In this document: positions 1 to 64,000 of the stretch, in pieces
How positions within the stretch are numbered: position 1 is the stretch's first letter
Layout: the number at the start of each line of letters is the position of its first letter
Source: a bacterium
Lineage (GTDB): Bacteria; Desulfobacterota; Binatia; Binatales; Binataceae
Length of the DNA: 64,000 nt
NCBI GenBank assembly: GCA_014896235.1
Contig: JADBKU010000018.1
Location: forward strand, 13,986 to 77,985
Direction: 5' to 3'
The notes under the pieces: generated by a model
What the model was told of the DNA's origin: nothing
Seen by the model: the letters and a program-made list of their open reading frames with translations, nothing else
Database searches by the model: none
Position numbers and translations under genes: made by a program

Positions 1-134
1 CATCGCGTGGCATGGAAACAGGGCGCGCTGCGGCTGGTGAAGGCTCTCATGTAGCCGGCGCGGCTGTGCATGCGGGCGGCGCGCCGCGCGATTGACGCGC
101 GCCGGTTCTGATTCAAGGCTGAGGAGGTTCGGCG

Positions 135-2084
135 ATGACGACCAAAGTGGCGCTGTTTTGCGGCGGACGAGGCAGCGCGACGATAATCCGTGAATTTCTG
201 CGGATGCCGGAAGTCGAACTGGCGCTGCTGGTCAACGCTTATGACGACGGACTGTCCACCGGAGCGCTGCGCGACTTCATTCCGGGGATGCTCGGTCCGT
301 CGGATTTTCGTAAAAATTTTTCGTATCTGCTCGACCCGCACTCGAAAAATCAGTACGCGCTCAAAACGCTGATCGAATACCGCCTGCCGATGACCTTCAG
401 CGCCGACGCCGCCGCGCGCATCCGCGACTTCGCTGAAACCGGCGCCCGCGACGGCATCGACCCGAAGATCGGCGAATTACTGGCGGCGCTCGATCCGCGC
501 ACGACCGTCGAAGTGCGCGGCCTGTTGAAGCAGTTTTTCGACTATGCCGCGGCGGGCGGACGTTCCTTCGATTTCCGCGATTGCGCGCTCGGCAACCTGC
601 TCTTCGCCGGCGCCTACCTGCGCCAGGGCCGCAACTTCAACGCCGCGGGCGAAGCGATGAGCCGGCTGGTAAGCTCGCGCGCCGTGCTGGTCAACGTCAG
701 CAACGGCGAAAACCGGATCTTGATGGCGCTCAAGGCCGACGGCGCGCTGCTCGCGCACGAGGCCGAAATCGTCGGCCCGCAGTCGCCGGCGCCGATTACC
801 GGCCTATATTTTCTGCCGCAGCAGATTCCTGCGGAAGAACTCATGGCGCTGGACGGCCTCAGCCTCGAGCGCAAGCGCGAATGGCTTGCCGAGCGCGATT
901 CGCCCCCGCAGCTTTCCGAGGAAGCGCGCCGCTTTCTGCGCGACGCCGACGCGATCGTTTACGGCCCCGGCACGCAGCATTCCTCGCTCCTGCCCAGTTA
1001 CCGAATCGCCGCGCCGGCGCTCAAATCCTCCCGCGCGCGCATCAAGGCGTTGATCGTCAATCTCGCGCCCGATCACGATATTCAGAATTTCACCGCGAGC
1101 GGCCTTGCCGACGTGATGCTCGAATACGCGGGCGATCCGGAAAACGAGGCGCGCATCGTCACCCACATCCTGATTCAGCATCCGCGCCGCCGCGGTTCCG
1201 GCCCCTCGCTCGATCCGGGGGCGCTCGAGGGACGCACGGCCTGGCGCGGCGCCATCGTCGTGCCCGGCTCGTTCCGCAACGAGATTCTTCCGCAAGTCCA
1301 CAACGGACGGGCGGTCGCGGGCGCGGTCGTCAACCTGCTCGAGCACGACGGCGCTCGCGAACAGCGTCCGTCGCTCGAAATTTTCTACGATCTCGCGCAG
1401 CGCCCGGCCGCCGGTCCGGCCCTCGTCGAAGAATTTCTCGAATTCGATTGGTGCGAACATTTTCGCCGCGTGGTGCTGCGCGTGCATGGCGCCGAACTGC
1501 CCGAGCTGCCGCCCCTGCCCGACCATCTTGCGATCGAGCGCTGGGGCGACGCCGGCGGCCGTTTCCCCGAAATCGGCATCGCCGCGGACTGGCTGCGCGC
1601 GGGCGGCGCCGACTATCTCGCGACCATCACCGGCGACGGCGAATACCGCTTGCGCGACATCGCCTTCGGCGTCAAAGTGCTCGAACAAAGCTCGTTCGGC
1701 GCCGTTTACGGCTCGCGCACGCAGAGCCGCCGGCAGTTCCGCCACTCCTTGCGTTCCGTTTACGGCGAAAAGGGCCTCGCCTACTTCGCCAGCTTCGCCG
1801 GCGCGTTTCTGCTGAGCGTCGCCTTCGCCGCCGGTTTCGGCGTGATCTTTTCCGATCCGCTGACCGGCTTCCGCATCTACCGCCGCCGCCGGATGGCCGG
1901 GATCGAGCAGGCGCTCGGCCGCGCGCGCCGCTCCGCCACGCCGACGACGATCACGCGGATGCTGGTGCGCAACCACGTCGAAATCGCCGAACTGCCGGTG
2001 CAATATCGGACCTTCGCCGGCTTTACCGATCCGCGCACGCGGCTCAAGCGCGGCATGAGCAACCTGCTCGGCCTGTTGCGATGA
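135..2084 (+). CDS. CofD/YvcK-family (2-phospho-L-lactate transferase-like, UPF0052) domain protein with a C-terminal GT2-like half-domain and one TM segment
   Basis: N-terminus VALFCGGRGSATI...VNAYDDGLSTGALRD matches the CofD/YvcK family signature (GG.G..K, VN.ADDG..SG.LR). The C-terminal roughly 250 aa carry GT2-like motifs (ATITGDGEY, FGAVYGSR, SDPLTGFRIYRRR resembling D.QSGFK.YRR) plus a hydrophobic segment. GAGGAGG sits 7 nt upstream of the ATG at 135. The stop overlaps the next start (ATGA). Confidence 0.6.
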   Translation: MTTKVALFCGGRGSATIIREFLRMPEVELALLVNAYDDGLSTGALRDFIPGMLGPSDFRKNFSYLLDPHSKNQYALKTLIEYRLPMTFSADAAARIRDFAETGARDGIDPKIGELLAALDPRTTVEVRGLLKQFFDYAAAGGRSFDFRDCALGNLLFAGAYLRQGRNFNAAGEAMSRLVSSRAVLVNVSNGENRILMALKADGALLAHEAEIVGPQSPAPITGLYFLPQQIPAEELMALDGLSLERKREWLAERDSPPQLSEEARRFLRDADAIVYGPGTQHSSLLPSYRIAAPALKSSRARIKALIVNLAPDHDIQNFTASGLADVMLEYAGDPENEARIVTHILIQHPRRRGSGPSLDPGALEGRTAWRGAIVVPGSFRNEILPQVHNGRAVAGAVVNLLEHDGAREQRPSLEIFYDLAQRPAAGPALVEEFLEFDWCEHFRRVVLRVHGAELPELPPLPDHLAIERWGDAGGRFPEIGIAADWLRAGGADYLATITGDGEYRLRDIAFGVKVLEQSSFGAVYGSRTQSRRQFRHSLRSVYGEKGLAYFASFAGAFLLSVAFAAGFGVIFSDPLTGFRIYRRRRMAGIEQALGRARRSATPTTITRMLVRNHVEIAELPVQYRTFAGFTDPRTRLKRGMSNLLGLLR

Positions 2085-2779
2085 CCGCCGCGCCCGCGTC
2101 GCCGCTCGCGGCGCGCAATTTTTTGTTCGATTTCGACGGCACCCTGGCCGATTCCGCCCCGCTCCACGCCGACGCTTTTCGCGCCGCGCTCGCGGTCGAG
2201 GCGCCCGCCGCGCTCGCCGGCTTCGATTACGAACCGCTCAAGGGATTGAACACGCGCGAGGCGTTCGAGCGGCTCGGCGTCGCCGGAGCGGAACGGCTGT
2301 CGCGATGCGTGGCGCGCAAGCGCGCCGCCTATCGCGACGCGGTGCGCGCCGGAGGTCTGCGCGCGTTCAGGGGCGCGCACGAATTGCTCGCCACGCTCCG
2401 CCGCGCCGGCGCGCGCAGCTACCTCGTCACCTCAGGCAGCTCCGCCTCGATCGCGCTCGCGCTTGAGCGGCTGGATCTCGCGTGCGCCTTCGCTGGAATT
2501 GTCGCCAGCGACGACGCCGCGCGCGGCAAGCCCGCTCCCGATCCTTATCTGGAATGCATGCGCCGCCATGCGCTCGACGCCGCCGGCTCCGTCGCGGTCG
2601 AAGACGCGCCGTCGGGCGTCGAATCGGCGCGCGCCGCCGGCCTCCGCGTGATCGGCGTGCACAATCCCATCGTCGCGCCGCTCGCCGATCGCTATTTTCC
2701 GACCCTGGACACGCTCGCCGCGGCGATCGCGGACGAACGCGCGCGACCGGCGCTGGCGCCCGGACCGCGCTATGCTTGA
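2081..2779 (+). CDS. HAD-IA family hydrolase (phosphatase, beta-phosphoglucomutase/phosphoglycolate phosphatase-like)
   Basis: FLFDFDGTLADS motif I, LVTSGS motif II, GKP, and EDAPSGVESARAAG motif III. Start overlaps the upstream stop by 4 nt. Confidence 0.7.
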   Translation: MTAAPASPLAARNFLFDFDGTLADSAPLHADAFRAALAVEAPAALAGFDYEPLKGLNTREAFERLGVAGAERLSRCVARKRAAYRDAVRAGGLRAFRGAHELLATLRRAGARSYLVTSGSSASIALALERLDLACAFAGIVASDDAARGKPAPDPYLECMRRHALDAAGSVAVEDAPSGVESARAAGLRVIGVHNPIVAPLADRYFPTLDTLAAAIADERARPALAPGPRYA

Positions 2780-3548
2780 CGCGATGAAGCTCTGCGCGCT
2801 CGTGCCCGCCGCCGGCCGCGGTTCGCGGCTCGGCCTGGATCGGCCGAAGATTCTCGCGGAAGTCGCGCCGGGCGTGACGATCCTGAGCGTCCTCAGCGGC
2901 AAGCTTCTGGCGATCGCCGACCATCTGAACATTATCGTCGCGCCCGACGCCGCCGATCTGATCGCCGCCGCGATCCGCTCCGGCCCCGGCGCGGATCGCG
3001 TCTCGACCGCGCTTCAGCCGGAGCCGCTCGGGATGGGCGACGCGATCTTTCGCGGCTACGACCGCTGGGCGTCAGCCGGCGCGATCATGGTCGTGTGGGG
3101 CGATCAGGTCTTCGTTTCCGCGGCGACCCTCGCCGCCGCCCGCGACGCCCATCGCGGCGCTCCGCGCACCGTCGTGATCCCCGTCGTGCCGCTCGCCGAA
3201 CCGTACGTCGAGTACGTCTTCGACGCGGGCCGCCTCGTCGCGGTCCGCCAGACCCGCGAGGGCGATCGCTGCGCGCCCGGCGGACTCGGCGACGTCGGCG
3301 CGTTCGTGCTCTCGGTCGCCGGATTGCGCGATGCGTGGCTGGAATACTCGGCTCTCGCGGCGCGCGGCGGCGCCACCGGCGAGATCAATTTCCTGCCGTT
3401 CCTGCCCTGGCTCGCCGCGCACGGATGGACCGTCACGCCGCTGCCGATCGGCGACCCGCGCGAGGCGCGCGGCGTCAACACGCCCGCCGACCTCGAATTT
3501 TTCCGCGCCGAATTTTCCCGCGCCCCGGTTGCGAAAACCGGACGCTGA
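2772..3548 (+). CDS. Nucleotidyltransferase (MobA/IspD/sugar-phosphate NTP-transferase fold)
   Basis: N-terminal LCALVPAAGRGSRLG matches the (L)xxAAGxGxR(L/M) NTP-binding loop of GT-A-fold nucleotidyltransferases. Overlaps the upstream gene by 8 nt. Confidence 0.55.
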   Translation: MLDAMKLCALVPAAGRGSRLGLDRPKILAEVAPGVTILSVLSGKLLAIADHLNIIVAPDAADLIAAAIRSGPGADRVSTALQPEPLGMGDAIFRGYDRWASAGAIMVVWGDQVFVSAATLAAARDAHRGAPRTVVIPVVPLAEPYVEYVFDAGRLVAVRQTREGDRCAPGGLGDVGAFVLSVAGLRDAWLEYSALAARGGATGEINFLPFLPWLAAHGWTVTPLPIGDPREARGVNTPADLEFFRAEFSRAPVAKTGR

Positions 3549-3573
3549 TCCCAAACGAGGACGAATCAATCCG

Positions 3574-4479
3574 ATGAGCGAAACCCTGTTGGTAACCGGC
3601 GGCGCCGGTTTTATCGGCAGCCATCTGTGCGAACTGCTGCTCGCCCGCGGCTATCGCGTGCGCGCCCTCGACAATCTGATTTACGGCCGCCGCGAATGGG
3701 TTCCGCGCGCCGCCGAATTCATCGAGGCCGACATCACCGACGTATCCGCCTGCCGCCGCGCGGCCAGCGGATGCGCGGGCGTGTTCCACATGGCCGCGAT
3801 GTCGCGCGCGGCGCCGTCGCTCGAAGCGATCGACGAATGCACGCGAAACAATATCGTCGGCACGCAGAACGTCCTGATCGCCGCGCGCGAGGCCGGCGTG
3901 CGCAAAGTCGTTTACAGCGGCTCTTCGACCTACTACGGCAACCAGCCAGGCCCGCATCGCGAATCGATGCGTCCCCAGTTCCTCAATTTCTACGCGCTGA
4001 GCAAGTACGCGGGCGAGGAGTACTGCCTGCTCTTCGATCGCGCGCTGGGCCTGCCCGCGATCGTCCTGCGCTACTTCAACGTTTACGGCCCGCGCCAGCC
4101 CGAACAGGGCGCCTACGCCCTTGTGCTGGGCGCGTTCCTGCGCCGATGGCGCGACGGAAAGACGCTTGAAATCCACGGCGACGGCTCGCAGCGCCGCGAT
4201 TTCATCCATGTTCGCGATATCGCCGAGGCGAACCTCGCCGCGTATCTGAGCCCCGCCCGCGGCTTCGCGCTCAACGTCGGCAGCGGCGAAAACATCTCGG
4301 TCAAAGAGCTTGCCGACATGATTTCGCCCGACCAGGTCCACGCGCCGCGCCGCGCCGGCGACGCCGAGGTCACCCTTGCGGATATTTCGCTGATCAAGGC
4401 GACGCTCGGATGGCGGCCGCGGGTGAGCTTCGCCGACGGCCTTGCCGAATTGAAACAGGCGATTCGCGCGGCCGGATGA
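3574..4479 (+). CDS. NAD-dependent epimerase/dehydratase (UDP-glucose 4-epimerase family SDR)
   Basis: LVTGGAGFIGSHL Rossmann motif, YALSKYAGE (YxxxK) catalytic motif, length 301 aa. Confidence 0.8.
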   Translation: MSETLLVTGGAGFIGSHLCELLLARGYRVRALDNLIYGRREWVPRAAEFIEADITDVSACRRAASGCAGVFHMAAMSRAAPSLEAIDECTRNNIVGTQNVLIAAREAGVRKVVYSGSSTYYGNQPGPHRESMRPQFLNFYALSKYAGEEYCLLFDRALGLPAIVLRYFNVYGPRQPEQGAYALVLGAFLRRWRDGKTLEIHGDGSQRRDFIHVRDIAEANLAAYLSPARGFALNVGSGENISVKELADMISPDQVHAPRRAGDAEVTLADISLIKATLGWRPRVSFADGLAELKQAIRAAG

Positions 4480-4504
4480 TCCGTTCGGCCTGGACGCTGC
4501 GGCG

Positions 4505-4789
4505 CTATTCGTCGTCCAGACCTTGCGCAGCCGGATCGGAGCTGAAATCGGAACCGCTGCTCGAGCGGAAAAAGCCGTCGTCAGGCGCATTGCGGGCGAT
4601 CCCAACGCAGAATGGATTATCGCTCCGTTCCGCGGCGCTCCAGCTCGGCGCCCGGTTCAGGAGCACGCCCGCGAGCGTCGCCGCCGCGATCGCGATCAGC
4701 ATCGCCGCGCCCACGCCGGGCGCTGACGCCGTGCGCCGCATTCGTTTCAGGCCACGCTTGCCGTGCGAACCGGAATTTGTGGACGCCAT
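4505..4789 (-). CDS. Hypothetical small membrane protein
   Basis: 94-aa ORF with one hydrophobic helix (AAMLIAIAAATLAGVLL). AAGGA-like RBS about 10 nt upstream. No recognisable family. Confidence 0.3.
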   Translation of the reverse strand: MASTNSGSHGKRGLKRMRRTASAPGVGAAMLIAIAAATLAGVLLNRAPSWSAAERSDNPFCVGIARNAPDDGFFRSSSGSDFSSDPAAQGLDDE

Positions 4790-4853
4790 CGCCTGATGTC
4801 CTTCGCAAGCCGAATTTTTTCAATCCCTCTTTGACGCCCCGGCTTCCGGCGCG

Positions 4854-5897
4854 TCATCGCCGCGGCTTGACTTCGAACGCCTCGGCCAGCAATTCGTACG
4901 ACCTCCGGCGCGCCTGATGGTCATGCACGATCGTCACCACCATCACCTCATCCACGCGCAGCTCCTCCGCCATCGCGAGGATTCCCGACCGCACCCGTTC
5001 GGGCGCGCCGGCGAAATATCTTGGCCATTCGCCGCTGTCGAAATCGCGCGGTTCCGGCGCCGGCCCAAGTTCGGCGATCGCTTCTTCGGGCGTCGGGATG
5101 GGCCGCACGTCGCCCTGCCGGATGCGGCGGCGGAACAGCCGCGCGCTCATCAGCAGCCGTTCGGCTTCCGCGTCGGTATCGGCGCAGACCGCGCCCAGCG
5201 CCAGAATCGTATAGGGATGCGCCAGGCGCGCCGACGGCGCGAAATGGCGCTGATAATGCTCGATCGCCGTGCGCGTCGAGCGCTGATCGATAAAATGGGC
5301 GAACGCATACGGCAATCCCAACTGCGCCGCCGCCGCTCCGCTCCACGGACTCGAACCCAGCAGCCAAAGCTCCGGACCGCCGGGAGTCGCCGGAGAAATC
5401 GCGATGCGGCTGAACGGATGCTCGGGCGGAAAACCGTCGCCGAGCCACGCCGCCAGCTCAACCAGTTGCTGGCCGAAATCGTCCGGCATCGGACCGCGCG
5501 TGCGCTCGCGCCGCAGCGCCAGCGTATCGAGCGGCGTGCCGCCGGGCGCGCGGCCCACGCCCAGATCGATCCGTCCGGGGTAGAGCGCGTGCAGCACGCG
5601 AAAGACCTCGGCCGTCTTGAATGGACTGTAATGCGGCAGCATCACGCCGCCCGAACCGACCCGGATGGTTTTCGTCTCGGCGGCGACGCGCGCGATCAGC
5701 ACTTCCGGCGCGGGACTGGCCAGCGCCGCGATCGCGTGATGCTCCGCGATCCAGTAGCGCTCGTAGCCGAGTTCGTCGGCCAGCCGCGCCAGATCGATCG
5801 TGTTGCGAAACGCGTCGGCCGGCGTGAGTCCCGCCGGCACCGGCGACTGATCGATGACCGATAGCTTCACGCCCCGCCCTGCCTCATACCATTTCAT
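4854..5897 (-). CDS. LLM-class (luciferase-like) flavin-dependent oxidoreductase
   Basis: YERYWIAEHH, GSGGVMLPHYSPFKTAE and GRIDLGVGRAPGG are typical of the bacterial luciferase-like monooxygenase family. 347 aa. Confidence 0.75.
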   Translation of the reverse strand: MKWYEAGRGVKLSVIDQSPVPAGLTPADAFRNTIDLARLADELGYERYWIAEHHAIAALASPAPEVLIARVAAETKTIRVGSGGVMLPHYSPFKTAEVFRVLHALYPGRIDLGVGRAPGGTPLDTLALRRERTRGPMPDDFGQQLVELAAWLGDGFPPEHPFSRIAISPATPGGPELWLLGSSPWSGAAAAQLGLPYAFAHFIDQRSTRTAIEHYQRHFAPSARLAHPYTILALGAVCADTDAEAERLLMSARLFRRRIRQGDVRPIPTPEEAIAELGPAPEPRDFDSGEWPRYFAGAPERVRSGILAMAEELRVDEVMVVTIVHDHQARRRSYELLAEAFEVKPRR

Positions 5898-5929
5898 CAG
5901 AATCGCCGCCGATCGAAAAGCGCCGCGCC

Positions 5930-8900
5930 TTATTCGGAGCGAAGCGCGCAGGCGCGGGTCGGCGGTTCGCTTCCGCCAGGCTGGCTCGCGGCGATCTTCG
6001 CGGGCGATACGATCAGCCGCTCCGGATCGATCCGCGTCTTCAAATAGGTGCGCACCGCTTCCGCCCGCGCCCGCCCCAGTCCGGGCAAATCGGCGGCGGA
6101 TACTTTCATGTTGGCGACCAGCAGCTTTTCCATCTCGGCCGGCGGCAGCGATTTCGCCATCCCGAGAAAATCGCGCGGCTTGTCGGGAATATCCGCCGCC
6201 TTGTACACCTGCTTGAGATACTTGTCGTATTCGCCGGTCGTAATCTGGAGATCGTCGAGGTTCACGTTCTCCTGTCCACTATCCTCGGCCTTGCGCTTGC
6301 GCACCAGGTAATCGACCTTGGCCTCGCACAGTCCCGGTTGGTCCAGCGACGGATCGACCACGCCGGTGATGTTGAGCTTCAAGGCGGAGCGCTGTTTGAG
6401 CGCCGCCGCTACCTCGTCGAGTTTCTTGCGATCGTCCGCGTTCAGCCGCGCGAAGCCCGGCTTGAACCCCACGTACGACAAGCCCTCGGCGCTGCCGCCG
6501 CCCGGCAGCGCCGAGGCCAGCAGTTTGAAGGGCGAGGTGATCGCCTTCATGATCAGGTTCTTGAAGGCGTACCAGATGACGCTGCCGAGGCTGAATTGCG
6601 GATTGTTGAGCGACCCCGAAACGGGAATGTTCAGATCGATCCGGCCCTGCGAATCCTTCAAGATCGCAACCGCCAGCCGCACCGGCAAATTGTAAACGCT
6701 CGGCTGCGGAACCTTGTCGCCAAAAGTGAGCTGATCGATCCGGATATGGTTCTGCGCGGTCAGATTGCGCTGGTCGAGCAGGTAATGCACATCGACGGTC
6801 AGCGTGCCCTGGGTAATTGGATAGCCCGTGTATTTGGCCGAATATGCGGAAAGGTCGGGCAGTTCGATGCCATTGGCCTTGGCGGTGATATCCAGATACG
6901 CCATCGGCGCCAGCGGGCTAACCGCGCCACTGATGCTGATCGGGGCGTTGCGGTTGACCATTCCGTTCAATGACACGTCCGCGGGCTTGGTCGAATCCGT
7001 GCCAAACTCGCCGATTTTGCCGGTCAAATCGGTCAAGTCCGCTGAATAGTTCGGCCGAATGAAGTTGTCGGTGTAGTTCGCTTCCCCGCCAGCCAGCACG
7101 ATCTCGCCAATCCTGATGTCGGCCGGCAGCGGCTTCGGCGGCGCGGCAGGCGCCTGCTGACCGGCGCCCGCCGCTTGCGGCGCCGGCGCGGGGGGCGGAC
7201 TCGGCGCGGGCGCAGCCACGGTTCCGTGCGCGCGCGTCAGCGAAGTCGGCGCCGCCTGCGGATTCGCCATGATATCGCTCAGGTTGAGCTTGCCGTCGCG
7301 ATTCAGAATGACGCGCGCGTAAAAGTCGTCGAAGGCGATCGCGCCCAGATGAATGCGCGGCTTTCCTTCGCCCATCGCAAAATCGATTCGCTCGAACCTG
7401 AGCGCGCGCCAGCGCGCGAACAGATCGCGCGTCAGCTTGTCGAGCATCCGCACGTCGCCGAGCGTCACGTCGCCGCGATAACTGATCCGCATCGCGCGCC
7501 GCTCCTGCGCGACGCGCACCGCGCCGCTGCTGCTGAGCATCGCGCGCGCGACAACCGCATTCATCCGCGCCGCCAGCACGGCGTTGGCCGGAGTCAGATC
7601 GAGGCGCCGCGTCACAACCCGCAAATTCGCCTTGAGCGGCTTGACCGCGGCGTCGCCCGTGATTTTGAGCGTGCCGCGCCGGTTGACGGTCGCGCCGATC
7701 GCAACGCCGAACGGTTTGGCGAAATTGCTGGTGACGTCTTTCAGATCGATATTGAGCGGCGCGATCGTCGCCCGCAATTCCGGCCGCTCGGTTTCGTCGC
7801 GCAGGGTGATCGCGGTTTTGTCGAACGCGACCGTCTTTATCTGGAATTGCCATTGCGGCGCTTTCGCCGTTGGCATGGCGGGCTTCCTTGCCGCGCGCCG
7901 CCGCTCCGGACGGCGCGGCGCGCGTGCGCGGCGCGGATGCGGACGGCCCCGGCGCGCTACGTGCGATTCGCTTTGCGTCGATTTGAGCAGCGACTCGAGG
8001 TTCAACCGGCCGCGCCGATCGCGAACGACCTCGACGCTGATTCCGTCCGTGCTCAGGCGATCGACGGTCGCCTGATGGGCCTGCAGGTCGGCCATCGCAA
8101 GTTGCGCGCCGATGCTCGTCCATCGGATCGGCTGCTGGCCGCGCTCTGGAAGCTGGATTTCAAAGCCGTCGAGCGACGCCTGCGCAGGCTCGACGTGAAG
8201 GTTGAACTTGCCCGGCGCATAGTCCGCTTTGACATTGGCGCTGGCGTTGACTTTGCCGGCCGCGATTTTGCCCGCAAGGATCGACTGCGCGAATCCCTGT
8301 AAGGCGGGAACGTCGATCTGCGACAGCGTTAGCTGGGTCGTCGCCGCGGAGCCTGCCAAATCCAGCGCGCCCTTTGCCGCGATCGCGCCGCCGCCGCTCA
8401 GCGTTGCGCCAAAGCTGTAGGGAATCGGCGCGCCAGCGCCGAGATGAAAATCGCTGACGTGCGCCGCGATCGATTGCATCGCGGTATTGACCGGCGCCGG
8501 CATCTGATTGTCCTGCAGGTTCACAGCGCCGTTGGTCACGTCGATCGAAACGACCTGCAAATCAAGCGCGGCTTTGCCTGGAGCGGCTGGCGCTCCGGCT
8601 TGAGCAGGCGGCGCGGGGGCGCCAGATGGCGCCGCGGGCGCGGCCTGGACCAGGGATGGATTTGACGTGACGGGACTGGCGCCGACCGCCACAGCCGGAG
8701 CACGCATGGCAGCTCCCGGGGGCGGCGCCGGACTCGAGGTGGCGCCAGATGGCGCCGCTGGCGCAGGCGTGAACCCGACGCCGGCCGCCGGCGGCGTCGA
8801 TTGCGGCGGCGCTTCGCTCGAAGACGCCAGTCGCGAAAAATTCGTCGTTCCATCGGCGTTGAGCGTCAAACTGGCCTTTAAGCCATCCAATTTAATCGCC

Positions 8901-9880
8901 GCCAGGTGCACATAATTGTGGAGCGGCTCGACGTTGTTAAGCACCACCAGCAGTCGATTGAATCCGACCAGCGGCTGGCCGGATTGATCGCGTACGTCGA
9001 GCTGATCGAGCCGCACCCTGCCCCCGATTCGAATTTGCGGGCCTTGGGTCGCTTGAACAAAATGAATCAGCAAATAGGTCGATAACGCGCCATGCGGCAT
9101 CGTGATCGGCAATTTGCGCGGAACATAGGCAAGATACTTCGAGATTTCGAGCGAACGCAGGTTTAGAACAAGTTCAGACTCCGGCTCGGCGCCGAACGGC
9201 CGCGCCGTGCCCGCCATCGCCAGCTTGCTTCCATCGACGACCATCGCCACATACGGCTTGACGTAAACCTTCACATACGCGGGAAGATTCGCGATAAACG
9301 GCACGTCGATCCGGAGATTCTGAACCGTATGGCGCTGGCCGAGCACCTGGTCGTCAAAATTGATAGCGCCGCCGCTGATTTGAATATTCGAAACCGAGAA
9401 ATGGAACGGCTTGCTCGGTGGCGAGGCCGCCGACGCGGGCTTGGGCGGCGGGATCAAATCCGAAAAATTGAAGGTGTTCGGCGCGGTTCGGACGATATTT
9501 ATCGTCGGATTCGTTATCGCGACCTCCTCAACGACCGGGGCGAGGCGCCACAGCGAATTCCAGGAGGCCTCGACGCCCAAGTGACCGATTTCAACGAAGG
9601 CGCCGCCGCCACTGCGCCTGGCGACCGCGAGCTTGTCGATTTCCAGGCGCAGACTGTACGGATTGAACGCGATTTCGCCCACGCCGACTTGCCGCTTGAG
9701 GCTTTTCGCGACCGATCCGGTCAGTACATGCCGCAGGATTGCGGGAACGCCGAAAAAGCCAAAGCCGGTATAAATCACCAGCGCGGCGACGATTCCGATC
9801 GTCCATCGGCGAACGCGCCGCGATTCAGGCAATCGTTTCGCTTTTTCGCTCGCGCGCCGGAAGATTTCTCGTAATGCCAC
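5930..9880 (-). CDS. AsmA-family/DUF748-type giant envelope protein (outer-membrane biogenesis, TamB/AsmA-like)
   Basis: 1316 aa. N-terminal TM anchor (WTIGIVAALVIYTGFGFFGVPAIL), long beta-rich body, several Pro/Ala-rich low-complexity linkers, C-terminal conserved block. The architecture is typical of the AsmA/DUF748 family. Confidence 0.55.
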   Translation of the reverse strand: MALREIFRRASEKAKRLPESRRVRRWTIGIVAALVIYTGFGFFGVPAILRHVLTGSVAKSLKRQVGVGEIAFNPYSLRLEIDKLAVARRSGGGAFVEIGHLGVEASWNSLWRLAPVVEEVAITNPTINIVRTAPNTFNFSDLIPPPKPASAASPPSKPFHFSVSNIQISGGAINFDDQVLGQRHTVQNLRIDVPFIANLPAYVKVYVKPYVAMVVDGSKLAMAGTARPFGAEPESELVLNLRSLEISKYLAYVPRKLPITMPHGALSTYLLIHFVQATQGPQIRIGGRVRLDQLDVRDQSGQPLVGFNRLLVVLNNVEPLHNYVHLAAIKLDGLKASLTLNADGTTNFSRLASSSEAPPQSTPPAAGVGFTPAPAAPSGATSSPAPPPGAAMRAPAVAVGASPVTSNPSLVQAAPAAPSGAPAPPAQAGAPAAPGKAALDLQVVSIDVTNGAVNLQDNQMPAPVNTAMQSIAAHVSDFHLGAGAPIPYSFGATLSGGGAIAAKGALDLAGSAATTQLTLSQIDVPALQGFAQSILAGKIAAGKVNASANVKADYAPGKFNLHVEPAQASLDGFEIQLPERGQQPIRWTSIGAQLAMADLQAHQATVDRLSTDGISVEVVRDRRGRLNLESLLKSTQSESHVARRGRPHPRRARAPRRPERRRAARKPAMPTAKAPQWQFQIKTVAFDKTAITLRDETERPELRATIAPLNIDLKDVTSNFAKPFGVAIGATVNRRGTLKITGDAAVKPLKANLRVVTRRLDLTPANAVLAARMNAVVARAMLSSSGAVRVAQERRAMRISYRGDVTLGDVRMLDKLTRDLFARWRALRFERIDFAMGEGKPRIHLGAIAFDDFYARVILNRDGKLNLSDIMANPQAAPTSLTRAHGTVAAPAPSPPPAPAPQAAGAGQQAPAAPPKPLPADIRIGEIVLAGGEANYTDNFIRPNYSADLTDLTGKIGEFGTDSTKPADVSLNGMVNRNAPISISGAVSPLAPMAYLDITAKANGIELPDLSAYSAKYTGYPITQGTLTVDVHYLLDQRNLTAQNHIRIDQLTFGDKVPQPSVYNLPVRLAVAILKDSQGRIDLNIPVSGSLNNPQFSLGSVIWYAFKNLIMKAITSPFKLLASALPGGGSAEGLSYVGFKPGFARLNADDRKKLDEVAAALKQRSALKLNITGVVDPSLDQPGLCEAKVDYLVRKRKAEDSGQENVNLDDLQITTGEYDKYLKQVYKAADIPDKPRDFLGMAKSLPPAEMEKLLVANMKVSAADLPGLGRARAEAVRTYLKTRIDPERLIVSPAKIAASQPGGSEPPTRACALRSE

Positions 9881-10264
9881 TGGATTTTTTCATGACGCTC
9901 CGCCAGGGAGCGCCCTCCTTTCCGGTCCGGCCGCGCGACAATCGTACAGAAAGGCCTATGCGCATTGTCGGCATACCATAGGGAATTGAGCGCAATCCAC
10001 CCGCGCAATGCCGCGGGTTTGCCGATAGCGCAAAATTGATTCGGTCCTCGTAATGCCGCTGGTTGCAGCCGTCAGGAGTCCGTTTGGGAAGGAATTTATT
10101 GAGGATTTGCGACCATTTTCCGCGCTTGATTTTTTTTTCGGCGCGGCGATGAATAATTCGGCCGAGGCCTCGTCGAATAGTATTGGAAGCGGTAGCCAAG
10201 GCCGCTCCCCGGTTGCAACCTCCTCCCTGCAGTCGGGGCCGTCCGCCGCAAACGGACGGTGAAA

Positions 10265-10312
10265 GGCGGGCGTTAAGGAGACTCCCCCCTCCTTCAACGA
10301 CCCGCCTTTTTT
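10265..10312 (+). terminator. Rho-independent terminator-like structure on the plus strand
   Basis: GGCGGG(10265-70)...CCCGCC(10301-06) outer stem enclosing an AAGGAG/CTCCTT inner hairpin, followed by TTTTTT (10307-12). Preceded by a second hairpin, CCGTCCG-ccgcaaa-CGGACGG (10239-59). Confidence 0.5.
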
Positions 10313-10533
10313 CGCTCTATTCACTTAAACGAATGTTTTTTGCATTATGAAATTCAATTAGCCGCGTCGGCGTAAATCAAAAATCGTAAGAGCCGATCGA
10401 TATCTTCGAGCGTTCGCTCGGCGCGCTCCAGCGGCGCCAATCGGCGCCATTTGGCGCACCGGCCGTCCCGTTGATGACCGCGCGGCGTCCGCCCTTGACA
10501 TGCCGATGAGCCGCCGTCATAGCTTGACGCGCG

Positions 10534-11187
10534 ATGAAATCGTGGCGGCGATGCTTGATTATTGTGCCGGTGCTGGCGGGACTGGCCTCAGCGTTACTTC
10601 TCAGTTGCGGCGGAGGCGGAAGCAGCGGCATAACGCCCACGATCATCCCAACTTCGCTCTTTGCGGTCTTCGTCTGTTCGGGAGCGCCGCCCACGCCGAC
10701 ACCCACGCCAACGCCAACCAAGGGCGCAACCAAAACGCCAACGCCCACGCCGACGCCGCAATGTTCGCCGGTTACGTCCGCGTCGATCTGCATACCGAAT
10801 ACGAACAACGCGTTCTGCCAAACCGCGCCAACGCCGCCTACGTCGCTCCAGTTCAACGCGCAAGGCGCCTTTACCACCCATAATCCCAAAGAGCCGTACA
10901 AATACCGCGACGTTACGAACAGCTCGGCATGGAATCCGTTCCCCGAGAGCGGAGATATCACGGCGCTGCTGAGCTACGTAACGAATGGCGTGTTCGTCGC
11001 GCTGCAGCCGGTCGGTTCCGCGGGATGCGCCTGCTTTAACGTGACCGACGCCGGAATTCCCAGCCAAAGCGTGCTGGTTGGAGTTAACCAGGACGTATCG
11101 AACTGCGCGTTCACCTGTCCACAGATTCCCACGCCCACTCCGAAGGCGAGCGCTTCCGCCACGCAAGATTCGCGCTTTGCGCCTTAG
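10534..11187 (+). CDS. Lipoprotein with Pro-Thr-rich linkers and multiple Cys
   Basis: Signal peptide plus lipobox (LLLSC|GGGG). (PT)n tandem repeats at about 10681-10770. A mirror ORF on the minus strand (GVGVGV...) is a repeat artefact. Confidence 0.5.
   Translation: MKSWRRCLIIVPVLAGLASALLLSCGGGGSSGITPTIIPTSLFAVFVCSGAPPTPTPTPTPTKGATKTPTPTPTPQCSPVTSASICIPNTNNAFCQTAPTPPTSLQFNAQGAFTTHNPKEPYKYRDVTNSSAWNPFPESGDITALLSYVTNGVFVALQPVGSAGCACFNVTDAGIPSQSVLVGVNQDVSNCAFTCPQIPTPTPKASASATQDSRFAP
10681..10770 (+). repeat. Tandem CCNACN (Pro-Thr) coding microrepeat
   Basis: acgccgacacccacgccaacgccaacc...acgccaacgcccacgccgacgccg encodes PTPTPTPTPTK..TPTPTPTP. Confidence 0.6.
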
Positions 11188-11329
11188 ATTGAAGAGCGCA
11201 GGCATCGGAATCGCCGCCTTGGCCAGGTTTGTCATGTCCGCCGTCCGGCAAGGCAAAAAAATGGCGCAACCTGCGGATTTATTGTTAAAAACCGTTGGCG
11301 TCGCGATGCTGTTTCGATTTGACTCCACG

Positions 11330-11343
11330 TATCGCCGCCGATA
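11330..11343. promoter_or_regulatory. Inverted repeat TATCG-N4-CGATA, candidate TetR operator
   Basis: TATCGccgcCGATA lies immediately upstream of the tetR coding start. An imperfect longer palindrome CCGATAGTGTCGG overlaps it. Confidence 0.35.
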
Positions 11344-11364
11344 GTGTCGGCCATTGCGGCAACG

Positions 11365-12057
11365 ATGGAACGGCAAGCCAGGCGCGAGCAGGTATTGCAT
11401 CACGCGAAGCACATCTTCGCGCGCAAGGGATACCATCGCACCAACATCGCCGACATCATTTCGCGGGCGCGGATCGCGCGCGGAACCTTTTATCTCTATT
11501 TTCAGAACAAGCGCGACATTTTCGAAGAGTTGCTGTCGCAAACGCTGCGCGAGCTGCGCGAACGAATTCAGCGCCTGCGGGTTGGCCCCGGCCAGCCGAA
11601 TCCCGCCGAGCAATTGCGCGCCAATTTGCGGCGGGTGCTCGCTTTCGTGCTTGACGAACGCGAATTGACGGACATTCTGCTCAATCATTCGACCGGTTTC
11701 GATCGGGAGCTTGACGAGCAAATTGTGGATTTTTATGAGCGCGTCACGGATCAGATCCAGCGCTCGCTCGATCTCGGCATCGAAATGAACCTGGTGCGGA
11801 AATGCGACACGCGGGCGGTCGCCTATTGCATCCTGGGGGGCATCAAGGAAATCGTCGGCCAACTATCGCGCAACCAGCGCGACGACGTCGCCGTCCTGGC
11901 GGAGGAGATTCTTGATTTCGGGCTGCGCGGCGTCGCTCGTCCGGAGCTGCTCCAGACGGTTGTCAAGGAAGCGGCGGCCGGCGGTTGTCAGGCAAGCGCA
12001 GCCGGCGCGGAGACGACGGCGGAGGCGGGCCATTTTTTTCGTCCGAAATTAGACTGA
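11365..12057 (+). CDS. TetR/AcrR-family transcriptional regulator
   Basis: N-terminal HTH (ARKGYHRTNIADIISRARIARGTFYLYFQNKRDIF). An alternative GTG start at 11344 is possible. Confidence 0.8.
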   Translation: MERQARREQVLHHAKHIFARKGYHRTNIADIISRARIARGTFYLYFQNKRDIFEELLSQTLRELRERIQRLRVGPGQPNPAEQLRANLRRVLAFVLDERELTDILLNHSTGFDRELDEQIVDFYERVTDQIQRSLDLGIEMNLVRKCDTRAVAYCILGGIKEIVGQLSRNQRDDVAVLAEEILDFGLRGVARPELLQTVVKEAAAGGCQASAAGAETTAEAGHFFRPKLD

Positions 12058-12058
12058 C

Positions 12059-12883
12059 ATGTCAGTTCTAAAAGGCGACAGCCGAACGCATGGCCGGCGG
12101 CGCGCCGCCGCGACCGCCAACGGCAAAACGCATCCGCGCCGCGCGCTCGCGTTCTACGACGTTGACGGCACCTTAATCGATTTGAATCTGCTCCACTCGG
12201 CGCTTTTCGTTTTCGGCAATATCGGCGAATGGAGCGGCCGAATCGGCTATCTCGCCAGCTTCGCCGCGAGACTGCCGTCGCTTTATCTCGCTGAACGCCG
12301 CGATCGCTATCTGCTCAATATCGCGCTTTTCGAGGCCTTCAAGGGCGTCTCCCGCGATCGCCTGTTTTCGCTGGGCGAGGAATATTGCGATCGCGTGATG
12401 ATCGGCCATCTCTATCCGCGCGCCGCCGAACTTATTGAAGCGAACCGCGCGGCGGGGCTCGAACCGGTACTGGTGACAGGCTCGCCGGATTTTATCGTCG
12501 CGCCGTTCGCCGAGCGGCTGGGCATCAAGTCGTGGGCCGCGAACCGGCTGGTCTTCAGCCGCGGGCGAGCCACCGGACGCCTGCACGCGCCGGTGATGGC
12601 TGGCGACGCCAAAGCGGAATGGTGCGCGGAATATTGCGCGCGCCACGGAGTCGGACTTGCCGATTGCTGGGGCTACGCGGATTCCCATTACGACCTGCCG
12701 TTTCTGGCCGTGATGGGGCATCCGGTTGCGGTCAATCCCGACCGGCGCCTGGCGGCGATCGCGGCCGCGCGCCAATGGCCGTTGCTTCGTTTCGATAAGG
12801 GGGAACCGCGGCGCACGCTGGGCGGAATCGACCGCGCCGCGGTCGGCGAATGGCTTGAGAGGAAACTTAATGGCGCGGCCTGA
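12059..12883 (+). CDS. HAD-IB family hydrolase (phosphoserine phosphatase-like)
   Basis: FYDVDGTL motif I, VLVTGSPD motif II, GDAKAEW Lys region, YADSHYDLPFL and AVNPD C-terminal motifs typical of HAD-IB. 2 nt after the tetR stop. Confidence 0.7.
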   Translation: MSVLKGDSRTHGRRRAAATANGKTHPRRALAFYDVDGTLIDLNLLHSALFVFGNIGEWSGRIGYLASFAARLPSLYLAERRDRYLLNIALFEAFKGVSRDRLFSLGEEYCDRVMIGHLYPRAAELIEANRAAGLEPVLVTGSPDFIVAPFAERLGIKSWAANRLVFSRGRATGRLHAPVMAGDAKAEWCAEYCARHGVGLADCWGYADSHYDLPFLAVMGHPVAVNPDRRLAAIAAARQWPLLRFDKGEPRRTLGGIDRAAVGEWLERKLNGAA

Positions 12884-14510
12884 AGCGAAACTCAAGGAAC
12901 TTAAGCCGGCGGACCTGAAGCGCGAGGTGGGATCGCGGCGCGATCTAGTGGTGACGCTCAGCCGCCGTTCCGAGCCGCGGCTGATCGCCTACGGCGACGA
13001 GTTTCTGTACGAAAAGCTGCCGGCGGGAACGCGCGTCGTCTATCCCCCGCCGCCGCTCGACGCGCTGCCCGATCCGGACACCGCGATCCGCTACGCCCTG
13101 CTCCATCCGCTCAACGCCGATCCGCTGTTCGCGCAGCTCAATCCTAACATGCGCGTCACCATCGCGATCGACGACATCAGCCTGCCGCTGCCGCCGATGC
13201 GCCGTCCCGATATCCGCGAACGGCTGCTCAACCAGGTGCTGCAAACGCTGGCGGATTACGGCGTCGATGACGTTCATCTGATCGTCGCCACCGCGCTCCA
13301 TCGCCGGATGACCGAAGCGGAAATCCGCCGGATGGTGGGCGAGCGCGCTTTCAAGCAGTTCTGGCCGGAACGGCTCTACAACTTCGACGGCGAGGATCGG
13401 GCGAACCTCACGATGCTCGGCAAGACCGATCATGGCGAGGAGGTGTGGCTGTCGCGACGCGCGGCGGAATCGGATTTGCTGATTTATCTGAATATCAACC
13501 TGGTGCCGATGGACGGCGGGCATAAATCGGTCGCCGTCGGACTCGCGCCCTATCAAAGCCTGCGCCACCATCATAATCCCGCCACGCTTCGCGACAGCCA
13601 CTCATATATGGACCCGACGCGCTCGGCGCTGCATAGTTCGGCGAACCGGATGGGCCGGATAGTCAATCGCGAAGTGAATGTATTTTCGATCGAGACCGCC
13701 GTGAATACCCAGATGTACGGCGGGATGCTCGACTTCCTGCAAAAGAATGAAGATCGCTTCAGCGACTGGGATCGGATGCGGCTCAAGGGCTTCCGCTGGA
13801 CGCTCGGCGGAATGTCGAACGAATTGCGCCGCCAGGTGATGCATCAGTACGCGGCGCCATACGGGATGACGGGGGTGTGGGCGGGCGAGACCGAAACCGT
13901 CCATCGGCAGGCGCTGGCGCGGGTGTTCCAGCAGTACGCGGTTCCGGTAAAGGGACAATCCGACGTGCTGATCGTCGGCGTGCCCTATATCTGTCCCTAC
14001 AACGTCAATTCGATCATGAATCCCGTCCTCGTGCAGTGCACCGGGATGGGCTACCTGTTCAACATGTACCGCAACAAGCCGCTGGTGAAACCCGGCGGCA
14101 CGATGATTATCTGCCATCCGCTGCGCGACGAATTTCATCCTGAGCATCATCCGAGCTACATCGAATTTTTCCATCGATGCCTGGCCGAGACGACCGACTC
14201 GATCGAACTGGAAAAGCGGTTCGAAGCCGAGTTCGCGCGCAACCCGACCTATATCCACATGTACCGTTACGGACACGCCTATCACGGCGTGCATCCGTTC
14301 TACATGTGGTACTGGGGCGAGCCGGCGCGCCAGCACGTGGGGCGGGTGATCGCGGCCGGATGCCAGGAGCCGGAGGTCGCCGCCCGGCTGGGATGGGAGT
14401 CCGCGGACACGCTCGACGAGGCGATTGCGATGGCCACGTCCGAGCATGGACGGTCGGCGACAATTACCTATCTGCACTTGCCGCCGCTGGTGATCGCCGA
14501 TGTCGAATAG
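12870..14510 (+). CDS. LarA-family (lactate racemase-like, DUF2088 N-domain) protein
   Basis: 546 aa. Conserved blocks (VTIAIDDISLPLPP, LIVATALHRRMTEAE, MDGGHKSVAVGL, HHHNPATL) resemble nickel-pincer-dependent LarA-family racemase/epimerases. Overlaps neighbours by 14 and 11 nt. Confidence 0.55.
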   Translation: MARPEAKLKELKPADLKREVGSRRDLVVTLSRRSEPRLIAYGDEFLYEKLPAGTRVVYPPPPLDALPDPDTAIRYALLHPLNADPLFAQLNPNMRVTIAIDDISLPLPPMRRPDIRERLLNQVLQTLADYGVDDVHLIVATALHRRMTEAEIRRMVGERAFKQFWPERLYNFDGEDRANLTMLGKTDHGEEVWLSRRAAESDLLIYLNINLVPMDGGHKSVAVGLAPYQSLRHHHNPATLRDSHSYMDPTRSALHSSANRMGRIVNREVNVFSIETAVNTQMYGGMLDFLQKNEDRFSDWDRMRLKGFRWTLGGMSNELRRQVMHQYAAPYGMTGVWAGETETVHRQALARVFQQYAVPVKGQSDVLIVGVPYICPYNVNSIMNPVLVQCTGMGYLFNMYRNKPLVKPGGTMIICHPLRDEFHPEHHPSYIEFFHRCLAETTDSIELEKRFEAEFARNPTYIHMYRYGHAYHGVHPFYMWYWGEPARQHVGRVIAAGCQEPEVAARLGWESADTLDEAIAMATSEHGRSATITYLHLPPLVIADVE

Positions 14511-17500
14511 GAACGGAGCTTCGTCCGGCGCGGGTCCGCGCCGCAACGGCGCATCCGCGCGCGCGGCGAGCGGCGCGATGCCGCCGCTCGCGGAAATTTT
14601 CGCCGGGCGGGAATTGCTGATTACGGGCGCGACCGGTTTTCTCGGCAAAGTGCTGATCGCGATTCTCCTGCGGCATCATCCCGAGCTCGCCCGGCTGCAT
14701 CTGCTGATTCGCGGCGATCGCAAATCGAGCCATAACCGCTTCCGGCGCGAAATTCTCGAATCGCCCGCGCTCGGCCCCCTGCGCGAACATCTGGGCGCCA
14801 GCTTCGACCGCTATATCGAGGAGCGGGTCGCGATCGTGCCGGGCGACATCGCTGAACCGGGCCTGCTCAGCGACGAAGCGCCGGCGTTCGAGCGCGCGCA
14901 TATCGACGCGGTCATCCATTGCGCCGGCCTGGTGAATTTCGACGCGTCGCTGGCCAAGGCGCTCGAAGTCAACGCCATCGGCGTCGAAAACGTGGTCGCC
15001 TTCTGCTGCGCGCGCGGCGCCGCCCTGCTCCACGTTTCGACCTGTTACGCGGCGGGCGCCGCCGACGGCCATCGCTACGAGGACGACATCCCGATCGACT
15101 GGCGGCCGAACGGCCGCAAGGGCTTCGAGCTCGCGCGCGAAATGCGCGACGCGCGCGCGGAAATCGCGCGCGTCGAGGCGGAAGCTTCCGATCAAGCGCG
15201 AATGGCGCAGTTCCGGATGGCGGTCGAGGCGGAATCCGCCGACGCGGACGACGAGCGCGGCCACGGCGAAAGCGGCGAGCGCGCGATCGACGCGCGGCGC
15301 AAACAATGGATCGAAGAACGCTTGAAGGAAGTGGGCAAGCGGCGCGCGCGGATGTGGGGCTGGCCGAACACCTACAGCTACACCAAGAGCCTCGGCGAAC
15401 AGATTGCGCTCGCGGCGCGCGACCGCATCGCGGTGACGGTGGCGCGGCCGTCGGTGATCGAAAGCGCGCTCGCCGATCCGATTCCCGGATGGAACCAGGG
15501 CGTCAACACCAGCGCGCCCCTGACCTATCTGTCGGGACGCGGCTATCGCTTCTATCCAGCGCGGGGCGACCTGGTGCTCGACGTGATTCCGGTCGATCTC
15601 GCCGCGCACGCGATGGTTCCGATTCTCGGCGCGCTGTTGAGCGGCCGGCACAAGCCGATTTACCAGCTCTGCACGTCGGACGTGAATCCGCTGCCGATGC
15701 GCCGCCTGGTGGAATTGACCGCCCTCGGCAATCGGCGGGAGCATCGCCGGCAGGGCGGGCCGATGGGCAAGCTCGCGCGCCATCTGGAAGCCGTCATCGT
15801 TTCGCATCAGACCTACGAACTGGTCAGCCAGCGGCTGCCGGCGTTGCTGAAGAGCGCGGCGGCGGCGGCGGAATCGGTGATGGGCGATCGTCCGGCGGCG
15901 CGCAAAATCGCCGAGCGGGTCGAACGGCTGGTCGCGGACACGGAACTGGCGCGCTCGCTGGTCGAAGTCTATCTGCCGTATATCCAGGACCTGGTTTATA
16001 CCTTCCACGGGCGCAATATCCGCGAGCTGTACCGGGAACTTAAGCCGGCCGACGCGCGCGCCCATCCGTTCCATCCCGAGCGCATCGATTGGGCCGACTA
16101 CTGGATCAACGTCCATCTGCCGGGATTGCGCCGGCATATTTTCCCGCAGCTCGAATTGCATACGCGGGCGCGGCCGCGCGGCGGTTTCCGCTTCCGCACG
16201 CTGGTCGAGATGCTCGACCGGGCGGCCGAACGCTACGGCGCGCGGCCCGCGCTCGAGGCGCGCCTGCCGTCGGGCCAGCGCGCGGGCATGACCTATCGCG
16301 AACTCCGCGATCGCGCGTATCGGGCGGGCCTGATGCTGGCGTCGCGCGGGGTCGAACCGGGCGATCGCGTTCTGCTGATTGCGGAGAATTCGCCCGAGTG
16401 GGTGATCGCATACTTCGCGATAATTTACGCCGGCGCGATCGCCGTACCGCTGGACCATCTAATTGCGCCGGAAGAACTGGGGCCGATCGCGCGCATCGCC
16501 GAACCGGGCGCCGCGCTGGTTTCCGCCGGATGCGCGAAGCGGCTGGGCGCGGCGATCAGCGCGGCGGCGCCGGGAATCGCCGAGCTAGGACTGGACGAGC
16601 TGAATCGGCCGTTCATTCTCAGCGCGAAAGCGAAGACTCCGCCCGCGCTCGAGCGCAAATCGATCGCGTCGATCGTTTTCACCTCCGGCACCACCGGCGC
16701 GCCCAAGGGCGTGACGCTGACCCACGGCAACTTCACCGCCGAAATTGCGATGCTGGCGCGGGTGTTCACGCTCGGCGCCGACGACGTCGTGCTCTCGCTG
16801 CTGCCGCTGCACCATACCTTCGAGTTCACCTGCGGGATGCTGTTGCCGCTGGCGAGCGGCGCGCGGATCGTTTACCCGCAGGGCGTGGACGCCGCGAGCC
16901 TGTCTCGCACGCTGGCCGACGTGCGGCCGACCGCGCTGGTGGGAGTGCCGGCGCTGTGGGAGGCCGTGCACCGCCGCATCATGGACGAAGTCGAAGCGCG
17001 CGGGCCTTTCGCGCACGCCGCGTTCGAGCGGATGCGCGATCTGAATCGCCGGCTCGACGAAGATTACAACTTCAATCTCGGCACGCTGCTGTTCCGCCCG
17101 GCGCATGCCGCATTAGGCGGACGGCTCAAGCTCGCGGTGAGCGGCGGCGCGGCGCTGCCGCAACGGGTCGCGCGCTTTTTCAACGAAATCGGCATCCGGC
17201 TGCTTGAAGGCTACGGCCTGACCGAATCGGCGCCGGTGCTGAGCGTCGCGCGGCCCGACGAACCGCTGGTTCCAGGGTCGGTCGGCAAGCCGCTGCATAA
17301 CGTCGAGGTCAAATTGGCCATGGCCGAGGGCGGCGTCGGCGAGATTATCGCGCGTGGGCCGAACGTGATGGCGGGCTATTACCGCAATCCCGCGGCGACC
17401 GCCGAAGTGCTGCGCGACGGCTGGCTGCATACGGGCGATCTCGGCCGTTTCGACGAAGACGGACGGCTCTATATCGTCGGCCGGGCGAAGGACGTAATCG

Positions 17501-18909
17501 TCGATTCGGGCGGCAACAATATCTACATCGACGAGCTTGAAGAGGCGTACGGCCACTCGCCGTTCCTGAAAGAGCTGGCCGTGGTCGGATTGCGCGCCGG
17601 CCAGGGCGAGCAGGTCGCGGCGCTGGCCGTTCCGGCCTACGCGCGCGGCGAAAGCCGGCGCGCCGTCGAGGACAAGCTGCGCGCGCATTTCGAAAAAGTC
17701 GGCGCGGCGCTCAGTCCGCACAAGCGCATCCGCATCCTGCGCTTCACCGACGCCGAGCTGCCGCGCACGCGCACGCGCAAGGTGCGGCGCGCCGAGGTCG
17801 CGGCGATGCTGCGCCGGATGGTGGACAGCGACGAGCGCGAGCGCGGCGCCGTCAGCGCGGAGGTCGAACCGTGGCTGGCGCAGGCGCTGGCGCAGGTCGC
17901 GAGCGGCGGCGCGGAAATCACGCCGGCGACGCGGCTGATCGAAGACCTCGGATTGGATTCGCTGGCGCTGGCCGAACTGGCGGAGCATATCGCCGTCAAA
18001 TCGGGCCGCGAGCTCAGCGCGGAGGAGCTTTCGAACGTCGCGACCGTCGCGGAGTTGCAGCGAATCGCGGGCGAAGCCGGCAATCGCCCGAAGCTGCCGT
18101 CATATGCGCGCTTCGCGAAACCGTACACAATCGAACTGCCGGCGCCGTTGCGGCGGCTGGGCGAGGCGGCGCTCCGGCGATCATTCGACGCGGCGGTCGA
18201 CCGCTGGCTGAAGCCGCTCGTGATGGGCGCCGGGAATATTCCGGCGAACCGCAACGTGCTGGTCGTGGCGAACCATTCGAGCCATCTCGATTTCGCGCTC
18301 GTCGGCCACGCGTTGGGAGCGATGGGCCGCAACCTGGTGGTGCTCGCGGCCAAGGATTATTTCTTCAACACGCCGGCGCGGCGAACGCTCGCGGCGAACT
18401 TCACGCGGCTGATCCCGTTCGACCGCGAACGCGCACAGCTCGAATCGCTCGACGAGGCGCTGGCGGAACTGGCGGCAGGCCGCAGCGTGCTGATGTTTCC
18501 CGAAGGCACGCGCTCGCCCGACGGCCTGATCCACGAGTTCAAGAGCGGCGCGGGCTACCTTGCGTTGCATAGCGGATGCGACGTGCTGCCGATCCGAATC
18601 GACGGCACGCATGAGGTGCTCGGCAAGGGCCAGCTTCTGCCGCGGCGCCATCCGGTGGAAATTCGCATCGGGCGGCCGATCGGAGCGGAGGAACTGCGCG
18701 GCCTCGCCCGCGACGGCGAAAGCGCGGGCGCGTATCGCAAGCTCGCCGAGCGGATGCGCGACGCAGTCGTCGGCCTCGGCGCGCGCCCGGCGAAGCGCAT
18801 CAAACCTTTGGCGGCGATCGCCGGGCCTTCCAGCGACGCGGCGGAAATAGCCGCCGCGCCCGGCGAACGCGCCCGCGGCCGTCGTCCGGCGCGCCACGCG
18901 AAAGGTTGA
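14500..18909 (+). CDS. Four-domain lipid megaenzyme: fatty acyl-CoA/ACP reductase (NAD-binding, male-sterility type), AMP-dependent acyl ligase, acyl carrier protein, 1-acylglycerol-3-phosphate acyltransferase (ElbD-like)
   Basis: aa about 35-500: LLITGATGFLGKVL plus YSYTK (YxxxK), the thioester-reductase/FAR fold. aa about 560-1080: AMP-binding (FTSGTTGAPKG, GYGLTES, YRTGDLGRFDEDGRLYIVGRAKD). aa about 1110-1190: PP-binding (DLGLDSLALAEL). aa about 1230-1400: LPLAT (NHSSHLD giving HX4D, FPEGTRS). 1469 aa. Confidence 0.8.
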   Translation: MSNRNGASSGAGPRRNGASARAASGAMPPLAEIFAGRELLITGATGFLGKVLIAILLRHHPELARLHLLIRGDRKSSHNRFRREILESPALGPLREHLGASFDRYIEERVAIVPGDIAEPGLLSDEAPAFERAHIDAVIHCAGLVNFDASLAKALEVNAIGVENVVAFCCARGAALLHVSTCYAAGAADGHRYEDDIPIDWRPNGRKGFELAREMRDARAEIARVEAEASDQARMAQFRMAVEAESADADDERGHGESGERAIDARRKQWIEERLKEVGKRRARMWGWPNTYSYTKSLGEQIALAARDRIAVTVARPSVIESALADPIPGWNQGVNTSAPLTYLSGRGYRFYPARGDLVLDVIPVDLAAHAMVPILGALLSGRHKPIYQLCTSDVNPLPMRRLVELTALGNRREHRRQGGPMGKLARHLEAVIVSHQTYELVSQRLPALLKSAAAAAESVMGDRPAARKIAERVERLVADTELARSLVEVYLPYIQDLVYTFHGRNIRELYRELKPADARAHPFHPERIDWADYWINVHLPGLRRHIFPQLELHTRARPRGGFRFRTLVEMLDRAAERYGARPALEARLPSGQRAGMTYRELRDRAYRAGLMLASRGVEPGDRVLLIAENSPEWVIAYFAIIYAGAIAVPLDHLIAPEELGPIARIAEPGAALVSAGCAKRLGAAISAAAPGIAELGLDELNRPFILSAKAKTPPALERKSIASIVFTSGTTGAPKGVTLTHGNFTAEIAMLARVFTLGADDVVLSLLPLHHTFEFTCGMLLPLASGARIVYPQGVDAASLSRTLADVRPTALVGVPALWEAVHRRIMDEVEARGPFAHAAFERMRDLNRRLDEDYNFNLGTLLFRPAHAALGGRLKLAVSGGAALPQRVARFFNEIGIRLLEGYGLTESAPVLSVARPDEPLVPGSVGKPLHNVEVKLAMAEGGVGEIIARGPNVMAGYYRNPAATAEVLRDGWLHTGDLGRFDEDGRLYIVGRAKDVIVDSGGNNIYIDELEEAYGHSPFLKELAVVGLRAGQGEQVAALAVPAYARGESRRAVEDKLRAHFEKVGAALSPHKRIRILRFTDAELPRTRTRKVRRAEVAAMLRRMVDSDERERGAVSAEVEPWLAQALAQVASGGAEITPATRLIEDLGLDSLALAELAEHIAVKSGRELSAEELSNVATVAELQRIAGEAGNRPKLPSYARFAKPYTIELPAPLRRLGEAALRRSFDAAVDRWLKPLVMGAGNIPANRNVLVVANHSSHLDFALVGHALGAMGRNLVVLAAKDYFFNTPARRTLAANFTRLIPFDRERAQLESLDEALAELAAGRSVLMFPEGTRSPDGLIHEFKSGAGYLALHSGCDVLPIRIDGTHEVLGKGQLLPRRHPVEIRIGRPIGAEELRGLARDGESAGAYRKLAERMRDAVVGLGARPAKRIKPLAAIAGPSSDAAEIAAAPGERARGRRPARHAKG

Positions 18910-18926
18910 GCGGCGCACGGCGCATC

Positions 18927-19781
18927 ATGAACATGTCCCGCGCAATCGCGCTCGCAGTGGCCGCCGTGCTGGCCGCATCGATCGCGCCGCCAGCGCATGC
19001 GTGGGATTCGCGAACGCATCGCCTGATCACGCGGCTGGCGGTCGACGCGCTGCCCGCGGGATCGCCGCGCGCGACGCTTGCGGCCAACGAAGCGCGACTG
19101 CAGGAGGCGTCGGTCGCGCCGGACGAAGTCTTGCGTCCGCTCTATGGCAAGTCCGAAGCGATCAAGCACTATCTGGATCTCGAATACTACGGCGCCGATC
19201 CCTTCGCGGCGCTCAATCCCGATATTCATGTGATGGAACGGGAGTACGGATGGCGCACGCTGGAGCAATCGGGCACGCTGCCGTGGACGATCGAGGAAGA
19301 GTCGGCCGATCTCGCGAACGCATGGCGCGGCGGCGATTGCGCGAATGCGATCCAGACCGCCGGCTACCTGGCGCATTACGTCGGCGACGCGACCCAGCCG
19401 CTCCATTCGACCACCCACTTCGACGGCTACGCGCAAGATCGCGGCGTCCATCGGCGCTTTGAGAGCGCGGTCGATTACAACGTCTGGCGCATCGAGCAGA
19501 TGGCTCGCCCGGAAGTTCAGCTCGCGCCGATCGTGTCGCCGTGGGACGCGGCTATCGCGGAACTCCGCGAGAGCCATCCGCTGGTACAGGCGGTAATCAA
19601 CGCCGACCGTACGGCGCGCGCGGAAACCGGACTTCGGCGCGGGGCCTATTTCGATCGCGTGTTGATGGCCGAGGAGGCGCCGATGGTCGCGCGCCAGATA
19701 GCGATCGCCGCTTCAACGCTCGGTTCGATCTGGCGATATGAATGGACGCAGGCCGGCCAACCGTCTGCATGCGCGGAATAG
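18927..19781 (+). CDS. Secreted S1/P1-nuclease / zinc phospholipase C superfamily hydrolase
   Basis: Signal peptide (MNMSRAIALAVAAVLAASIAPPAHA). Mature N-terminus WDSRTH carries the Zn-ligand W1/H6. HYVGDATQPLH closely matches the P1 nuclease HFIGDMTQPLH Zn-binding signature. The upstream gene's stop overlaps the alternative TTG start at 18906. Confidence 0.6.
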   Translation: MNMSRAIALAVAAVLAASIAPPAHAWDSRTHRLITRLAVDALPAGSPRATLAANEARLQEASVAPDEVLRPLYGKSEAIKHYLDLEYYGADPFAALNPDIHVMEREYGWRTLEQSGTLPWTIEEESADLANAWRGGDCANAIQTAGYLAHYVGDATQPLHSTTHFDGYAQDRGVHRRFESAVDYNVWRIEQMARPEVQLAPIVSPWDAAIAELRESHPLVQAVINADRTARAETGLRRGAYFDRVLMAEEAPMVARQIAIAASTLGSIWRYEWTQAGQPSACAE

Positions 19782-19888
19782 TCGCGCGCTTCTGGACCGG
19801 CCGGGCGACGGTTAGAATATCAGTGGACGGATAGCGCGGTTGAGAACGTAAATCGCGCCGCCGCATCGGATTGGAAATTTTGGCGCTG

Positions 19889-20422
19889 ATGGACTGGTGG
19901 ACCCGGAAAGACGACGATCGGCCGCGGCCGACCCGCGGCGATATTCGCCCGTCGGTGAGCGAAATCACCGGCTATCTGCTGGTCGGCGAATACCCGCGCG
20001 TCGCCGATATCGAATGGCTCAAGCGCGAGCATCGCATAACCGCGATCCACAATCTTCAGGACGACGAGGATTTGCGCATCAACGCGCTCGATATCGCCGC
20101 GCTCGAAGCGGCCGCCGCCCGGCACGGAATCGCGTATACGCGCACGCCCATCCATGACGGCAGTTCCGACGATGTCGCGCGCAGGCTGGAAGCGGCGCTG
20201 GCGGACTTGCACGCGCTGGTCGCCGGCGAGCGGCGCGTATATCTGCACTGCAACGCCGGCTTGAATCGCGCGCCGACGCTCGCGATCGCATACTTGCGAG
20301 CCTATCGCGGAATGTCGCTCGAAGAGGCGCTGGCGCTGGTCAAAGCGCGGCGCGCATGCGGGCCGTTCATGACCGTGCTCGAAAATCATTTCGGTCCGCG
20401 CCACCTCAAACCCTCAGCGTAG
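19889..20422 (+). CDS. Dual-specificity (Cys-based) protein/lipid phosphatase, CX5R type
   Basis: VYLHCNAGLNRAPT matches the HC(X)5R(S/T) P-loop of DSP/PTP-fold phosphatases. 177 aa. Confidence 0.7.
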   Translation: MDWWTRKDDDRPRPTRGDIRPSVSEITGYLLVGEYPRVADIEWLKREHRITAIHNLQDDEDLRINALDIAALEAAAARHGIAYTRTPIHDGSSDDVARRLEAALADLHALVAGERRVYLHCNAGLNRAPTLAIAYLRAYRGMSLEEALALVKARRACGPFMTVLENHFGPRHLKPSA

Positions 20423-20440
20423 CCGGCCGCGGCGCCGCAG

Positions 20441-21166
20441 ATGGCGAGTCAACGGATTCTCCGCGGATGCGCATGGGGCGTTCATCTACTGACCGCGTCG
20501 GGCGCGGCGGCGGGGTTGATAGCGATCGACCGCACGACGCGCGCGGACTGGCGCGGCGCGTTTATCGCGATGGCGGTCGCGGTCGCGATCGATTCTTTCG
20601 ACGGGCCGCTGGCCCGCGCGCTTCGCGTACGCGAACGCATCCCCGTCTTCGACGGCGCGACGCTCGACAATATCGTGGACTATCTCAATTACGTCGCGGT
20701 TCCCGCCTTCCTGATGCTGCGGGCGAAGCTGCTGCCGGCGGGAAACGTCGGAACGATACTCGCCGCGTTCGTGATGATCGCGAGCGCATACGGCTTCAGC
20801 CGGACCGACGCGAAGACCGAGGACAACTACTTCCGCGGCTTCCCGTCTTACTGGAACCTGGTCGCGCTCTATATTTTCTGCCTCGGATTTTCACGCACGG
20901 CCAACGGCGTCATCGTCGGCGCGCTGGCGCTGATGGTGTTCGTTCCAATCAAATATATTTATCCGAATCGCACCGAGCTGATGCGTCCGCTGACCCTCAC
21001 GCTCGCCGCGATATGGGGCGTCGCCACCGTCGCGATGCTGCCGATGCTGCCGAAACATAACGATCTTCTGCTTTACACCTCGCTCGCCTTCGTCGTTTAC
21101 TATTTCGCGATGTCATTCGCCCTTCACGTTCATCCGGCGCGCGTCGCCGCTCGCCGTCCGCGTTAG
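20441..21166 (+). CDS. pcs: CDP-alcohol phosphatidyltransferase, phosphatidylcholine synthase (Pcs)-type
   Basis: DSFDGPLARALRVRERIPVFDGATLDNIVD fits DG(X)2AR(X)12G(X)3D(X)3D, the extended-spacing variant reported for Pcs (the classical CDP-OH motif has X8). 241 aa with multiple TM helices, the same length as rhizobial Pcs. Confidence 0.55.
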   Translation: MASQRILRGCAWGVHLLTASGAAAGLIAIDRTTRADWRGAFIAMAVAVAIDSFDGPLARALRVRERIPVFDGATLDNIVDYLNYVAVPAFLMLRAKLLPAGNVGTILAAFVMIASAYGFSRTDAKTEDNYFRGFPSYWNLVALYIFCLGFSRTANGVIVGALALMVFVPIKYIYPNRTELMRPLTLTLAAIWGVATVAMLPMLPKHNDLLLYTSLAFVVYYFAMSFALHVHPARVAARRPR

Positions 21167-21172
21167 GCCGCG

Positions 21173-22129
21173 ATGTCCGCCACGATCGCCGCCGCGGCAT
21201 GGCTTGAAATCGTCGAAGGACCCGCGCCGATCCTGCTGATTGCGCCGCACGGCGGACGCGCCGGCGCCGCCGCGCGCGCCGCGCTCCATCCGAAAGTGAA
21301 CGACCTCGAGACCGCCGCGATCGCGCGCGAGCTGGCGGACAGGCTCGGCGCCTGCGCGCTGATCAATTCGGCGATGGACCGCAACGAACTGGATTGCAAC
21401 CGGCTCGGGCAATTGGCGGCGCGTGCGCCATGGATGCTCGAATTGATCGCCAGCCGGGTCGAACACATGGCGCGCCGGCGCGGGCGCGCGATCGTGATGC
21501 TGATTCACGGCTGGAACGTGATCGAGCCGCGAGTGGATATCGGCCTCGGGCTGCGCGATCACGGCGCGCACCTCCGTCCGCCCGCCGGAGCCCACGTCAG
21601 CGCGAGCGACGATTTCATCAGCGGTCCTGTATCCGCGATAACCGAGCGGCTTGACCGCGCGGGCATCGCGGCGACCTTCGGGATGCGCTATCCGGGCGGC
21701 GCGCGTCAGAACCTGTTGCAGGCGTTCACGCCGCGCCATCGCGCAAGCGACATTCCGGCCGTTCGGCGGCTCGCCGCGCTCGCGGCCGACGGCGCGGTCG
21801 ACGCGATTCAACTGGAAATGTCGGTCGCGGTGCGGATGCCCGGACCGTTGCGCGCGAAGGGAATCGCGGCGATCGCCGAATCGTTTCGCTTTGCTCATGG
21901 CGATGACCGCGGCTCCCGCCACTGGATCGAAAACATCGAACGGAACTTACGCCGCGCGCGTCGTAATCCGCGAAGCGCCGCCGCGACCCGCGCAGGCCGT
22001 CGCGCCGTCCGCCGTCGCGCCGACCCGGTATGGCGTGGAATTCTTCGACGCCGCCGCAAACGTTGGCGGAATCGCCAGCTTCGATCTCGGCGCGGGCGGC
22101 GCCGGCGGACGGATCATGATTCTGTTTGA
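21173..22129 (+). CDS. N-formylglutamate amidohydrolase (FGase/HutG-like) fold protein; 3' end unresolved
   Basis: LLIAPHGGR matches the FGase family N-terminal motif. After about aa 245 (FRFAHGDDRG) the frame turns Arg-rich with no stop until 22129, while an overlapping frame carries plausible protein sequence from 21897. This points to a frameshift, a fusion, or an unusual overlap. Confidence 0.4.
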   Translation: MSATIAAAAWLEIVEGPAPILLIAPHGGRAGAAARAALHPKVNDLETAAIARELADRLGACALINSAMDRNELDCNRLGQLAARAPWMLELIASRVEHMARRRGRAIVMLIHGWNVIEPRVDIGLGLRDHGAHLRPPAGAHVSASDDFISGPVSAITERLDRAGIAATFGMRYPGGARQNLLQAFTPRHRASDIPAVRRLAALAADGAVDAIQLEMSVAVRMPGPLRAKGIAAIAESFRFAHGDDRGSRHWIENIERNLRRARRNPRSAAATRAGRRAVRRRADPVWRGILRRRRKRWRNRQLRSRRGRRRRTDHDSV

Positions 22130-22916
22130 TCGATGCCGCGCTGCGCTCTTTACCGCCGAAGGACGCCCGCATCATGACGGCGAAACGTTTTCGCTTGGAC
22201 CGCTGCGATTTGCCTGCGACGGCCGCGCCGGCAGCGTGACGTTCGCCGGTCCTGCGATAGTCGTGAACGACGGCGGCGCCTATCTAAGCGTGGAGCACGC
22301 GCTGGCCGGCGGCGCGCTCGATCCCGCGATGCGACTCCGCGCCGCGCTCGCGTTCGAAGAAGACGCGGGGACGCCGGACCTCGTCGCGCCGCCCCCGCGC
22401 TTTGGACGGCTGCAAGGCGCGATTGAAATCGCTGGACGCCGGTTGAATCTGGACGCCGTCGCGCGCGTCGGCGTGTCTGTAACCGGTCTCGGCGCGGGGC
22501 GCTTCGAAATCCGGCGCACCATCTGGGCGCGCTTTGCTTCCGGGAGTCGAATCGCCGCGCTCGAAGTATGCGAAACCGCCGAGCGGAATCAGTCAATTCA
22601 TCGTGATGCGCGAATCCTGACCGAAAACGGATGGCGAACGGCGGAAGTCGGCGCGATCGAACTGACGACGCGCGAGCCCGCCGCGCCGCCCGACCGCATC
22701 GCGGCTTCGATCATCGCGCCGCGCGGCGCGGAGGCGGAGCTGAACGGCGCGGTCAGGAGCTTCATGTCGCTCTCGCGCCCCGGCGCGGACGGCGTACGCA
22801 TCCATACAACGCTCGGCTTCGCCGAGTTCAGTCTGGGCGGAGAACGCGGAGCCGGGATGTTCGAATATTCGCGGGTCGTCGGCCGGCCCGACGCCGCCAT
22901 GGACGAAATTCGATAA
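21897..22916 (+). CDS. Hypothetical protein (Gly/Ala-rich, no recognised domain)
   Basis: Protein-like composition from MAMTAAPATG onward (340 aa). The part of the 21651 ORF upstream of that is Arg-rich artefact. Last gene of the plus-strand operon. Confidence 0.4.
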   Translation: MAMTAAPATGSKTSNGTYAARVVIREAPPRPAQAVAPSAVAPTRYGVEFFDAAANVGGIASFDLGAGGAGGRIMILFDRCRAALFTAEGRPHHDGETFSLGPLRFACDGRAGSVTFAGPAIVVNDGGAYLSVEHALAGGALDPAMRLRAALAFEEDAGTPDLVAPPPRFGRLQGAIEIAGRRLNLDAVARVGVSVTGLGAGRFEIRRTIWARFASGSRIAALEVCETAERNQSIHRDARILTENGWRTAEVGAIELTTREPAAPPDRIAASIIAPRGAEAELNGAVRSFMSLSRPGADGVRIHTTLGFAEFSLGGERGAGMFEYSRVVGRPDAAMDEIR

Positions 22917-22923
22917 GTCGATT

Positions 22924-23865
22924 TCAGCCGGCTTCTTCCGGCGCCGATGAGAGTTGATGCGGTTCGGCCGCGGCGGCCTTGAGCCGCAACGCCACGAGCC
23001 GCGCGAGTTCGTGAAAGTTCTTCGCCAGCGGCGATTCCGGATACGCGCGGATAAAAATCACGCCGCGGTCGCAGCTTTCCGCGAGCCGCGAATCGAACGG
23101 CAGGCGCGCCAGCGTCGCAACCCCGTCCGCGGCCGCCACGGCGGCGAGATCGCCATGCGGCAGCAACGGCCGCACCGAGTGGCATCCCTCGCAGCTGAAG
23201 CCGACCATGTTCTCGACCAGTCCGAGCACGGGGACGGAGCAAAGCCGCGCGATTTCGATCGCGCCGCGCGTCGCGCGCACCGCGAAATCCGACGGCTGCG
23301 TCACTATGATCGCGCCTGCCAACGGCGCGATCCGCGCCAGACGGAAAAGCTGTTCAAGCCCCGGAGCGAGATCGATCAACAGCACGTCCAGCGCGCCAAA
23401 ATTGGTCAGCCCGAGCAATCGGCGCAGCGCGTCATCGTAATCGAGTTCGGCGAGCGCGGACCCGTTGCGGCTCACGGCTTCATGCGCGGCATCGCCGTCA
23501 AGAAAGCTGATAGGGGGCGGCTCGCCGCCGGGCAATAGGCCGCTGGCCGCGATTCGCAGTCCCAGCGGGCCCGCGATCGGCTCGATCGCCTCGCCGGCGA
23601 AGACTCGCCGCGGCGCCTGCAAGCCCAGCATCGCCAGCACGTTCGGCGAATTCAGGTCGGCGTCGAGGATTCCCACCTTTTGGCCGGCCAGCGCCAGCGC
23701 CGCCGCCAGATTGACTGTGACGGCGCTTTTGCCCACGCCGCCCTTCGCGCTCGCGATCGCGACCGCCGCGCGCACGCCGCTCAGGCCAGCACCCGGCGCG
23801 GCCGTTCCGCGCGCGCCGCGGGAATCGCATTCAGCGTCAGCCCGGCGTTCCCTGAAGATCCTCAT
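22924..23865 (-). CDS. apbC: Mrp/NBP35-family Fe-S cluster carrier ATPase
   Basis: Deviant Walker A (SAKGGVGKS), CEGC (CxxC) cluster-binding motif, 313 aa. Confidence 0.8.
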   Translation of the reverse strand: MRIFRERRADAECDSRGARGTAAPGAGLSGVRAAVAIASAKGGVGKSAVTVNLAAALALAGQKVGILDADLNSPNVLAMLGLQAPRRVFAGEAIEPIAGPLGLRIAASGLLPGGEPPPISFLDGDAAHEAVSRNGSALAELDYDDALRRLLGLTNFGALDVLLIDLAPGLEQLFRLARIAPLAGAIIVTQPSDFAVRATRGAIEIARLCSVPVLGLVENMVGFSCEGCHSVRPLLPHGDLAAVAAADGVATLARLPFDSRLAESCDRGVIFIRAYPESPLAKNFHELARLVALRLKAAAAEPHQLSSAPEEAG

Positions 23866-24049
23866 TGCGTTTTAAATCTCGACCGGCGCGGGTTCCGTCC
23901 CCGCCTCCGCGCCAACGCCATCCAATTAAACATGCACGCTTGGCGAAGCCGCGTAAAGCTCCCTCAGCGAGCGGACGCGCGCCGCTGCGCCGGTCAGAGC
24001 GCGCGGAACCGGTTTCGCGGTTCGCGCGCGGGACCGGTTCGCCCGCCGC

Positions 24050-24502
24050 TCAGAGGTTGTCTTCGTCCGCGTCGGTCGAACCGAGCTTGCGATACGTGTT
24101 GCGCTCGTCGTCGAAGCGCCGCTGCGAGCGGGCCTCGCGCTCCTGATCCTGCTGGCAATCGCGGCACAGCCGCGTGAACGGCATCGCCTTCAGCCGCTCC
24201 TCGGCGATCTCCAGTCCGCAGGATTCGCACACGCCGTAGGCGCCCTCTTCGATCCGCGAAAGCGCTTCGTCGATCTGTTTGATCTTCATCCGCTCGCGGT
24301 CGGAAAGGATAAAATTAATCTCGCGATCGCGCTCCTCCGAAGCGAGATCGTAGGTGTCCATGCCCTCGTCCTTGGCGCCTTCGCGTTCGGCCTTGAGCTC
24401 GGAGTCGATCTCTTCATGCAGCTTCGACTTCATTTCGAGCAGATGTTCGCGGAGGTCGGCCAGGAACTTCTTTCGGTTAGCCGCCGTCTTCTGTTTAGGC
24501 AT
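24050..24502 (-). CDS. dksA: DksA/TraR-family C4 zinc-finger transcription factor
   Basis: Coiled-coil N-terminus and CESCG...CRDC C4 zinc finger. 150 aa. Confidence 0.8.
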   Translation of the reverse strand: MPKQKTAANRKKFLADLREHLLEMKSKLHEEIDSELKAEREGAKDEGMDTYDLASEERDREINFILSDRERMKIKQIDEALSRIEEGAYGVCESCGLEIAEERLKAMPFTRLCRDCQQDQEREARSQRRFDDERNTYRKLGSTDADEDNL

Positions 24503-24516
24503 CGCCCGCCACCTTC

Positions 24517-25872
24517 TTAGTTAAGCATCGCTGCGTTAGCCACGGTCGCCTCCAGGTCGTAGCTGCGCGCGCGCTCGATTCGCGCGCGCACAAACTCGCC
24601 CGGTTCGGCGTCGCCCTTCAATATCACCATCCCGTCGATTTCAGGCGCTTGCTGCGGCGTTCGCCCGCGCAATCGCGTGGCGCGCCCTGGCAACGTCCCT
24701 TCCACCAGCACTTCGCACTCGCCGCCGACCAGTTCGCGGTTGCGGCGCAAGGAAATTTCCGCCTGAGCCTCCATCAGCGCGGCGCGGCGTTCGCGCTTGA
24801 TCCGTTCCGGAACCTGCGCCGCCATCGCATAGGCGGGCGTGTTCTCCTCGCGCGAGTAGGTGAATGCGCCGACGCGCTCGAAGCGCTGTTCGCGCACGAA
24901 CTCAAGCAGCCGGGCGAAGGCCGCGTCGTCCTCACCGGGAAAGCCGACGATGAACGACGTGCGGATCGCCACGCCGGGAATTTTCCGCCGAATCCGATCG
25001 AGCAACGCCCGCAGCGCCGCGCCCGACCGCTCGCGCCGCATCGCCCGCAGGATTCCGTCGTCGGCGTGCTGCAGCGGCATATCAATATATTTAACCACTG
25101 TCGGCAATTCCGCGACCGTCTCCAGCAGTTCGTCGGTAACGAAATTCGGATAGCAATAAAGCAGCCGAATCCAGCGTATCCCGTCGACCTCCGCCAGCCG
25201 GCGCAGCAGCGCCGCCAGCGACGACGCCGGGCGCAGGTCGCGCCCGTACGCGGTCAAGTCCTGCGCGATCAGGTTGATTTCGCGCACGCCCGCCGCACTC
25301 ATCGCGCGCGCCTCGGCGACGATATCGTCGGGCGTGCGGCTCTCGTGGCGGCCGCGAATCTTCGGGATTATGCAGAAGGCGCACCGGTGATTGCAGCCTT
25401 CCGAAATCTTCAGGTACGCCGAGAAGAAATTGCCGGTCAGAACGCGTGGCGCGGCAGCCGTGGGCAGCAGGTGGGCCGCGCCGGCATAGGGCGCGCCGAT
25501 CGCTTCGGGCGGGCGGCTACGGCTCAGCAAATCGGGCAGATCGAGGAAATTGCCGGTGCCGACGAAGATGTCCACCTCGGGAAGACGTTCGCGCAGCTCT
25601 GCGCCGTAACGTTGCGCAAGGCATCCGGCGACCACCAGCCGGCGGCCCGCGGCGCGCCGCTTGATTTCGGCGGCGTCGAGAATCGCGTCGAGCGACTCTT
25701 TCTTGGCCGATTCGATAAAGGCGCAGGTGTTCACCACCAGCACCTGCGCGTCGTCAGGATCGAAGGTCAACTCGTAGCCGGCGCCAGCCAGCGCGCCCAT
25801 CATCAACTCGCTGTCCGCAAGATTCTTCGGACAGCCCAGCGTGACGAAATGAACTTTCTCAACAACGGGCAC
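24517..25872 (-). CDS. rimO: Ribosomal protein S12 methylthiotransferase RimO (radical SAM MTTase)
   Basis: VHFVTLGCPKNLADSE MTTase N-domain, radical SAM core, C-terminal TRAM. Start taken at the GTG giving MPVVEKVHF. The ORF extends to 25935 with an alternative start. Confidence 0.8.
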   Translation of the reverse strand: MPVVEKVHFVTLGCPKNLADSELMMGALAGAGYELTFDPDDAQVLVVNTCAFIESAKKESLDAILDAAEIKRRAAGRRLVVAGCLAQRYGAELRERLPEVDIFVGTGNFLDLPDLLSRSRPPEAIGAPYAGAAHLLPTAAAPRVLTGNFFSAYLKISEGCNHRCAFCIIPKIRGRHESRTPDDIVAEARAMSAAGVREINLIAQDLTAYGRDLRPASSLAALLRRLAEVDGIRWIRLLYCYPNFVTDELLETVAELPTVVKYIDMPLQHADDGILRAMRRERSGAALRALLDRIRRKIPGVAIRTSFIVGFPGEDDAAFARLLEFVREQRFERVGAFTYSREENTPAYAMAAQVPERIKRERRAALMEAQAEISLRRNRELVGGECEVLVEGTLPGRATRLRGRTPQQAPEIDGMVILKGDAEPGEFVRARIERARSYDLEATVANAAMLN

Positions 25873-25968
25873 AATTAACAACCCAGGGTCGTATATTCCT
25901 ACCCGCGCGCAACAGGGAGCGCAATCGGGTATCAAAAATGCTTGCGAGCGTGATCGCGGCCGAACCGC

Positions 25969-26685
25969 TCATGCGCCGCCGCCGGAAGTCACGACGTCCG
26001 CGCCGTCGGGCGTCTTGAAGACGAAATCGGCCGGCGTCAGCGCCACATTCTGGCGGATCTCCGAAAAATGGAATTCCGTGCGATTGCCGAGCGCGTCCGC
26101 GATCGTCAGCGTAACGATATTCGAGGTGGACGGATCGACGCCGATTTCAATACGCGGCCCGCCGGCTTTTGGAGTTAGTATAACATGCGATAGCTTATCT
26201 TGAAGCGCGACTTCCGGTTGTGTCGCGGTGAAATCGCGCTCCAGATTACCGGCGCCGAGCAACAGCGCCGCCGCCGCCTGCGCCCGGATCGCGTTCTTCA
26301 GCGGCGTTTCGATAACCTGGTTCAGGCCCGGATCGTAGTCATAGAGCGTCTGACCGTCGCTGACGACGGTTTCGGGCTGCGGCGCGCCGTAATCGAAGCG
26401 GATTCGTCCCGGCCGAAGCCATGACAGCGTTCCGCCGCGATTAAGCGTGGGCGCGCCGGGGCGGGTAATCGTTTCGTTGAATTTTGCCGAAAAAGATCGC
26501 GTTTCCTGGTAATGGCGCTGCAGGCGCGCGAGCAAATCGCGCAATTCCGGCGGCTCGCCGGCGGCGGTGATCGCGGCTGACGCGCGCGGCCCCGCCGTGG
26601 CCGCGATTGCAAGAACGGCAACGCAAGCGATCGTCCGCCAAATCAGCGCGAACCACGAATTCCGAATGGCGTCAGGTTTGATCAC
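25969..26685 (-). CDS. lolA: Outer-membrane lipoprotein carrier protein LolA-like
   Basis: Signal peptide, about 230 aa. Sits immediately downstream of ftsK, as is typical for lolA. LolA-like beta-barrel composition. Confidence 0.55.
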   Translation of the reverse strand: MIKPDAIRNSWFALIWRTIACVAVLAIAATAGPRASAAITAAGEPPELRDLLARLQRHYQETRSFSAKFNETITRPGAPTLNRGGTLSWLRPGRIRFDYGAPQPETVVSDGQTLYDYDPGLNQVIETPLKNAIRAQAAAALLLGAGNLERDFTATQPEVALQDKLSHVILTPKAGGPRIEIGVDPSTSNIVTLTIADALGNRTEFHFSEIRQNVALTPADFVFKTPDGADVVTSGGGA

Positions 26686-26739
26686 GATACAGATTAGGAC
26701 GAAACGCGCGGCGTTTCGATTCGCCAGCGGGCAGGTCGC

Positions 26740-28980
26740 TCATTCCGGCGACCGCATCCGGACTTCGCGCGGACGGGCGCCGTCGGCCGGCATCACCAGT
26801 CCTTCGCGCTCCATCCGCTCGACCATCCGCGCCGCGCGATTGTAGCCGATTCTGAGCCTGCGCTGGATCATCGAAATCGACGCCTGGTTGGTGTCGAGCA
26901 CGATTCGCACCGCGTCGTCGTAAAGTTCGTCGCGGTAGTCGTCGGCGCCGCCGGGACCGTCGCCGTCGCCCGCGACCGCCGTCTCGAGGATTTCCATCCG
27001 ATAGTCCGGCGCGCCCTGCGCGCGCAGAAAGTCGCAGACCCTGCGAATTTCGGTCTCGGAAACGAAAGGGCCGTGCAAGCGGCGCAGTTTGGCCGTTCCG
27101 GGCGGCATAAACAACATGTCGCCGGCGCCGAGCAGCCGTTCCGCTCCGATCGAATCGAGAATCGTCCGCGAATCGACGCGCGAGGTCACCTGCAAGGAAA
27201 TGCGCGCGGGCAGATTCGCCTTGATCAGGCCCGTCAACACATCAACTGAAGGCCGCTGGGTTGCGAGTATCAGATGGATTCCGGCGGCGCGCGCCTTTTG
27301 CGCCAGGCGCGTGATGTCGCGCTCGACGGTCTTACCCTCTGATAGCAACAGGTCGGCAAGTTCGTCGATAATGATTACGATTTTGGGCAGTCTGCGGTAT
27401 TTGACCGACTCGTCCTGCCATTCCTCGTCCGCGCCGGAATTTTGCTCGCGGCCGCCGCGGCGCAATTCGACCAGTTCGCCGCCCTGCCCGATCACGCGGT
27501 TGTAGCCGTCGATATTGCGCACCCCCAGGTCACGCATCAGCCGGTAGCGCGACTCCATTTCCTGAGTCGCCCACAACAACGCCGCCGCGGCCTTTTCCGG
27601 ATCGACCACAACGGGAACCAGCAGATGCGGAATCGCGTCGTAAACGGACAATTCCAGCATCTTGGGATCGATCAGGATAAAGCGCACATCGTCGGCCGTC
27701 GCGTTGAACAGGATCGAGGCGATCATCGTATGAATCGACACCGATTTGCCGGTGCCGGTCGCCCCGGCGATCAACAGATGCGGCATCGTGGCGAGGTCGG
27801 CGGCGACGGGATGGCCCGCGATGTCCTTGCCCAGTGCGATCGTGAGCTGGCTCTGCGCGGCGCGAAACTCTTCGGCCTCGAGAATCTCGCGTAGATAGAC
27901 CTTTTCGCGCCTGCGATTGGGAACCTCGATTCCGACCACCGCTTCGCCAGGCACCGGCGCCTGGATTCGCACCGTCGGCGCGCGCAGCGCCAAGGACAGA
28001 TCGTCGGCAAGATTGACGATTTGGCTCACTTTCACGCCGGAACCGGGCTCGAACTTGTACATCGTCACGACCGGTCCGGGCTGCACCTCGACTACCCGGC
28101 CGGAAACTCCAAAATCGCCCAGCTTCTGCTCGACCGCGCGCGCGCTTTCCCCGAGCGCGACCTCGTCGATCGCCGCATGCTCGCTCGCAGGCGTATCGAG
28201 CAGATCGAGCGGCGGAAGCTGAAACCCTCCAGCGCCGCGCGGCGGCGCAACCGACGTTGTCACGCCCGAAAGGCTTGCCGTTTTTGACGAAGCTGTCTTC
28301 GGCGCGAGCCGCGCGAGGAATTTCAGTTTGGGCGGCTCCGCAGCGCAATTTTCAGACGGCGTGGGCGCACCGGTCGTGGCGCGTATCGATGGCCCGCCGG
28401 TGGCGTCCGCCGGCGGATCGCTCGAATCGGCGCCGCGCCGTGAGGCGAAGGTGGCCAAAAAGTCGGTTGGCGCCAGATTGAGCGTCAGGGCGAGGCCGAC
28501 CGCGATCGCGACCATTACCGCGATCGCGCCGCCACCAAAATTCAAGTAGTCCTTTAATTCTGTGGCGATAAAAGCGCCGGCCGCGCCCGCGATCGTCATG
28601 TCCGCACGATCGATCGCCCCGCCGATCGCGCTGATCGCAATCAGCAGCAAGGAGGCGCCCATGGCCTGGTATGCAACTGTACGCCAATTTTCGGCCGTCC
28701 ATGCGCGCCATCCAAGCGCCGCCGCGACCACGATTACGATATAGGCTTCAACTCCGAACGCCGCCGTCAACGCCGCCGCCAGGGCGCCACCCAGCGATCC
28801 GCCCAGATTCACGCCGTCGCCGAACTCGCGCGAACCGAGGCTGAGCATCGCCCATGCCGCCGCCGCGGCGAACGCCAGCGCGGCCAGTTCGCGTGCGATT
28901 CGGCCGCCGCGCGAAGGCGCTTTCGCGAGCGCGGTCAAATCGATCGGCGGCGCTTTGGCCTGGCGCGGAATGGCGCTCAA
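26740..28980 (-). CDS. ftsK: DNA translocase FtsK/SpoIIIE
   Basis: N-terminal TM helices, Pro/Ala-rich linker, motor domain with GATGTGKSVSIHTMI Walker A and winged-helix gamma domain. 746 aa. Confidence 0.9.
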   Translation of the reverse strand: MSAIPRQAKAPPIDLTALAKAPSRGGRIARELAALAFAAAAAWAMLSLGSREFGDGVNLGGSLGGALAAALTAAFGVEAYIVIVVAAALGWRAWTAENWRTVAYQAMGASLLLIAISAIGGAIDRADMTIAGAAGAFIATELKDYLNFGGGAIAVMVAIAVGLALTLNLAPTDFLATFASRRGADSSDPPADATGGPSIRATTGAPTPSENCAAEPPKLKFLARLAPKTASSKTASLSGVTTSVAPPRGAGGFQLPPLDLLDTPASEHAAIDEVALGESARAVEQKLGDFGVSGRVVEVQPGPVVTMYKFEPGSGVKVSQIVNLADDLSLALRAPTVRIQAPVPGEAVVGIEVPNRRREKVYLREILEAEEFRAAQSQLTIALGKDIAGHPVAADLATMPHLLIAGATGTGKSVSIHTMIASILFNATADDVRFILIDPKMLELSVYDAIPHLLVPVVVDPEKAAAALLWATQEMESRYRLMRDLGVRNIDGYNRVIGQGGELVELRRGGREQNSGADEEWQDESVKYRRLPKIVIIIDELADLLLSEGKTVERDITRLAQKARAAGIHLILATQRPSVDVLTGLIKANLPARISLQVTSRVDSRTILDSIGAERLLGAGDMLFMPPGTAKLRRLHGPFVSETEIRRVCDFLRAQGAPDYRMEILETAVAGDGDGPGGADDYRDELYDDAVRIVLDTNQASISMIQRRLRIGYNRAARMVERMEREGLVMPADGARPREVRMRSPE

Positions 28981-30638
28981 ACCTCCATCACGTGCGGCAC
29001 GATCAACGGCCGGCGATTGATCGCGTCGGCGAAATAACGGCGCAGCACCCGCACCATTTCGTCTTTGAGGCGCGCAATATCGTCGTCGGGACGGGCGCCC
29101 ATCCCACGAATTCGGGCGGCCAGTTCGGCGCGGGCGCGCGCCAGATGAGGCGATGCGCCATCGCCGGGCACAACGCCGCGGGAAATCAGTTCCGGTCCGG
29201 CGACGACGCGACCGTTGCGCGCTGAAATCGCCAGCATCGCGATAATCGCGCCGTCATGCGCAAGGGCACGGCGCTCACGGATCAAAACCGGATCGCCAAG
29301 TTCCTCGCCATCGGCGAAGATCCGGCCGACCGGCGCGGGCCGGCCGCGGCGCGCGGCGCCGTTTTCAAGGATCAGCGAATCGCCGTCCTCGAGCAGGAAG
29401 CAGTTCGACGCCGGCACGCCGGCCTCGATCGCGAGCGCGCGATGGCGCACCAGATGGCGGTACTCGCCGTGGATTGGCGCAAAATGACGCGGCCGAACCA
29501 ACCGTATCATCTCGGCCAATTCGTCATGGCTCGCGTGTCCCGAAACGTGCACCGGCGCCACAGCGTCGTAAAAGACGTCCGCGCCGCGCTTGCACAGCGA
29601 ATTGACCATCGTGTTGATAATGCGTTCGTTGCCGGGGATAAAACGGGACGAAAGCACCACCACGTCGCCTTCATCCATATGCACCTGCGGATAGTTGTCG
29701 GCCGCCAGGCGAGCCATCGCCGACGACGGTTCGCCCTGACTGCCGCTGGTCAGGAAGACCAATCGCCGCCGCTCGAGAAAATCAGCCTCCGCACGCTCGA
29801 TAAAGGTTCCCGGCGGCAGATTTAGCTGGCCGGTTTCCTGTCCAATCCGGACGCTTTCGGCCATCCGGCGGCCGAGCGGCGCCACCCGCCGCCCGAACTC
29901 GTGCGCGACTTCGGCGACCTGGCGAATCCGATGCAGATGCGAAGAGAAGGAGGTCAGAAAGAAGCGGCCGGCGGCGCGGGCCATCAGGTCGCGCAGCACC
30001 GGCCGGATCGAACTCTCGGAGCGGGTTCGTCCCGGCCGTTCGACATTGGTCGAATCTGACAGCAGCAAGTCCACGCCCTCTTCGCCAAGCCGCGCAAAGC
30101 GTTCGGTATCGAAAGGCGCGCCGTCAACCGGAGCGGGATCGATCTTGAAGTCGCCGGAATGCACAATCAGCGCGCCCGGCGCCCGAATCGCAAGCGCGAT
30201 CGAGTCGGGCGTCGAATGAGTGACCGCGATCGGCTCAACCCGAAACGGCCCGAGACTGATTTCACGGCCGGCGGCGACTTCGCGCAAATCGGCCCCGCCG
30301 AGTCCGTCTTCAGCGAGGCCGCGCCGCACAAATGCAAGTGTTACTTTAGATCCGTAAACGGGCGCGGGGAACTGCCGCAGCACGAACGGCAACGCGCCGA
30401 TATGATCTTCATGGGCGTGGGTCAGAATTATTCCCGCCAGATGCGGGCGCGCCTGCGCAAGATAGCGCAAATCGGGCAACATCAGCCCGCCGCCGAGCGC
30501 GCTTTCGGGCGAAAACATCACGCCGGCGTCGATTAGAATTGCTTCGTCGCCGTATTCGACGACCATCAGGTTGAGCCCGATTTCGCCGAGCCCGCCCAAT
30601 GGCGTAATTTTGATTGGCGTGGATTTCGCCGCAGCCAT
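28977..30638 (-). CDS. rnj: Ribonuclease J (metallo-beta-lactamase/beta-CASP)
   Basis: ITPLGGLGEIGLNLMVVEY start, THAHEDHIGALP (HxHxDH) motif, 553 aa. Confidence 0.85.
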   Translation of the reverse strand: MAAAKSTPIKITPLGGLGEIGLNLMVVEYGDEAILIDAGVMFSPESALGGGLMLPDLRYLAQARPHLAGIILTHAHEDHIGALPFVLRQFPAPVYGSKVTLAFVRRGLAEDGLGGADLREVAAGREISLGPFRVEPIAVTHSTPDSIALAIRAPGALIVHSGDFKIDPAPVDGAPFDTERFARLGEEGVDLLLSDSTNVERPGRTRSESSIRPVLRDLMARAAGRFFLTSFSSHLHRIRQVAEVAHEFGRRVAPLGRRMAESVRIGQETGQLNLPPGTFIERAEADFLERRRLVFLTSGSQGEPSSAMARLAADNYPQVHMDEGDVVVLSSRFIPGNERIINTMVNSLCKRGADVFYDAVAPVHVSGHASHDELAEMIRLVRPRHFAPIHGEYRHLVRHRALAIEAGVPASNCFLLEDGDSLILENGAARRGRPAPVGRIFADGEELGDPVLIRERRALAHDGAIIAMLAISARNGRVVAGPELISRGVVPGDGASPHLARARAELAARIRGMGARPDDDIARLKDEMVRVLRRYFADAINRRPLIVPHVMEV

Positions 30639-30853
30639 CAGCCCTTCGCAACCCTGCCCCGCCCGCGCGCCGGCGGTACGACCCCGCCAGAATTATATCC
30701 AGCGCCTTCCGCGGGCGGAAGCCGCACCAGTCCAACACGGCCGCGAGCGCCGCGCTTGTGGACGGTCCATGGCGCTTGTGAACAACCAGCGCCGCCGCAC
30801 GCTTGCGCTCGATTCGGAGCCGGCTTAGCTTGGGCTTATCGAGGCCGCATCTG

Positions 30854-31282
30854 ATGTCGGTAAACAAAGTAATTCTGGTCGGCAATCTCGGGCGCGATCC
30901 CGAGGTGCGCTACCTGCCTTCGGGCCAAACCGTCGCCAAGTTCACGCTTGCGACCAGCGACTCATACAACGATCGCAGCGGCGCGCGACAGGAGCGCACC
31001 GAATGGCACAATATCGTGGTATGGGGCAAACAGGCGGAACTTTGCGGCCAATATCTTAAAAAAGGCCGTCAGGTTTACGTCGAGGGACGCATCTCGAATC
31101 AACAGTACGAGGCCAAAGACGGCAGCGGCAAACGCTACCGCACCGAGATAATCGCGCAACGCGTGCAGTTCCTCGGCGGACGCGCTGGCGCCGGCGCGGG
31201 CGGCGGGATGGACGAACCGATCGAGCTTGGCGCGGGCGAAGGCGGCGGCGCGCCGATGGACGACGAGGACATCCCCTTCTAG
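30854..31282 (+). CDS. ssb: Single-stranded DNA-binding protein
   Basis: [26 protein letters not shown]-fold start, Gly-rich tail ending DDEDIPF. 142 aa. Confidence 0.9.
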
Positions 31283-31354
31283 TCCTTCGATAAAGGTCTT
31301 CGCCGCCGACCGCGGCAATCGACTGCGCGACCGGCAGCGAAGCGCCAATTAGAA

Positions 31355-32116
31355 TTACTGGGCGATGTAACCGCCATCGACCGGCATCGGCAGCCCGGTC
31401 ACGAACGACGACGCGTCCGAGCACAACCACAAAACCGCTTCAGCAATCTCTTCGGGCTTGCCCATGCGATGCATCGGTTCGGCGGCGAAGATTTGCTCCT
31501 CGTTGAAGGAACCACGATCGAGCACCCGCTCGACCATGGGCGTGCGGATAAAGCCGGGGCAGACGGCATTGACGCGGATGCCGCGTTGCGCGAATTCGAG
31601 CGCCGCGGTCTTGGTCAGTCCGGCGACGCCGTGCTTGGCGGCGACATAGGCGGGCGCGCCCGCAAGCCCAATCAGTCCGGCCGCGGACGAGGTGTTGACG
31701 ATCGCGCCGCCGCCCTGCTTCAGCATCTGCGCAATTTCATACTTCATGCAGTAGAAGACGCCGCTCAGATTGATCGCGATTACGCGATCCCAGTTCTCCA
31801 GCGAACATTCCGGCGTGCTCGCCATCTGGCCCTCGATTCCAGCGTTGTTGAAGGCGCAATCGAGCCGGCCGTGAGCCGCGACGATTTTCCCGATCAGCGC
31901 CTCGACCTGCGCGGGATTCGACATGTCCGCGGCGTGAAACTCGGCCGCGCCGCCCGCATTGCGAATTTCTTTGGCGGTGCGCTCGCCGCCTTCGGCGTTG
32001 TAATCGGAAATCACGACACGCGCGCCCTCGCGGCCGAACAACAACGCGGTTGCGCGCCCGATTCCCGAACCGCCGCCGGTGATCAATGAAACTTTGCCTT
32101 CGACTCGACCCGCCAT
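31355..32116 (-). CDS. SDR-family oxidoreductase (short-chain dehydrogenase)
   Basis: ITGGGSGIGRA Rossmann motif, NNAG, YVAAKHG (YxxxK). 253 aa. Confidence 0.85.
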   Translation of the reverse strand: MAGRVEGKVSLITGGGSGIGRATALLFGREGARVVISDYNAEGGERTAKEIRNAGGAAEFHAADMSNPAQVEALIGKIVAAHGRLDCAFNNAGIEGQMASTPECSLENWDRVIAINLSGVFYCMKYEIAQMLKQGGGAIVNTSSAAGLIGLAGAPAYVAAKHGVAGLTKTAALEFAQRGIRVNAVCPGFIRTPMVERVLDRGSFNEEQIFAAEPMHRMGKPEEIAEAVLWLCSDASSFVTGLPMPVDGGYIAQ

Positions 32117-32216
32117 GATTTTTTCTCCTCGTGCGGAATAAATCCCCGCTCCATATCGCCGATTCCCGCCGCGCCCGCAAGTCCGCGCCGATTAGACCAA
32201 TTGGAGACTAACCGAT

Positions 32217-32558
32217 TCACCGCAATTGCGGCCGTGCCTTTGACTTCGTCCCCGCCGCGAAGCATCGCTCGAGCGCGGCGCGTAACTCGCCGATCGCAAG
32301 GCCGCGATAGGTGGCCGGCGCGCATTCAAGTTTGCCTCGCGCCTTGTTCCACAGTCGTGCCGCGCCGCGCGGATTATTCCGTTCGCGATGGAGCAGCGCA
32401 GCGGCGGCCTGAATCAGGCCCTGCACGATCGTGCGGTCGGGTTCCGATGCGCCGAGCCAGATTCGCTCCCACGCCTCATGCGCCTCGAAATAACGGCCGG
32501 CGTTGAACAACTCCGCCCCGCGCATCAATGCCGTGTCGAATTCCCGTTCGGAATGCAT
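32217..32558 (-). CDS. DUF309 domain protein
   Basis: FNAGRYFEAHEAWE...W motif characteristic of DUF309. 113 aa. Confidence 0.6.
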   Translation of the reverse strand: MHSEREFDTALMRGAELFNAGRYFEAHEAWERIWLGASEPDRTIVQGLIQAAAALLHRERNNPRGAARLWNKARGKLECAPATYRGLAIGELRAALERCFAAGTKSKARPQLR

Positions 32559-32685
32559 CGCAGAGAGGCTTCGCGCGCGCGTGCTTGACGGGCGCGGCGG
32601 GGCCGTTCCACTATTGCGCCGTAAGCGAAACGTTCAGCAAGCGAGGCCGCGCCATCTTCTATGGGCGGTGCGGCCGGAGGTCCCG

Positions 32686-33459
32686 ATGAGCCAGGCGACG
32701 AAGCTGATCGCGCTCGACGGCGCGACCATCAGCATGAAGGAAAAACATCTGATGATGGGCGGCAGCGACCGCGTCATCGATATTCCCATTCCGAGCTTTT
32801 TAATCGAGCATCCCAAGGGGCTGGTGCTGTTCGACACCGGATGCGCTCCCGAGGTCGCAACCGATCCCGAGGGCTATTGGGGTCCGGCGACCAAGTTTCT
32901 GCGCAATATCCGCTACACGCCCGACCAGGTGGTCGATCGCCAGATCAAGCTGCACGGCTACCGGCCCGAGGACGTGAAATTCGTCGTCGTTTCGCATCTC
33001 CATCTCGACCATTCCGGCGGGATGAAGCTCTTTCCGCAGGCGCAGCTAATCACCTTCAAGGGCGAACTGCCCTACGCCTACTGGCCGGACCGCAAGGCGC
33101 GCAACGGCTTCATCCTCGCCGACCTGCTGCCGACGCGCGGTTTCGACTGGCGCGAACTGACTGAGGACACGGACCTTTTCGGCGACGGCAGCGTCAATAT
33201 CATCAAGACCGCCGGCCATACTCCCGGAGAATGTTCGCTGAAGGTGCGGCTCAAGCGCGGCAACGTGATTCTGACCGGCGACACGATTCATATCCGGCCG
33301 CAACTGGAGACGCTCGCCGCGATGGACAGCGATTACGATATCGCCGAGGCGAGCGCGTCGATCCGCCGCCTGCGCGACATGCAGGAAAGCGGCGAGGCGA
33401 CGCTCTGGATCAGCCACGACCCCGACGACTGGAAGCGCTACGAGCACGTGATGGAATAG
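32686..33459 (+). CDS. MBL-fold metallo-hydrolase, N-acyl-homoserine-lactonase-like
   Basis: HLHLDHSGG (HxHxDH), downstream TAGHTPGE His, 257 aa. AiiA-like lactonase subfamily. Confidence 0.7.
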   Translation: MSQATKLIALDGATISMKEKHLMMGGSDRVIDIPIPSFLIEHPKGLVLFDTGCAPEVATDPEGYWGPATKFLRNIRYTPDQVVDRQIKLHGYRPEDVKFVVVSHLHLDHSGGMKLFPQAQLITFKGELPYAYWPDRKARNGFILADLLPTRGFDWRELTEDTDLFGDGSVNIIKTAGHTPGECSLKVRLKRGNVILTGDTIHIRPQLETLAAMDSDYDIAEASASIRRLRDMQESGEATLWISHDPDDWKRYEHVME

Positions 33460-33472
33460 CGCGGCGCGCGCG

Positions 33473-36400
33473 TCAGCCGCCGGCGAGCGCGCGAAGCGGA
33501 GCGGGACCGGGCAGTCCGTCGCGCACAAGGGCGCGGCCGTCGGAATGAAATCCGATCGCGGCCAGCGCCGGCACGCGATCCGATTCGAGCGCGGGCGCGC
33601 CGTCGATCGTTTCGATCGCGAGCTTAGGACGCAGCCTGAGCAACGCCGCGAGCGCCGCCGCGAAATCGCGCTCGCTCAAGCCGGCGGCGCCTGTCAATGC
33701 GCGGCTCGCCAGCCCGAGCAGCATCCGCCCCGAACGCATCACGATGAAATTTCCCGGCTCGCGCGCGATTCCGCAGGCCGGCGTCAGCCATCCGCACGGA
33801 TTCGCCGGATCGGCGGCGCAAATCGCGACCGGCTCGGCCGCCGCGTCCTCGACCCGCGCCGCGCGCAACATTTCCAGCGCTTCGGGCAGCGCGTATTGCT
33901 CGCCGCCGAGGCCGTGGACGAAATAGCCGCGCCGAATCGCGCCAGCGTATTCCATCCGGCGCAACGCGAAAACCAGCTCGCGCCAGGGCGGCGCGGTTGC
34001 GTCGGTCGCGGCGATCTCGCGCGTCAGCACGCCGTTGCGTTCGAGCAGCGCGAGCGCCGCTGCGCGCGTCGCGTCGGAATGATCGCTCTCGTCGCCCGAA
34101 TCCGGCCGCTGTTCGCTCGCGATCGGCGACCAGCGGCCGGCGACGCTCGATTTCAGGCGCGCGCGGATCGCGGCGTCGCGCTTGATTCCATCGCGCGATC
34201 CGCCGTCGGCGAGCGCGTCGCGCGCGGCATGGCCGTCGGCCATCATCCGCAGCGGCCCAAAGCTGTCGTTGGTCGCGCGGCCGAGGGCGGCCAAGCGCCA
34301 AAGCGCCCGCAGCGCGTCGCGTTCGGAAAGATTCGCGCGTTCCGCCAGTTCGTCAAGAAATTGCGCGCCGCCCGAACGCAGCGCGGCGTCGGCCGCCGCA
34401 AGCCGCGGATCGTCGAGGACGCGGGCCTCGCTTACGCCGTCGGCGGCATTGCGGATTCCGCCGCGCCGGCGCACAAAACGGATCTTCGCTGGAACCTGCC
34501 CAATCTCAGCCTCAGGCGCATCGCCCGTCACGCCCACCCATCGCCACATCCCCGACGCGCAGGCGAGATCGAGCAACTCCGGCCGGTATCCGTCGATCCG
34601 CGCGGGCAGAATCGCGCGCTCCCAAACCGCCGGCGCGAACGCCATCCCCTCCAGCCGGCGCAAAACCTCCGCGACGCTATCGACAGTGGCCGGCAGGCCG
34701 GCGCCGATTTGAAACCAGCGCAGCCGAAACGCGGCGAACGCGCGCGCGTCCGCCGGTTCGGCCTCGGCGCGCACCCTGCTCAAGGTATGGCGATGCAACC
34801 GATGGAGCACGTACCGGTCGCACCATTGATTCGGCGCTCCATCGATCGCGGGAGCGGTGAAATGGCCGCGAAAACCCGCGCCGCGCGTCTCAAGTCCGAT
34901 GAGGATGCGCTCCGCTTCTACATTCGTTATTCCGATACGTTCCGCGATTTCGGCGGTCGTTGCGGGTAACGTGGCGGCCATCGTGCGCCGCACGATTTCG
35001 GCGAGCGCCGCGTCGCGATCGGCGCCGCCCTCCGGACGCGGAAACAGGCGGCCTTGCAGGTCGATCGCGCCGGGATAGGCGGCGGCGTAAAGCGCCGCGT
35101 CCTCGGCCGCGACCAGCATCGCGGGACCGTCCGGCGCGCGGCGGAGCCGCAGGATGCGCCCGGATTTTTCGAGTTGATCGGCGAGCTTGGCGGCGGAGTC
35201 GCCGAGCGCGCTGATTTCCGGCGTTGAAATCGCGCCGCGCTCGCGGATCAGCTCATGCAATTCGTCGGCATTGCGCGGCCGATAGCCTGCCGCGGTTCGA
35301 TCAAGCTCGGCGCCGACGCGCGCGATCGCTTCGGCGGCGATCACGCCGGAGAGATCGTCCGCGCGGAAAACCTCTTCAGCGAGCGCGCGATTCATCGTGA
35401 CGGAGCGGCTGCGGCGGTCCGCGCGCTCGCCGTCGTCGAGGAACGAATAGTCCCATGCGAGCAGGATGCGCTGCGCGAAGACCGACGGCGCGACGCTGTC
35501 AACCATCCGCACGCGCACCTCGCCGCGCTCGATTCCGGCGAGCAGCGCGACGAGGCCGTCGGCGTCGGCCGATTCCTGCAGGCACTCGCGCATCGTCTCC
35601 GTGACGATAAAATGATCCGGAATTTCGATCGTGGGCGGGCGGTTCTCGAAACAGGCGTTGCGGCGCGGGAAGATCGCGGCGATCAGCTCCTGCGTGCGCA
35701 TCCGCTGCAGCCACGCCGGCGTCTTGCGTCCGCCGAGCGAGCGCATCACGCTGAGCGCGCGCGTCGCGACGTGGCGGAAGCGCACCTCGAACATCGGCGC
35801 GTCGAGCATCGCCTGCGCCAGCACATCGGCCGCATGGCGCGAATCAAGCATCGCGAGCAAATCGCCAAGCTCGAAGCTGTGCCGCGAATTGAGCGCGAGC
35901 AGCGCGGCGTCATCAATCGCCGAAGCCTGGATTTCGAAATCGAACGACTGGCAAAGGCGCTTGCGCAGGGCGAGGCCGAGTCCGCGATTGAAGCGGATTC
36001 CGAACGGCGCGTGGATGACGACTTGCGTGCCGCCGACTCCGTCGAAAAAACGCTCGACCACGATCGTCCGTTCGTCGGGCACGACGCCCAGCGCGGCGAC
36101 GCCGCGGCGAATCCACGCGGCGGCCTGCGCGGCGGCGTTCTCGTCAAGCGCGCAATTTTCCCGCAGCCATCCAGCGGCTTGCGCTTCGCCCTCTTCTCCG
36201 GCCGACACCATGCGCGCGATTTCGCGGCGCAATTCAGACACTTCCGCCGAAAGCGCGGCGGAGCGTCCGCCGGCTTCGGTCTGCCAGAACGGCAGGGACG
36301 GCGCCATCCCGGGCGCCGGCTCGACCAGCAGGCGGTTTTTCGAGATGCCGAGGATTCGCCACGGCATCGAACCGAGCGCAAAAATATCGCCGCGCGACGA

Positions 36401-38017
36401 CTCTTGCGCGAAGTCTTCCTCGACGTCGCCGATTTTGCGCCCCTCGGAGGCGATCACCGCGTCGAGATTGCCGCTCTCCGGAATCGTGCCGCCGGAGGTG
36501 ATCGCGGCCAGCCGGCCGCCGCGCCGGGGACGCACGCGCCGCGCGCCACGGTCGTAGAATATCTTTGGCGCCGCGCCCGCGATTCGCTCGGGCAGGGCGG
36601 CCGCCATCTGTGCGAGCAGGCGATCGAGATCGTCTTCGCCAAACTCCGCGAAGTTATGCGCTCCGCGCAGGATCGCGAGCAGATCGGCGCGCGCGATATC
36701 CTCTTCCTCGGACGCGATCGCGACGATTTGTTGCGCGGCGACGTCGAGCGGCGCGCGCGCGGCTTCGACCGCGTCGAGCCGGCCGGCGCGAATCGCGCGC
36801 ACCGCGGCGGCGCACTCGATCAGGTCGTCGGTGGTGAGTGCGAAGAAACGACCCTTCGGCGTCGCGCCCAACTGATGGCCCGAGCGGCCGATACGCTGCA
36901 CGGCGGCCGAGATCGATTTCGGCGAATCGATCTGGCAGACGAGATCGACCGCGCCGACGTCGATGCCGAGTTCGAGCGAGGCGGTCGCGACGATCGCTTT
37001 CAGCTCGCCCGACTTGAGCCGCCGCTCGGCCTTGAGCCGTTCGGCGCGCGCGAGGCTGCCGTGATGGGCCATCACGGCGTCGGCGCCGATTCGTTTTTGC
37101 AGCGCGAGCGCGATCCGCTCGGCCCATCGGCGCGACAGCGTGAACACGAGGGTCGTGCGATGCTCCCGGATCAGGCCTGCGACCGTGTCGTACATCGCCT
37201 CCCAATGCTGATGGGTCGCAAGCGGGCCGAGTTCCGGGCCGGGCGCGATTACGGACAGATCGAGCGCGCGCGGCGCGTCGTCGGCGCGTACGATTTCAAC
37301 CGGCCGGGGCCGGCGCGTTCCATCCGGTTCGATTTCGCCGCCAGCCAGAAAGGCTGCAAGCGTCGCGATCGGATTAAGCGTCGCGGAAAGGCCGATTCGA
37401 ATCGGGCGCAGCGCCCCGGATCGGCGCACCAGCCGGTCGAGCCGCTCGAGCGTGAGCGCCAGATGGGCGCCGCGCTTGTCGCCGGCGATCGCGTGCAGTT
37501 CGTCCACGATCACGTAGCGCACGGCGCGGAGCTTTTCGCGAAAGCGCGGCGACGTCAGCAGGATAAACAGCGACTCGGGCGTGGTGACTAGAATATGCGG
37601 CGGCCGCCGCAGCATCGCAGCGCGCTCGTGGGCGGGCGTGTCGCCGGTGCGCAAGCCGGCCCGCACGGGCGCCAGCTCGATTCCCATCGCGGCGGCGGCT
37701 TCGCGCACTCCCGCCAGCGGCTCTTCGAGATTCAGCCGGATATCGTTGGCAAGCGCCTTGAGCGGCGAAACATAGAGAACCGAAACCGCGTCGGTCAGGC
37801 GGCCAGCGGCGGCTTCTCCGGTCAGGCGGTCGATCGCCCACATGAACGCGGCGAGCGTTTTGCCGCTGCCGGTGGGCGCGCAGAGCAGAACGTCGTGGCC
37901 GGGCGCTTCGGCGGCGCGCGCGATTACCGGCCATCCGCGCTCCTGCGCCGGCGCCGGCGCGCCGAAACGGCGCCGAAACCACTCGCGCACGGCGGGATTG
38001 AAAGCGGCGAGCGTCAC
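33473..38017 (-). CDS. lhr: ATP-dependent helicase Lhr (large helicase-related, DEAD/DEAH box)
   Basis: LLCAPTGSGKT Walker A, DELH box, SATL motif III, helicase C motifs. 1514-aa length matches Lhr. Confidence 0.85.
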   Translation of the reverse strand: MTLAAFNPAVREWFRRRFGAPAPAQERGWPVIARAAEAPGHDVLLCAPTGSGKTLAAFMWAIDRLTGEAAAGRLTDAVSVLYVSPLKALANDIRLNLEEPLAGVREAAAAMGIELAPVRAGLRTGDTPAHERAAMLRRPPHILVTTPESLFILLTSPRFREKLRAVRYVIVDELHAIAGDKRGAHLALTLERLDRLVRRSGALRPIRIGLSATLNPIATLAAFLAGGEIEPDGTRRPRPVEIVRADDAPRALDLSVIAPGPELGPLATHQHWEAMYDTVAGLIREHRTTLVFTLSRRWAERIALALQKRIGADAVMAHHGSLARAERLKAERRLKSGELKAIVATASLELGIDVGAVDLVCQIDSPKSISAAVQRIGRSGHQLGATPKGRFFALTTDDLIECAAAVRAIRAGRLDAVEAARAPLDVAAQQIVAIASEEEDIARADLLAILRGAHNFAEFGEDDLDRLLAQMAAALPERIAGAAPKIFYDRGARRVRPRRGGRLAAITSGGTIPESGNLDAVIASEGRKIGDVEEDFAQESSRGDIFALGSMPWRILGISKNRLLVEPAPGMAPSLPFWQTEAGGRSAALSAEVSELRREIARMVSAGEEGEAQAAGWLRENCALDENAAAQAAAWIRRGVAALGVVPDERTIVVERFFDGVGGTQVVIHAPFGIRFNRGLGLALRKRLCQSFDFEIQASAIDDAALLALNSRHSFELGDLLAMLDSRHAADVLAQAMLDAPMFEVRFRHVATRALSVMRSLGGRKTPAWLQRMRTQELIAAIFPRRNACFENRPPTIEIPDHFIVTETMRECLQESADADGLVALLAGIERGEVRVRMVDSVAPSVFAQRILLAWDYSFLDDGERADRRSRSVTMNRALAEEVFRADDLSGVIAAEAIARVGAELDRTAAGYRPRNADELHELIRERGAISTPEISALGDSAAKLADQLEKSGRILRLRRAPDGPAMLVAAEDAALYAAAYPGAIDLQGRLFPRPEGGADRDAALAEIVRRTMAATLPATTAEIAERIGITNVEAERILIGLETRGAGFRGHFTAPAIDGAPNQWCDRYVLHRLHRHTLSRVRAEAEPADARAFAAFRLRWFQIGAGLPATVDSVAEVLRRLEGMAFAPAVWERAILPARIDGYRPELLDLACASGMWRWVGVTGDAPEAEIGQVPAKIRFVRRRGGIRNAADGVSEARVLDDPRLAAADAALRSGGAQFLDELAERANLSERDALRALWRLAALGRATNDSFGPLRMMADGHAARDALADGGSRDGIKRDAAIRARLKSSVAGRWSPIASEQRPDSGDESDHSDATRAAALALLERNGVLTREIAATDATAPPWRELVFALRRMEYAGAIRRGYFVHGLGGEQYALPEALEMLRAARVEDAAAEPVAICAADPANPCGWLTPACGIAREPGNFIVMRSGRMLLGLASRALTGAAGLSERDFAAALAALLRLRPKLAIETIDGAPALESDRVPALAAIGFHSDGRALVRDGLPGPAPLRALAGG

Positions 38018-38092
38018 GCGCGGATTCTAGCACGCCGCAGCGGCGCGAGCCGCCCGCCGCGGCGATGACGCCGCTCCGGCCGTAGCGCGTCT

Positions 38093-38443
38093 TCAGGCTT
38101 TGAGCAGTTCAGGCAGGCGGGCGGTGAATTCGCTGCGCGAGAGCGCCTGGTCGAAGCCGGCGGCGCGCGCCGCCTTGAACGCCTTGAGATCGACGTGCGA
38201 GGCGAAAGCGACGATGCGCGCGGCCGGCGCCGCCGCCCGCATCGCGGCCAGCGTCTCATCCGGCGGGAAATGGCGGTCCGAGAGATCGACCAAGACGAGC
38301 GACGGCGATGCTTCCGCCGCTCGCGCGCGGGCGATTTCGAGCGTTGCGGCGGACGTGCACGCGACGCCGAGCGTCTCGGCGACGCCTTCGATTCGCGACC
38401 GCAGCATCAAATCTCGCACCAGCGCCAGCACCATCACCGCCAT
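38093..38443 (-). CDS. Single-domain receiver (REC)-like protein, probably atypical
   Basis: (beta-alpha)5-like pattern with LVLVDLSD (phospho-Asp position) and SHVD, but the N-terminal acidic pair is degenerate. 116 aa. Confidence 0.35.
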   Translation of the reverse strand: MAVMVLALVRDLMLRSRIEGVAETLGVACTSAATLEIARARAAEASPSLVLVDLSDRHFPPDETLAAMRAAAPAARIVAFASHVDLKAFKAARAAGFDQALSRSEFTARLPELLKA

Positions 38444-38472
38444 CGCCTCAACGCCTCATGCGGCCACAGGGT

Positions 38473-39582
38473 TCATGCGCGCGCGAAGCGCGCCGCCGAA
38501 AACGGCGCGAGATCGATCGGCGGCTTGCGTCCCGCGACCAGGTCCGCGATCGTTTCGCCGGTCAGCGCCGAAAGCAGAATTCCGCTGCGGTAATGGCCGG
38601 TCGCCCAGATTACGTTGGGCACGGACGGGGACGGACCGAGTACCGGCAACAGGTCGCGGGTGGCGGGGCGCAGGCCGGCCCACGCCTCGCGGAAACGCAA
38701 CTCGCCGATCGCCGGCGCCATCGCGGCGGCGCCGCGCGCGATTTTTTCGATTCCGGCGAGCGTCACGCTCTTGTCGAAGCCCGCCTCCTCCATCGTCGAA
38801 CCGGCGAGGATGCGACCGTCGCGCCGCGGCACGAGGTAGCCGCGCAGCGAAAAGAGCGCCGGGCCAAGCAACCGCGGCCGCGCTTCGAAACAAAGAATTT
38901 GCCCGCGCACCGGAAACAGCCGCACGCGATCCTGCTCAAGCCCGCGAATTTCGTGCGACCACGAACCCGCGGCGATAATTACCAGGTCCGCGTCGATTCT
39001 CCCGCCGTCGTCAAGGACCACGCCGATGGCGCGGCCGCCGGCCGTAGCGATCGCGTCAACGCGCGAGTTCTCGCGAAATTCCGCGCCTGCGGCGATCGCC
39101 GCCGCGATATACGCCTGCGTCAGCTTGCGATTATCCAGACGGCGATTATCCGGGAAATGCAGCGCATGGACGGTCGTCGGCGATATCGCGGGTTCAAGGC
39201 GGCGCGCCTCCGCGGGCGACAATTCCTCGACCGTCGCGCCGCATTCGCGATGCCATCGGGCGCGAGCAATCAATTCCGCGTGTTCGGATTCATCCAGCGC
39301 AAGGTAAAGAATTCCCTGCGGGTCGTATTCAGGATCGACGCCCGACTCCACCGTCAATCGATCGACCGTGGCGTCAAAAACGCGGCGGCCCGCCATGCAC
39401 AGATCAAAGAATACGCCCGGGCTTTGCGCCTCGGCCTGCGGCGCGATCATCCCGGCCGCCGCCCACGACGCCTCGCGGCCCAGCCGGCCGCGTTCCAGCA
39501 CAATCACCGCGACGCCCTCGCGCGCGAGCCGCCACGCGATCGCGCCGCCGCTTATTCCGCCACCGACAATTACCGCTTTCAC
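38473..39582 (-). CDS. thiO: FAD-dependent glycine oxidase (ThiO/DAO family)
   Basis: VIVGGGISGGAIAWRLA dinucleotide-binding motif, DAO-family body, 369 aa. Confidence 0.7.
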   Translation of the reverse strand: MKAVIVGGGISGGAIAWRLAREGVAVIVLERGRLGREASWAAAGMIAPQAEAQSPGVFFDLCMAGRRVFDATVDRLTVESGVDPEYDPQGILYLALDESEHAELIARARWHRECGATVEELSPAEARRLEPAISPTTVHALHFPDNRRLDNRKLTQAYIAAAIAAGAEFRENSRVDAIATAGGRAIGVVLDDGGRIDADLVIIAAGSWSHEIRGLEQDRVRLFPVRGQILCFEARPRLLGPALFSLRGYLVPRRDGRILAGSTMEEAGFDKSVTLAGIEKIARGAAAMAPAIGELRFREAWAGLRPATRDLLPVLGPSPSVPNVIWATGHYRSGILLSALTGETIADLVAGRKPPIDLAPFSAARFARA

Positions 39583-39699
39583 GTCAAATGGACCTGCCCG
39601 GCATCGAGTTCATTCGCTAGCTTAGCCGCGCGCGCCGGGGTATTCCATCGAGCAGGCAGAACGCGCCCCGGCTCAGGCGCGCGCAGGGGAGTGAAGGCG

Positions 39700-40861
39700 A
39701 TGAAGCGTCCGATGCGCGGTATCGACACCCGATTGATTCATGCCGGCGAACCCGATCCGCTGATCGAGGGCGCCGTCAGCATGCCAATCTTCCAGTCCTC
39801 GACCTTCGCCTATCGCGGCGAGACCGACTATCACGCGCTGCGCTATATCCGGCTCAGCAATACGCCGAACCACGACGTGCTGCATCGCAAACTCGCGGCG
39901 GTCGAAAACGCCGAAGCCGCGCTGGTGCTGGCGAGCGGGATGGCGGCGGTTACGGCGACGCTGATGACCCTGATGGACACAGGCGACCGCATGATCGCGC
40001 AGGATTGCCTGTATGGCGGAACGCACGACCTGATGCGCCACGAATTCCGACGCTTCGGCCTGGGAGTGGATTTTGTGGACGGGGGCGCGCCGGAATCGTG
40101 GCCGCGCGCGCTCACGCGGAAGACCCGCGCGTTCTATGTCCGAGACGATTTCGAACCGGCTGATGCGGGTGGCGGATTTGCGCGCCGCGGTCAGTTTCGC
40201 GCACGCGCACGGCCTGATCGCGATCATCGACAACACCTTCGCCAGTCCGATCAATTTTCGTCCCGCCGAGGCCGGATTCGATCTGTCGATTCACAGCGCC
40301 ACGAAGTATTTGGGAGGCCATTCCGATATCGTCGCCGGCGCCATAATTGGCCGCGCCGATTTGATTTCACGAATCGGCCGCACCGCGGCGCATCTCGGCG
40401 GTTCGCTCGATCCGCACGCCTGCTTCCTGATGCATCGCGGGATGAAAACCCTGGGCGTCCGCGTCCGTCATCAGAACCAGACCGCCGGCGCGGTCGCGCG
40501 CTTTCTTACGGATCACCCGAAGGTCACGAGGGTCAACTATCCGGGCCTGGAAAGCCATCCCGATCATGCCCGCGCTCGCGAGTTGTTCGACGGTTGCGGC
40601 GGGATGCTGAGTTTCGAATTGCGCGGCGGCGTCGGCGCCGCCGACGCGTTCATCGCGAATCTGACGCTGCCGATCAGCGCGCCCAGCCTCGGCGGCGTCG
40701 AGAGCCTCGTTACGCGACCGGCGACGACGTCGCATTCCGGGATGCCCCGCGAGGAACGCGAACGCGCCGGCATAAGCGATGGCTTGATCCGCCTGTCCGT
40801 CGGTCTGGAAACGGCGGACGACCTGCTCGAGGATATCGCCGCTGCGCTTGCGGCCTGTTGA
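39700..40861 (+). pseudogene. Cys/Met-metabolism PLP-dependent enzyme (cystathionine gamma-synthase/beta-lyase/Met gamma-lyase family) interrupted by a +1 frameshift near 40141
   Basis: Frame A 39700-40140 reads DTRLIHAGEPDP...IFQSSTF...TRAFYV. Frame B 40142-40861 reads ETISNRLMRVADL...IIDNTFASP...SATKYLGGHSD (PLP-Lys). Deleting the single C at 40141 restores ...FYVETISNRLMRV. Confidence 0.7.
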
Positions 40862-41133
40862 CCGCCCAAACGCGCGCTGACGCAAACCGCAAGCAGTTAG
40901 ATGCGTGTCCCAAATTGCGACAACCGTTGTCGCATCAGCGAATTACAATGCCCGCTATGTATCCTGCGTTTAATAGGAAAAAATTTCTATTCAAATCCTG
41001 TCGCATACACAGACGAATCGGAAATTTCGCGATCCGCAACGGCGCCCGGCTTGCTATATTGCCAACGTCGTGAAGTCGGGAATCAGCCCGACTTCTAAGT
41101 TGCAAAGGCAGGGGTCTAGCCGCACACGCTTAA

Positions 41134-44100
41134 ATGGACCTGAACGCCGCATCCCACGAAGACCTCGCGCCGCGCTCTGGCGTGCTTCATCACGCTCGAA
41201 CCGTTCTGACGGACGCGCACGATCGGCGACAATCGCATTTTCCGGCAGCTTCGCGCATTCTGCCGGCGACAATGACCGAAGTTGGCGAGCGCTGGACCAT
41301 CCGGTTCGTCCGAGCCGCGGCCATCGTGATGCTGCTGATGGAAGCCGCGTATATGGCGATCGACCTGGTCTGGTACGGCCAGAAAACGGCGCTGGTCGTG
41401 ACGCTCCATTTGCTGCTGATTGCCGATGTCGCGGCCCTTGTTTTCCTGGTTGGAGCGTCCGCGCTCATCCGCTTTTGGCCGCAATTTGTGCTGGTCACGG
41501 CGTGCCTGATGTTTACGTTGACCACGATGCTGGCGCGAAGCACCGGGCAAATCGAACCGGTGGTGATAACCGTGACGATCTGCGCGCTCGGGGCCGCAGC
41601 GCTCGTTCCGTGGGACACGTTCTGGCAGGTTGCGCTCACCGTGGCGGGCGCGACCGCGATCGGAGCGGGTCCGCACCAACCCATTTACCATTGGCTGTTG
41701 TCGATTACCGCCTTTGGCGTCGCCTTTTGCGCGACGTTGCTGGGCGAACGCCACCGCGCGGCGCGCGATGCACAAAGCGACGCGATAATGCGGAGCCATC
41801 GGGCGCTGGTCGCCGAAGCCGCGGAACGGGAACGCATCGTTGGCGAGCGCGAACAGGCGCTGGCGCGCCTCCGCGAGAATGAAGCGAAATTGCGCCAGAT
41901 TTTCGAAGCCAGTCTCGACACCATCGCGATCTCGCGCCTTTCCGACGGCCGGTTTATCGAATGCAACCGCAGCTTCCTGGCGATCAGCGGGTACACGCGC
42001 GATGAAGCAATTGGCCGATCGGCGGAAGAATTGGGCGTTTGGGCGAATCGCGGCGAACTGCGCGAATACATGCGGCGGCTGCGGACCGACGGGCGCGTGC
42101 CGCAAATGGAGATGACGCTGCGGAGCAAGGATGGCCGGCTGATTCCGCATCTGGCGACCGCGGTGGTCGCCCGGATTGGCGACGAGCCGTGCATCATCAC
42201 GATCGGCCACGAGATCACCGAACTCAAGCGCACCGAAAGCGAGCTGCGCCGCGCGCGCGAAGAGTTGTCGCGCCAGGTTGCGGCGCTGCGCGAAACCGAA
42301 ACTCGTCTGCGGCGCGAAATCAGCGATCGCGAGGCGGCCCAAATGCGACTGCAGGAAAGCGAAACGACGCTCCGCAATGTGGCCGACGCGAGCGTGGATG
42401 CCATAGCGCTGACGGATTTTGGCAGCGGACGGTTGATGAGGATGAACCGGAGCTTCGCGGAAATCACCGGCTACAGCGCGACGGAAGCGCTCGGGCGGAC
42501 GCCGGGAGAGCTGAAGATCTGGGCCGATCGCGATCAGCAGCGCGAATTTGTCCGACTGCTGTTGCGCGACGGCGAAGTGCGCGACTTCGAGGGCCTGCTG
42601 CGCCATCGCGACGGCCGCGTCACGCCCTACCTGATGTCCGCGGCGGTCGCCGACGTCAACGGCGAACTTCGCGTAATCACGATCGCGCACGATATCAGCG
42701 AACGCAAACGCGCCGAACGCGAGCTGATCGCCGCGCGGGAGGCGGCGCTGGCCGCGTCGCACGCGAAGTCTGAATTCCTCTCCAGCATGTCGCACGAAAT
42801 CCGCACGCCGATGAACGCGATACTGGGCATGGCCGAACTGCTTTCGGAGACATCATTGAACGACGAACAGCGCCGCTTCCTCGACGCCATGCGCGACAAT
42901 GGCGACGCGCTGCTCGAGCTGATCAACGGCGTGTTGGATTTGGCGAAGATCGAAAGCGGCCGAGTCAGCCTGGAGCGCGCCCCGTTCGATCCGGGCGAAA
43001 CGGTGGAGAAAGTGCTGGAGACGCTGGCGCTGCGCGCGCACGAAAAAGGCCTTGAACTGATCGGAAGGGTCCCGCACGCTCCCGCGTTCGCGATTGGCGA
43101 CGCGCACAGGCTGCGCCAAGTGCTGGTGAACCTGGTCGGCAACGCGATCAAGTTCACCGCGCGCGGCGAAGTTGAAGTGACGGCAGAACCGGTCGCCGCG
43201 GACGCGCCAGGGCGCTGGCGCTTCAGCGTGCGCGACACCGGGATAGGCATCGCGCCCGCGCAGCTTGACGCAATTTTTTCGGCTTTCACGCAGGGCGATT
43301 CGTCCACGGCCCGCCGCTTCGGCGGCAGCGGCCTCGGCCTGGCGATCGTCAAGCGCCTGGTCGAACTGATGCGCGGCTCGATCAGCGTTACAAGCACGCT
43401 CGGCGAAGGCAGCGAATTCGTTTGCGAAATCCCGTTCGAGCCGAAGGGCGAAAGCGCGATTTCCGCGCCGCCGGCCGCACCACGGCCGCTGTGCGGCGGA
43501 CGGTGGCTGGTCGCCGACGACCATCCGCGCATGCGCCTCGCGCTCGTCGTGCGCGTCGCGGATTGCGGCGCCGAAACGGTCGACAGCGTGGCGACCGGCG
43601 GGGCGCTTGAGGCCATCAACCGCGCCGCCCGCGCGAACGCGCCGTATGCGGGCGTGGTGTTCGGCCGCGCGCCCCGCGCCGGCGATTCGCGCGTGCTGTC
43701 GAAATTCATCGGCGAGGTTCGCGCGCTCGGCGCGGGCGCTCCGGGAATTGTTGCGGCGTTCGCGACCGATTCGATGCGCGCCGATCTCGCGGAATTGGGA
43801 AAAATCGGATTCAGCCCTGAAATGCGATGCGCGTGGGTGGTAAAACCGGCGAAACGCAGGGAATTTGAAACCGCGCTCGCCTGCGCGGCAGGGCGCGCCG
43901 TCAGCCCGACCGACCGGGGCGTTCAAAGCGCGCCCGCAGCTCCGGGAATGGATGCGGAGCAAGCGACAAACCTGCGGCCGCTCAAAATCCTTCTCGCCGA
44001 CGATTCCCCTGACAATCGGATTTTAGTGCGGGCGTTCCTGAAAGCGCTGCCATACGAGATCGACATCGCCGAAAACGGAGCGGCGGCGATCGCGGCGGTC

Positions 44101-44715
44101 CAACGCACGAACTACGACTTGATCTTGATGGATATCCAGATGCCGGTAGTGGACGGCATCGAGGCCACGCGGGCGATTCGGGCGTGGGAGCGCGAAAATG
44201 GACGGAAACGAACGCCGATTATCGCGCTGACCGCGTCGGCTTTGGACGACGCGGTGCGCCGGAGCCGCGACGCCGGCTGCGACGGGCACGTGTCGAAACC
44301 GGTCAAGCGCGGCACTCTAATCGCGGCGATCCGCGCCGCCGCCGACCCAGGCGTTTCCGCAAAATCCTCGACCGGGACCGCAAGCGCCAGTCAAATGGAA
44401 CCAGCCATGCAAGAGGGCAAACGTACAATCGTGGAAATTGACGCCGATTTGCGCGATCTCGCGCCGGCCTTCATCGACCGCAAGCGCGCAGACGCGGCGC
44501 GGCTGCGCTCCGCGATCGAAGACGCCGACTTCGCCGCGATCGCGGCGATCGCGCACAAAATCAAAGGCGAAGGCGGCAGCTACGGCTTCGACGAGCTGAC
44601 GCGAATCGGCGGCGCGATCGAGACCGCCGCGCTAAGCGGACGAGCGGAAGAGACAAGGCGCGAGGTCTCGCGCCTTGCCGATTATCTCGACAGCGTCGAG
44701 ATCGTATTTCGCTAA
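41134..44715 (+). CDS. Membrane-bound hybrid sensor histidine kinase (PAS x2-3, HisKA, HATPase, pseudo-REC, REC, Hpt)
   Basis: About 6 N-terminal TM helices, coiled coil, PAS domains, SHEIRTPMN H-box, G-boxes (DTGIGI, GGSGLGLAIV), receiver with DLILMDIQMP, C-terminal Hpt (HKIKGEGGSYGF). 1193 aa. Confidence 0.85.
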   Translation: MDLNAASHEDLAPRSGVLHHARTVLTDAHDRRQSHFPAASRILPATMTEVGERWTIRFVRAAAIVMLLMEAAYMAIDLVWYGQKTALVVTLHLLLIADVAALVFLVGASALIRFWPQFVLVTACLMFTLTTMLARSTGQIEPVVITVTICALGAAALVPWDTFWQVALTVAGATAIGAGPHQPIYHWLLSITAFGVAFCATLLGERHRAARDAQSDAIMRSHRALVAEAAERERIVGEREQALARLRENEAKLRQIFEASLDTIAISRLSDGRFIECNRSFLAISGYTRDEAIGRSAEELGVWANRGELREYMRRLRTDGRVPQMEMTLRSKDGRLIPHLATAVVARIGDEPCIITIGHEITELKRTESELRRAREELSRQVAALRETETRLRREISDREAAQMRLQESETTLRNVADASVDAIALTDFGSGRLMRMNRSFAEITGYSATEALGRTPGELKIWADRDQQREFVRLLLRDGEVRDFEGLLRHRDGRVTPYLMSAAVADVNGELRVITIAHDISERKRAERELIAAREAALAASHAKSEFLSSMSHEIRTPMNAILGMAELLSETSLNDEQRRFLDAMRDNGDALLELINGVLDLAKIESGRVSLERAPFDPGETVEKVLETLALRAHEKGLELIGRVPHAPAFAIGDAHRLRQVLVNLVGNAIKFTARGEVEVTAEPVAADAPGRWRFSVRDTGIGIAPAQLDAIFSAFTQGDSSTARRFGGSGLGLAIVKRLVELMRGSISVTSTLGEGSEFVCEIPFEPKGESAISAPPAAPRPLCGGRWLVADDHPRMRLALVVRVADCGAETVDSVATGGALEAINRAARANAPYAGVVFGRAPRAGDSRVLSKFIGEVRALGAGAPGIVAAFATDSMRADLAELGKIGFSPEMRCAWVVKPAKRREFETALACAAGRAVSPTDRGVQSAPAAPGMDAEQATNLRPLKILLADDSPDNRILVRAFLKALPYEIDIAENGAAAIAAVQRTNYDLILMDIQMPVVDGIEATRAIRAWERENGRKRTPIIALTASALDDAVRRSRDAGCDGHVSKPVKRGTLIAAIRAAADPGVSAKSSTGTASASQMEPAMQEGKRTIVEIDADLRDLAPAFIDRKRADAARLRSAIEDADFAAIAAIAHKIKGEGGSYGFDELTRIGGAIETAALSGRAEETRREVSRLADYLDSVEIVFR

Positions 44716-44732
44716 TGCAAGCGGCCCAAGCC

Positions 44733-46631
44733 TCAGAAGCGCGCATACCACGGCCGTTCGCGCGGATCCTGCACCTCGAAATTGATGTCGAACGCCCGCA
44801 GCAGCGTGCCTTCGGCATACCATAGCGCCAGCCGCGCGTTCTCGAGGTCGATATTGGCCGAGACCTGGTTGCCCTGCGCGGTGACAAGCTCGCTCTGATA
44901 TTGCAGCAAGTCGTGCGTCGTCGCCATTCCGACCCGGAACCGCACCTGCTCGTCGCGCAGAGACTTTTCGGCAAAATAAGTCGCCTCGCGGGTCGCTTCC
45001 GCGCGTTTCACGTCGGCTTGAAGATTGGCGAGGGCCGCTTCGATCGCCGTGATCGCCTGATTGAGCGCCGCCCGATACTGCAGGCGCGCCTGCTCGTAGG
45101 CGATGCGCGACTGCGCAAGCGCGGCCTTGGCCGCGGCGTTGTCCAGCGGCATCTCGAAGGTGATGACGGCCGCGTAATTGTAAAAAGAAGCGCTCAGCAA
45201 TTTGTTGAGCGCGTCGCCGTAGGTTCCGCCAAATGGAAGCTTCTGGCCGTTGAATTTACTGGGCACCGGCAATCCGGGAACGTCGCAGTTCGCGCCGGGC
45301 TGGCCGAAATTGCTCACGCATGGGGTTGAGCCGGTCACCGCGGTGACGCCGAACTCCGTGCCCAGATTCAATTGCGGCAGCATCTGGTTTTCCTGATACT
45401 TCACCTGCAGCATCGCGGTTCGAATCGCTTCGCGCATCCCGGCCAACTGCGGGCTGTATTCGACCATTTTTTCGAGCGCGGTCTCTTCGTTGTCGGTGAT
45501 TTCGCGCTTTGGATTCGGCTGGTCGGAGGGTTCCACGTTTTCCGGCAGGAAAGTGCCGGCGGGATTGAGCATCACGTCCTGCCGCAACTGGGAACGCGAA
45601 CTTTTGAGCGCCGCCTCGGCGGCGTAAACGTTGGCCTCGGCGGTCGCGGCGGCGGATTGCGCTTCCTGCAGGTCGATCGGCGCGAGCGTGCCGACCTGAA
45701 CGCTGACCCGGTTGACGCGGACCAGATCGGAATTGAATTTCAGCGCGGACTCGGCCACTTCCAGATTTTCCTTGGCTCCGACCACCGCCCAATAGTCATT
45801 GCCGATGCGCTGCACGAAATCCTGGAGCGCCGAGCCGTAGCTCCACTGCGCACTGCGCTGCGCCGATTCGGCGAGCCGCACGTTGATTGTCGCGAAATCG
45901 ACGCCGAAATTGCGCATCAGCGGCTGCACCAGCGAAGCTTCGAGCGTCGGCTGGTAGAGAGGATTGACGGATGAGAATACTGAATTCGTATACGTCCGGT
46001 TGTTGTCGAAGGTGATGCCAAGGGTGCCGTTGGTGATTGCCGAAACTTTATTGACCGCGAAATTCCAGTCGTAGAACTTCTGCGTGTAGGCAAGCGAACC
46101 CGGCGCCTGAAATGGCGAGGTGACCGGCGCAACGTCCTTGGACGTGTCGAGCTGCGACGTCAGGTCCGGATCGAACGCGGCGTTCGCGCCACGCACGCCC
46201 TCGGTCGCAGCGATCGGATCGAGCTCCACGGCCCGCAACGCCGGATTATTGTGAATCGCGATATAAATCGCCTCTTTTAGCGAAATCAGGCGGGCGGAAT
46301 TATCGGCGGAGCGCAGGTAGCGCTCGCTGATCAGCGATTCGGGCGGAACCTCCTCGGCGGGGTTCCACTGGCGCGCGAACATGTCCGGAAGCGAAAGAAT
46401 CGCGTTGCGTTCGAATTGGTTGGCCGCGCTCGCCGGAACATTGACCTCCGGCAGCGCCATCTCGCCCTGCGGAATGGCCGAGGGAATCGCCTGACCGCTG
46501 ACCGACGGAGCCTGAACGCCAGCCGTGCCGTACATTGACGACGATTTATATTGGGCGCGCGCCGGCGTGGCGTTCGCCAGCCATACCAATGCGGCGATCA
46601 GCGCGGGCAGTGCGTATTTCCTTCGTGACAT
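44733..46631 (-). CDS. tolC: TolC-family outer-membrane efflux channel
   Basis: Signal peptide (MSRRKYALPALIAALVWLANATPARA), two OEP repeats, 632 aa. GGAGG RBS 7 nt upstream. The ORF's upstream extension to 46826 is not coding. Confidence 0.8.
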   Translation of the reverse strand: MSRRKYALPALIAALVWLANATPARAQYKSSSMYGTAGVQAPSVSGQAIPSAIPQGEMALPEVNVPASAANQFERNAILSLPDMFARQWNPAEEVPPESLISERYLRSADNSARLISLKEAIYIAIHNNPALRAVELDPIAATEGVRGANAAFDPDLTSQLDTSKDVAPVTSPFQAPGSLAYTQKFYDWNFAVNKVSAITNGTLGITFDNNRTYTNSVFSSVNPLYQPTLEASLVQPLMRNFGVDFATINVRLAESAQRSAQWSYGSALQDFVQRIGNDYWAVVGAKENLEVAESALKFNSDLVRVNRVSVQVGTLAPIDLQEAQSAAATAEANVYAAEAALKSSRSQLRQDVMLNPAGTFLPENVEPSDQPNPKREITDNEETALEKMVEYSPQLAGMREAIRTAMLQVKYQENQMLPQLNLGTEFGVTAVTGSTPCVSNFGQPGANCDVPGLPVPSKFNGQKLPFGGTYGDALNKLLSASFYNYAAVITFEMPLDNAAAKAALAQSRIAYEQARLQYRAALNQAITAIEAALANLQADVKRAEATREATYFAEKSLRDEQVRFRVGMATTHDLLQYQSELVTAQGNQVSANIDLENARLALWYAEGTLLRAFDINFEVQDPRERPWYARF

Positions 46632-46846
46632 TGTGCGAGAGCCTCCTTCACAACCGGGCCGCCGGCGGGAAGCGGAATCTTTTCGACCGAACCAATTAGC
46701 GCAAAGCGCTCGCGGAAGGAACCGGCCCGATGCGCCGCCGTGACAGCGGTCGCTGAGTTTCCGTCCGGGGGATGCTTGCAACCCGGTAGCGGCGCGATTA
46801 TAGCCAAAGGCTCCGGCAGGCTCCACGGCGGGCCGGCCGTTCCGGC

Positions 46847-47413
46847 ATGGCGAAAAAATTGCGGTTTATTCTGAAGTTGGCCGCGACGGCGGTGGTCGCC
46901 CTAACGTTTTTGGTCGGACTGGGACCGCGCCGATGGACGCTGGTCTGGGCGCAGTTGCCGACCCCGAACCCGCTGGTCGCGCCCGTGCCGCCGCCAGCGG
47001 CTCCGTCGCAGTTGCCCGCGCCGATCACCACGGCGATCCAACCGTCGCTGGCTCCAGTGCCGACTCCCGTTCCCGCCTCGCCGACGCCATCCGCGCGCAA
47101 CTTCAACTGTAGTTGCTACGGACTGGGATCGCATACAAACTGGATGGGACAGGTCGCGGCGTCAAGTTTCTTCGCCGCTAAACAAGCCGCGCTCAAGGCG
47201 TGCCTTACCTATAATGAAACGCGTTCGCCCGAGTCGCCGTTCATGAATCCAAACGTCTTCGGACAAAACGCGCTACTGGGCCCACGGCCGCCGACGCTCC
47301 CCGGGTCCCAGCCGTTCGGCCTTTCCAATTCGCTGACGCAGGTAATGCCAGGCACGCTCGATTTTTCGACCCAAGCCCAGCTCCAGAACTGTTCGAACTG
47401 CGCGTGCGATTGA
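46847..47413 (+). CDS. Secreted hypothetical protein (Pro-rich linker, Cys-rich C-domain)
   Basis: Signal peptide MAKKLRFILKLAATAVVALTFLVGLG. 8 Cys including C-terminal CSNCAC. No family assignment. Confidence 0.4.
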   Translation: MAKKLRFILKLAATAVVALTFLVGLGPRRWTLVWAQLPTPNPLVAPVPPPAAPSQLPAPITTAIQPSLAPVPTPVPASPTPSARNFNCSCYGLGSHTNWMGQVAASSFFAAKQAALKACLTYNETRSPESPFMNPNVFGQNALLGPRPPTLPGSQPFGLSNSLTQVMPGTLDFSTQAQLQNCSNCACD

Positions 47414-47436
47414 AACCTGGCGGGAGACGGCGGCAG

Positions 47437-48054
47437 ATGGGCAAATTGATTATGGTCCGTCACGGCGAAAGCGAGGGCAACCGCGATCGCCGCTTCACGA
47501 TTTCCCCCGATGTGCCGCTGACGGACTTGGGGCGCGAACAGGCGCGCCGCGCGGCGCTCCAGATCGCCGAGCGCTTCCGCCCGGTCAAGCTGATTTCCAG
47601 CCCGTTCCGCAGGGCGCGACAGACGAGCGAAATCATTGCCGCGACGCTGGGATTGGAAATCGAAATCGTTCACGACCTTCACGAACGCGATCTGGGCGTG
47701 CTCAAGGGCGAATCGTACGACGTACTGCGTGAAATGGTTAAGCGCGACCCGGCGTATGACGCGGCGCAGGGATGGCTGTGGCGCCCGGAGCGGGGCGAGA
47801 GCTACGAGGACGTCCGGCGCCGCGTGGTCGGCGCGATCGACGCGATTCGCGCCCGCCATCCCGACGACGAAATCGTGATCGTAAGCCACGGCGGAGTGAT
47901 GCTTTCGCTGTGGGCGCACGTGACCGGCCAATGGCACGGCGCACATCTGCCGCCCAACTGCGGAATCGTGCTGATCGAGCACGAGAATGGGCGTTTCGGG
48001 CCGCCGCGCATAATCGGTGACGAGGGCGGATCGGTTTCCGAAGCCGGCGGTTAG
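47437..48054 (+). CDS. Histidine phosphatase family protein (phosphoglycerate mutase-like)
   Basis: LIMVRHGESEGN (RHG catalytic His), second His in IVSHGGV. 205 aa. Confidence 0.75.
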   Translation: MGKLIMVRHGESEGNRDRRFTISPDVPLTDLGREQARRAALQIAERFRPVKLISSPFRRARQTSEIIAATLGLEIEIVHDLHERDLGVLKGESYDVLREMVKRDPAYDAAQGWLWRPERGESYEDVRRRVVGAIDAIRARHPDDEIVIVSHGGVMLSLWAHVTGQWHGAHLPPNCGIVLIEHENGRFGPPRIIGDEGGSVSEAGG

Positions 48055-48084
48055 CCCCGGCCGTTCCATTTCTTCCGCAATCCG

Positions 48085-48840
48085 TCACATCAGCGAATCG
48101 AGCAAAGCCGCCGAACGCAAGCGGCGGTCAAGAATCGAACCCAAGAAACGCGAGAGCGCAAGCGCGCCCTCGGCGCCAGCGTCCGTCATATGTGCAGCGT
48201 CCTCGACCGGCGCGCCCGCGAGTTCGGCCAGCGTCGCGGCGTTCGCGGCCGACAGGCGCACCGCGCCTTCGGGAGCATGCGCGCGGCATCGCGCACACAC
48301 CACGCCGCCGCGCGCGACCACGAAATAGGCGACGGCGCCTGCCGCGGATGGCAAATTCCCGCAAACCCGGCATCGGCCGAATTCCAGACCGAAGCCGGCG
48401 ACACGCAACAGATTAAGCTCGAACGCTTGGCGCATCGCGGCGCTCGCTCCCGAGCGGCCAAGCGCGCTGAACGCGCGCACCACCATCGCGTAGGCGTCGG
48501 CAGCGTCGGCGGCTTCGCCCGTCAGGGCGTCGGCCAGCTCGGCGATATAGCTGGCGAGCGCGATCTTGCCGAGGTCGTCGTCGAGAATCGGCGCCGGCGC
48601 GGGCGGCGGCTCGGCACGAGTGATAAAAACCAGATCGCCGTGAGGGCGGCGGCGGAAAAACAACGTAAGATGAGTGAGCGGTTCGAGCTTGCGTTCAAAG
48701 CGCCGGCGCGAGGATTTCGCGCCTTTGGCGATGCCGCCGAGCTTGCCGCAATCGCGCGTGAGGAGCGTGACGATACGATCGGATTCGGAATAGTCGCGCG
48801 CGCGCAGAACGATCGCGGGCGTGGACTCCTCGGCCGGCAT
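48085..48840 (-). CDS. recO: DNA repair protein RecO
   Basis: OB-fold N-terminus (AIVLRARDYSESDRIVTLLT), C4 zinc finger CRVCG...CARC. 251 aa. Confidence 0.75.
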   Translation of the reverse strand: MPAEESTPAIVLRARDYSESDRIVTLLTRDCGKLGGIAKGAKSSRRRFERKLEPLTHLTLFFRRRPHGDLVFITRAEPPPAPAPILDDDLGKIALASYIAELADALTGEAADAADAYAMVVRAFSALGRSGASAAMRQAFELNLLRVAGFGLEFGRCRVCGNLPSAAGAVAYFVVARGGVVCARCRAHAPEGAVRLSAANAATLAELAGAPVEDAAHMTDAGAEGALALSRFLGSILDRRLRSAALLDSLM

Positions 48841-48847
48841 CGCGCGC

Positions 48848-49975
48848 CTACAGCGCCTCGCGCAGCAAGGCCTGTTGAATCTCCATGACCTGCGCGCGCA
48901 TCGCGGCGATCGCGCCGACGGGGCGGCCGTTCTCCCCGGCTTCGCGAATCAGATGGTCGAACCGATTGAGGATATTGGCGAGCTTGGCGTGCGCCTCGAT
49001 CGTCGCGCGCTTGCGCAACTCGTCGCTTTCCCATTGGCGGACGGCGTATTCGCGCAGTTCCTGACCCTGAATCAGGAGCTCGCGGGCCTCGTCTTCGAAT
49101 CCTTTGACGAGACTGCGAAGCGCGTCGCGGACTTTGGGTATTTCCTCCGGATCTTTCCAGAGAACATGTTCGAGCAGGGCAAGGTCGTCTTCAGCGACGC
49201 GATCGCGCCCGTTCAGCATCGCATGCGCGCGCAGCAGGCCAAGCGAATTGCGCCAGCGCCGATCGGAAACGGTAATCTGTTCGCCGGCGAGCCGGCGGCG
49301 CAGTTCGGCGATCGCGCGGAGAATCGCGCCCGGAACCGGAATCGCGGCGGCGGCCGTGCGGAGAGCGTCGAGTTCGGCGAGCGTCAACGTGGTGTGCGCC
49401 GCGGCCGCGCCGCCCTCGAGCATCTTCAGGAAACGGAATTCTTCGCCGATATAATCGACCATGAAGCGGAGCATGAAGCGGTCGTACAGGGCGGTCAGCT
49501 CCTCCTCGTCAGGCAGCTCGTTGGACGCGCCGAACATGGTGATCAGCGGCACGGCCATCCGTTCGCGCCCGTTGTGGAACAGGCGTTCGTTGATCAGCGT
49601 CAGCAGCGCATTGAGGATCGAAGAATTCGCCTTGAAGATTTCGTCGAGAAACGCGATATGCGCTTCCGGCAGCTTATGGTCGGTCACGCGGCGATAGTCG
49701 TCGTTTTCGAGCGCGCGCAGGCTGACCGCGCCGAAAATTTCCTCGGGCGTGGTGAATCGCGTGAGCAGCCATTGAAAATACTTGGCGCCTTCGATGCGGC
49801 GGCAGAGTTCGTCGGCAAGCATCGATTTGGCCGTGCCGGGCGGCCCAATCACGAGCACATGGCTGGCCGACGCAAGCGCGCAAAGCGCGCCGTCAACCAG
49901 CTCGGCGCGTTCGAGAAAAAGCTGATTCAGCTCGCCGCGAATCGCGGCGAGTTTGCGCAGCGTTTCGGACATCAA
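48848..49975 (-). CDS. RavA-like MoxR-class AAA+ ATPase (short form lacking a LARA domain)
   Basis: VLVIGPPGTAKS Walker A, LLTRFTTPEEIFG, HIAFLDEIFKANSSILNALLTLINER (Walker B/sensor), VSDRRWRNSLGLLRAHAMLNGR. All collinear with E. coli RavA over aa 1-330. 375 aa. Confidence 0.65.
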   Translation of the reverse strand: MMSETLRKLAAIRGELNQLFLERAELVDGALCALASASHVLVIGPPGTAKSMLADELCRRIEGAKYFQWLLTRFTTPEEIFGAVSLRALENDDYRRVTDHKLPEAHIAFLDEIFKANSSILNALLTLINERLFHNGRERMAVPLITMFGASNELPDEEELTALYDRFMLRFMVDYIGEEFRFLKMLEGGAAAAHTTLTLAELDALRTAAAAIPVPGAILRAIAELRRRLAGEQITVSDRRWRNSLGLLRAHAMLNGRDRVAEDDLALLEHVLWKDPEEIPKVRDALRSLVKGFEDEARELLIQGQELREYAVRQWESDELRKRATIEAHAKLANILNRFDHLIREAGENGRPVGAIAAMRAQVMEIQQALLREAL

Positions 49976-50193
49976 TTTGATTCCATCGTGGCGATGCGTC
50001 CGCGGAAAAATTTATCAAACCGCGCCGATCCGCGTAAGCCGCCGCCGGCGTGTGCGCCGCGGCCTTGCCGGATCGCGCCGCCGGCGCTAGTAAGATGGTC
50101 AAGTAGCGCCATATAAATTCGCGCGCCGCCCCCCCCGGCGGGCGCACCACCGCACGAGCGCGCTGAAACGCTGCTCGTGTCTGGAGATTGCCG

Positions 50194-51393
50194 ATGGAAA
50201 AAGCTTTGGCCGGAGTGAAGGTGCTGGACCTGACGCAGTTCGAGGCCGGAACGTCATGCACCGAGATGCTGGCGTGGCTCGGAGCGAACGTAATCAAAGT
50301 TGAGCCGCCGAAGATGGGCGAGCAGGGGCGCTGGCTGCTGACCGAAAAACCCGGCGTCGATTCCCACTACTTCATGCTGCTGAACGCGAACAAGCGCAGC
50401 GTGACGCTCAATCTCAAATCGGAGCGTGGCAAGGAGATTTTCCGCGAGCTGGCGAAGAAGGTGGATATCCTGGCGGAAAACTACTCGCTGGGCGTGCTCG
50501 AAAGCCTTGGACTTGGCTACGAGAGCTTGCGCGAGATAAACCCGCGGCTGATTTACCTGACAATCAAAGGTTTTGGCACGCACGGCCCATACAGCAAATA
50601 CAAGAGCTTCGACATGATCGCGCAGGCGACCGGCGGCGCGATGTCGCTGACCGGATTTCCGGGGTCGCCGCCGCTGAAGCCGGGTCCGACGATCGGCGAC
50701 ACCGGCACGGGAATCCATGCGGCCTGCGGAGTGCTGGCGGCTTATATCCAGCGCGAACGCACCGGCAAAGGACAGAAGGTCGAAGTCGCGATGCAGGAGG
50801 CGGTTTTCAATTTCGTGCGCGTGCCGATGATGGGCACGTACATCACCAACGAGCCGACGCCGCGCGCCGGCAATCGCCTCGCCTCGGGCGCGATCGGAGA
50901 CATCTACAAATGCGCGCCCGGCGGGCCGAACGACTATGTTTACATGCTCTGCACGACGCCCGAGATGTTCGAGGCGATGTGCAAGACGATCGGTCGTCCC
51001 GAAGTGTTCGAGGATCCGCGCTTCCGCGACCGGCGCGAACGCGTGAAATATATCGAAGAGCTGTCGCGCATTATCGAGGACTGGACGTCGCGGCGTCCCA
51101 AGCACGAAGTGATGCGGCTGATGGGCGAGGCGGGCGTGCCGTGCGGCGCGGTGCTCGACAGCGTCGAATTGCTCAACGATCCACATATGCGCGAGCGCGG
51201 CATGGTGGTGACGGTGGACCATCCGGCGCGGGGTAAATTCACGATGCCGGGATGTCCCGTGCGGCTGGAAGATTCGCCGGTGGAGGTCAAGGCGGCCCCG
51301 CTGCTCGGCCAACACAATAGTGAGGTATACGGCGAACTGCTCGGTTATTCAGAGGCCGACTTGGCGTCGCTCAAGGAGCAGGGTATCCTTTAG
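50194..51393 (+). CDS. Family III CoA-transferase (CaiB/BaiF; formyl-CoA transferase-like)
   Basis: LAGVKVLDLTQFEAG N-terminus, conserved Asp region (GDTGTG), 399 aa. GGAG RBS. Confidence 0.8.
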   Translation: MEKALAGVKVLDLTQFEAGTSCTEMLAWLGANVIKVEPPKMGEQGRWLLTEKPGVDSHYFMLLNANKRSVTLNLKSERGKEIFRELAKKVDILAENYSLGVLESLGLGYESLREINPRLIYLTIKGFGTHGPYSKYKSFDMIAQATGGAMSLTGFPGSPPLKPGPTIGDTGTGIHAACGVLAAYIQRERTGKGQKVEVAMQEAVFNFVRVPMMGTYITNEPTPRAGNRLASGAIGDIYKCAPGGPNDYVYMLCTTPEMFEAMCKTIGRPEVFEDPRFRDRRERVKYIEELSRIIEDWTSRRPKHEVMRLMGEAGVPCGAVLDSVELLNDPHMRERGMVVTVDHPARGKFTMPGCPVRLEDSPVEVKAAPLLGQHNSEVYGELLGYSEADLASLKEQGIL

Positions 51394-51511
51394 GACGGCT
51401 TGGCGCCGCTTGACGTTAAACGGTCGAACGGCGCCGGCCACGAAAACTGTGGCAACCGCCAGACTATCCATAGCCAGCGAGGCGCGGCGTCGCAGAGCGA
51501 ACTTGCTGCTA

Positions 51512-51793
51512 ATGGCGCTCGCGCTGGTGTTCGCGCAGATGGTCGTGGCAGGGCATTTCCATCGCGTCGACTCGACCAAACGCGTCATCTCGCCGGCGCA
51601 GACCGCCTTAGACTCGGCAGCCTGTCCTCTGTGTGCATTCGCGTGCCATTCGCCGGTTAAACCGGCCGTCGCGCCCGCGATTGAGCGCCCCGTGTTGACG
51701 ATCCGGTTGATCGCGGCCGTAACGATTCAGCGTGCGTTCGGCGCGCCGTTCTCCGCATGGCGCACCCGCGCTCCTCCCGTAATCCTTCTCTGA
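51512..51793 (+). CDS. Small hydrophobic His/Cys-containing protein (DUF2946-like?) upstream of the TonB-dependent receptor
   Basis: MALALVFAQMVVAGHFH...AACPLCAFACH. Position and His/Cys pattern resemble small metal-binding proteins found beside TonB-dependent receptor genes. Weak evidence. Confidence 0.25.
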   Translation: MALALVFAQMVVAGHFHRVDSTKRVISPAQTALDSAACPLCAFACHSPVKPAVAPAIERPVLTIRLIAAVTIQRAFGAPFSAWRTRAPPVILL

Positions 51794-51987
51794 TCGCCGT
51801 TCGATCACATTTTTAATTTCCTTTGTCCGAACGCGGATTCAGCCGCGTGCGGGATGGCGCGCGATCGAACAAATTGTGCGGCGGTCGCGGCCAAAGAGGA
51901 TGGCGTTTCGCGCGGAGGTTCGCGGGAAAACCGTATCGGTCCCGACGCATCCGCTTAACTGGCGCCAGCGTCAATTGAACGCCACAC

Positions 51988-52015
51988 GCATTCGAATGCG
52001 CAGTCCGATTCGCAT
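51988..52015. promoter_or_regulatory. Perfect palindrome GCATTCGAATGC plus half-site repeat ATTCGCAT upstream of the TonB-dependent receptor gene
   Basis: 12-bp perfect palindrome at 51988-51999. ATTCGCAT half-site repeat at 52008-52015, 30 nt upstream of the ATG at 52045. Operator-like. Confidence 0.4.
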
Positions 52016-52044
52016 CGACGCCCAGCGGAGTCGAGAAATTCGCG

Positions 52045-54444
52045 ATGCTGAGAAGGAAGAATTTCCAATTGCTTTTCTTATTATCTGCGCTCGCGATCGC
52101 GGCGCGCGCGGGATGCGCATTCGCAGCCGAAGCCGCGACCGGCCGGCCCAACGCAAGAAAACTTCACGGCACGGTCAAGGACGCCCTCAATCGGCCGGCG
52201 CCGGGGGTCGAATTGATGCTCGAAAACAGCAGTGGACAGGTCGTCGGGCGAGCGACCGTTGACGCCAAAGGAATTTTTGCGATTGCCGCGCCGCCGCCCG
52301 GGCTTTATTTGCTGATCGCCAAAAGCCCGGGCTTTTCGGTCGCGAGCAAGCTTGTTTCGATCACGCCCAATGGGCCAATCGCGCCTATTACGCTCGCCAT
52401 GAAATCGCTCAAACCGCTCACGGTCGCCGTATCAGCGCATCGGCGCAGAGCGACGCCGAACCGGCTCTCCGAAACCGGCAACAGCGCCTACACGATGTCG
52501 AGTCAGAATATTTCGGCGCTGCCCGCCGGCGTCAATACGACCATTAGCAACGTGCTTCTGCAGATGCCCGGCGTGGCGCAGGACGAAAATGGCCAAATTC
52601 ACGTGCGCGGCTCGCACGCGGATCTGCAATGGCGGGTGAACGGCGTGATGCTTCCGCTCGACAGCTTCAGCGGATTCGGTCAGGTGCTTTCGTCCTATTC
52701 GGTGCGCAGCTTCAGCCTCGTGGACGGGGCGCTGCCCGCGCAATACGGTTACCGCGACGCCGGCATTCTCGACATTCAAACCAAAGACGGTTGCGCCAAT
52801 CCGGGCGGACATTTTGAATTTTACGGCGGCCAGCGCGAAACCGTTCAGCCGAGCTTCGAGTATGGCGGCTGCAAAGGCAAATTCAGCTTCTACACCACCG
52901 GCTTTTATCTGCACGACAATATCGGCCTGAGTTCCGCGACGCCAGGGGCGACGCCGATCCACGATCTGACCGATCAGGGCCAGTGGTTCGGCTATTTCTC
53001 ATATTTTCTCAACCCGACCACGCGCCTTTCGTTCACTTCCGGCGTATCGGTCGCCGACAACCAGTTTCCGACCTATCCGGGCCAAATTCCGCTTTACAAG
53101 CTCGCCGGCGTGAATCCGGCCGCTTATCCATCGACGGATCTCAACGAAAATCTCTCGCAACGATACTACTTCGGGATTCTCGCGCTGCAGGGCGCGGTCG
53201 GCGTTAATTTCAACTATCAGATCGCCTACACCGCTAAGTATAATACGATTCAATTCAATCCGGATCCGATTGGCGATTTGATATATCAGGGCGTCGCCTC
53301 GCAGGCCTTTCACAGCGAATTCGCCAATTCGCTGCAAGCCGACGCGACTTATCATCTCGGGAAATCCCATACGATAGCCGCCGGCCTGTATGCGGGGGAA
53401 TACGGTGAAACGCTCGACGACACGTCGTTGACTTTCCCCGCGTCCCCCGACGGCAAGCAGACCAGCGACATTCCTATATCGGTCGTGGATAACACGAACG
53501 GCGTTGCATGGCTCGCCGGACTATATGTGCAAGATCACTGGCGTCTGACCGAAAAGTTGAGCCTTAATTACGGCGCGCGATGGGATCAGATGGCCGGCTT
53601 TGTCGGTTCGGCTAATCAACTCAGCCCTCGCGCCAACCTGGTTTATGATCCGATAAAACACCTGACGCTGCACGCCGGCGTATCGCGTTATTTTCAAACC
53701 CCGTCGTTTTACGCGATCTCGCCGCGCAGCTTCAGCGTCTTCAAAGGCACCACCGCAGCCGTGCCTCCCGGCAATCCGACGCCCAACCCCGAAAGGGACT
53801 GGTATTTCGACGCCGGCGCCCGGCTCACCGATCTGCTGCCCGGCCTCACGCTGGGCGAAGACGCTTATTACCAATACGCCCATCAGATCCTCGATTTCGG
53901 CCAGTTCGGCTTCGTACCGATCTTCGCGCCGTTCAATTACCGAACCGGGCGGATCTATGGCGCGGAAACGACAGCGACTTATCAATTCATGAAATCGCTC
54001 TCGTTAGGAGCGAATTTCTCCTACTCTGTGGCTCAAGGCCGGGACGTTACGACAGGGCAATTCAACTTCACGCCGGCGGAATTGGAATACGCCGCGGGCC
54101 ATTACATATACCTTGACCATCAACAATTTTTCACCGTTTCAAGCTGGGCGGCATACAACTGGCGCCAATGGATGTTCAGCGCAAGTTGCGATTACGGCAG
54201 CGGATTGCGCGCCGGATTCGCCAATACAGAGGAGGTTCCAGCCAATTGGCAGCTCGATCTGGGCGCGGGGCGCAGCTTCGACGTCGCGCCGCTGGGCAAG
54301 GTAACCTCGCGCGTAACCATAATTAACGTATTCGATCGCACCAACATCCTGCGCGAAGGCACGGGCATCGGCGTGTTCGTTCCGGCATACGGCCCCCGAC
54401 GCGCGGTGTACGGCTCGGTCTCCGTGCCGCTGCCCGCGTTTTAA
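52045..54444 (+). CDS. TonB-dependent outer-membrane receptor with N-terminal carboxypeptidase-regulatory-like domain
   Basis: Signal peptide, CarbopepD_reg-like start (HGTVKDALNRPAPGVELMLE), plug, 22-strand barrel. C-terminal ...VYGSVSVPLPAF terminal aromatic. 799 aa. Confidence 0.85.
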   Translation: MLRRKNFQLLFLLSALAIAARAGCAFAAEAATGRPNARKLHGTVKDALNRPAPGVELMLENSSGQVVGRATVDAKGIFAIAAPPPGLYLLIAKSPGFSVASKLVSITPNGPIAPITLAMKSLKPLTVAVSAHRRRATPNRLSETGNSAYTMSSQNISALPAGVNTTISNVLLQMPGVAQDENGQIHVRGSHADLQWRVNGVMLPLDSFSGFGQVLSSYSVRSFSLVDGALPAQYGYRDAGILDIQTKDGCANPGGHFEFYGGQRETVQPSFEYGGCKGKFSFYTTGFYLHDNIGLSSATPGATPIHDLTDQGQWFGYFSYFLNPTTRLSFTSGVSVADNQFPTYPGQIPLYKLAGVNPAAYPSTDLNENLSQRYYFGILALQGAVGVNFNYQIAYTAKYNTIQFNPDPIGDLIYQGVASQAFHSEFANSLQADATYHLGKSHTIAAGLYAGEYGETLDDTSLTFPASPDGKQTSDIPISVVDNTNGVAWLAGLYVQDHWRLTEKLSLNYGARWDQMAGFVGSANQLSPRANLVYDPIKHLTLHAGVSRYFQTPSFYAISPRSFSVFKGTTAAVPPGNPTPNPERDWYFDAGARLTDLLPGLTLGEDAYYQYAHQILDFGQFGFVPIFAPFNYRTGRIYGAETTATYQFMKSLSLGANFSYSVAQGRDVTTGQFNFTPAELEYAAGHYIYLDHQQFFTVSSWAAYNWRQWMFSASCDYGSGLRAGFANTEEVPANWQLDLGAGRSFDVAPLGKVTSRVTIINVFDRTNILREGTGIGVFVPAYGPRRAVYGSVSVPLPAF

Positions 54445-54499
54445 CGCCACGCCCGCAAGCGATGAGACTATCGATATTTACGTCACGAGGCTCAATACG

Positions 54500-55183
54500 A
54501 TGAACGAATTGAAAGGAGCATGGGACGCGATCGCCTACGGCGGGCCGATGGTTTATCCGCTGCTCGCGCTCGGCGTGATTGCGCTCGCCATCATTATCGA
54601 CCGCGCGGTCGCGTACGGGCGCTGCCTGCGCCTGCCTGGCGACCTGCTTGCGTTGGTCGAAACCTACGGTTTCGACTGGAAGGATCTGGAAAAACCGCTG
54701 GCCGCGCTCGGACCGCACAACGCCTATGCGCGTTTTTTCAAAACGATAGCCGACAATCGCGCCAAGCCCGTATGGTGGGTCGAATCGCGCGCGGGCGATG
54801 AAGCGGGCGCAATCGAGAAGACGCTGAATCGCGGCCTTTGGATTCTCGAAACCGTCGTCACCGCCGCTCCGTTGCTCGGCTTGCTCGGCACGATTACCGG
54901 CATGATGCAGGCGTTCAAAATTATCGGCACGTCCACGCTCGTCGCGCCGACGCAAGTGACTTCAGGCGTCGCCGAGGCGCTCATCGCGACGGCGCTCGGC
55001 CTTCTGATCGCCATTCTCTCGCTGTTCGGCTTCAATTTTTTTGCGCGCACGCAAGCGCAGGCGCTCGACAACATGGAGCGTTTGGGTTCGCGCCTCATCG
55101 ATCATATCCGGCTTGATCAGGAAAATGGCGAGTCCGAAAACGCGGCGGCGCCGCTGGCGCTGGCGCGGGAGGCCGCCCGATGA
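54500..55183 (+). CDS. exbB: MotA/TolQ/ExbB proton-channel protein
   Basis: Three TM helices, conserved LLGLLGTITGMMQAF motif. 227 aa. Confidence 0.85.
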   Translation: MNELKGAWDAIAYGGPMVYPLLALGVIALAIIIDRAVAYGRCLRLPGDLLALVETYGFDWKDLEKPLAALGPHNAYARFFKTIADNRAKPVWWVESRAGDEAGAIEKTLNRGLWILETVVTAAPLLGLLGTITGMMQAFKIIGTSTLVAPTQVTSGVAEALIATALGLLIAILSLFGFNFFARTQAQALDNMERLGSRLIDHIRLDQENGESENAAAPLALAREAAR

Positions 55184-55581
55184 AGCTCAAACGATCGCGG
55201 GCGGCGCGGCGCGGGCGAATCGAAATCATCCCCATGATCGACGTGATGTTCTTCCTGCTCGCGACTTTCATGCTCGCGTCGCTCTCGATGCAAACGCTGA
55301 ATTCGCTCAAAGTCAACCTGCCCGAAGGCTCGGCCGCTCCGATTAGCCATCGGGAACCGGTGACGCTCACTGTCACACGAGAGGGCGACATTCTGGTCGA
55401 TAAGACCCCCGTTACGCTCGACACGCTGGCCGCCGTTCTCGCGCCGCGGCTCGCCGCAGGCGACCATGGCGTCGTAGTCAACGCGGACAGCGCCGCGCCG
55501 GAGGGAGTGGTGGTGCGCGCGATGCTGCGGGCGCGCGCCGCGGGCGTCGATCACTTCACTATCGCGGTCAGACGCGAATGA
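55180..55581 (+). CDS. exbD: Biopolymer transport protein ExbD/TolR
   Basis: IEIIPMIDVMFFLLATFML N-terminal TM signature. 133 aa. Overlaps exbB by 4 nt. Confidence 0.85.
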   Translation: MKLKRSRAARRGRIEIIPMIDVMFFLLATFMLASLSMQTLNSLKVNLPEGSAAPISHREPVTLTVTREGDILVDKTPVTLDTLAAVLAPRLAAGDHGVVVNADSAAPEGVVVRAMLRARAAGVDHFTIAVRRE

Positions 55582-56300
55582 CGAGTTGGCCGAATATATC
55601 CGGCGGACCGGCGCTCGACGATCAGCGCTGGCGGATGCTCTGGATTGTGCCGTTATCGGTCGCGCTCTGGTTCGTCATCCTTGAAGGCTTCGCGCGCGTG
55701 CTGGAACGATCCGCCCCGCCGGCGCCCGAATCGACGACGGTACAGGCGCAAATCGTCGAACTGCCGCCGCAATCGAACCCGGCCGGAGCAATCGCTCATC
55801 CGGCCGCCGCCGCGTCGCCGGGTCCTATAGAAAAGCCAAAGCCCGTCGTTCGTCACCACCCGATGCCGCGACATCGCGAGGTGGTTCATCCTCCATCACC
55901 CTCCGGGACGGCCAAAGCGACCGAACAACCCCATGAGGCCGCGCCGGCTTCGAGTGCTGCGCCCGCCGGCGGAGCATCAACGCCACCTGGTCCCACGTCT
56001 CCGGCCGGGGGCGGCTTCAACCTCGGCGGCGGCGCATCTGGCGCCCGCGCGGTCTATGCGCCAACGCCGACCATTCCCGACGATCTGCGCGACCAGCAAA
56101 TCGATACGGTCGCGATAGCTCATTTTATCGTCAAGGCCGACGGAACCGACGACGTAACCCTGTCGCAACCAACGTCGATTCCCGAGTTGAACCAGGTCTT
56201 GCTCGACACGCTCAAGCAATGGCGCTTCTTTCCGGCGGTGCGCAATGGCGTTGCGATCGACTCCGAATTTGACGTACGAATTCCTATAACCGTTCAATGA
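55578..56300 (+). CDS. tonB: Energy transducer TonB (Pro-rich spacer, C-terminal TonB domain)
   Basis: N-terminal TM, Pro-rich linker, C-terminal PTIPDDLRDQQIDTVAIAHFIVKADGT...LKQWRFFPA. Overlaps exbD by 4 nt. Confidence 0.75.
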   Translation: MTSWPNISGGPALDDQRWRMLWIVPLSVALWFVILEGFARVLERSAPPAPESTTVQAQIVELPPQSNPAGAIAHPAAAASPGPIEKPKPVVRHHPMPRHREVVHPPSPSGTAKATEQPHEAAPASSAAPAGGASTPPGPTSPAGGGFNLGGGASGARAVYAPTPTIPDDLRDQQIDTVAIAHFIVKADGTDDVTLSQPTSIPELNQVLLDTLKQWRFFPAVRNGVAIDSEFDVRIPITVQ

Positions 56301-57904
56301 GCGTGACAAACTCTCGAAAAGGCCGGGCTTCCGATGGCGTTTTCGGCGCGGTTGAGTTTTTGCGCGAAGCGGGCGAATCGATGCTCCGCCGCTTCGTACG
56401 GACGCATCGCGGCGCCGCCTATGCGGAGATTCGGTTCGAAGCTTCATTTACCCGAACCGCATCCGCGGTTGACGGCGAGGCGCGCGATGCGTTCGAAAGC
56501 AGCAACGCTGCGTTAGGCGTGCGCGTGCGATGCGCCGCGGGCGGCGGCGCCGTCGGCGAAGGCTTCACAGGCGTAGAGGTTGGCAGGATTGCGCTCGGCC
56601 GCACGAAGCTTGCCGCGTCGATCGATTCGGCGCTCGCTGAAGCTTTCGGGCGCGCGCGATGCAATGCCCGCGAAATGGCGGCGCTCGCGCGATCCCTCCC
56701 GGCGGCGGCAATGAAATCGATCATGCTTTTCGGAGAAGTCGCGCCGTCATGCGAACGCGCCGAAATTGTGGCAATCTACCGGCACGATCCGCGCACGCTC
56801 AATCCGTCGGAACTCGGCCGCGCCTGCCGGGAGGCGTCGGCGGAGATTGCCGCGCTCGGGCCAGAAATCGCCTACAATGCAGTCACCGCGCTGAGCGAAT
56901 TGCGCCATGAGGTTTTTATCAACACGGCCGGCGCGAATATCTCGCAGGCATTCGCGTTCTCTCAGGGCGATTGTTATGTCGTGGCCGCAGCCGGCGGCGG
57001 TTATCAGGAAAGCTACGACACGATTGGCCAACAACGCGGCTTCGAGTGTCTTGCCGACGATTGGCGCGATGAACTGGCGCCCAATCCCGGCCTCCATCGC
57101 TTCGCCGTGGAACTCGGCCGCGAAACGCGTGAGGTCGCCGCGGCGCCCGCCTTAAAACCCCCTGACGGCGAAGTCGTGGTCGTCACCGATCCCCATTTCA
57201 ACGCGCTGATTGCCCACGAAATTATCGGCCATCCGTGCGAAGCCGACCGTGCGCTGAAGATGGAGGCCGCCTATGCGGGCCGCAGCTGGTTTTTGGGCTC
57301 GCTGGAGCGCAATGAAATCGGCCGGCCAGTCGGTTCTCCCCTCCTTTGGGCCTGCTCCGACCCGACGCTCAACGGCTACGGACACTATCTTTACGACCAC
57401 GAAGGCACGCCCGGCCGGCGGGTGACGCATATCGAAGGCGGGGTATTTCGCGGATTTCTCAATTCGCGCGCCACCGCCGCGATCCTTGGCGTTGAGCCGA
57501 ACGGTTCCGCGCGCGCGAGCGAAGCGTGGCACGCGCCGTTGATCCGGATGTCCAACACATTCTTCATGCCGGGCGGGAGCGACCCGCGGAAAATCATCGC
57601 GGAAGTTGATCGCGGCTATTACGTTTGCGGCCATCTGGTTCCATCGATCGCGGAGTCGCGCGAGAATTTCCGTATCTCGGCGCGCCGCGTTTATGAAATC
57701 GAGCACGGCCGGATCGGCAGGCTCTTCCGATCCGGCTCGGTGATCGCGGATGCGAAGCGCTTTTTCAGCGCGATCGACGCGGTCGGCGACGATTTGCGCC
57801 TCGTCGCGATACCCAATTGCGGCAAGGGCCAACCGATGCAGGTCAAGCGGATGTCGAACGGCGGTCCGACGTTGCGCTCGCGCGCGCGGCTCGGAGGCGG
57901 ATGA
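56297..57904 (+). CDS. tldD: TldD-family (peptidase U62) metalloprotease
   Basis: HEIIGH (HExxxH) zinc motif, GxC conserved blocks, 535 aa. Overlaps tonB by 4 nt. Confidence 0.75.
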   Translation: MSVTNSRKGRASDGVFGAVEFLREAGESMLRRFVRTHRGAAYAEIRFEASFTRTASAVDGEARDAFESSNAALGVRVRCAAGGGAVGEGFTGVEVGRIALGRTKLAASIDSALAEAFGRARCNAREMAALARSLPAAAMKSIMLFGEVAPSCERAEIVAIYRHDPRTLNPSELGRACREASAEIAALGPEIAYNAVTALSELRHEVFINTAGANISQAFAFSQGDCYVVAAAGGGYQESYDTIGQQRGFECLADDWRDELAPNPGLHRFAVELGRETREVAAAPALKPPDGEVVVVTDPHFNALIAHEIIGHPCEADRALKMEAAYAGRSWFLGSLERNEIGRPVGSPLLWACSDPTLNGYGHYLYDHEGTPGRRVTHIEGGVFRGFLNSRATAAILGVEPNGSARASEAWHAPLIRMSNTFFMPGGSDPRKIIAEVDRGYYVCGHLVPSIAESRENFRISARRVYEIEHGRIGRLFRSGSVIADAKRFFSAIDAVGDDLRLVAIPNCGKGQPMQVKRMSNGGPTLRSRARLGGG

Positions 57905-57911
57905 TCGCACG

Positions 57912-59447
57912 ATGCGTACGACCGCCGATATGCGCGGCTTTATTCGCGCAGCGTGCGCGATGCTCGCGCGCCAGCGCGACCTCGCCGGCTTCGAAGTTTA
58001 CGCTTCGTCGAGCGAGCATCGCGTCGCCCGCATAAATTATACCTCGGACATTCCAGCGCGCGGCGTCGAGGAGTTCAAATCGCTCAACGCCGACGGTTTC
58101 GCCGTCCGTATCGTTATGGCGCGCGACCCTCATGAAACGGGCAACGCCGCCATCGCCGGCGATTTGACCATCGACGCGGTTCGCGAAGCGCTCGAACGCG
58201 CGCGCCGCGCCGTAATCGTCGATCCGCATTTCCCGGGATTGCCGCAGGGTCCAAGGCGGCTGCGGACAATTCCGCCAAGCGCCGAAAAATCTGATCTGAT
58301 GGGCGCGAAAGACGAAATACTGGCCGCGGCCGCATGGCGGATCGTTGGCGGCGCGCTCGCGGCGTTCCGCGCCCGGATGAAGCTCGCGATGCCGCGGCCG
58401 GGACTCGTGATCGGCGGCGACCTCTCTCTGATTCGCGATCGAATCGCGATCGGCGGTTCAAATTTCGACGACATCCGCGGCGACGAGAGCGCGCGATTCG
58501 CCTCGTCGATCACGGCGCTGGTCGAAGCGCTCGAGGCCAAAGGCTCCGCGACCGCGATGGGCGTGACGCGCGAAGAATTGAATCGCGCCGGCGAGTGCCT
58601 CGGACGTGAAGCGATGAGTCGCGCGCTTGCGTTGCGCCACGGAGAACGACCTCGTCACGGAACCTTCCGGGTCGTGATGGGGCCGCAGCCGATCGCTGAA
58701 ATTCTCAATTACATGGTCGTGCCGTCGCTCACCGCGGGCGCTTTTCAGGCGGCGAATTCGGCCTATCAAGGCCGTTTCGGGGAGCTCGTGATGGACGAGC
58801 GCTTCAGCCTCGCCGACGATCCTCGCGCGCCCGCCGGTTCGATCCGCCGGAGAATCACCTGCGAAGGACTGCCGGCGAAAAGGACGGAACTGGTCCGCTA
58901 TGGCAGGTTGTGCGGTCTGCTCGCCAACACCTACGACGCGCATCGTTTGCTTGCCGACGAGCGCCGCGCGGAGAAACTCGGCGCGAGCGCGCCTGCGGAA
59001 TTAGCGTTTCCGCCGCACAGCGCATACCGGATGGGCGAAAGCTCGGCGCGCCGCTTCGACGGCCATCCCGGAGCAGCCGCGACTAATCTGGTTATGACCG
59101 CCAGCGGCGGCGTGAGCGACGCTGAACTCATACGCGCTGTCGGCGATGGAATCTACGTCGGCCGCGTCTGGTATACCTATCCCATCAACGGACAGCGCGC
59201 GGGCGATTTCACCTGCACGATCAGCGGCGATTCATATGTTATTCGCGGCGGACGGCTGGCCGCGCCGCTCGCGCCCAATCATTTTCGAATCAACGCAAAT
59301 ATCGCGGATATATTTTCCAAACCAATCGCAATCGGCCGGCGATCGCGATCGGCGATGGTCTGGGGATCTCCCGAGACTTATATCGTGCCGCCGATCGCGA
59401 TCGCCGAACTTGATTTGTCGGCTATCGCTTCCGCCGAAACCGACTGA
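57912..59447 (+). CDS. pmbA: PmbA/TldE-family (peptidase U62) partner protein
   Basis: U62 fold without HExxxH, 511 aa. Immediately follows tldD. Confidence 0.7.
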   Translation: MRTTADMRGFIRAACAMLARQRDLAGFEVYASSSEHRVARINYTSDIPARGVEEFKSLNADGFAVRIVMARDPHETGNAAIAGDLTIDAVREALERARRAVIVDPHFPGLPQGPRRLRTIPPSAEKSDLMGAKDEILAAAAWRIVGGALAAFRARMKLAMPRPGLVIGGDLSLIRDRIAIGGSNFDDIRGDESARFASSITALVEALEAKGSATAMGVTREELNRAGECLGREAMSRALALRHGERPRHGTFRVVMGPQPIAEILNYMVVPSLTAGAFQAANSAYQGRFGELVMDERFSLADDPRAPAGSIRRRITCEGLPAKRTELVRYGRLCGLLANTYDAHRLLADERRAEKLGASAPAELAFPPHSAYRMGESSARRFDGHPGAAATNLVMTASGGVSDAELIRAVGDGIYVGRVWYTYPINGQRAGDFTCTISGDSYVIRGGRLAAPLAPNHFRINANIADIFSKPIAIGRRSRSAMVWGSPETYIVPPIAIAELDLSAIASAETD

Positions 59448-59456
59448 CCATTCGCG

Positions 59457-60014
59457 TCAGCGCACTCGCCGCCCGTCGCGATAGACTTCCTGCTTGCTGG
59501 TGATTCCAAGCGGGTCCCATCGCGTCCAAGTCCCGTCACGGCGGCCGTTGCGATAGTTCCCTTCGATCGACTTGACCCCGTTGGCGTACCAACTCGTATG
59601 CAGTCCGTCGCGCACGCCGTTCACATAATGGTCAATTGACGCGCGTTGTCCATTCTCGTACCACAACGTCCATTCGCCCACTTGGACGCCGTCGCGATAC
59701 TCGCCTTCGATCATCCGGCCGCCGCCCTCGCCGTAAGCGACGAACACGCCGTCTTTGACCGGCTTGCCATTGACAATCTTTTGACACCACTGTTCTTCGC
59801 CGCGCGGCGGCGGCGCGCCCATCATCGTCGCCCCCGGCGGACACGGCGGCAGTGGTCCGACGGTCGTGTGGCGACAACTCGCAAGAGCGGCGCAAGCGGC
59901 GATGGCGGCGGCGAAAGCCAGGCGCCGCGCCAATTCCGGCGCATTGGATCTGGATCGGATCAAGCGCGCGCCGCGGCTGAATAGCGAGCGTCGAAAGCGT
60001 GATAGTCCCGCCAT
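59457..60014 (-). CDS. MORN-repeat (YwqK-like) lipoprotein
   Basis: Lipobox LASC, repeated G.W..WY.NG....G.Y..G...G.W MORN-variant units. 185 aa. Confidence 0.55.
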   Translation of the reverse strand: MAGLSRFRRSLFSRGARLIRSRSNAPELARRLAFAAAIAACAALASCRHTTVGPLPPCPPGATMMGAPPPRGEEQWCQKIVNGKPVKDGVFVAYGEGGGRMIEGEYRDGVQVGEWTLWYENGQRASIDHYVNGVRDGLHTSWYANGVKSIEGNYRNGRRDGTWTRWDPLGITSKQEVYRDGRRVR

Positions 60015-60116
60015 GAAAGCTAACGGGCGGACGGCCTTTTCACGCCGTCCGCCCGCTTCGAACCATATTCGTTGGACGCGATTCTCAGTTTCGCGTTCCG
60101 CCGCTCATCAGTAGTC

Positions 60117-61808
60117 TCAGTTCGAACCGGTCGATCCGAGCAAGTTGCCGCCAAGCGTCGGATGGCCTACGGTCTTGTCGCCGATAATGTTGACCATCGC
60201 CGGTTTCCCGGAATTGAATGCGCGTTCGAGCGCCGGAACGATCTGATCCGGCTCGGTCACGAACTCGCCGTGGCAGCCCATCTCGGCGAACGCTTTGTCA
60301 TACCGGATATCCTGCAGCATGTTGAACGGATCGGTGCGATCCTTCAGCATCGGCATCGATTCAAAGCTCGGTCCCCACGAACTGTTGTTGTACAACACGC
60401 ATACTATCGGCAGGTTGTAGCGAGCCGCGGTTTCCATGTCGAAGCCGCCGATGCCCAATCCGCCGTCGCCCATGATCAGCGCGACTTGCTTGCCCGGCCG
60501 CGCGAGTTGCACGCCAATCCCCATGCCGAATCCGTGACCAACCGGCGCCAGCGGGCCGGCGTCGATAATCTGGCCGGGGAAGCGCGCCGTGAAGCCCTGA
60601 CTCATCCATCCCGACAGCGTGAAACTGTCGATAACGACGGTGCAATTTTTGTCGAGCACCGATACCAGGTCTTTCGTCAGCCGCGCCGGATGGATCGGTT
60701 TGTTCCCGTGGACCTTCTTTTCGTTCTCGATCACCTGTCGCTCGAAATTCGCGCGCACCTCGGCCAGTTCCTTGAGCCAGCTCGACGACCGGTTTTTCGA
60801 GAAATCGAGCTTGAGCTCCTTGATCCGATTGATCATCTGGCGCAGCACCAGCTTGGGATCGCCGACCAGCGGAATCTCGGCCGGCACCTGCCATCCGATA
60901 CGCGACGGCGTCGGATCGCACTGAATATATTTGGCCTTGTCGTTCCATGTCGGCGGACGTCCGAAATGCTCGCCGCTCCAGAAACGGAAGCCCAGCGTCA
61001 ACACGACATCGGCCCGGCCGGTGAACGGCTTCTTGAACGCGCCGCGAATCGCCAGCGGATGTTCTTCCGAAACCGACCCCTGGCCAGCCCGCCGCGCGTA
61101 AACCGGGATCGAGGTCAGCTCCGCGAACTCTTTCAGCTCCGGCGCCGCCTGCGACCAGAACAACCCGTCGCCGCCCGCGATCAACGGACGCTCCGCCGCG
61201 TGCAACAGTTCCAGCGCCCGATCGATCTTCGCCGGATCGCCCGCCGACCGGATATCGTCCGGCGTGAAACGCTGGCCGCCCGCCCGCTGCCGGCTCTCTT
61301 CGTCCTTGTGGTAGAGGATGTTCTGCGGTATCTCGATCAGCGATACGCCCTGCGGCGGCGTCAGCGCCTCGCGAAACGCCAGCCGCATGTCGAACTCGAT
61401 CGTGCTGAAATCCGTGACCCGCTTGGTGTATTTGGCAAAGCTCCGCACAACGTCAGACCCATACGCTTCCTGGAACGACCCCTGATGGTCTTCCGTGTTC
61501 GGATGCTGTCCGGAGATGCACACCACCGCGCTGTTGGTCATCGCCGCAAGGCACAACCCCGTAACCGCGTTGGTCAGTCCGCAACCCGCCGTCACCATGC
61601 ACACGCCCGCCTCGCCCGTCATCCGCGCGAAACCGTCCGCCGCGTATGCCGTCGCCTGCTCATGGCGCATGTGAATCAGTTTGATGTCGTGATTGCGCAA
61701 CTCCGCGAGAATCGGGAACAGATGCCCGCCGTTGATCGCGAAACAATAACGCGCGCGATTTTCCTGGATAATGCGCGCGACCAATTCGCCGCCGCCCACT
61801 TTTGCCAT
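60117..61808 (-). CDS. Thiamine-diphosphate-dependent enzyme (acetolactate synthase / oxalyl-CoA decarboxylase-like)
   Basis: N-terminal Pyr domain (RHEQATAYAADGFAR...TAGCGLTN), C-terminal PP domain (GDGGLGIGGFDMETAARYNLPIVCVLYNN). AGGAGG RBS 7 nt upstream of the ATG at 61808. Confidence 0.75.
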   Translation of the reverse strand: MAKVGGGELVARIIQENRARYCFAINGGHLFPILAELRNHDIKLIHMRHEQATAYAADGFARMTGEAGVCMVTAGCGLTNAVTGLCLAAMTNSAVVCISGQHPNTEDHQGSFQEAYGSDVVRSFAKYTKRVTDFSTIEFDMRLAFREALTPPQGVSLIEIPQNILYHKDEESRQRAGGQRFTPDDIRSAGDPAKIDRALELLHAAERPLIAGGDGLFWSQAAPELKEFAELTSIPVYARRAGQGSVSEEHPLAIRGAFKKPFTGRADVVLTLGFRFWSGEHFGRPPTWNDKAKYIQCDPTPSRIGWQVPAEIPLVGDPKLVLRQMINRIKELKLDFSKNRSSSWLKELAEVRANFERQVIENEKKVHGNKPIHPARLTKDLVSVLDKNCTVVIDSFTLSGWMSQGFTARFPGQIIDAGPLAPVGHGFGMGIGVQLARPGKQVALIMGDGGLGIGGFDMETAARYNLPIVCVLYNNSSWGPSFESMPMLKDRTDPFNMLQDIRYDKAFAEMGCHGEFVTEPDQIVPALERAFNSGKPAMVNIIGDKTVGHPTLGGNLLGSTGSN

Positions 61809-62161
61809 CAGCAGTTCCTCCTTGGCGTATAGACAAACCCCGCGCCGGCTTCGGCCGCGGCGAGTCAGACCTTCGCGCCGCACCCGACATCGTCGATCGC
61901 CGCGGGCTTCGCCATTCGCTTCCGGCTGAATCCTTGCACATTTTCGCCATCGCCGAAAAGCGTCGCGACGCTCCGCCGCGATCGCGCCCGCGCCCCGAGC
62001 GCCAAATCAACCGCTTGTAGGCTCTTTAATGACAAAAGACGCCAAATCGCCGATTCGGATTTTTTCTCCGAAGCGTTGATCAGGTCTCGAATCCCTGTAA
62101 CTCTCTCTGCTTCGTAAGGATGCGCGACGCGCGCCCCTTTGGATTACGCCGCGTGCACAAG

Positions 62162-63577
62162 ATGCCACGAATCGCCACGCCCTCGAGCCGCTCCGCCAGC
62201 TCACGCCGATGGCTCGCCAGATTGGCGGCTGGCGTTTTGGGACTGGCGCTGCTTGCCGGCGCCGCGATCGCCTCCGCGGACCCCGCCGTCGCTCAACCGG
62301 CGCCGTCGCCCGCTCCCGCGAGCGCCTCGGCCAACCCGGCGCCGCAAACTTCCGCCGCCCACGCATCGGCGGCGAATTCGGCATCGTTCAATCTGCTGGA
62401 TTTGCAGACCTGGCCCGACGCGCTCAATCCGCACAACTGGCCGTTCACGCTGTTTCCGGTGCCCGAAGTCGCGACCGACCCAAACTCCGGCGTGACCTAC
62501 GGGATGCTCTTCGCGTTTCTGTTCAAAGACAAGCACGACAACATCGACTACATCCTCGCGCCCGACATCAACAACAACACCGTCCTCGGTCCCGGCGGCA
62601 ATTTCCGCCTCTTCGGCTATCCCTCCGAGGACACGCAGTGGTACGTGCAGACCGGAGCTTCGCAGCACATCGCCCGCGACGTCGATTTGAGCTACCAGAC
62701 CGGCCGCACGCTCCAGAAATGGTGGTCGCTCAATGTCCGGTTCTTCTATGAACAGGATCCGACCGACCGCTTCTTCGGCCTCGGCAACCAGTCCCCGGAG
62801 CGCGACCAGACCAACTACACCGACGAACAGGTCTTTTTGCAGGTGCTCTTCGGATGGAATCTGACGCGCCATCTGCAACTCGGATTCTTCAGCCGTCCGC
62901 GCTACATGCGCATCAAGGAAGGCGCTTTCAAAACGCTCCCTTCCATCTTCGAGCTTTTTCCCAAAGTCAAGGGCATCAACGGCGGCAGCGAATTCTACAA
63001 TGAGGCGCGCGTCACCTACGACACGCGCGATTCCGTCGATATCCCCCGCAAGGGTACGCTCGCCGTGCTTTTCAACGGCGTCGCCGATCGCGCCTTTCTC
63101 AGCTCCTCGTCATACGATCGCTTTGGCGGCGACCTGCATGAATACATCCCGATCGGCAAGCGTTTCACCTTCGCCGGCCATGTCTATCTGCAATACACCC
63201 CCGCCGGTCAGGAGACTCCGTTCTGGGCGATGCCCCGGCTCGGCGGCGAGGAAAGTCTGCTCTACGATCAGCAAACCCTGCGCGGTTACGGCGTCGGCCG
63301 GTTCACCGACAACAATATCGCCGACGCCAATTTCGAGCTGCGCACCCGCGTCCTCGAAGCCACTATCCTTGGCAATCACGGCATCCTCGAACTCGCCCCC
63401 TTCTTCGATACCGGCCGCGTATGGAACGGGATGTCCACCGTTCCGTTCGAGGATCTCCATTCCGTGGCCGGGATGGGCTTCCGGGCGATCGCCGAGCCTT
63501 TCGTCGTCGGCTATCTCGATATCGGCTACGGCGGCGAGGGCAGCGCGATTTTCGCCGGCCTCAACTATCCGTTCTGA
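62162..63577 (+). CDS. Omp85/BamA-TamA-like (bacterial surface antigen D15 family) outer-membrane beta-barrel protein
   Basis: Signal peptide (WLARLAAGVLGLALLAGAAIASA), Ala/Pro-rich linker, beta-barrel with C-terminal ...GLNYPF aromatic terminus. An alternative upstream start at 62120 is possible. Confidence 0.5.
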   Translation: MPRIATPSSRSASSRRWLARLAAGVLGLALLAGAAIASADPAVAQPAPSPAPASASANPAPQTSAAHASAANSASFNLLDLQTWPDALNPHNWPFTLFPVPEVATDPNSGVTYGMLFAFLFKDKHDNIDYILAPDINNNTVLGPGGNFRLFGYPSEDTQWYVQTGASQHIARDVDLSYQTGRTLQKWWSLNVRFFYEQDPTDRFFGLGNQSPERDQTNYTDEQVFLQVLFGWNLTRHLQLGFFSRPRYMRIKEGAFKTLPSIFELFPKVKGINGGSEFYNEARVTYDTRDSVDIPRKGTLAVLFNGVADRAFLSSSSYDRFGGDLHEYIPIGKRFTFAGHVYLQYTPAGQETPFWAMPRLGGEESLLYDQQTLRGYGVGRFTDNNIADANFELRTRVLEATILGNHGILELAPFFDTGRVWNGMSTVPFEDLHSVAGMGFRAIAEPFVVGYLDIGYGGEGSAIFAGLNYPF

Positions 63578-63607
63578 CGCCGGCTTGCGCCGCGCCGCGT
63601 TGAACTT

Positions 63608-63943
63608 TCAGCCTTTGCGGAAGCGCGAGGGGTAATCTTCGGGAAAATCCGTATCCGGATGCATCCGGCGGGCGCGCGCGATCAGCACGCTCTCTTCCTC
63701 GGGAAGGTTCGGATCCGGGATGCAGCAATCGACCGGGCACGCCGCCGCGCATTCCTCGTGATCGAAGAAACCGACGCACTCGGTGCATTTCTCGGGAACA
63801 ATATAGTAAATATCCGGCGCCAGCGCCGCGCCCGATTTTCCGTCGAGCTCCCACGGCGTTCCGCCTTCATAAATCGCATTATTGGGACAACGCCGCGCGC
63901 ACGCGCCGCAGTTGATGCATTCTTCGGTTATCAACGTCGCCAT
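63608..63943 (-). CDS. 4Fe-4S dicluster ferredoxin
   Basis: CINCGACARRCP and CTECVGFFDHEECAAACPVDCC cluster motifs. 111 aa. Confidence 0.75.
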   Translation of the reverse strand: MATLITEECINCGACARRCPNNAIYEGGTPWELDGKSGAALAPDIYYIVPEKCTECVGFFDHEECAAACPVDCCIPDPNLPEEESVLIARARRMHPDTDFPEDYPSRFRKG

Positions 63944-64000
63944 CGATTAAACGCAAATCCCGCTTCAGTCCGCCGGCATCGCCGCCGCCACCCGCCGCGC

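Follow-up and report, generated by a model that had tools for sequence, protein, structure and literature searches.

A LarA-superfamily protein at the ElbC position of a Binataceae lipid operon

Gene order and boundaries of the operon

We analysed a 64-kb stretch of Binataceae DNA, here called the window, within which all coordinates are given. It contains an operon in which genes for a TetR-family regulator, ElbB (a HAD-IB phosphatase), ElbC (a LarA homologue) and ElbD are followed by head-group genes (Table 1). The LarA homologue comprises 546 residues, counted from the ATG at 12870 in an open reading frame spanning 12726 to 14510. A Shine-Dalgarno sequence, GAGAGG, lies 5 nt 5' of this ATG, and at least 50 close homologues are also 546 residues long, with the N-terminus MARPEAKLKELK; the nearest database protein is 90% identical.

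Table 1. Features of the operon and of the ElbC-type gene, as positions in the window
Feature	Position	Strand	Evidence
TetR-family regulator	11344..12057	+	Pfam TetR_N, TetR_C_24
HAD-IB phosphatase, ElbB equivalent	12059..12883	+	TIGR01490, 110.6 bits (cut-off 98.3)
LarA-superfamily protein, ElbC equivalent, LarAH14/15/16 family	12870..14510	+	Pfam, NCBIfam, AF2, Foldseek
Asp102 codon (LarA Asp72, NPN ribose binding)	13173..13175	+	phmmer alignments
His144 codon (LarA His108, sole catalytic His kept)	13299..13301	+	Alignment, conservation
Lys219 codon (LarA Lys184, covalent NPN tether)	13524..13526	+	Alignment, conservation
His235 codon (LarA His200, fourth nickel ligand)	13572..13574	+	Alignment, conservation
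His472-Gly-Val-His475 of AYHGVHPF motif	14283..14294	+	Alignment
ElbD-type megaenzyme, 1469 aa	14500..18909	+	Pfam NAD_binding_4+Sterile, AMP-binding, PP-binding, Acyltransferase
Zn-dependent phospholipase-C-like protein	18906..19781	+	Pfam Zn_dep_PLPC, E 3e-10
Dual-specificity-type phosphatase	19871..20422	+	Pfam DSPc, E 8e-17
CDP-alcohol phosphatidyltransferase (head-group attachment)	20441..21166	+	Pfam CDP-OH_P_transf, E 5e-6, 27.4 bits (cut-off 22)

The first-pass annotation had described this gene as embedded in a lipid operon and overlapping a HAD-IB phosphatase gene on one side and an acyl megaenzyme gene on the other. Both overlaps are borne out: the LarA homologue shares 14 nt with the HAD-IB gene and, counting from the first ATG of the megaenzyme, 11 nt with the megaenzyme gene. 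The second overlap hinges on start-codon choice because homology to relatives starts around residue 27–30. The lipid setting also holds, with the HAD-IB phosphatase, the megaenzyme and the head-group genes surrounding the LarA homologue. That annotation identified neither the elb ether-lipid operon nor the earlier tabulation of this gene context (Desguin et al. 2020, Table S1).

The TetR gene, which gives a weak FadR-like NCBIfam match far below the cut-off and whose position is conserved in 13 loci of Binataceae type, is probably the first of the operon, since a single nucleotide separates its stop from the HAD start. The HAD-IB protein retains its DVDGT nucleophile motif. The megaenzyme combines an alcohol-forming FAR, an acyl-AMP ligase, an ACP and an AGPAT-like acyltransferase; its GATGFLG, YSYTK, TSGTTGAPK, GLDSL and HSSHLD motifs are intact, and residues 30–548 match a fatty acyl-CoA reductase (7eoz, E 2e-47). 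Further downstream, the phospholipase-C-like gene occupies the same position in loci L001, L004, L005, L013 and L081, and the phosphatidyltransferase gene is syntenic in 11 loci. The DSPc phosphatase, whose gene is likewise found in synteny in 11 loci of Binataceae type, may have a lipid head-group phosphate as its substrate. An Rfam scan of the window gave no match.

The HAD–LarA homologue–ElbD synteny spans Binataceae, Acidobacteriota, Myxococcota, Planctomycetota and Gemmatimonadota. Of 140 testable loci, 130 have a co-directional HAD gene no more than 1.5 kb upstream of the LarA homologue; of 94 testable for ElbD, 84 have it downstream. Single-linkage clustering had offered the gene at 3331–4479 as ElbE; this candidate was dropped as a generic NDP-sugar epimerase/dehydratase, and tblastn with a true ElbE (from locus L042) gave no hit either in the window or in Binataceae loci.

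Fold and active-site residues

The product of the flagged gene matches Pfam Lar_N (E 2e-36) and, over residues 27–546 (profile positions 2–520), NCBIfam NF052592, "NPN-dependent hydroxyacid isomerase, LarAH14/15/16 family" (847.2 bits against a cut-off of 740), NPN being the nickel-pincer nucleotide. Its AF2 model (pLDDT 91.7) is closest in Foldseek to the LarA-like enzyme 9q3k (E 4e-34; TM 0.86, normalised by target length), and matches at E ≤ 1e-15 are exclusively LarA-family structures (TM by target 0.64–0.86). Pfam, AF2 and Foldseek thus agree on a two-domain LarA (DUF2088) fold. By these sequence comparisons, the window gene is a member of the nickel-pincer LarA enzyme superfamily, as had been proposed for it.

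LarAH groups 14, 15 and 16 were set out by Desguin et al. (2020), who entered their function as unknown and tabulated their gene context (Table S1). The window gene shares with them COG0204, COG0560 and COG3320/COG1022/COG0451 neighbours, and it has the neighbourhood attached to NF052592, with HAD-IB (COG0560) and AGPAT-type acyltransferase (COG0204) functions beside it. With a full-length match above the curated cut-off, it does not differ from these groups in kind; it is a new Binataceae member of an already-known, uncharacterised family. The "LarAH15" of a 2024 JBC paper, a Phytophthora gluconate epimerase, follows another numbering and is separate from this family.

Residues were mapped through phmmer alignments to 9eid, 9q2u and 9q3j. 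The first-pass annotation had proposed an alignment check of the tether Lys and the two catalytic His residues. The tether Lys, the nickel-ligating His, the ribose-binding Asp and the first catalytic His are all present, and 160 of the 162 related loci examined retain all four. Asp102 is invariant across 109 homologues, His144 sits in an ALHRR motif, and Lys219, in GGHK, pairs with Lys183 of LarAIp and Lys195 of LarASp. The second catalytic His expected of LarA is not there: the Lys219 loop, NINLVPMDGGHK, is four residues shorter and lacks an equivalent of His174, the aligned residue being Asn210 (versus LarAIp) or Val212 (versus LarASp). This His is likewise missing from the LarAH14/15/16 family, with groups 14 and 15 described as lacking it (PMC12611868). 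Arg75, which binds both the phosphate of NPN and the carboxylate of the substrate, is replaced by Leu105. Most homologues have Leu, Val or Ile at this position, which is followed by an inserted PLPPMxxPDxR segment containing the invariant Arg116. Lys298, which in LarA sits with Gln295 on helix alpha-11 and is missing from some LarA-homologue groups (Desguin et al. 2020), is probably also missing here, its position corresponding by motif register alone to Ser381 (Y377-N-V-N-S381 versus Y294-Q-x-x-K298). Towards the C-terminus, His475 aligns with LarASp His401, which is located by a bound ligand, and the surrounding AYHGVHPF motif persists even in relatives that have lost the NPN residues.

His174, Arg75 and Lys298 are among the residues that define 2-hydroxy-acid racemisation (PMC12611868, PMC7583248). 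Without the second catalytic His and the carboxylate-binding Arg, and probably without Lys298, the window protein does not appear to be a conventional 2-hydroxy-acid racemase. The NCBIfam name and the annotation of homologues in source databases as lactate racemase would fit an NPN-dependent racemase of lactate, malate or another 2-hydroxy acid, co-transcribed with lipid genes by chance. We consider this very improbable, given the three absent substrate or catalytic residues (Lys298 with the reservation above) and the inactivity of Frankia LarAH14 in seven 2-hydroxy-acid racemase/epimerase assays (PMC7583248). Nor is the linkage to lipid genes a matter of chance, since the gene order, with its translational overlap, is conserved in six or more phyla. 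The earlier suggestion had been that an epimerase of a 2-hydroxy acid or of glycerate supplies lipid synthesis. Its lipid connection is strong; its epimerase part is weakened by the same missing residues and the inactive Frankia member.

The nearest solved structures are LarASp and LarABw (9q2u, 9q3k, 9q3j; group-17-like; phmmer E 2e-29). They share with the window protein a length of about 500 residues, an enlarged C-terminal domain, the absence of His174, and the catalytic His, tether Lys, nickel His, a Tyr and the C-terminal His (His475, equivalent to His401). Identity, however, is only about 20%; their invariant Asn corresponds to Val212 or Asn210, their Lys76 to Leu105 and their His306-Tyr307 pair to Pro376-Tyr377, and their neighbours are glycolytic or sugar genes rather than lipid genes. 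On these differences in residues and neighbours, the window protein falls outside the single-His LarA subfamily. Compared with L. plantarum LarA (5HUQ) and the characterised racemases and epimerases, it has the same fold, the NPN-binding Asp, Lys and His and the first catalytic His, but lacks His174, Arg75 and (probably) Lys298. It is about 120 residues longer than LarA, Pfam picks up only its N-terminal domain, and its lipid context differs from their organic-acid or sugar-acid contexts.

Equivalence to ElbC and probable dependence on the nickel-pincer cofactor

The elb ether-lipid operon has been defined in two papers (PMC9131029, PMC13012113). In Myxococcus xanthus, genetics showed that an ElbD route yields alkyl ethers independently of AGPS (PMC9131029); a role in this process was shown genetically for elbD alone and suggested for elbE (PMC9131029). 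ElbC was called a "protein of unknown function" (PMC9131029), was left without assignment (PMC13012113) and appears as a question mark in papers from 2022 to 2026. In the literature searched we found no elbC mutant and, among open papers, none linking ElbC to LarA groups 14–16.

The window gene occupies the same slot as M. xanthus elbC (MXAN_1529), with the HAD gene elbB on one side and elbD, which encodes FAR-ACS-ACP-AT, on the other. As a proxy for MXAN_1529 we used a protein from Corallococcus (Myxococcaceae), whose locus L076 has the order elbB-elbC-elbD-elbE; the protein at the elbC position reaches 837.6 bits against NF052592 and is 54% identical to the window protein. By conserved gene order, and in sequence via this proxy, the window gene is the orthologue of Myxococcus ElbC. 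Unlike elbA–E of M. xanthus, the Binataceae operon includes TetR and head-group genes and lacks elbA and elbE.

The absence of larB, larC and larE from the window, noted in the first pass, was confirmed: hmmscan of about 50 ORFs (those below about 130 residues being partly covered) found no AIRC, Ni_insertion or LarE-type domain, and tblastn with verified Streptomyces LarE, LarB and LarC at E ≤ 1e-3 returned nothing in the 64 kb. None was found in 160 related Binataceae, Acidobacteriota and Myxococcota loci with flanks of up to 10 kb per side. A conserved-neighbour search at 80 genome loci (all-against-all ORF clustering, Pfam) likewise gave no Lar genes; the recurrent clusters were ElbE-type SDR, UPF0182, kinases, KAS III and similar proteins.

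In Streptomyces sp. WMMC500, the FAR-HAD/ADH/LarAH/AGPAT genes are immediately preceded by larE (TIGR00268, 240 bits), larB (NF033503, 238 bits) and larC1+larC2. Actinoallomurus oryzae and Streptomyces sp. NPDC007325 likewise have larE-larB-larC next to their equivalent lipid operon, so that these genes adjoin the orthologous operon in three of the six actinobacterial genomes sampled, and no second Lar_N gene was found within 10 kb of these operons. This arrangement argues for NPN dependence. There is good support, from residue conservation and gene neighbourhoods, for the window protein being NPN-dependent, with larB, larC and larE predicted to lie elsewhere in its genome.

A subset of orthologues is NPN-less: about half of 72 full-length representatives of 50%-identity clusters lack His144, Lys219 and His235 yet retain Arg116, Arg145, His427, His472, His475 and Trp480. 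In the related loci, too, His144, Lys219 and His235 usually disappear jointly where they are lost, as expected of residues that form one cofactor site. NPN-less orthologues have intact ORFs, C-terminal His motifs and an intact TetR-HAD-LarAH-ElbD operon, and therefore point to some NPN-independent role of the protein. Their NF052592 scores (433–701 bits) fall below the cut-off of 740. A large "NPN-less clade" in a neighbour-joining tree was not accepted as a subfamily and is taken as long-branch attraction of independent losses; the NPN-less forms are rare, long-branch offshoots.

In three of four NPN-less cases, which come from related lineages, genes for AGPS, a GNPAT-like acyltransferase and an ApbA-type reductase lie immediately upstream; such an AGPS/GNPAT module accompanies none of 160 canonical loci. 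The FAD_binding_4 neighbour was assigned to AGPS because it matches the mammalian enzyme (4bby) at E 1e-169 over 563 residues; an assignment as GlcD/D-lactate-dehydrogenase type, a frequent neighbour of LarA genes, was discarded, glycolate or lactate dehydrogenases matching at only E 1e-25. Group 16 in Desguin's Table S1 has no FAD-dehydrogenase COG among its neighbours. The association stays at three of four loci, since no further NPN-less orthologues emerged: a metagenome scan for them, seeded with P0074, gave 80 loci, all canonical; a profile from 16 NPN-less representatives retrieved canonical proteins only; and among the matches listed for the NPN-less P0136, whose own contig is too short to inform on AGPS, all 119 of 119 were canonical.

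These forms bear on the idea, raised in the first pass, of a cofactor-independent LarA paralogue: the protein might be a lipid- or substrate-binding or scaffold partner of ElbB and ElbD, or an enzyme built around the C-terminal His cluster, with the NPN residues a relic. The missing larBCE genes in the 64 kb and the 160 related loci, the many NPN-less cluster representatives that still keep their Arg, His and Trp residues, and the persistence of such orthologues within intact operons would all agree with it. Against it stand the four NPN-anchoring residues in the window protein and in nearly all loci checked, the rarity, long branches and sub-threshold scores of the NPN-less forms, and the actinobacterial larE-larB-larC neighbours. 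We judge it quite unlikely; the idea finds no support for the window gene but holds for the rare, fast-evolving NPN-less relatives.

A possible role in ether-lipid synthesis

Taken as a whole, the data are best explained by an ElbC-type LarA homologue of the elb operon that is NPN-dependent and takes part in alkyl-ether lipid synthesis, a reading to which we assign a probability of roughly 0.6. That ElbC works with ElbB and ElbD in alkyl-ether glycerolipid production has good support. As to chemistry, we tentatively suggest a single-base hidden-redox step in which NPN would serve at the C2 hydroxyl of a lipid intermediate based on glycerol phosphate, rather than racemisation of a free 2-hydroxy acid; on balance we hold this suggestion to be doubtful. 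His144 would take the proton from the C2 hydroxyl and the hydride from C2 would be parked on NPN. The transient DHAP-level ketone would permit exchange of the sn-1 ester for a fatty alcohol made by ElbD or, alternatively, reduction of an aldehyde hemiacetal. Return of the hydride to the same face would then give 1-O-alkyl-glycerol-3-phosphate, and ElbC would do at the glycerol-3-phosphate level the combined job of GNPAT, AGPS and alkyl-DHAP reductase. We know of no precedent for ester-to-ether exchange by NPN. The cofactor is able to move hydride on non-acid alcohol and aldehyde substrates (PMC13524815). Binataceae loci are without the ElbE reductase that follows ElbD in other phyla, which counts against the hidden-redox/ether proposal.

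By analogy, ElbC could be an NPN-dependent enzyme that forms or enables the ether bond, a nickel-based, redox-neutral counterpart of the GNPAT/AGPS/alkyl-DHAP-reductase route; this we regard as speculative and improbable as it stands. Both routes give 1-O-alkyl glycerolipids, and the proposed likeness is one of function only: AGPS belongs to the FAD_binding_4 family of FAD enzymes and shares no homology with ElbC.

We consider it unlikely that the protein epimerises or racemises C2 of the glycerol backbone, whether by converting glycerol-3-phosphate into glycerol-1-phosphate or by acting on a lyso-lipid; the same applies to glycerate or phosphoglycerate as the substrate. All LarA homologues characterised so far invert a stereocentre at C2 (PMC7583248, PMC11770544). 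His174 might be replaced as the second acid/base by a residue nearer the C-terminus, for example Tyr377 or His475, both of which are conserved and align with the ligand-site residues Tyr307 and His401 of LarASp. The tight pairing with a HAD-IB phosphatase also suggests a small phosphorylated substrate. Yet His174, Arg75 and probably Lys298 are missing, and epimerisation would leave the AGPS and GNPAT genes beside NPN-less orthologues unexplained. To our knowledge, myxobacterial ether lipids have no need for inverted glycerol stereochemistry.

Our preferred reading, an NPN-dependent ElbC in alkyl-ether lipid synthesis, suggests a nickel cofactor at work in bacterial ether-lipid synthesis. Placing ElbC in the LarA superfamily bears on how the ElbD pathway forms an alkyl ether without AGPS. 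If ElbC is merely accessory, the window protein is no more than a typical representative of an uncharacterised family. If ElbC does form or enable the ether bond with NPN, aerobic bacterial alkyl-ether lipids would need nickel and larBCE; this would cover myxobacterial plasmalogen precursors and perhaps also the ether lipids of subdivision-4 Acidobacteriota that are relevant to brGDGT proxies. The link between ElbC and LarA would account for the LarA homologues of the mostly aerobic Myxococcota and Acidobacteriota, which we found in 15 of 17 and 11 of 16 genomes, respectively, and NPN chemistry would reach beyond small 2-hydroxy acids into lipid biosynthesis.

The operon and its LarA homologue

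The flagged gene begins at ATG 12870, directly preceded by a GAGAGG ribosome-binding site, and encodes 546 amino acids, a length that, like the MARPEAKLKELK start, agrees with the closest homologues. As the first-pass annotation had stated, it is a LarA-family gene embedded in a lipid operon and overlaps both neighbours. The overlaps measure 14 nt with the stop of an HAD-IB phosphatase gene and 11 nt with the first ATG of a gene for a 1469-aa megaenzyme. The megaenzyme comprises an alcohol-forming fatty acyl reductase (NAD_binding_4 and Sterile), an acyl-AMP ligase, an ACP and an AGPAT-type acyltransferase, all with intact catalytic motifs. A TetR gene, probably the head of the operon, ends 1 nt before the HAD gene, and co-directional genes for a Zn-phospholipase-C-like protein, a dual-specificity-type phosphatase and a CDP-alcohol phosphatidyltransferase follow the megaenzyme. 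Together with two further genes, they form what looks like a head-group module, syntenic among Binataceae loci. G+C content of the window is ~65%.

Of the LarA domains, Pfam recognized the N-terminal one only (E 2e-36). The NCBIfam model NF052592 ("NPN-dependent hydroxyacid isomerase, LarAH14/15/16 family"; cut-off 740 bits) matched end to end with 847 bits. An AlphaFold model based on 66 homologues was confident (pLDDT 91.7), and its significant structural matches were LarA-family structures only. Two LarA-like enzymes with a single histidine, 9q3k and 9q3j, ranked highest (E 4e-34; TM by target 0.86), ahead of the Isosphaera and Lactiplantibacillus LarA structures. The flagged gene adds a member to a known, uncharacterized family; neighbor COGs of LarAH groups 14–16 have been tabulated with function "unknown", and no activity was seen for a Frankia member in seven assays (PMC7583248, Tables S1/S3 for the COGs).

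Several other genes in the window merit mention. An AsmA/DUF748/YhdP-like protein of 1316 aa is encoded ~1.5 kb upstream of the TetR gene on the opposite strand, and a LolA homologue a few kb downstream; proteins of the AsmA type have been linked to the transport of lipids to the outer membrane. Between the AsmA-like and TetR genes, a small predicted lipoprotein gene (signal ending LLLSC, Pro/Thr-rich linker) fills a lower-GC gap, a position occupied by a PNPOx-like gene in related Binataceae loci. A Cys/Met-metabolism PLP enzyme gene appears frameshifted near 40130: its N-terminal third is read in the frame that opens at 39592, and ORF 40073-40861 holds the remainder, covering Pfam profile positions 144–380 only. 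This reflects either pseudogenization or an error in sequencing. A CofD-domain (2-phospho-L-lactate transferase family) protein of 649 aa, long for its family, and a luciferase-like monooxygenase encoded nearby may be F420-related; no link of either gene to the LarA homologue was found.

Coordinates of features in the window and in related loci (L-numbers)
Feature	Position	Strand	Remark
CofD-domain gene	135-2084	+	
NAD-dependent epimerase/dehydratase	3331-4479	+	
Luciferase-like monooxygenase	4854-5897	-	
AsmA/DUF748/YhdP-like gene	5930-9880	-	
Small predicted lipoprotein	10534-11187	+	
HAD-IB phosphatase	12059-12883		
ORF containing flagged gene	12726-14510	+	ATG at 12870
ElbD-type megaenzyme	14500-18909		
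Remainder of operon	18906-22916		
Further downstream gene	21173-22129		no Pfam match
Further downstream gene	~22150-22916		DUF7064
LolA homologue	25969-26685	-	
PLP enzyme	39700-40861	+	
larE-larB-larC sets, two Streptomyces and Actinoallomurus	L165 3074-6209; L169 3656-6387; L171 4743-7721		
NPN-less orthologues with AGPS immediately upstream	L081 1816-5035; L082 2-1393; L164 1079-2947		His144, Lys219, His235 lost

Gene order and correspondence to ElbC

The nearest relatives, from Candidatus Binataceae MAGs, share 80–90% identity; canonical homologues (Asp102, His144, Lys219 and His235 all present) at 52–60% identity occur in Acidobacteriota (Pyrinomonadaceae, Blastocatellia), Myxococcota, Planctomycetota and Gemmatimonadota. 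At 130 of 140 testable loci, an HAD gene precedes the LarA homologue on its own strand by no more than 1.5 kb, and at 84 of 94 testable loci a complete ElbD-type gene follows; in loci with unlinked ElbD, the HAD and LarA genes still remain paired. The Corallococcus locus runs from HAD via the LarA homologue and ElbD to an NAD-dependent epimerase/dehydratase, the same order as elbB-elbC-elbD-elbE of the Myxococcus xanthus ether-lipid operon. On this gene order, the flagged gene is the ElbC orthologue. Most alkyl and vinyl ether lipids of M. xanthus require elbD (PMC9131029), and elbC has been termed "a protein of unknown function" (PMC9131029; PMC13012113); no link between ElbC and LarA or the nickel-pincer nucleotide (NPN) was found in the open literature. 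Binataceae elb operons lack ElbE, whereas those of Acidobacteriota and Myxococcota have it. The epimerase/dehydratase encoded elsewhere in the window was at first grouped with ElbE by clustering, yet it is not an ElbE orthologue.

The predicted nickel-pincer cofactor site

Residues were mapped by phmmer alignment to 9eid, 9q2u and 9q3j, with roles taken from PMC12611868.

LarA residues (Lactiplantibacillus plantarum numbering) and their counterparts in the flagged protein
Role	LarA	Flagged protein	Status
NPN ribose binding	Asp72	Asp102	kept
First catalytic His	His108	His144	kept
Covalent NPN tether	Lys184	Lys219	kept
Fourth nickel ligand	His200	His235	kept
Second catalytic His	His174	Asn210 or Val212	absent; loop NINLVPMDGGHK four residues shorter
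NPN phosphate and substrate carboxylate binding	Arg75	Leu105	absent
	Lys298	Ser381 (motif register only)	probably absent

This map agrees with the reported absence of His174 from groups 14/15 (PMC12611868) and with the statement in the literature that H174 and K298 are missing from some groups. In the single-histidine structure LarASp, Tyr307 and His401 line the ligand site; their aligned counterparts here are Tyr377 and His475. Judged from these residues, the protein looks built for holding NPN, not for two-base racemization of 2-hydroxy acids. Epimerization of such acids had been suggested earlier and is only partly supported: the lipid-operon context of that suggestion stands, while the absence of His174, Arg75 and probably Lys298 speaks against the chemistry. 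A conventional 2-hydroxy-acid racemase is highly improbable.

His144, Lys219 and His235 are all kept in 101 of 109 close homologues and are usually lost jointly, as expected if they form one cofactor pocket. Asp102, His144, Lys219, His235, Tyr377, His472 and His475 are kept in 160 of 162 related genomic and metagenomic loci.

No larB, larC or larE, the NPN biosynthesis genes, was found in the 64 kb window by Pfam (~50 ORFs) or by tblastn with verified LarE, LarB and LarC, bearing out the earlier observation, nor in the flanks (up to 10 kb per side) of 160 Binataceae, Acidobacteriota and Myxococcota loci. Actinobacterial NF052592 members (907 bits) reside in an equivalent operon of a FAR-HAD fusion (reductase and HAD phosphatase in one protein), a Zn-ADH, the LarA homologue and an AGPAT. 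In Streptomyces sp. WMMC500, Actinoallomurus oryzae and Streptomyces sp. NPDC007325, a full larE-larB-larC set directly adjoins this operon, and a second LarA gene is absent within 10 kb; such adjacency was not seen in Pseudofrankia or in two MAGs, one of Nocardioidaceae and one of Acidimicrobiia. The three adjoining sets are the strongest evidence in our analysis for NPN use by the family, the NPN dependence of which is well supported, and suggest that larBCE of the present genome probably lie elsewhere in it, a frequent arrangement for LarA homologues. The proposal of a cofactor-independent paralogue, prompted by the missing lar genes, finds no support for the flagged gene, which keeps the NPN residues.

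NPN-less orthologues and a possible reaction

About half of 72 full-length representatives of 50%-identity clusters have lost cofactor residues. These NPN-less forms score 433–701 bits, under the NF052592 cut-off, and a profile built from 16 of them retrieves canonical proteins only; the relatives listed for one homologue, P0136, are canonical throughout (119/119). The NPN-less forms are sporadic long-branch offshoots. Arg116, Arg145, His427, His472, His475 and Trp480 are retained even there and, family-wide (P0121-P0269), are more universally conserved than the NPN ligands, which points to a putative second functional site in the C-terminal domain. A residue of this domain could serve as second base if the protein were a C2 epimerase acting on a glycerol-phosphate or glycerate-type substrate, which, with His174 gone, we consider unlikely. 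Retention of these residues where the cofactor site is lost would also suit a cofactor-independent or scaffolding role, quite unlikely here given the intact NPN ligands and the actinobacterial larBCE sets.

All four NPN-less orthologues placed on contigs lie in a TetR-HAD-LarA-ElbD operon. In three (L081, L082, L164), a true alkyl-DHAP synthase (AGPS; E 1e-169 to mammalian AGPS, 4bby, over 563 residues) is encoded immediately upstream in a divergent unit, which in L081 also contains a GNPAT/GPAT-like acyltransferase and an ApbA-type reductase; no AGPS was seen on the fourth, short contig (L163) or in the flanks of 160 canonical loci. Because L081, L082 and L164 represent related lineages, we regard this association as a functional lead, not a statistic. 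It fits the situation in M. xanthus, where ElbD and AGPS provide alternative routes to alkyl ethers (PMC9131029).

Four parts are constant across phyla: an acyl reductase, an HAD-IB phosphatase, an NPN-type LarA homologue and an AGPAT-type acyltransferase. Enzymes that use NPN hold a hydride taken from the substrate and later hand it back. NPN also handles carboxylate-free alcohol/aldehyde substrates, as in NphT (PMC13524815). For a protein that has a single base, lacks a carboxylate clamp and need not invert its substrate, a hidden redox reaction is the most economical reading. In a glycerol-phosphate lipid intermediate, His144 would remove the proton of the C2 hydroxyl, with hydride passing to NPN; the resulting DHAP-level ketone would allow sn-1 substitution with an ElbD-made fatty alcohol or aldehyde, much as AGPS acts on acyl-DHAP; and hydride return to the same face would yield 1-O-alkyl-glycerol-3-phosphate. 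The HAD enzyme and head-group genes would act after ether formation. Only anatomy, conservation and neighborhoods are observed directly, and we assign this chemical step of ElbC a tentative probability of roughly 0.25–0.3. The analysis joins two literatures, in that ElbC, the unassigned gene product of the bacterial ether-lipid operon, is probably a nickel-pincer-type enzyme, a proposition that is directly testable.

Follow-up and report, generated by a model that had tools for sequence, protein, structure and literature searches.

Known systems related to ElbD

The nearest known system to the locus described here is ElbD of Myxococcus xanthus (MXAN_1528, UniProt Q1DC43), encoded by the elbA-E operon (MIBiG BGC0000871), whose layout is described in PMC9131029. 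M. xanthus mutants disrupted in elbD make far less alkyl and vinyl ether lipid, a defect cured by complementation, and a requirement for elbD is established for this species only (Lorenzen et al. 2014, summarised in PMC9131029). Inactivation of elbE in this species also reduces ether lipids, the function of ElbC is described as unknown and clustering of the elb genes is not universal (PMC9131029). According to the same review, ElbD begins with a FAR1-like domain at its N terminus, after which come the ACS, ACP and AGPAT-like domains. Possession of an elbD homologue is no guarantee of ether lipids, since such lipids were not detected in Pontiella isolates carrying homologues (PMC11868695).

The FARAT or MXAN_1675-type FAR-GNPAT fusions, which occur with AGPS in a eukaryote-like plasmanyl pathway, resemble the protein described here in having an N-terminal FAR1-like reductase and a glycerolipid acyltransferase. 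FARAT is a proposed supplier of the fatty alcohol and acylated backbone for ether lipids, with no ligase or ACP between its domains and with a separate AGPS (PMC9131029). In contrast, the ElbD of our window (the whole 64,000-nucleotide stretch of DNA analysed) has ~650 residues of ligase and ACP between the FAR and acyltransferase modules, its acyltransferase is nearest to PlsC/AGPAT and there is no AGPS gene in the window, the ORFs scanned there having no AGPS-type domain. NRPS-like carboxylic acid reductases (A-T-R) likewise unite adenylation, carrier and SDR-type thioester reductase domains, but their R domain is terminal and they have no acyltransferase, whereas the window ElbD has an R-A-T-AT arrangement and a FAR-type reductase with a Sterile region. 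The Escherichia coli Aas protein (2-acyl-GPE acyltransferase/acyl-ACP synthetase) is similar in that a PlsC-family acyltransferase is fused to a fatty-acid-activating ligase. In Aas the acyltransferase is N-terminal, a free ACP is used and there is no reductase; this enzyme recycles lysophospholipids and makes no alkyl chains.

An intact four-module elbD gene

The host is a relative of Candidatus Binataceae in the uncultured class Binatia (Candidatus Binatota). The window contains an intact ORF with an ATG start at 14500..18909 (+), encoding a putative ElbD orthologue of 1469 aa and having a GC content at codon positions 1/2/3 of 0.73/0.49/0.83, which is typical for real genes in the window. 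An earlier note on this DNA had described a four-domain polypeptide of this length, and Pfam domain annotation confirmed all four modules, in the order reductase, ligase, carrier and acyltransferase:

14620..16143, +, module 1, FAR-type NAD(P)H reductase (aa 41-548; Pfam NAD_binding_4 and Sterile; PDB 7eoz)
16213..17781, +, module 2, fatty-acid adenylating ligase (aa 572-1094; Pfam AMP-binding and AMP-binding_C)
17872..18057, +, module 3, acyl carrier domain (aa 1125-1186; Pfam PP-binding; GLDSL with Ser1154)
18220..18600, +, module 4, PlsC/AGPAT-type acyltransferase (aa 1241-1367; Pfam Acyltransferase)

The E-values of these domains were far past chance level. In the reductase, NAD_binding_4 matched aa 41-372 (E 3e-47) and Sterile matched aa 475-548 (E 3.5e-7) with 30.7 bits, below its gathering score of 35.4 bits, and residues 30-548 gave an essentially full-length alignment (E 2e-47) with the solved fatty acyl-CoA reductase, PDB 7eoz. 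AMP-binding matched aa 572-961 (E 4.5e-82) and AMP-binding_C aa 1012-1094, the top NCBIfam and PDB matches of this module being long-chain fatty-acid-CoA ligases, FadD5 and FadD13 among them. The PP-binding match had an E-value of 4e-6 (27.4 bits against a cut-off of 20.8). For the acyltransferase (E 3e-25), the nearest solved structure was PlsC 5kym (E 4e-18), while the NCBIfam matches, all sub-cut-off, were to the AGP_acyltrn domain and, more weakly, to Aas-type acyl-ACP-phospholipid acyltransferases.

Cofactor and catalytic motifs were intact in all four modules, and each motif previously named was located. The reductase has GATGFLG at 43 (Rossmann) and YSYTK at 292 (Y292xxxK296); the ligase has TSGTTGAPKG at 728 (phosphate-binding loop), GYGLTE at 904, TGDL at 978 and GRAKD at 994; the carrier has GLDSL at 1151; and the acyltransferase has HSSHLD at 1259 (HX4D, H1259) and FPEGTR at 1333.

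The Binatia elb gene cluster

The elbD gene belongs to a co-directional block, whose other members are as follows:

11344..12057, +, TetR-family regulator (Pfam TetR_N, TetR_C_24), opening the Binatia version of the cluster
12059..12883, +, ElbB-like HAD-IB hydrolase, 274 aa (Pfam HAD, 1.9e-30; NCBIfam TIGR01490, above cut-off)
12870..14510, +, ElbC-like LarA-family protein, 546 aa (Pfam Lar_N, 2.8e-36; NCBIfam NF052592)
18906..19781, +, Zn-dependent phospholipase-C-like/S1-P1-nuclease-like protein (Pfam Zn_dep_PLPC, 3e-10), directly 3' of ElbD
19871..20422, +, dual-specificity-phosphatase-fold protein, 183 aa (Pfam DSPc, 7.7e-17)
20441..21166, +, CDP-alcohol phosphatidyltransferase, phosphatidylcholine-synthase-like, 241 aa (Pfam CDP-OH_P_transf, 5e-6)
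21173..22916, +, conserved gene of about 580-620 aa with no function assigned, the last of the block

The TetR gene stops 1 nt ahead of the HAD start. The ATG at 12870 was taken as the ElbC start on the basis of the sequence and of 546-aa orthologues, the mechanical ORF beginning at 12726; with this start, the ElbC-like gene shares its first 14 nt with the end of the HAD gene and its last 11 nt with the beginning of elbD, and these stop-to-start overlaps of elbB, elbC and elbD suggest co-translation. A scan of 9800-23200 was uninformative, with no promoters detected and a terminator count below that of shuffled sequence. The ElbB-like protein was 38% identical to ElbB of Myxococcus sp. Y35, while the ElbC-like protein was 53% identical to Myxococcus ElbC over its full length and scored 847 bits against NCBIfam NF052592 LarAH14/15/16 (cut-off, 740).

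The elbB-elbC-elbD block was also found in three further Binatia loci (L001, L083 and L084), all with a TetR gene at the matching position. As in myxobacterial elb clusters, ElbB (HAD) and ElbC (Lar_N) lie upstream of an ElbD with four modules in the same order and at near-equal coordinates. The window cluster differs in its host, which belongs to Binatota rather than Myxococcota, in having no adjacent elbA or elbE and in carrying the TetR gene upstream and the PLC-like, DSP phosphatase, Pcs-like and ~600-aa genes downstream. An elbE gene was absent from beside elbD in all four Binatia loci examined (the window, L001, L083 and L084), its place being occupied by these downstream genes; of 75 Cystobacterineae loci, 71 had elbE after elbD, and elbE was also present in four other lineages. 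The PLC-like gene was present in L001 and L083 but not L084, whereas the position of the DSP gene was kept in all three. The L083 orthologue of the Pcs-like protein matched NCBIfam phosphatidylcholine synthase models at 1e-54, but scored 185 bits where the equivalog cut-off is 440. In the window, the ~600-aa gene is broken by a 2-bp deletion near 21907, visible as a 2-nt gap in the DNA alignment, and the intact L001 and L083 proteins matched two window frames (tblastn). Weak sub-threshold matches to DUF7064 recurred in three orthologues of this protein, and searches of NCBIfam and PDB gave zero matches.

As elb clustering is not universal, the missing elbE is a matter of the operon and not of the ElbD protein; the genuine differences from myxobacterial elb reside in the operon. 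That one lineage clusters its elb genes without elbE is a point of use to specialists. An NAD-epimerase gene at 3331-4479, the only SDR near elbD and 10 kb upstream of it, was considered as a displaced ElbE and rejected; the protein was only 29% identical to ElbE and ElbA, and the gene was not present in the retrieved upstream flanks of L083 and L084.

Domain order and alternative functions

A genome scan seeded with the Melittangium ElbD yielded 80 Cystobacterineae loci, of which five were from Myxococcus species and none from M. xanthus DK1622; congeners and confamilials were the comparators for M. xanthus ElbD in place of the DK1622 protein. The Myxococcus sp. Y35 locus has the arrangement epimerase-HAD-Lar_N-ElbD-epimerase, matching the published elbA-E layout. 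Its ElbD carries all four modules (NAD_binding_4 26-361, Sterile 485-548, AMP-binding 572-962, PP-binding 1132-1195 and Acyltransferase 1255-1383) at Pfam coordinates nearly superimposable on those of the window protein, and the two proteins aligned in one collinear HSP with 40% identity over 1457 aa (899 bits). A single end-to-end HSP was likewise obtained with Melittangium boletus ElbD (38% identity over 1456 aa). The FAR-ligase-(ACP)-AT order was present in all 120 closest homologues and in every multi-domain member of 150 representatives at 50% identity, the query for the latter search being residues 1-1200 of the 1469-aa ElbD; no other order, including ligase before reductase, was seen in any of the 270 relatives examined. 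One high-GC set of ElbD relatives (group 9) was at first taken as myxobacterial, an assignment that was dropped, since the named sequences closest to it are from Planctomycetota MAGs; the same search also yielded named Cystobacterineae ElbDs.

The earlier note had called the protein ElbD-like but possibly rearranged, and the first part of that description is borne out by the collinear 38-40% identity. The second part supposed a domain-shuffled ElbD, with the reductase moved from an internal to the N-terminal position and a new channelling order. It rested on a ligase-ACP-reductase-AGPAT order for ElbD, to which the analysis lent no support; this order is contradicted by the literature, including the review (PMC9131029), and by the Y35 protein, encoded in a full elbA-E operon, so that a shuffle is now scarcely credible. 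FAR reductase, fatty-acid ligase, ACP and AGPAT-type acyltransferase is the usual order of the ElbD family and, as reductase-first is the normal layout, the window protein is an ordinary counterpart. Also very improbable, although slightly less so than a shuffle, is a role as an NRPS-like carboxylic acid reductase or in natural-product synthesis, with the reductase acting as a terminal thioester-reductase (R) domain that would free an aldehyde for a secondary metabolite. The N-terminal region does weakly match a thioester-reductase domain and a carboxylic acid reductase below the NCBIfam cut-offs, and BGC-mining tools are reported in the literature to label elb clusters NRPS-like. However, R domains of such enzymes come after A-T, whereas the window reductase is N-terminal and fits the full FAR structure, Sterile-type C-terminal part included; the ligase is nearest to fatty-acid CoA ligases and the C-terminal module is a lipid acyltransferase of the PlsC type. 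The surrounding genes are lipid genes, with no condensation, KS or tailoring genes among them. The reductase is FAR-type rather than an NRPS terminal R domain, and the protein is not an A-T-R carboxylic acid reductase, the two alternatives raised in the note.

A further reading accepts a true ElbD homologue but gives it a non-ether role in Binatia, for example in the synthesis of a fatty-alcohol or wax-type lipid or in an Aas-like recycling of free fatty acids onto lysophospholipids, with the FAR module feeding another sink. The weak matches of the acyltransferase region to Aas-type models (far below cut-off), the presence of Aas models, likewise far below cut-off, among the ligase matches, the lack of elbE in the Binatia clusters and the elbD-bearing bacteria with no detectable ether lipids (PMC11868695) are in its favour. 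Against it, the elbB-elbC-elbD core is retained with its stop-to-start overlaps and ElbC keeps 53% identity between the phyla, which argues for pathway chemistry shared with myxobacteria; in addition, the window showed no gene for a wax synthase (WS/DGAT). We consider this role improbable. On sequence evidence, the ORF is very probably a canonical ElbD orthologue, a multifunctional enzyme of elb ether-lipid synthesis, in an uncultured Binatia genome, and a role in alkyl-ether lipid synthesis, as previously suggested, is plausible for an ElbD-like protein with these four modules. Taken as stated, the finding is of very little importance, amounting to a corrected ElbD domain order and the placement of the protein as a standard ElbD. 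A modest value, taxonomic and contextual, lies in the addition of Binatota to the phyla with a complete FAR-containing ElbD plus ElbB and ElbC; no link between Binatota and ElbD or ether lipids was found in the searchable literature.

ElbC as a LarA homologue

The best solved-structure matches of ElbC were LarA_Bw and LarA_Sp (PDB 9q2u/9q3j/9q3k; E ~1e-29), with the N- and C-terminal regions aligned. Both are LarA homologues without the second catalytic histidine (Gatreddi et al. 2025, PMC12611868). In LarA (lactate racemase), Lys184 tethers NPN, His200 is a Ni ligand, Arg75 binds the NPN phosphate and His108 and His174 are catalytic. In pairwise HMMER alignments, made without a structure, the equivalents of Lys184, His200 and His108 were invariant in 47/47 ElbC orthologues, the His174 position was Asn in 47/47 and the Arg75 position was Leu or Val. 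On these alignments, ElbC is a LarA superfamily member yet could not be a two-base racemase. Like LarA_Bw and LarA_Sp, it has Asn at the His174 position and keeps the Lys that tethers NPN and the His that ligates Ni, but it differs from them in an apparently low identity, its NCBIfam LarAH14/15/16 placement and the loss of the Arg75 equivalent. The contexts also differ, being lipid (elb) genes for ElbC and glycolytic genes for the Blautia and Streptococcus enzymes (PMC12611868). As a second point of use to specialists, ElbC, without the second catalytic histidine, gives a lipid-pathway context for a LarA subfamily of unknown substrates (PMC12611868).

A link from the hydrophobic replacement of Arg75 to a lipid substrate was dropped, Arg75 binding the NPN phosphate and not the substrate. 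Equation of ElbC with the Phytophthora gluconate epimerase 'LarAH15' was not adopted; the numbering of the enzyme in the paper and of the NCBIfam group may differ. ElbC was the best-conserved partner of ElbD and is among the biochemically uncharacterised LarA homologues without the second catalytic histidine.

A possible pathway

The ligase would adenylate a long-chain fatty acid and form a thioester on the in-cis ACP, or possibly on CoA, and the FAR module with NAD(P)H would reduce this thioester to a fatty aldehyde or alcohol, the future alkyl chain. The PlsC-like module, using a second acyl-thioester, would acylate a lyso-glycerophosphate, probably at sn-2 of 1-alkyl-glycerol phosphate. Ether formation is not assigned to ElbD here and would probably require partners, for which ElbC and ElbB are candidates, and the downstream phosphatase and Pcs-like genes may complete the head group; the expected product would be a 1-O-alkyl glycerolipid. 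All five steps are inferred.

A more specific but unlikely proposal is that Binatia make alkyl-ether glycerolipids by an elbE-independent elbB-elbC-elbD route tied to head-group genes (Pcs-like, DSP and PLC-like), which might yield ether-linked phosphocholine-type lipids, and that ElbC supplies the long-missing ether-forming chemistry by 'hidden redox'. The glycerol C2 hydroxyl would be transiently oxidised, the acyl group swapped for a fatty alcohol as in AGPS and the hydride returned. If this were true, the ElbC step would stand in for the trio of GNPAT, AGPS and reductase. The sources of the matching sequences suggest that Binatia are common in environmental metagenomes, and the cluster bears on the question of which uncultured bacteria make environmental alkyl-ether lipids.

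ElbD gene and its domain architecture

The ORF at positions 14500 to 18909 (+ strand) is a real gene. It starts with ATG, continues uninterrupted for 1469 codons with a GC3 of 0.83, matching the other genes of the window, and equals its relatives in length. An earlier note had described the product as a 1469-aa polypeptide of four modules; this was borne out by the ORF and by Pfam, which recovered all four module types, and the motifs quoted for the reductase, ligase, ACP, and acyltransferase were each located at the expected position.

Domains of the window ElbD (Pfam), with the coordinates in ElbD of Myxococcus sp. Y35 in parentheses
aa 41-372: NAD_binding_4, E 3e-47 (26-361)
aa 475-548: Sterile-type region, E 3.5e-7, slightly below the gathering score (485-548)
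aa 572-961: AMP-binding, E 4.5e-82 (572-962)
aa 1012-1094: AMP-binding_C
aa 1125-1186: PP-binding (1132-1195)
aa 1241-1367: Acyltransferase, E 3e-25 (1255-1383)

Residues 30 to 548 aligned with a solved fatty acyl-CoA reductase (7eoz) over almost its whole length, indicating that the reductase is of the FAR type and not an NRPS terminal R domain, which the earlier note had named as a refuting case. The nearest matches of the ligase were long-chain fatty-acid-CoA ligases. Those of the acyltransferase were PlsC (5kym) and an AGPAT domain model, with Aas-type matches weaker and below cut-off.

Domain order in the ElbD family

The same note had suggested a rearranged ElbD, a reading that rested on a mistaken order for ElbD, ligase-ACP-reductase-AGPAT. 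According to a review of myxobacterial plasmalogen synthesis, ElbD begins with a FAR1-like domain, after which come ACS, ACP, and AGPAT-like acyltransferase domains (PMC9131029). ElbD orthologues of cultured Cystobacterineae, obtained by profile search, were used as comparators, and a genome scan seeded with Melittangium boletus ElbD yielded 80 loci, among them five Myxococcus species but not M. xanthus DK1622. In Myxococcus sp. Y35, whose genome is complete, the locus consists of genes for an NAD-epimerase, a HAD protein, a Lar_N protein, ElbD, and a second NAD-epimerase, an arrangement identical to the published elbA-B-C-D-E layout. Y35 ElbD and the window protein have almost the same domain coordinates, and the two aligned in a single collinear HSP (40% identity over 1457 residues); identity to Melittangium ElbD was 38% over 1456 residues. 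Both alignments run from end to end.

The four window modules were also placed by phmmer on 270 relatives, comprising the 120 closest and 150 representatives. All 120 closest homologues had the order FAR-ligase-ACP-AT. Among the representatives, 97 were partial or shorter yet collinear forms (ligase only, FAR only, ligase-AT, and similar), and every one with at least two modules had the same relative order, the short ACP often being subthreshold. A ligase preceding the reductase was seen in 0 of the 270. The review, the Y35 coordinates, and this survey all place the reductase first and refute a domain-shuffled protein.

The elb cluster in Binatia

The elbD gene of the window is linked to elbB and elbC within a block of genes that share one strand and whose coding regions abut or overlap; stop/start codon overlaps join elbB, elbC, and elbD.

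Genes of the elb block in the window
11344-12057, +: TetR regulator
12059-12883, +: ElbB-like HAD-IB hydrolase
12870-14510, +: ElbC-like LarA-family protein
14500-18909, +: ElbD
18906-19781, +: Zn-PLC-like protein
19871-20422, +: DSP-fold phosphatase
20441-21166, +: CDP-alcohol phosphatidyltransferase, whose orthologue resembles phosphatidylcholine synthases (E 1e-54, below the equivalog cut-off)
21173-22916, +: conserved uncharacterised gene, about 580-620 aa

Identity to the Myxococcus counterparts was 38% for ElbB and 53% for ElbC, the latter thus being more conserved than ElbD (40%). Its domain architecture, its motifs, the homology along its full length, and the linkage to elbB and elbC place the window protein in the ElbD family.

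The host lineage is Candidatus Binatota, Binatia, Binatales, Binataceae, and the closest ElbD homologues (66-95% identity) came from sources including 'Candidatus Binataceae bacterium' and 'Candidatus Binatus sp.' The best match (95%) was locus L001, on a 142-kb contig of GCA_027403335.1 with identical gene order. The block from the TetR gene to the uncharacterised gene is also found in Binatia loci with an ElbD of only 68-71% identity, the Zn-PLC-like gene being absent from one of these loci, L084. Beyond Binatia, the nearest ElbD clusters, including one from a Myxococcota MAG, were 40-47% identical, and the ElbDs of Planctomycetota MAGs and of Cystobacterineae were 38-42% identical.

Genes downstream of elbD in four Binatia loci
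18906-22916: window
14437-18423: L001
13371-17361: L083
13523-16687: L084

ElbD homologues have been reported in Acidobacteriota, Poribacteria, Latescibacterota, Planctomycetota, Chloroflexota, and other phyla (literature including PMC11868695). No link between Binatota and ElbD or ether lipids was found in the searchable papers.

Absence of elbE from the cluster

The elbE gene lies directly 3' of elbD in 71 of the 75 Cystobacterineae loci with sufficient flank, and has that position as well in Anaeromyxobacter sp. Fw109-5, a Kofleriaceae MAG, and two clades nearest the Binatia ElbDs. In contrast, it adjoined elbD in none of the four Binatia loci, where its place is taken by the Zn-PLC-like gene (except in L084), the DSP phosphatase, the Pcs-like transferase, and the uncharacterised gene, with the TetR gene upstream. 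Among the other likely genes of the window (short or low-GC3 ORFs excluded), Pfam detected no elbE, AGPS-type, CarF-type, or larBCE gene. The only nearby SDR, an NAD-epimerase at 3331-4479 that lies 10 kb away, was rejected as ElbE, being 29% identical to both ElbE and ElbA. As elbE is already described as sometimes unlinked from elbB and elbC (PMC9131029), the Binatia difference concerns the operon and not the protein.

A Planctomycetota locus, L085 (GCA_023954375.1, 9001-13785), encodes a complete but solitary four-domain ElbD of 1594 aa. No elbB, elbC, or elbE was detected within 9 kb, and an epimerase-family gene lies about 8 kb off on the opposite strand; clustering of ElbD is thus not universal.

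ElbC as a LarA homologue

Although elbC has been described as a gene of unknown function (PMC9131029), its product belongs to the LarA superfamily, with a Pfam Lar_N domain and NCBIfam LarAH14/15/16 matches above cut-off (window, 12870-14510, +; further loci L028, 4373-5983, and L002, 8364-9977). Residues were mapped to L. plantarum LarA through HMMER alignments. By this mapping, all 47 ElbC orthologues compared, drawn from Binatia and Cystobacterineae, retained the counterparts of His108, of Lys184, which tethers NPN, and of the Ni ligand His200. The position of the second catalytic histidine, His174, was Asn in all 47, and Arg75, which binds the NPN phosphate in LarA, was replaced by Leu or Val. 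The nearest solved relatives were the uncharacterised single-catalytic-His LarA homologues of Blautia and Streptococcus (PDB 9q2u, 9q3j). The Streptococcus protein was shown to bind NPN covalently and to have no lactate racemase activity; a carbohydrate role has been suggested with no mention of lipids (PMC12611868). Among the searchable papers, none named both 'nickel-pincer' and Myxococcus. From the superfamily membership, the residue pattern, and the NPN-binding single-His relatives, one may speculate, as an unlikely prospect, that ElbC is a candidate for hidden-redox chemistry on the glycerol backbone.

Proposed role and alternatives

In M. xanthus, alkyl and vinyl ether lipids fall strongly when elbD is disrupted, and the defect can be complemented (PMC9131029). 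In the proposed mechanism, the ligase would adenylate a long-chain fatty acid and load the in-cis ACP, with CoA a possible alternative acceptor since the ligase is more like acyl-CoA synthetases than acyl-AMP ligases. The FAR module would convert the thioester to a fatty aldehyde or alcohol, and the PlsC-like module would acylate a lyso-glycerophosphate acceptor; ether formation would be a step outside ElbD. The Binatia-specific downstream genes plausibly complete the head group.

The protein is very probably a canonical ElbD orthologue in an elbBCD cluster. That it makes ether lipids in its host is rated somewhat lower, as reasonably likely, because ether lipids were not detected in some isolates with elbD homologues (PMC11868695) and elbE is unlinked in this cluster. 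That a true ElbD homologue serves lipid metabolism in some other way, for example in Aas-like recycling or by supplying fatty alcohol, is considered unlikely. Domain order, domain type, and context all contradict both an NRPS-like carboxylic acid reductase, which is very improbable, and a domain-shuffled ElbD variant, for which the chance is close to nil.

Frameshifts and flanking genes

Relative to the 89%-identical L001 sequence, the uncharacterised gene at 21173-22916 has a 2-bp deletion at about 21907 that yields two reading frames (21173-22129 and 21651-22916), consistent with either a pseudogene or an assembly indel. A Cys/Met-metabolism PLP enzyme gene (about 39650-40861, +) is likewise split, near 40090: the 40073-40861 ORF covers only positions 144-380 of the Pfam profile, and the N-terminal part can be read in the same frame as a spurious ORF at 38308-41073. 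This second apparent frameshift within 64 kb suggests that the assembly contains indel errors.

A 1316-aa DUF748/AsmA/YhdP-like protein is encoded divergently at 5930-9880 (-), about 1.5 kb upstream of the TetR-elb block, and also in L001 but not in the retrieved flanks of L083 and L084. Members of this family have been linked to the transport of phospholipids to the outer membrane. Between this gene and the TetR gene lies a conserved ORF of 217 aa for which Pfam gave no match (10534-11187, +; L001, 6034-6687). A gene for a CofD-like protein, whose 649 aa are unusual in length for CofD, occurs at 135-5897 together with genes for a MobA-like nucleotidyltransferase, an NAD-dependent epimerase, and a luciferase-like monooxygenase; these may be an F420-related set.
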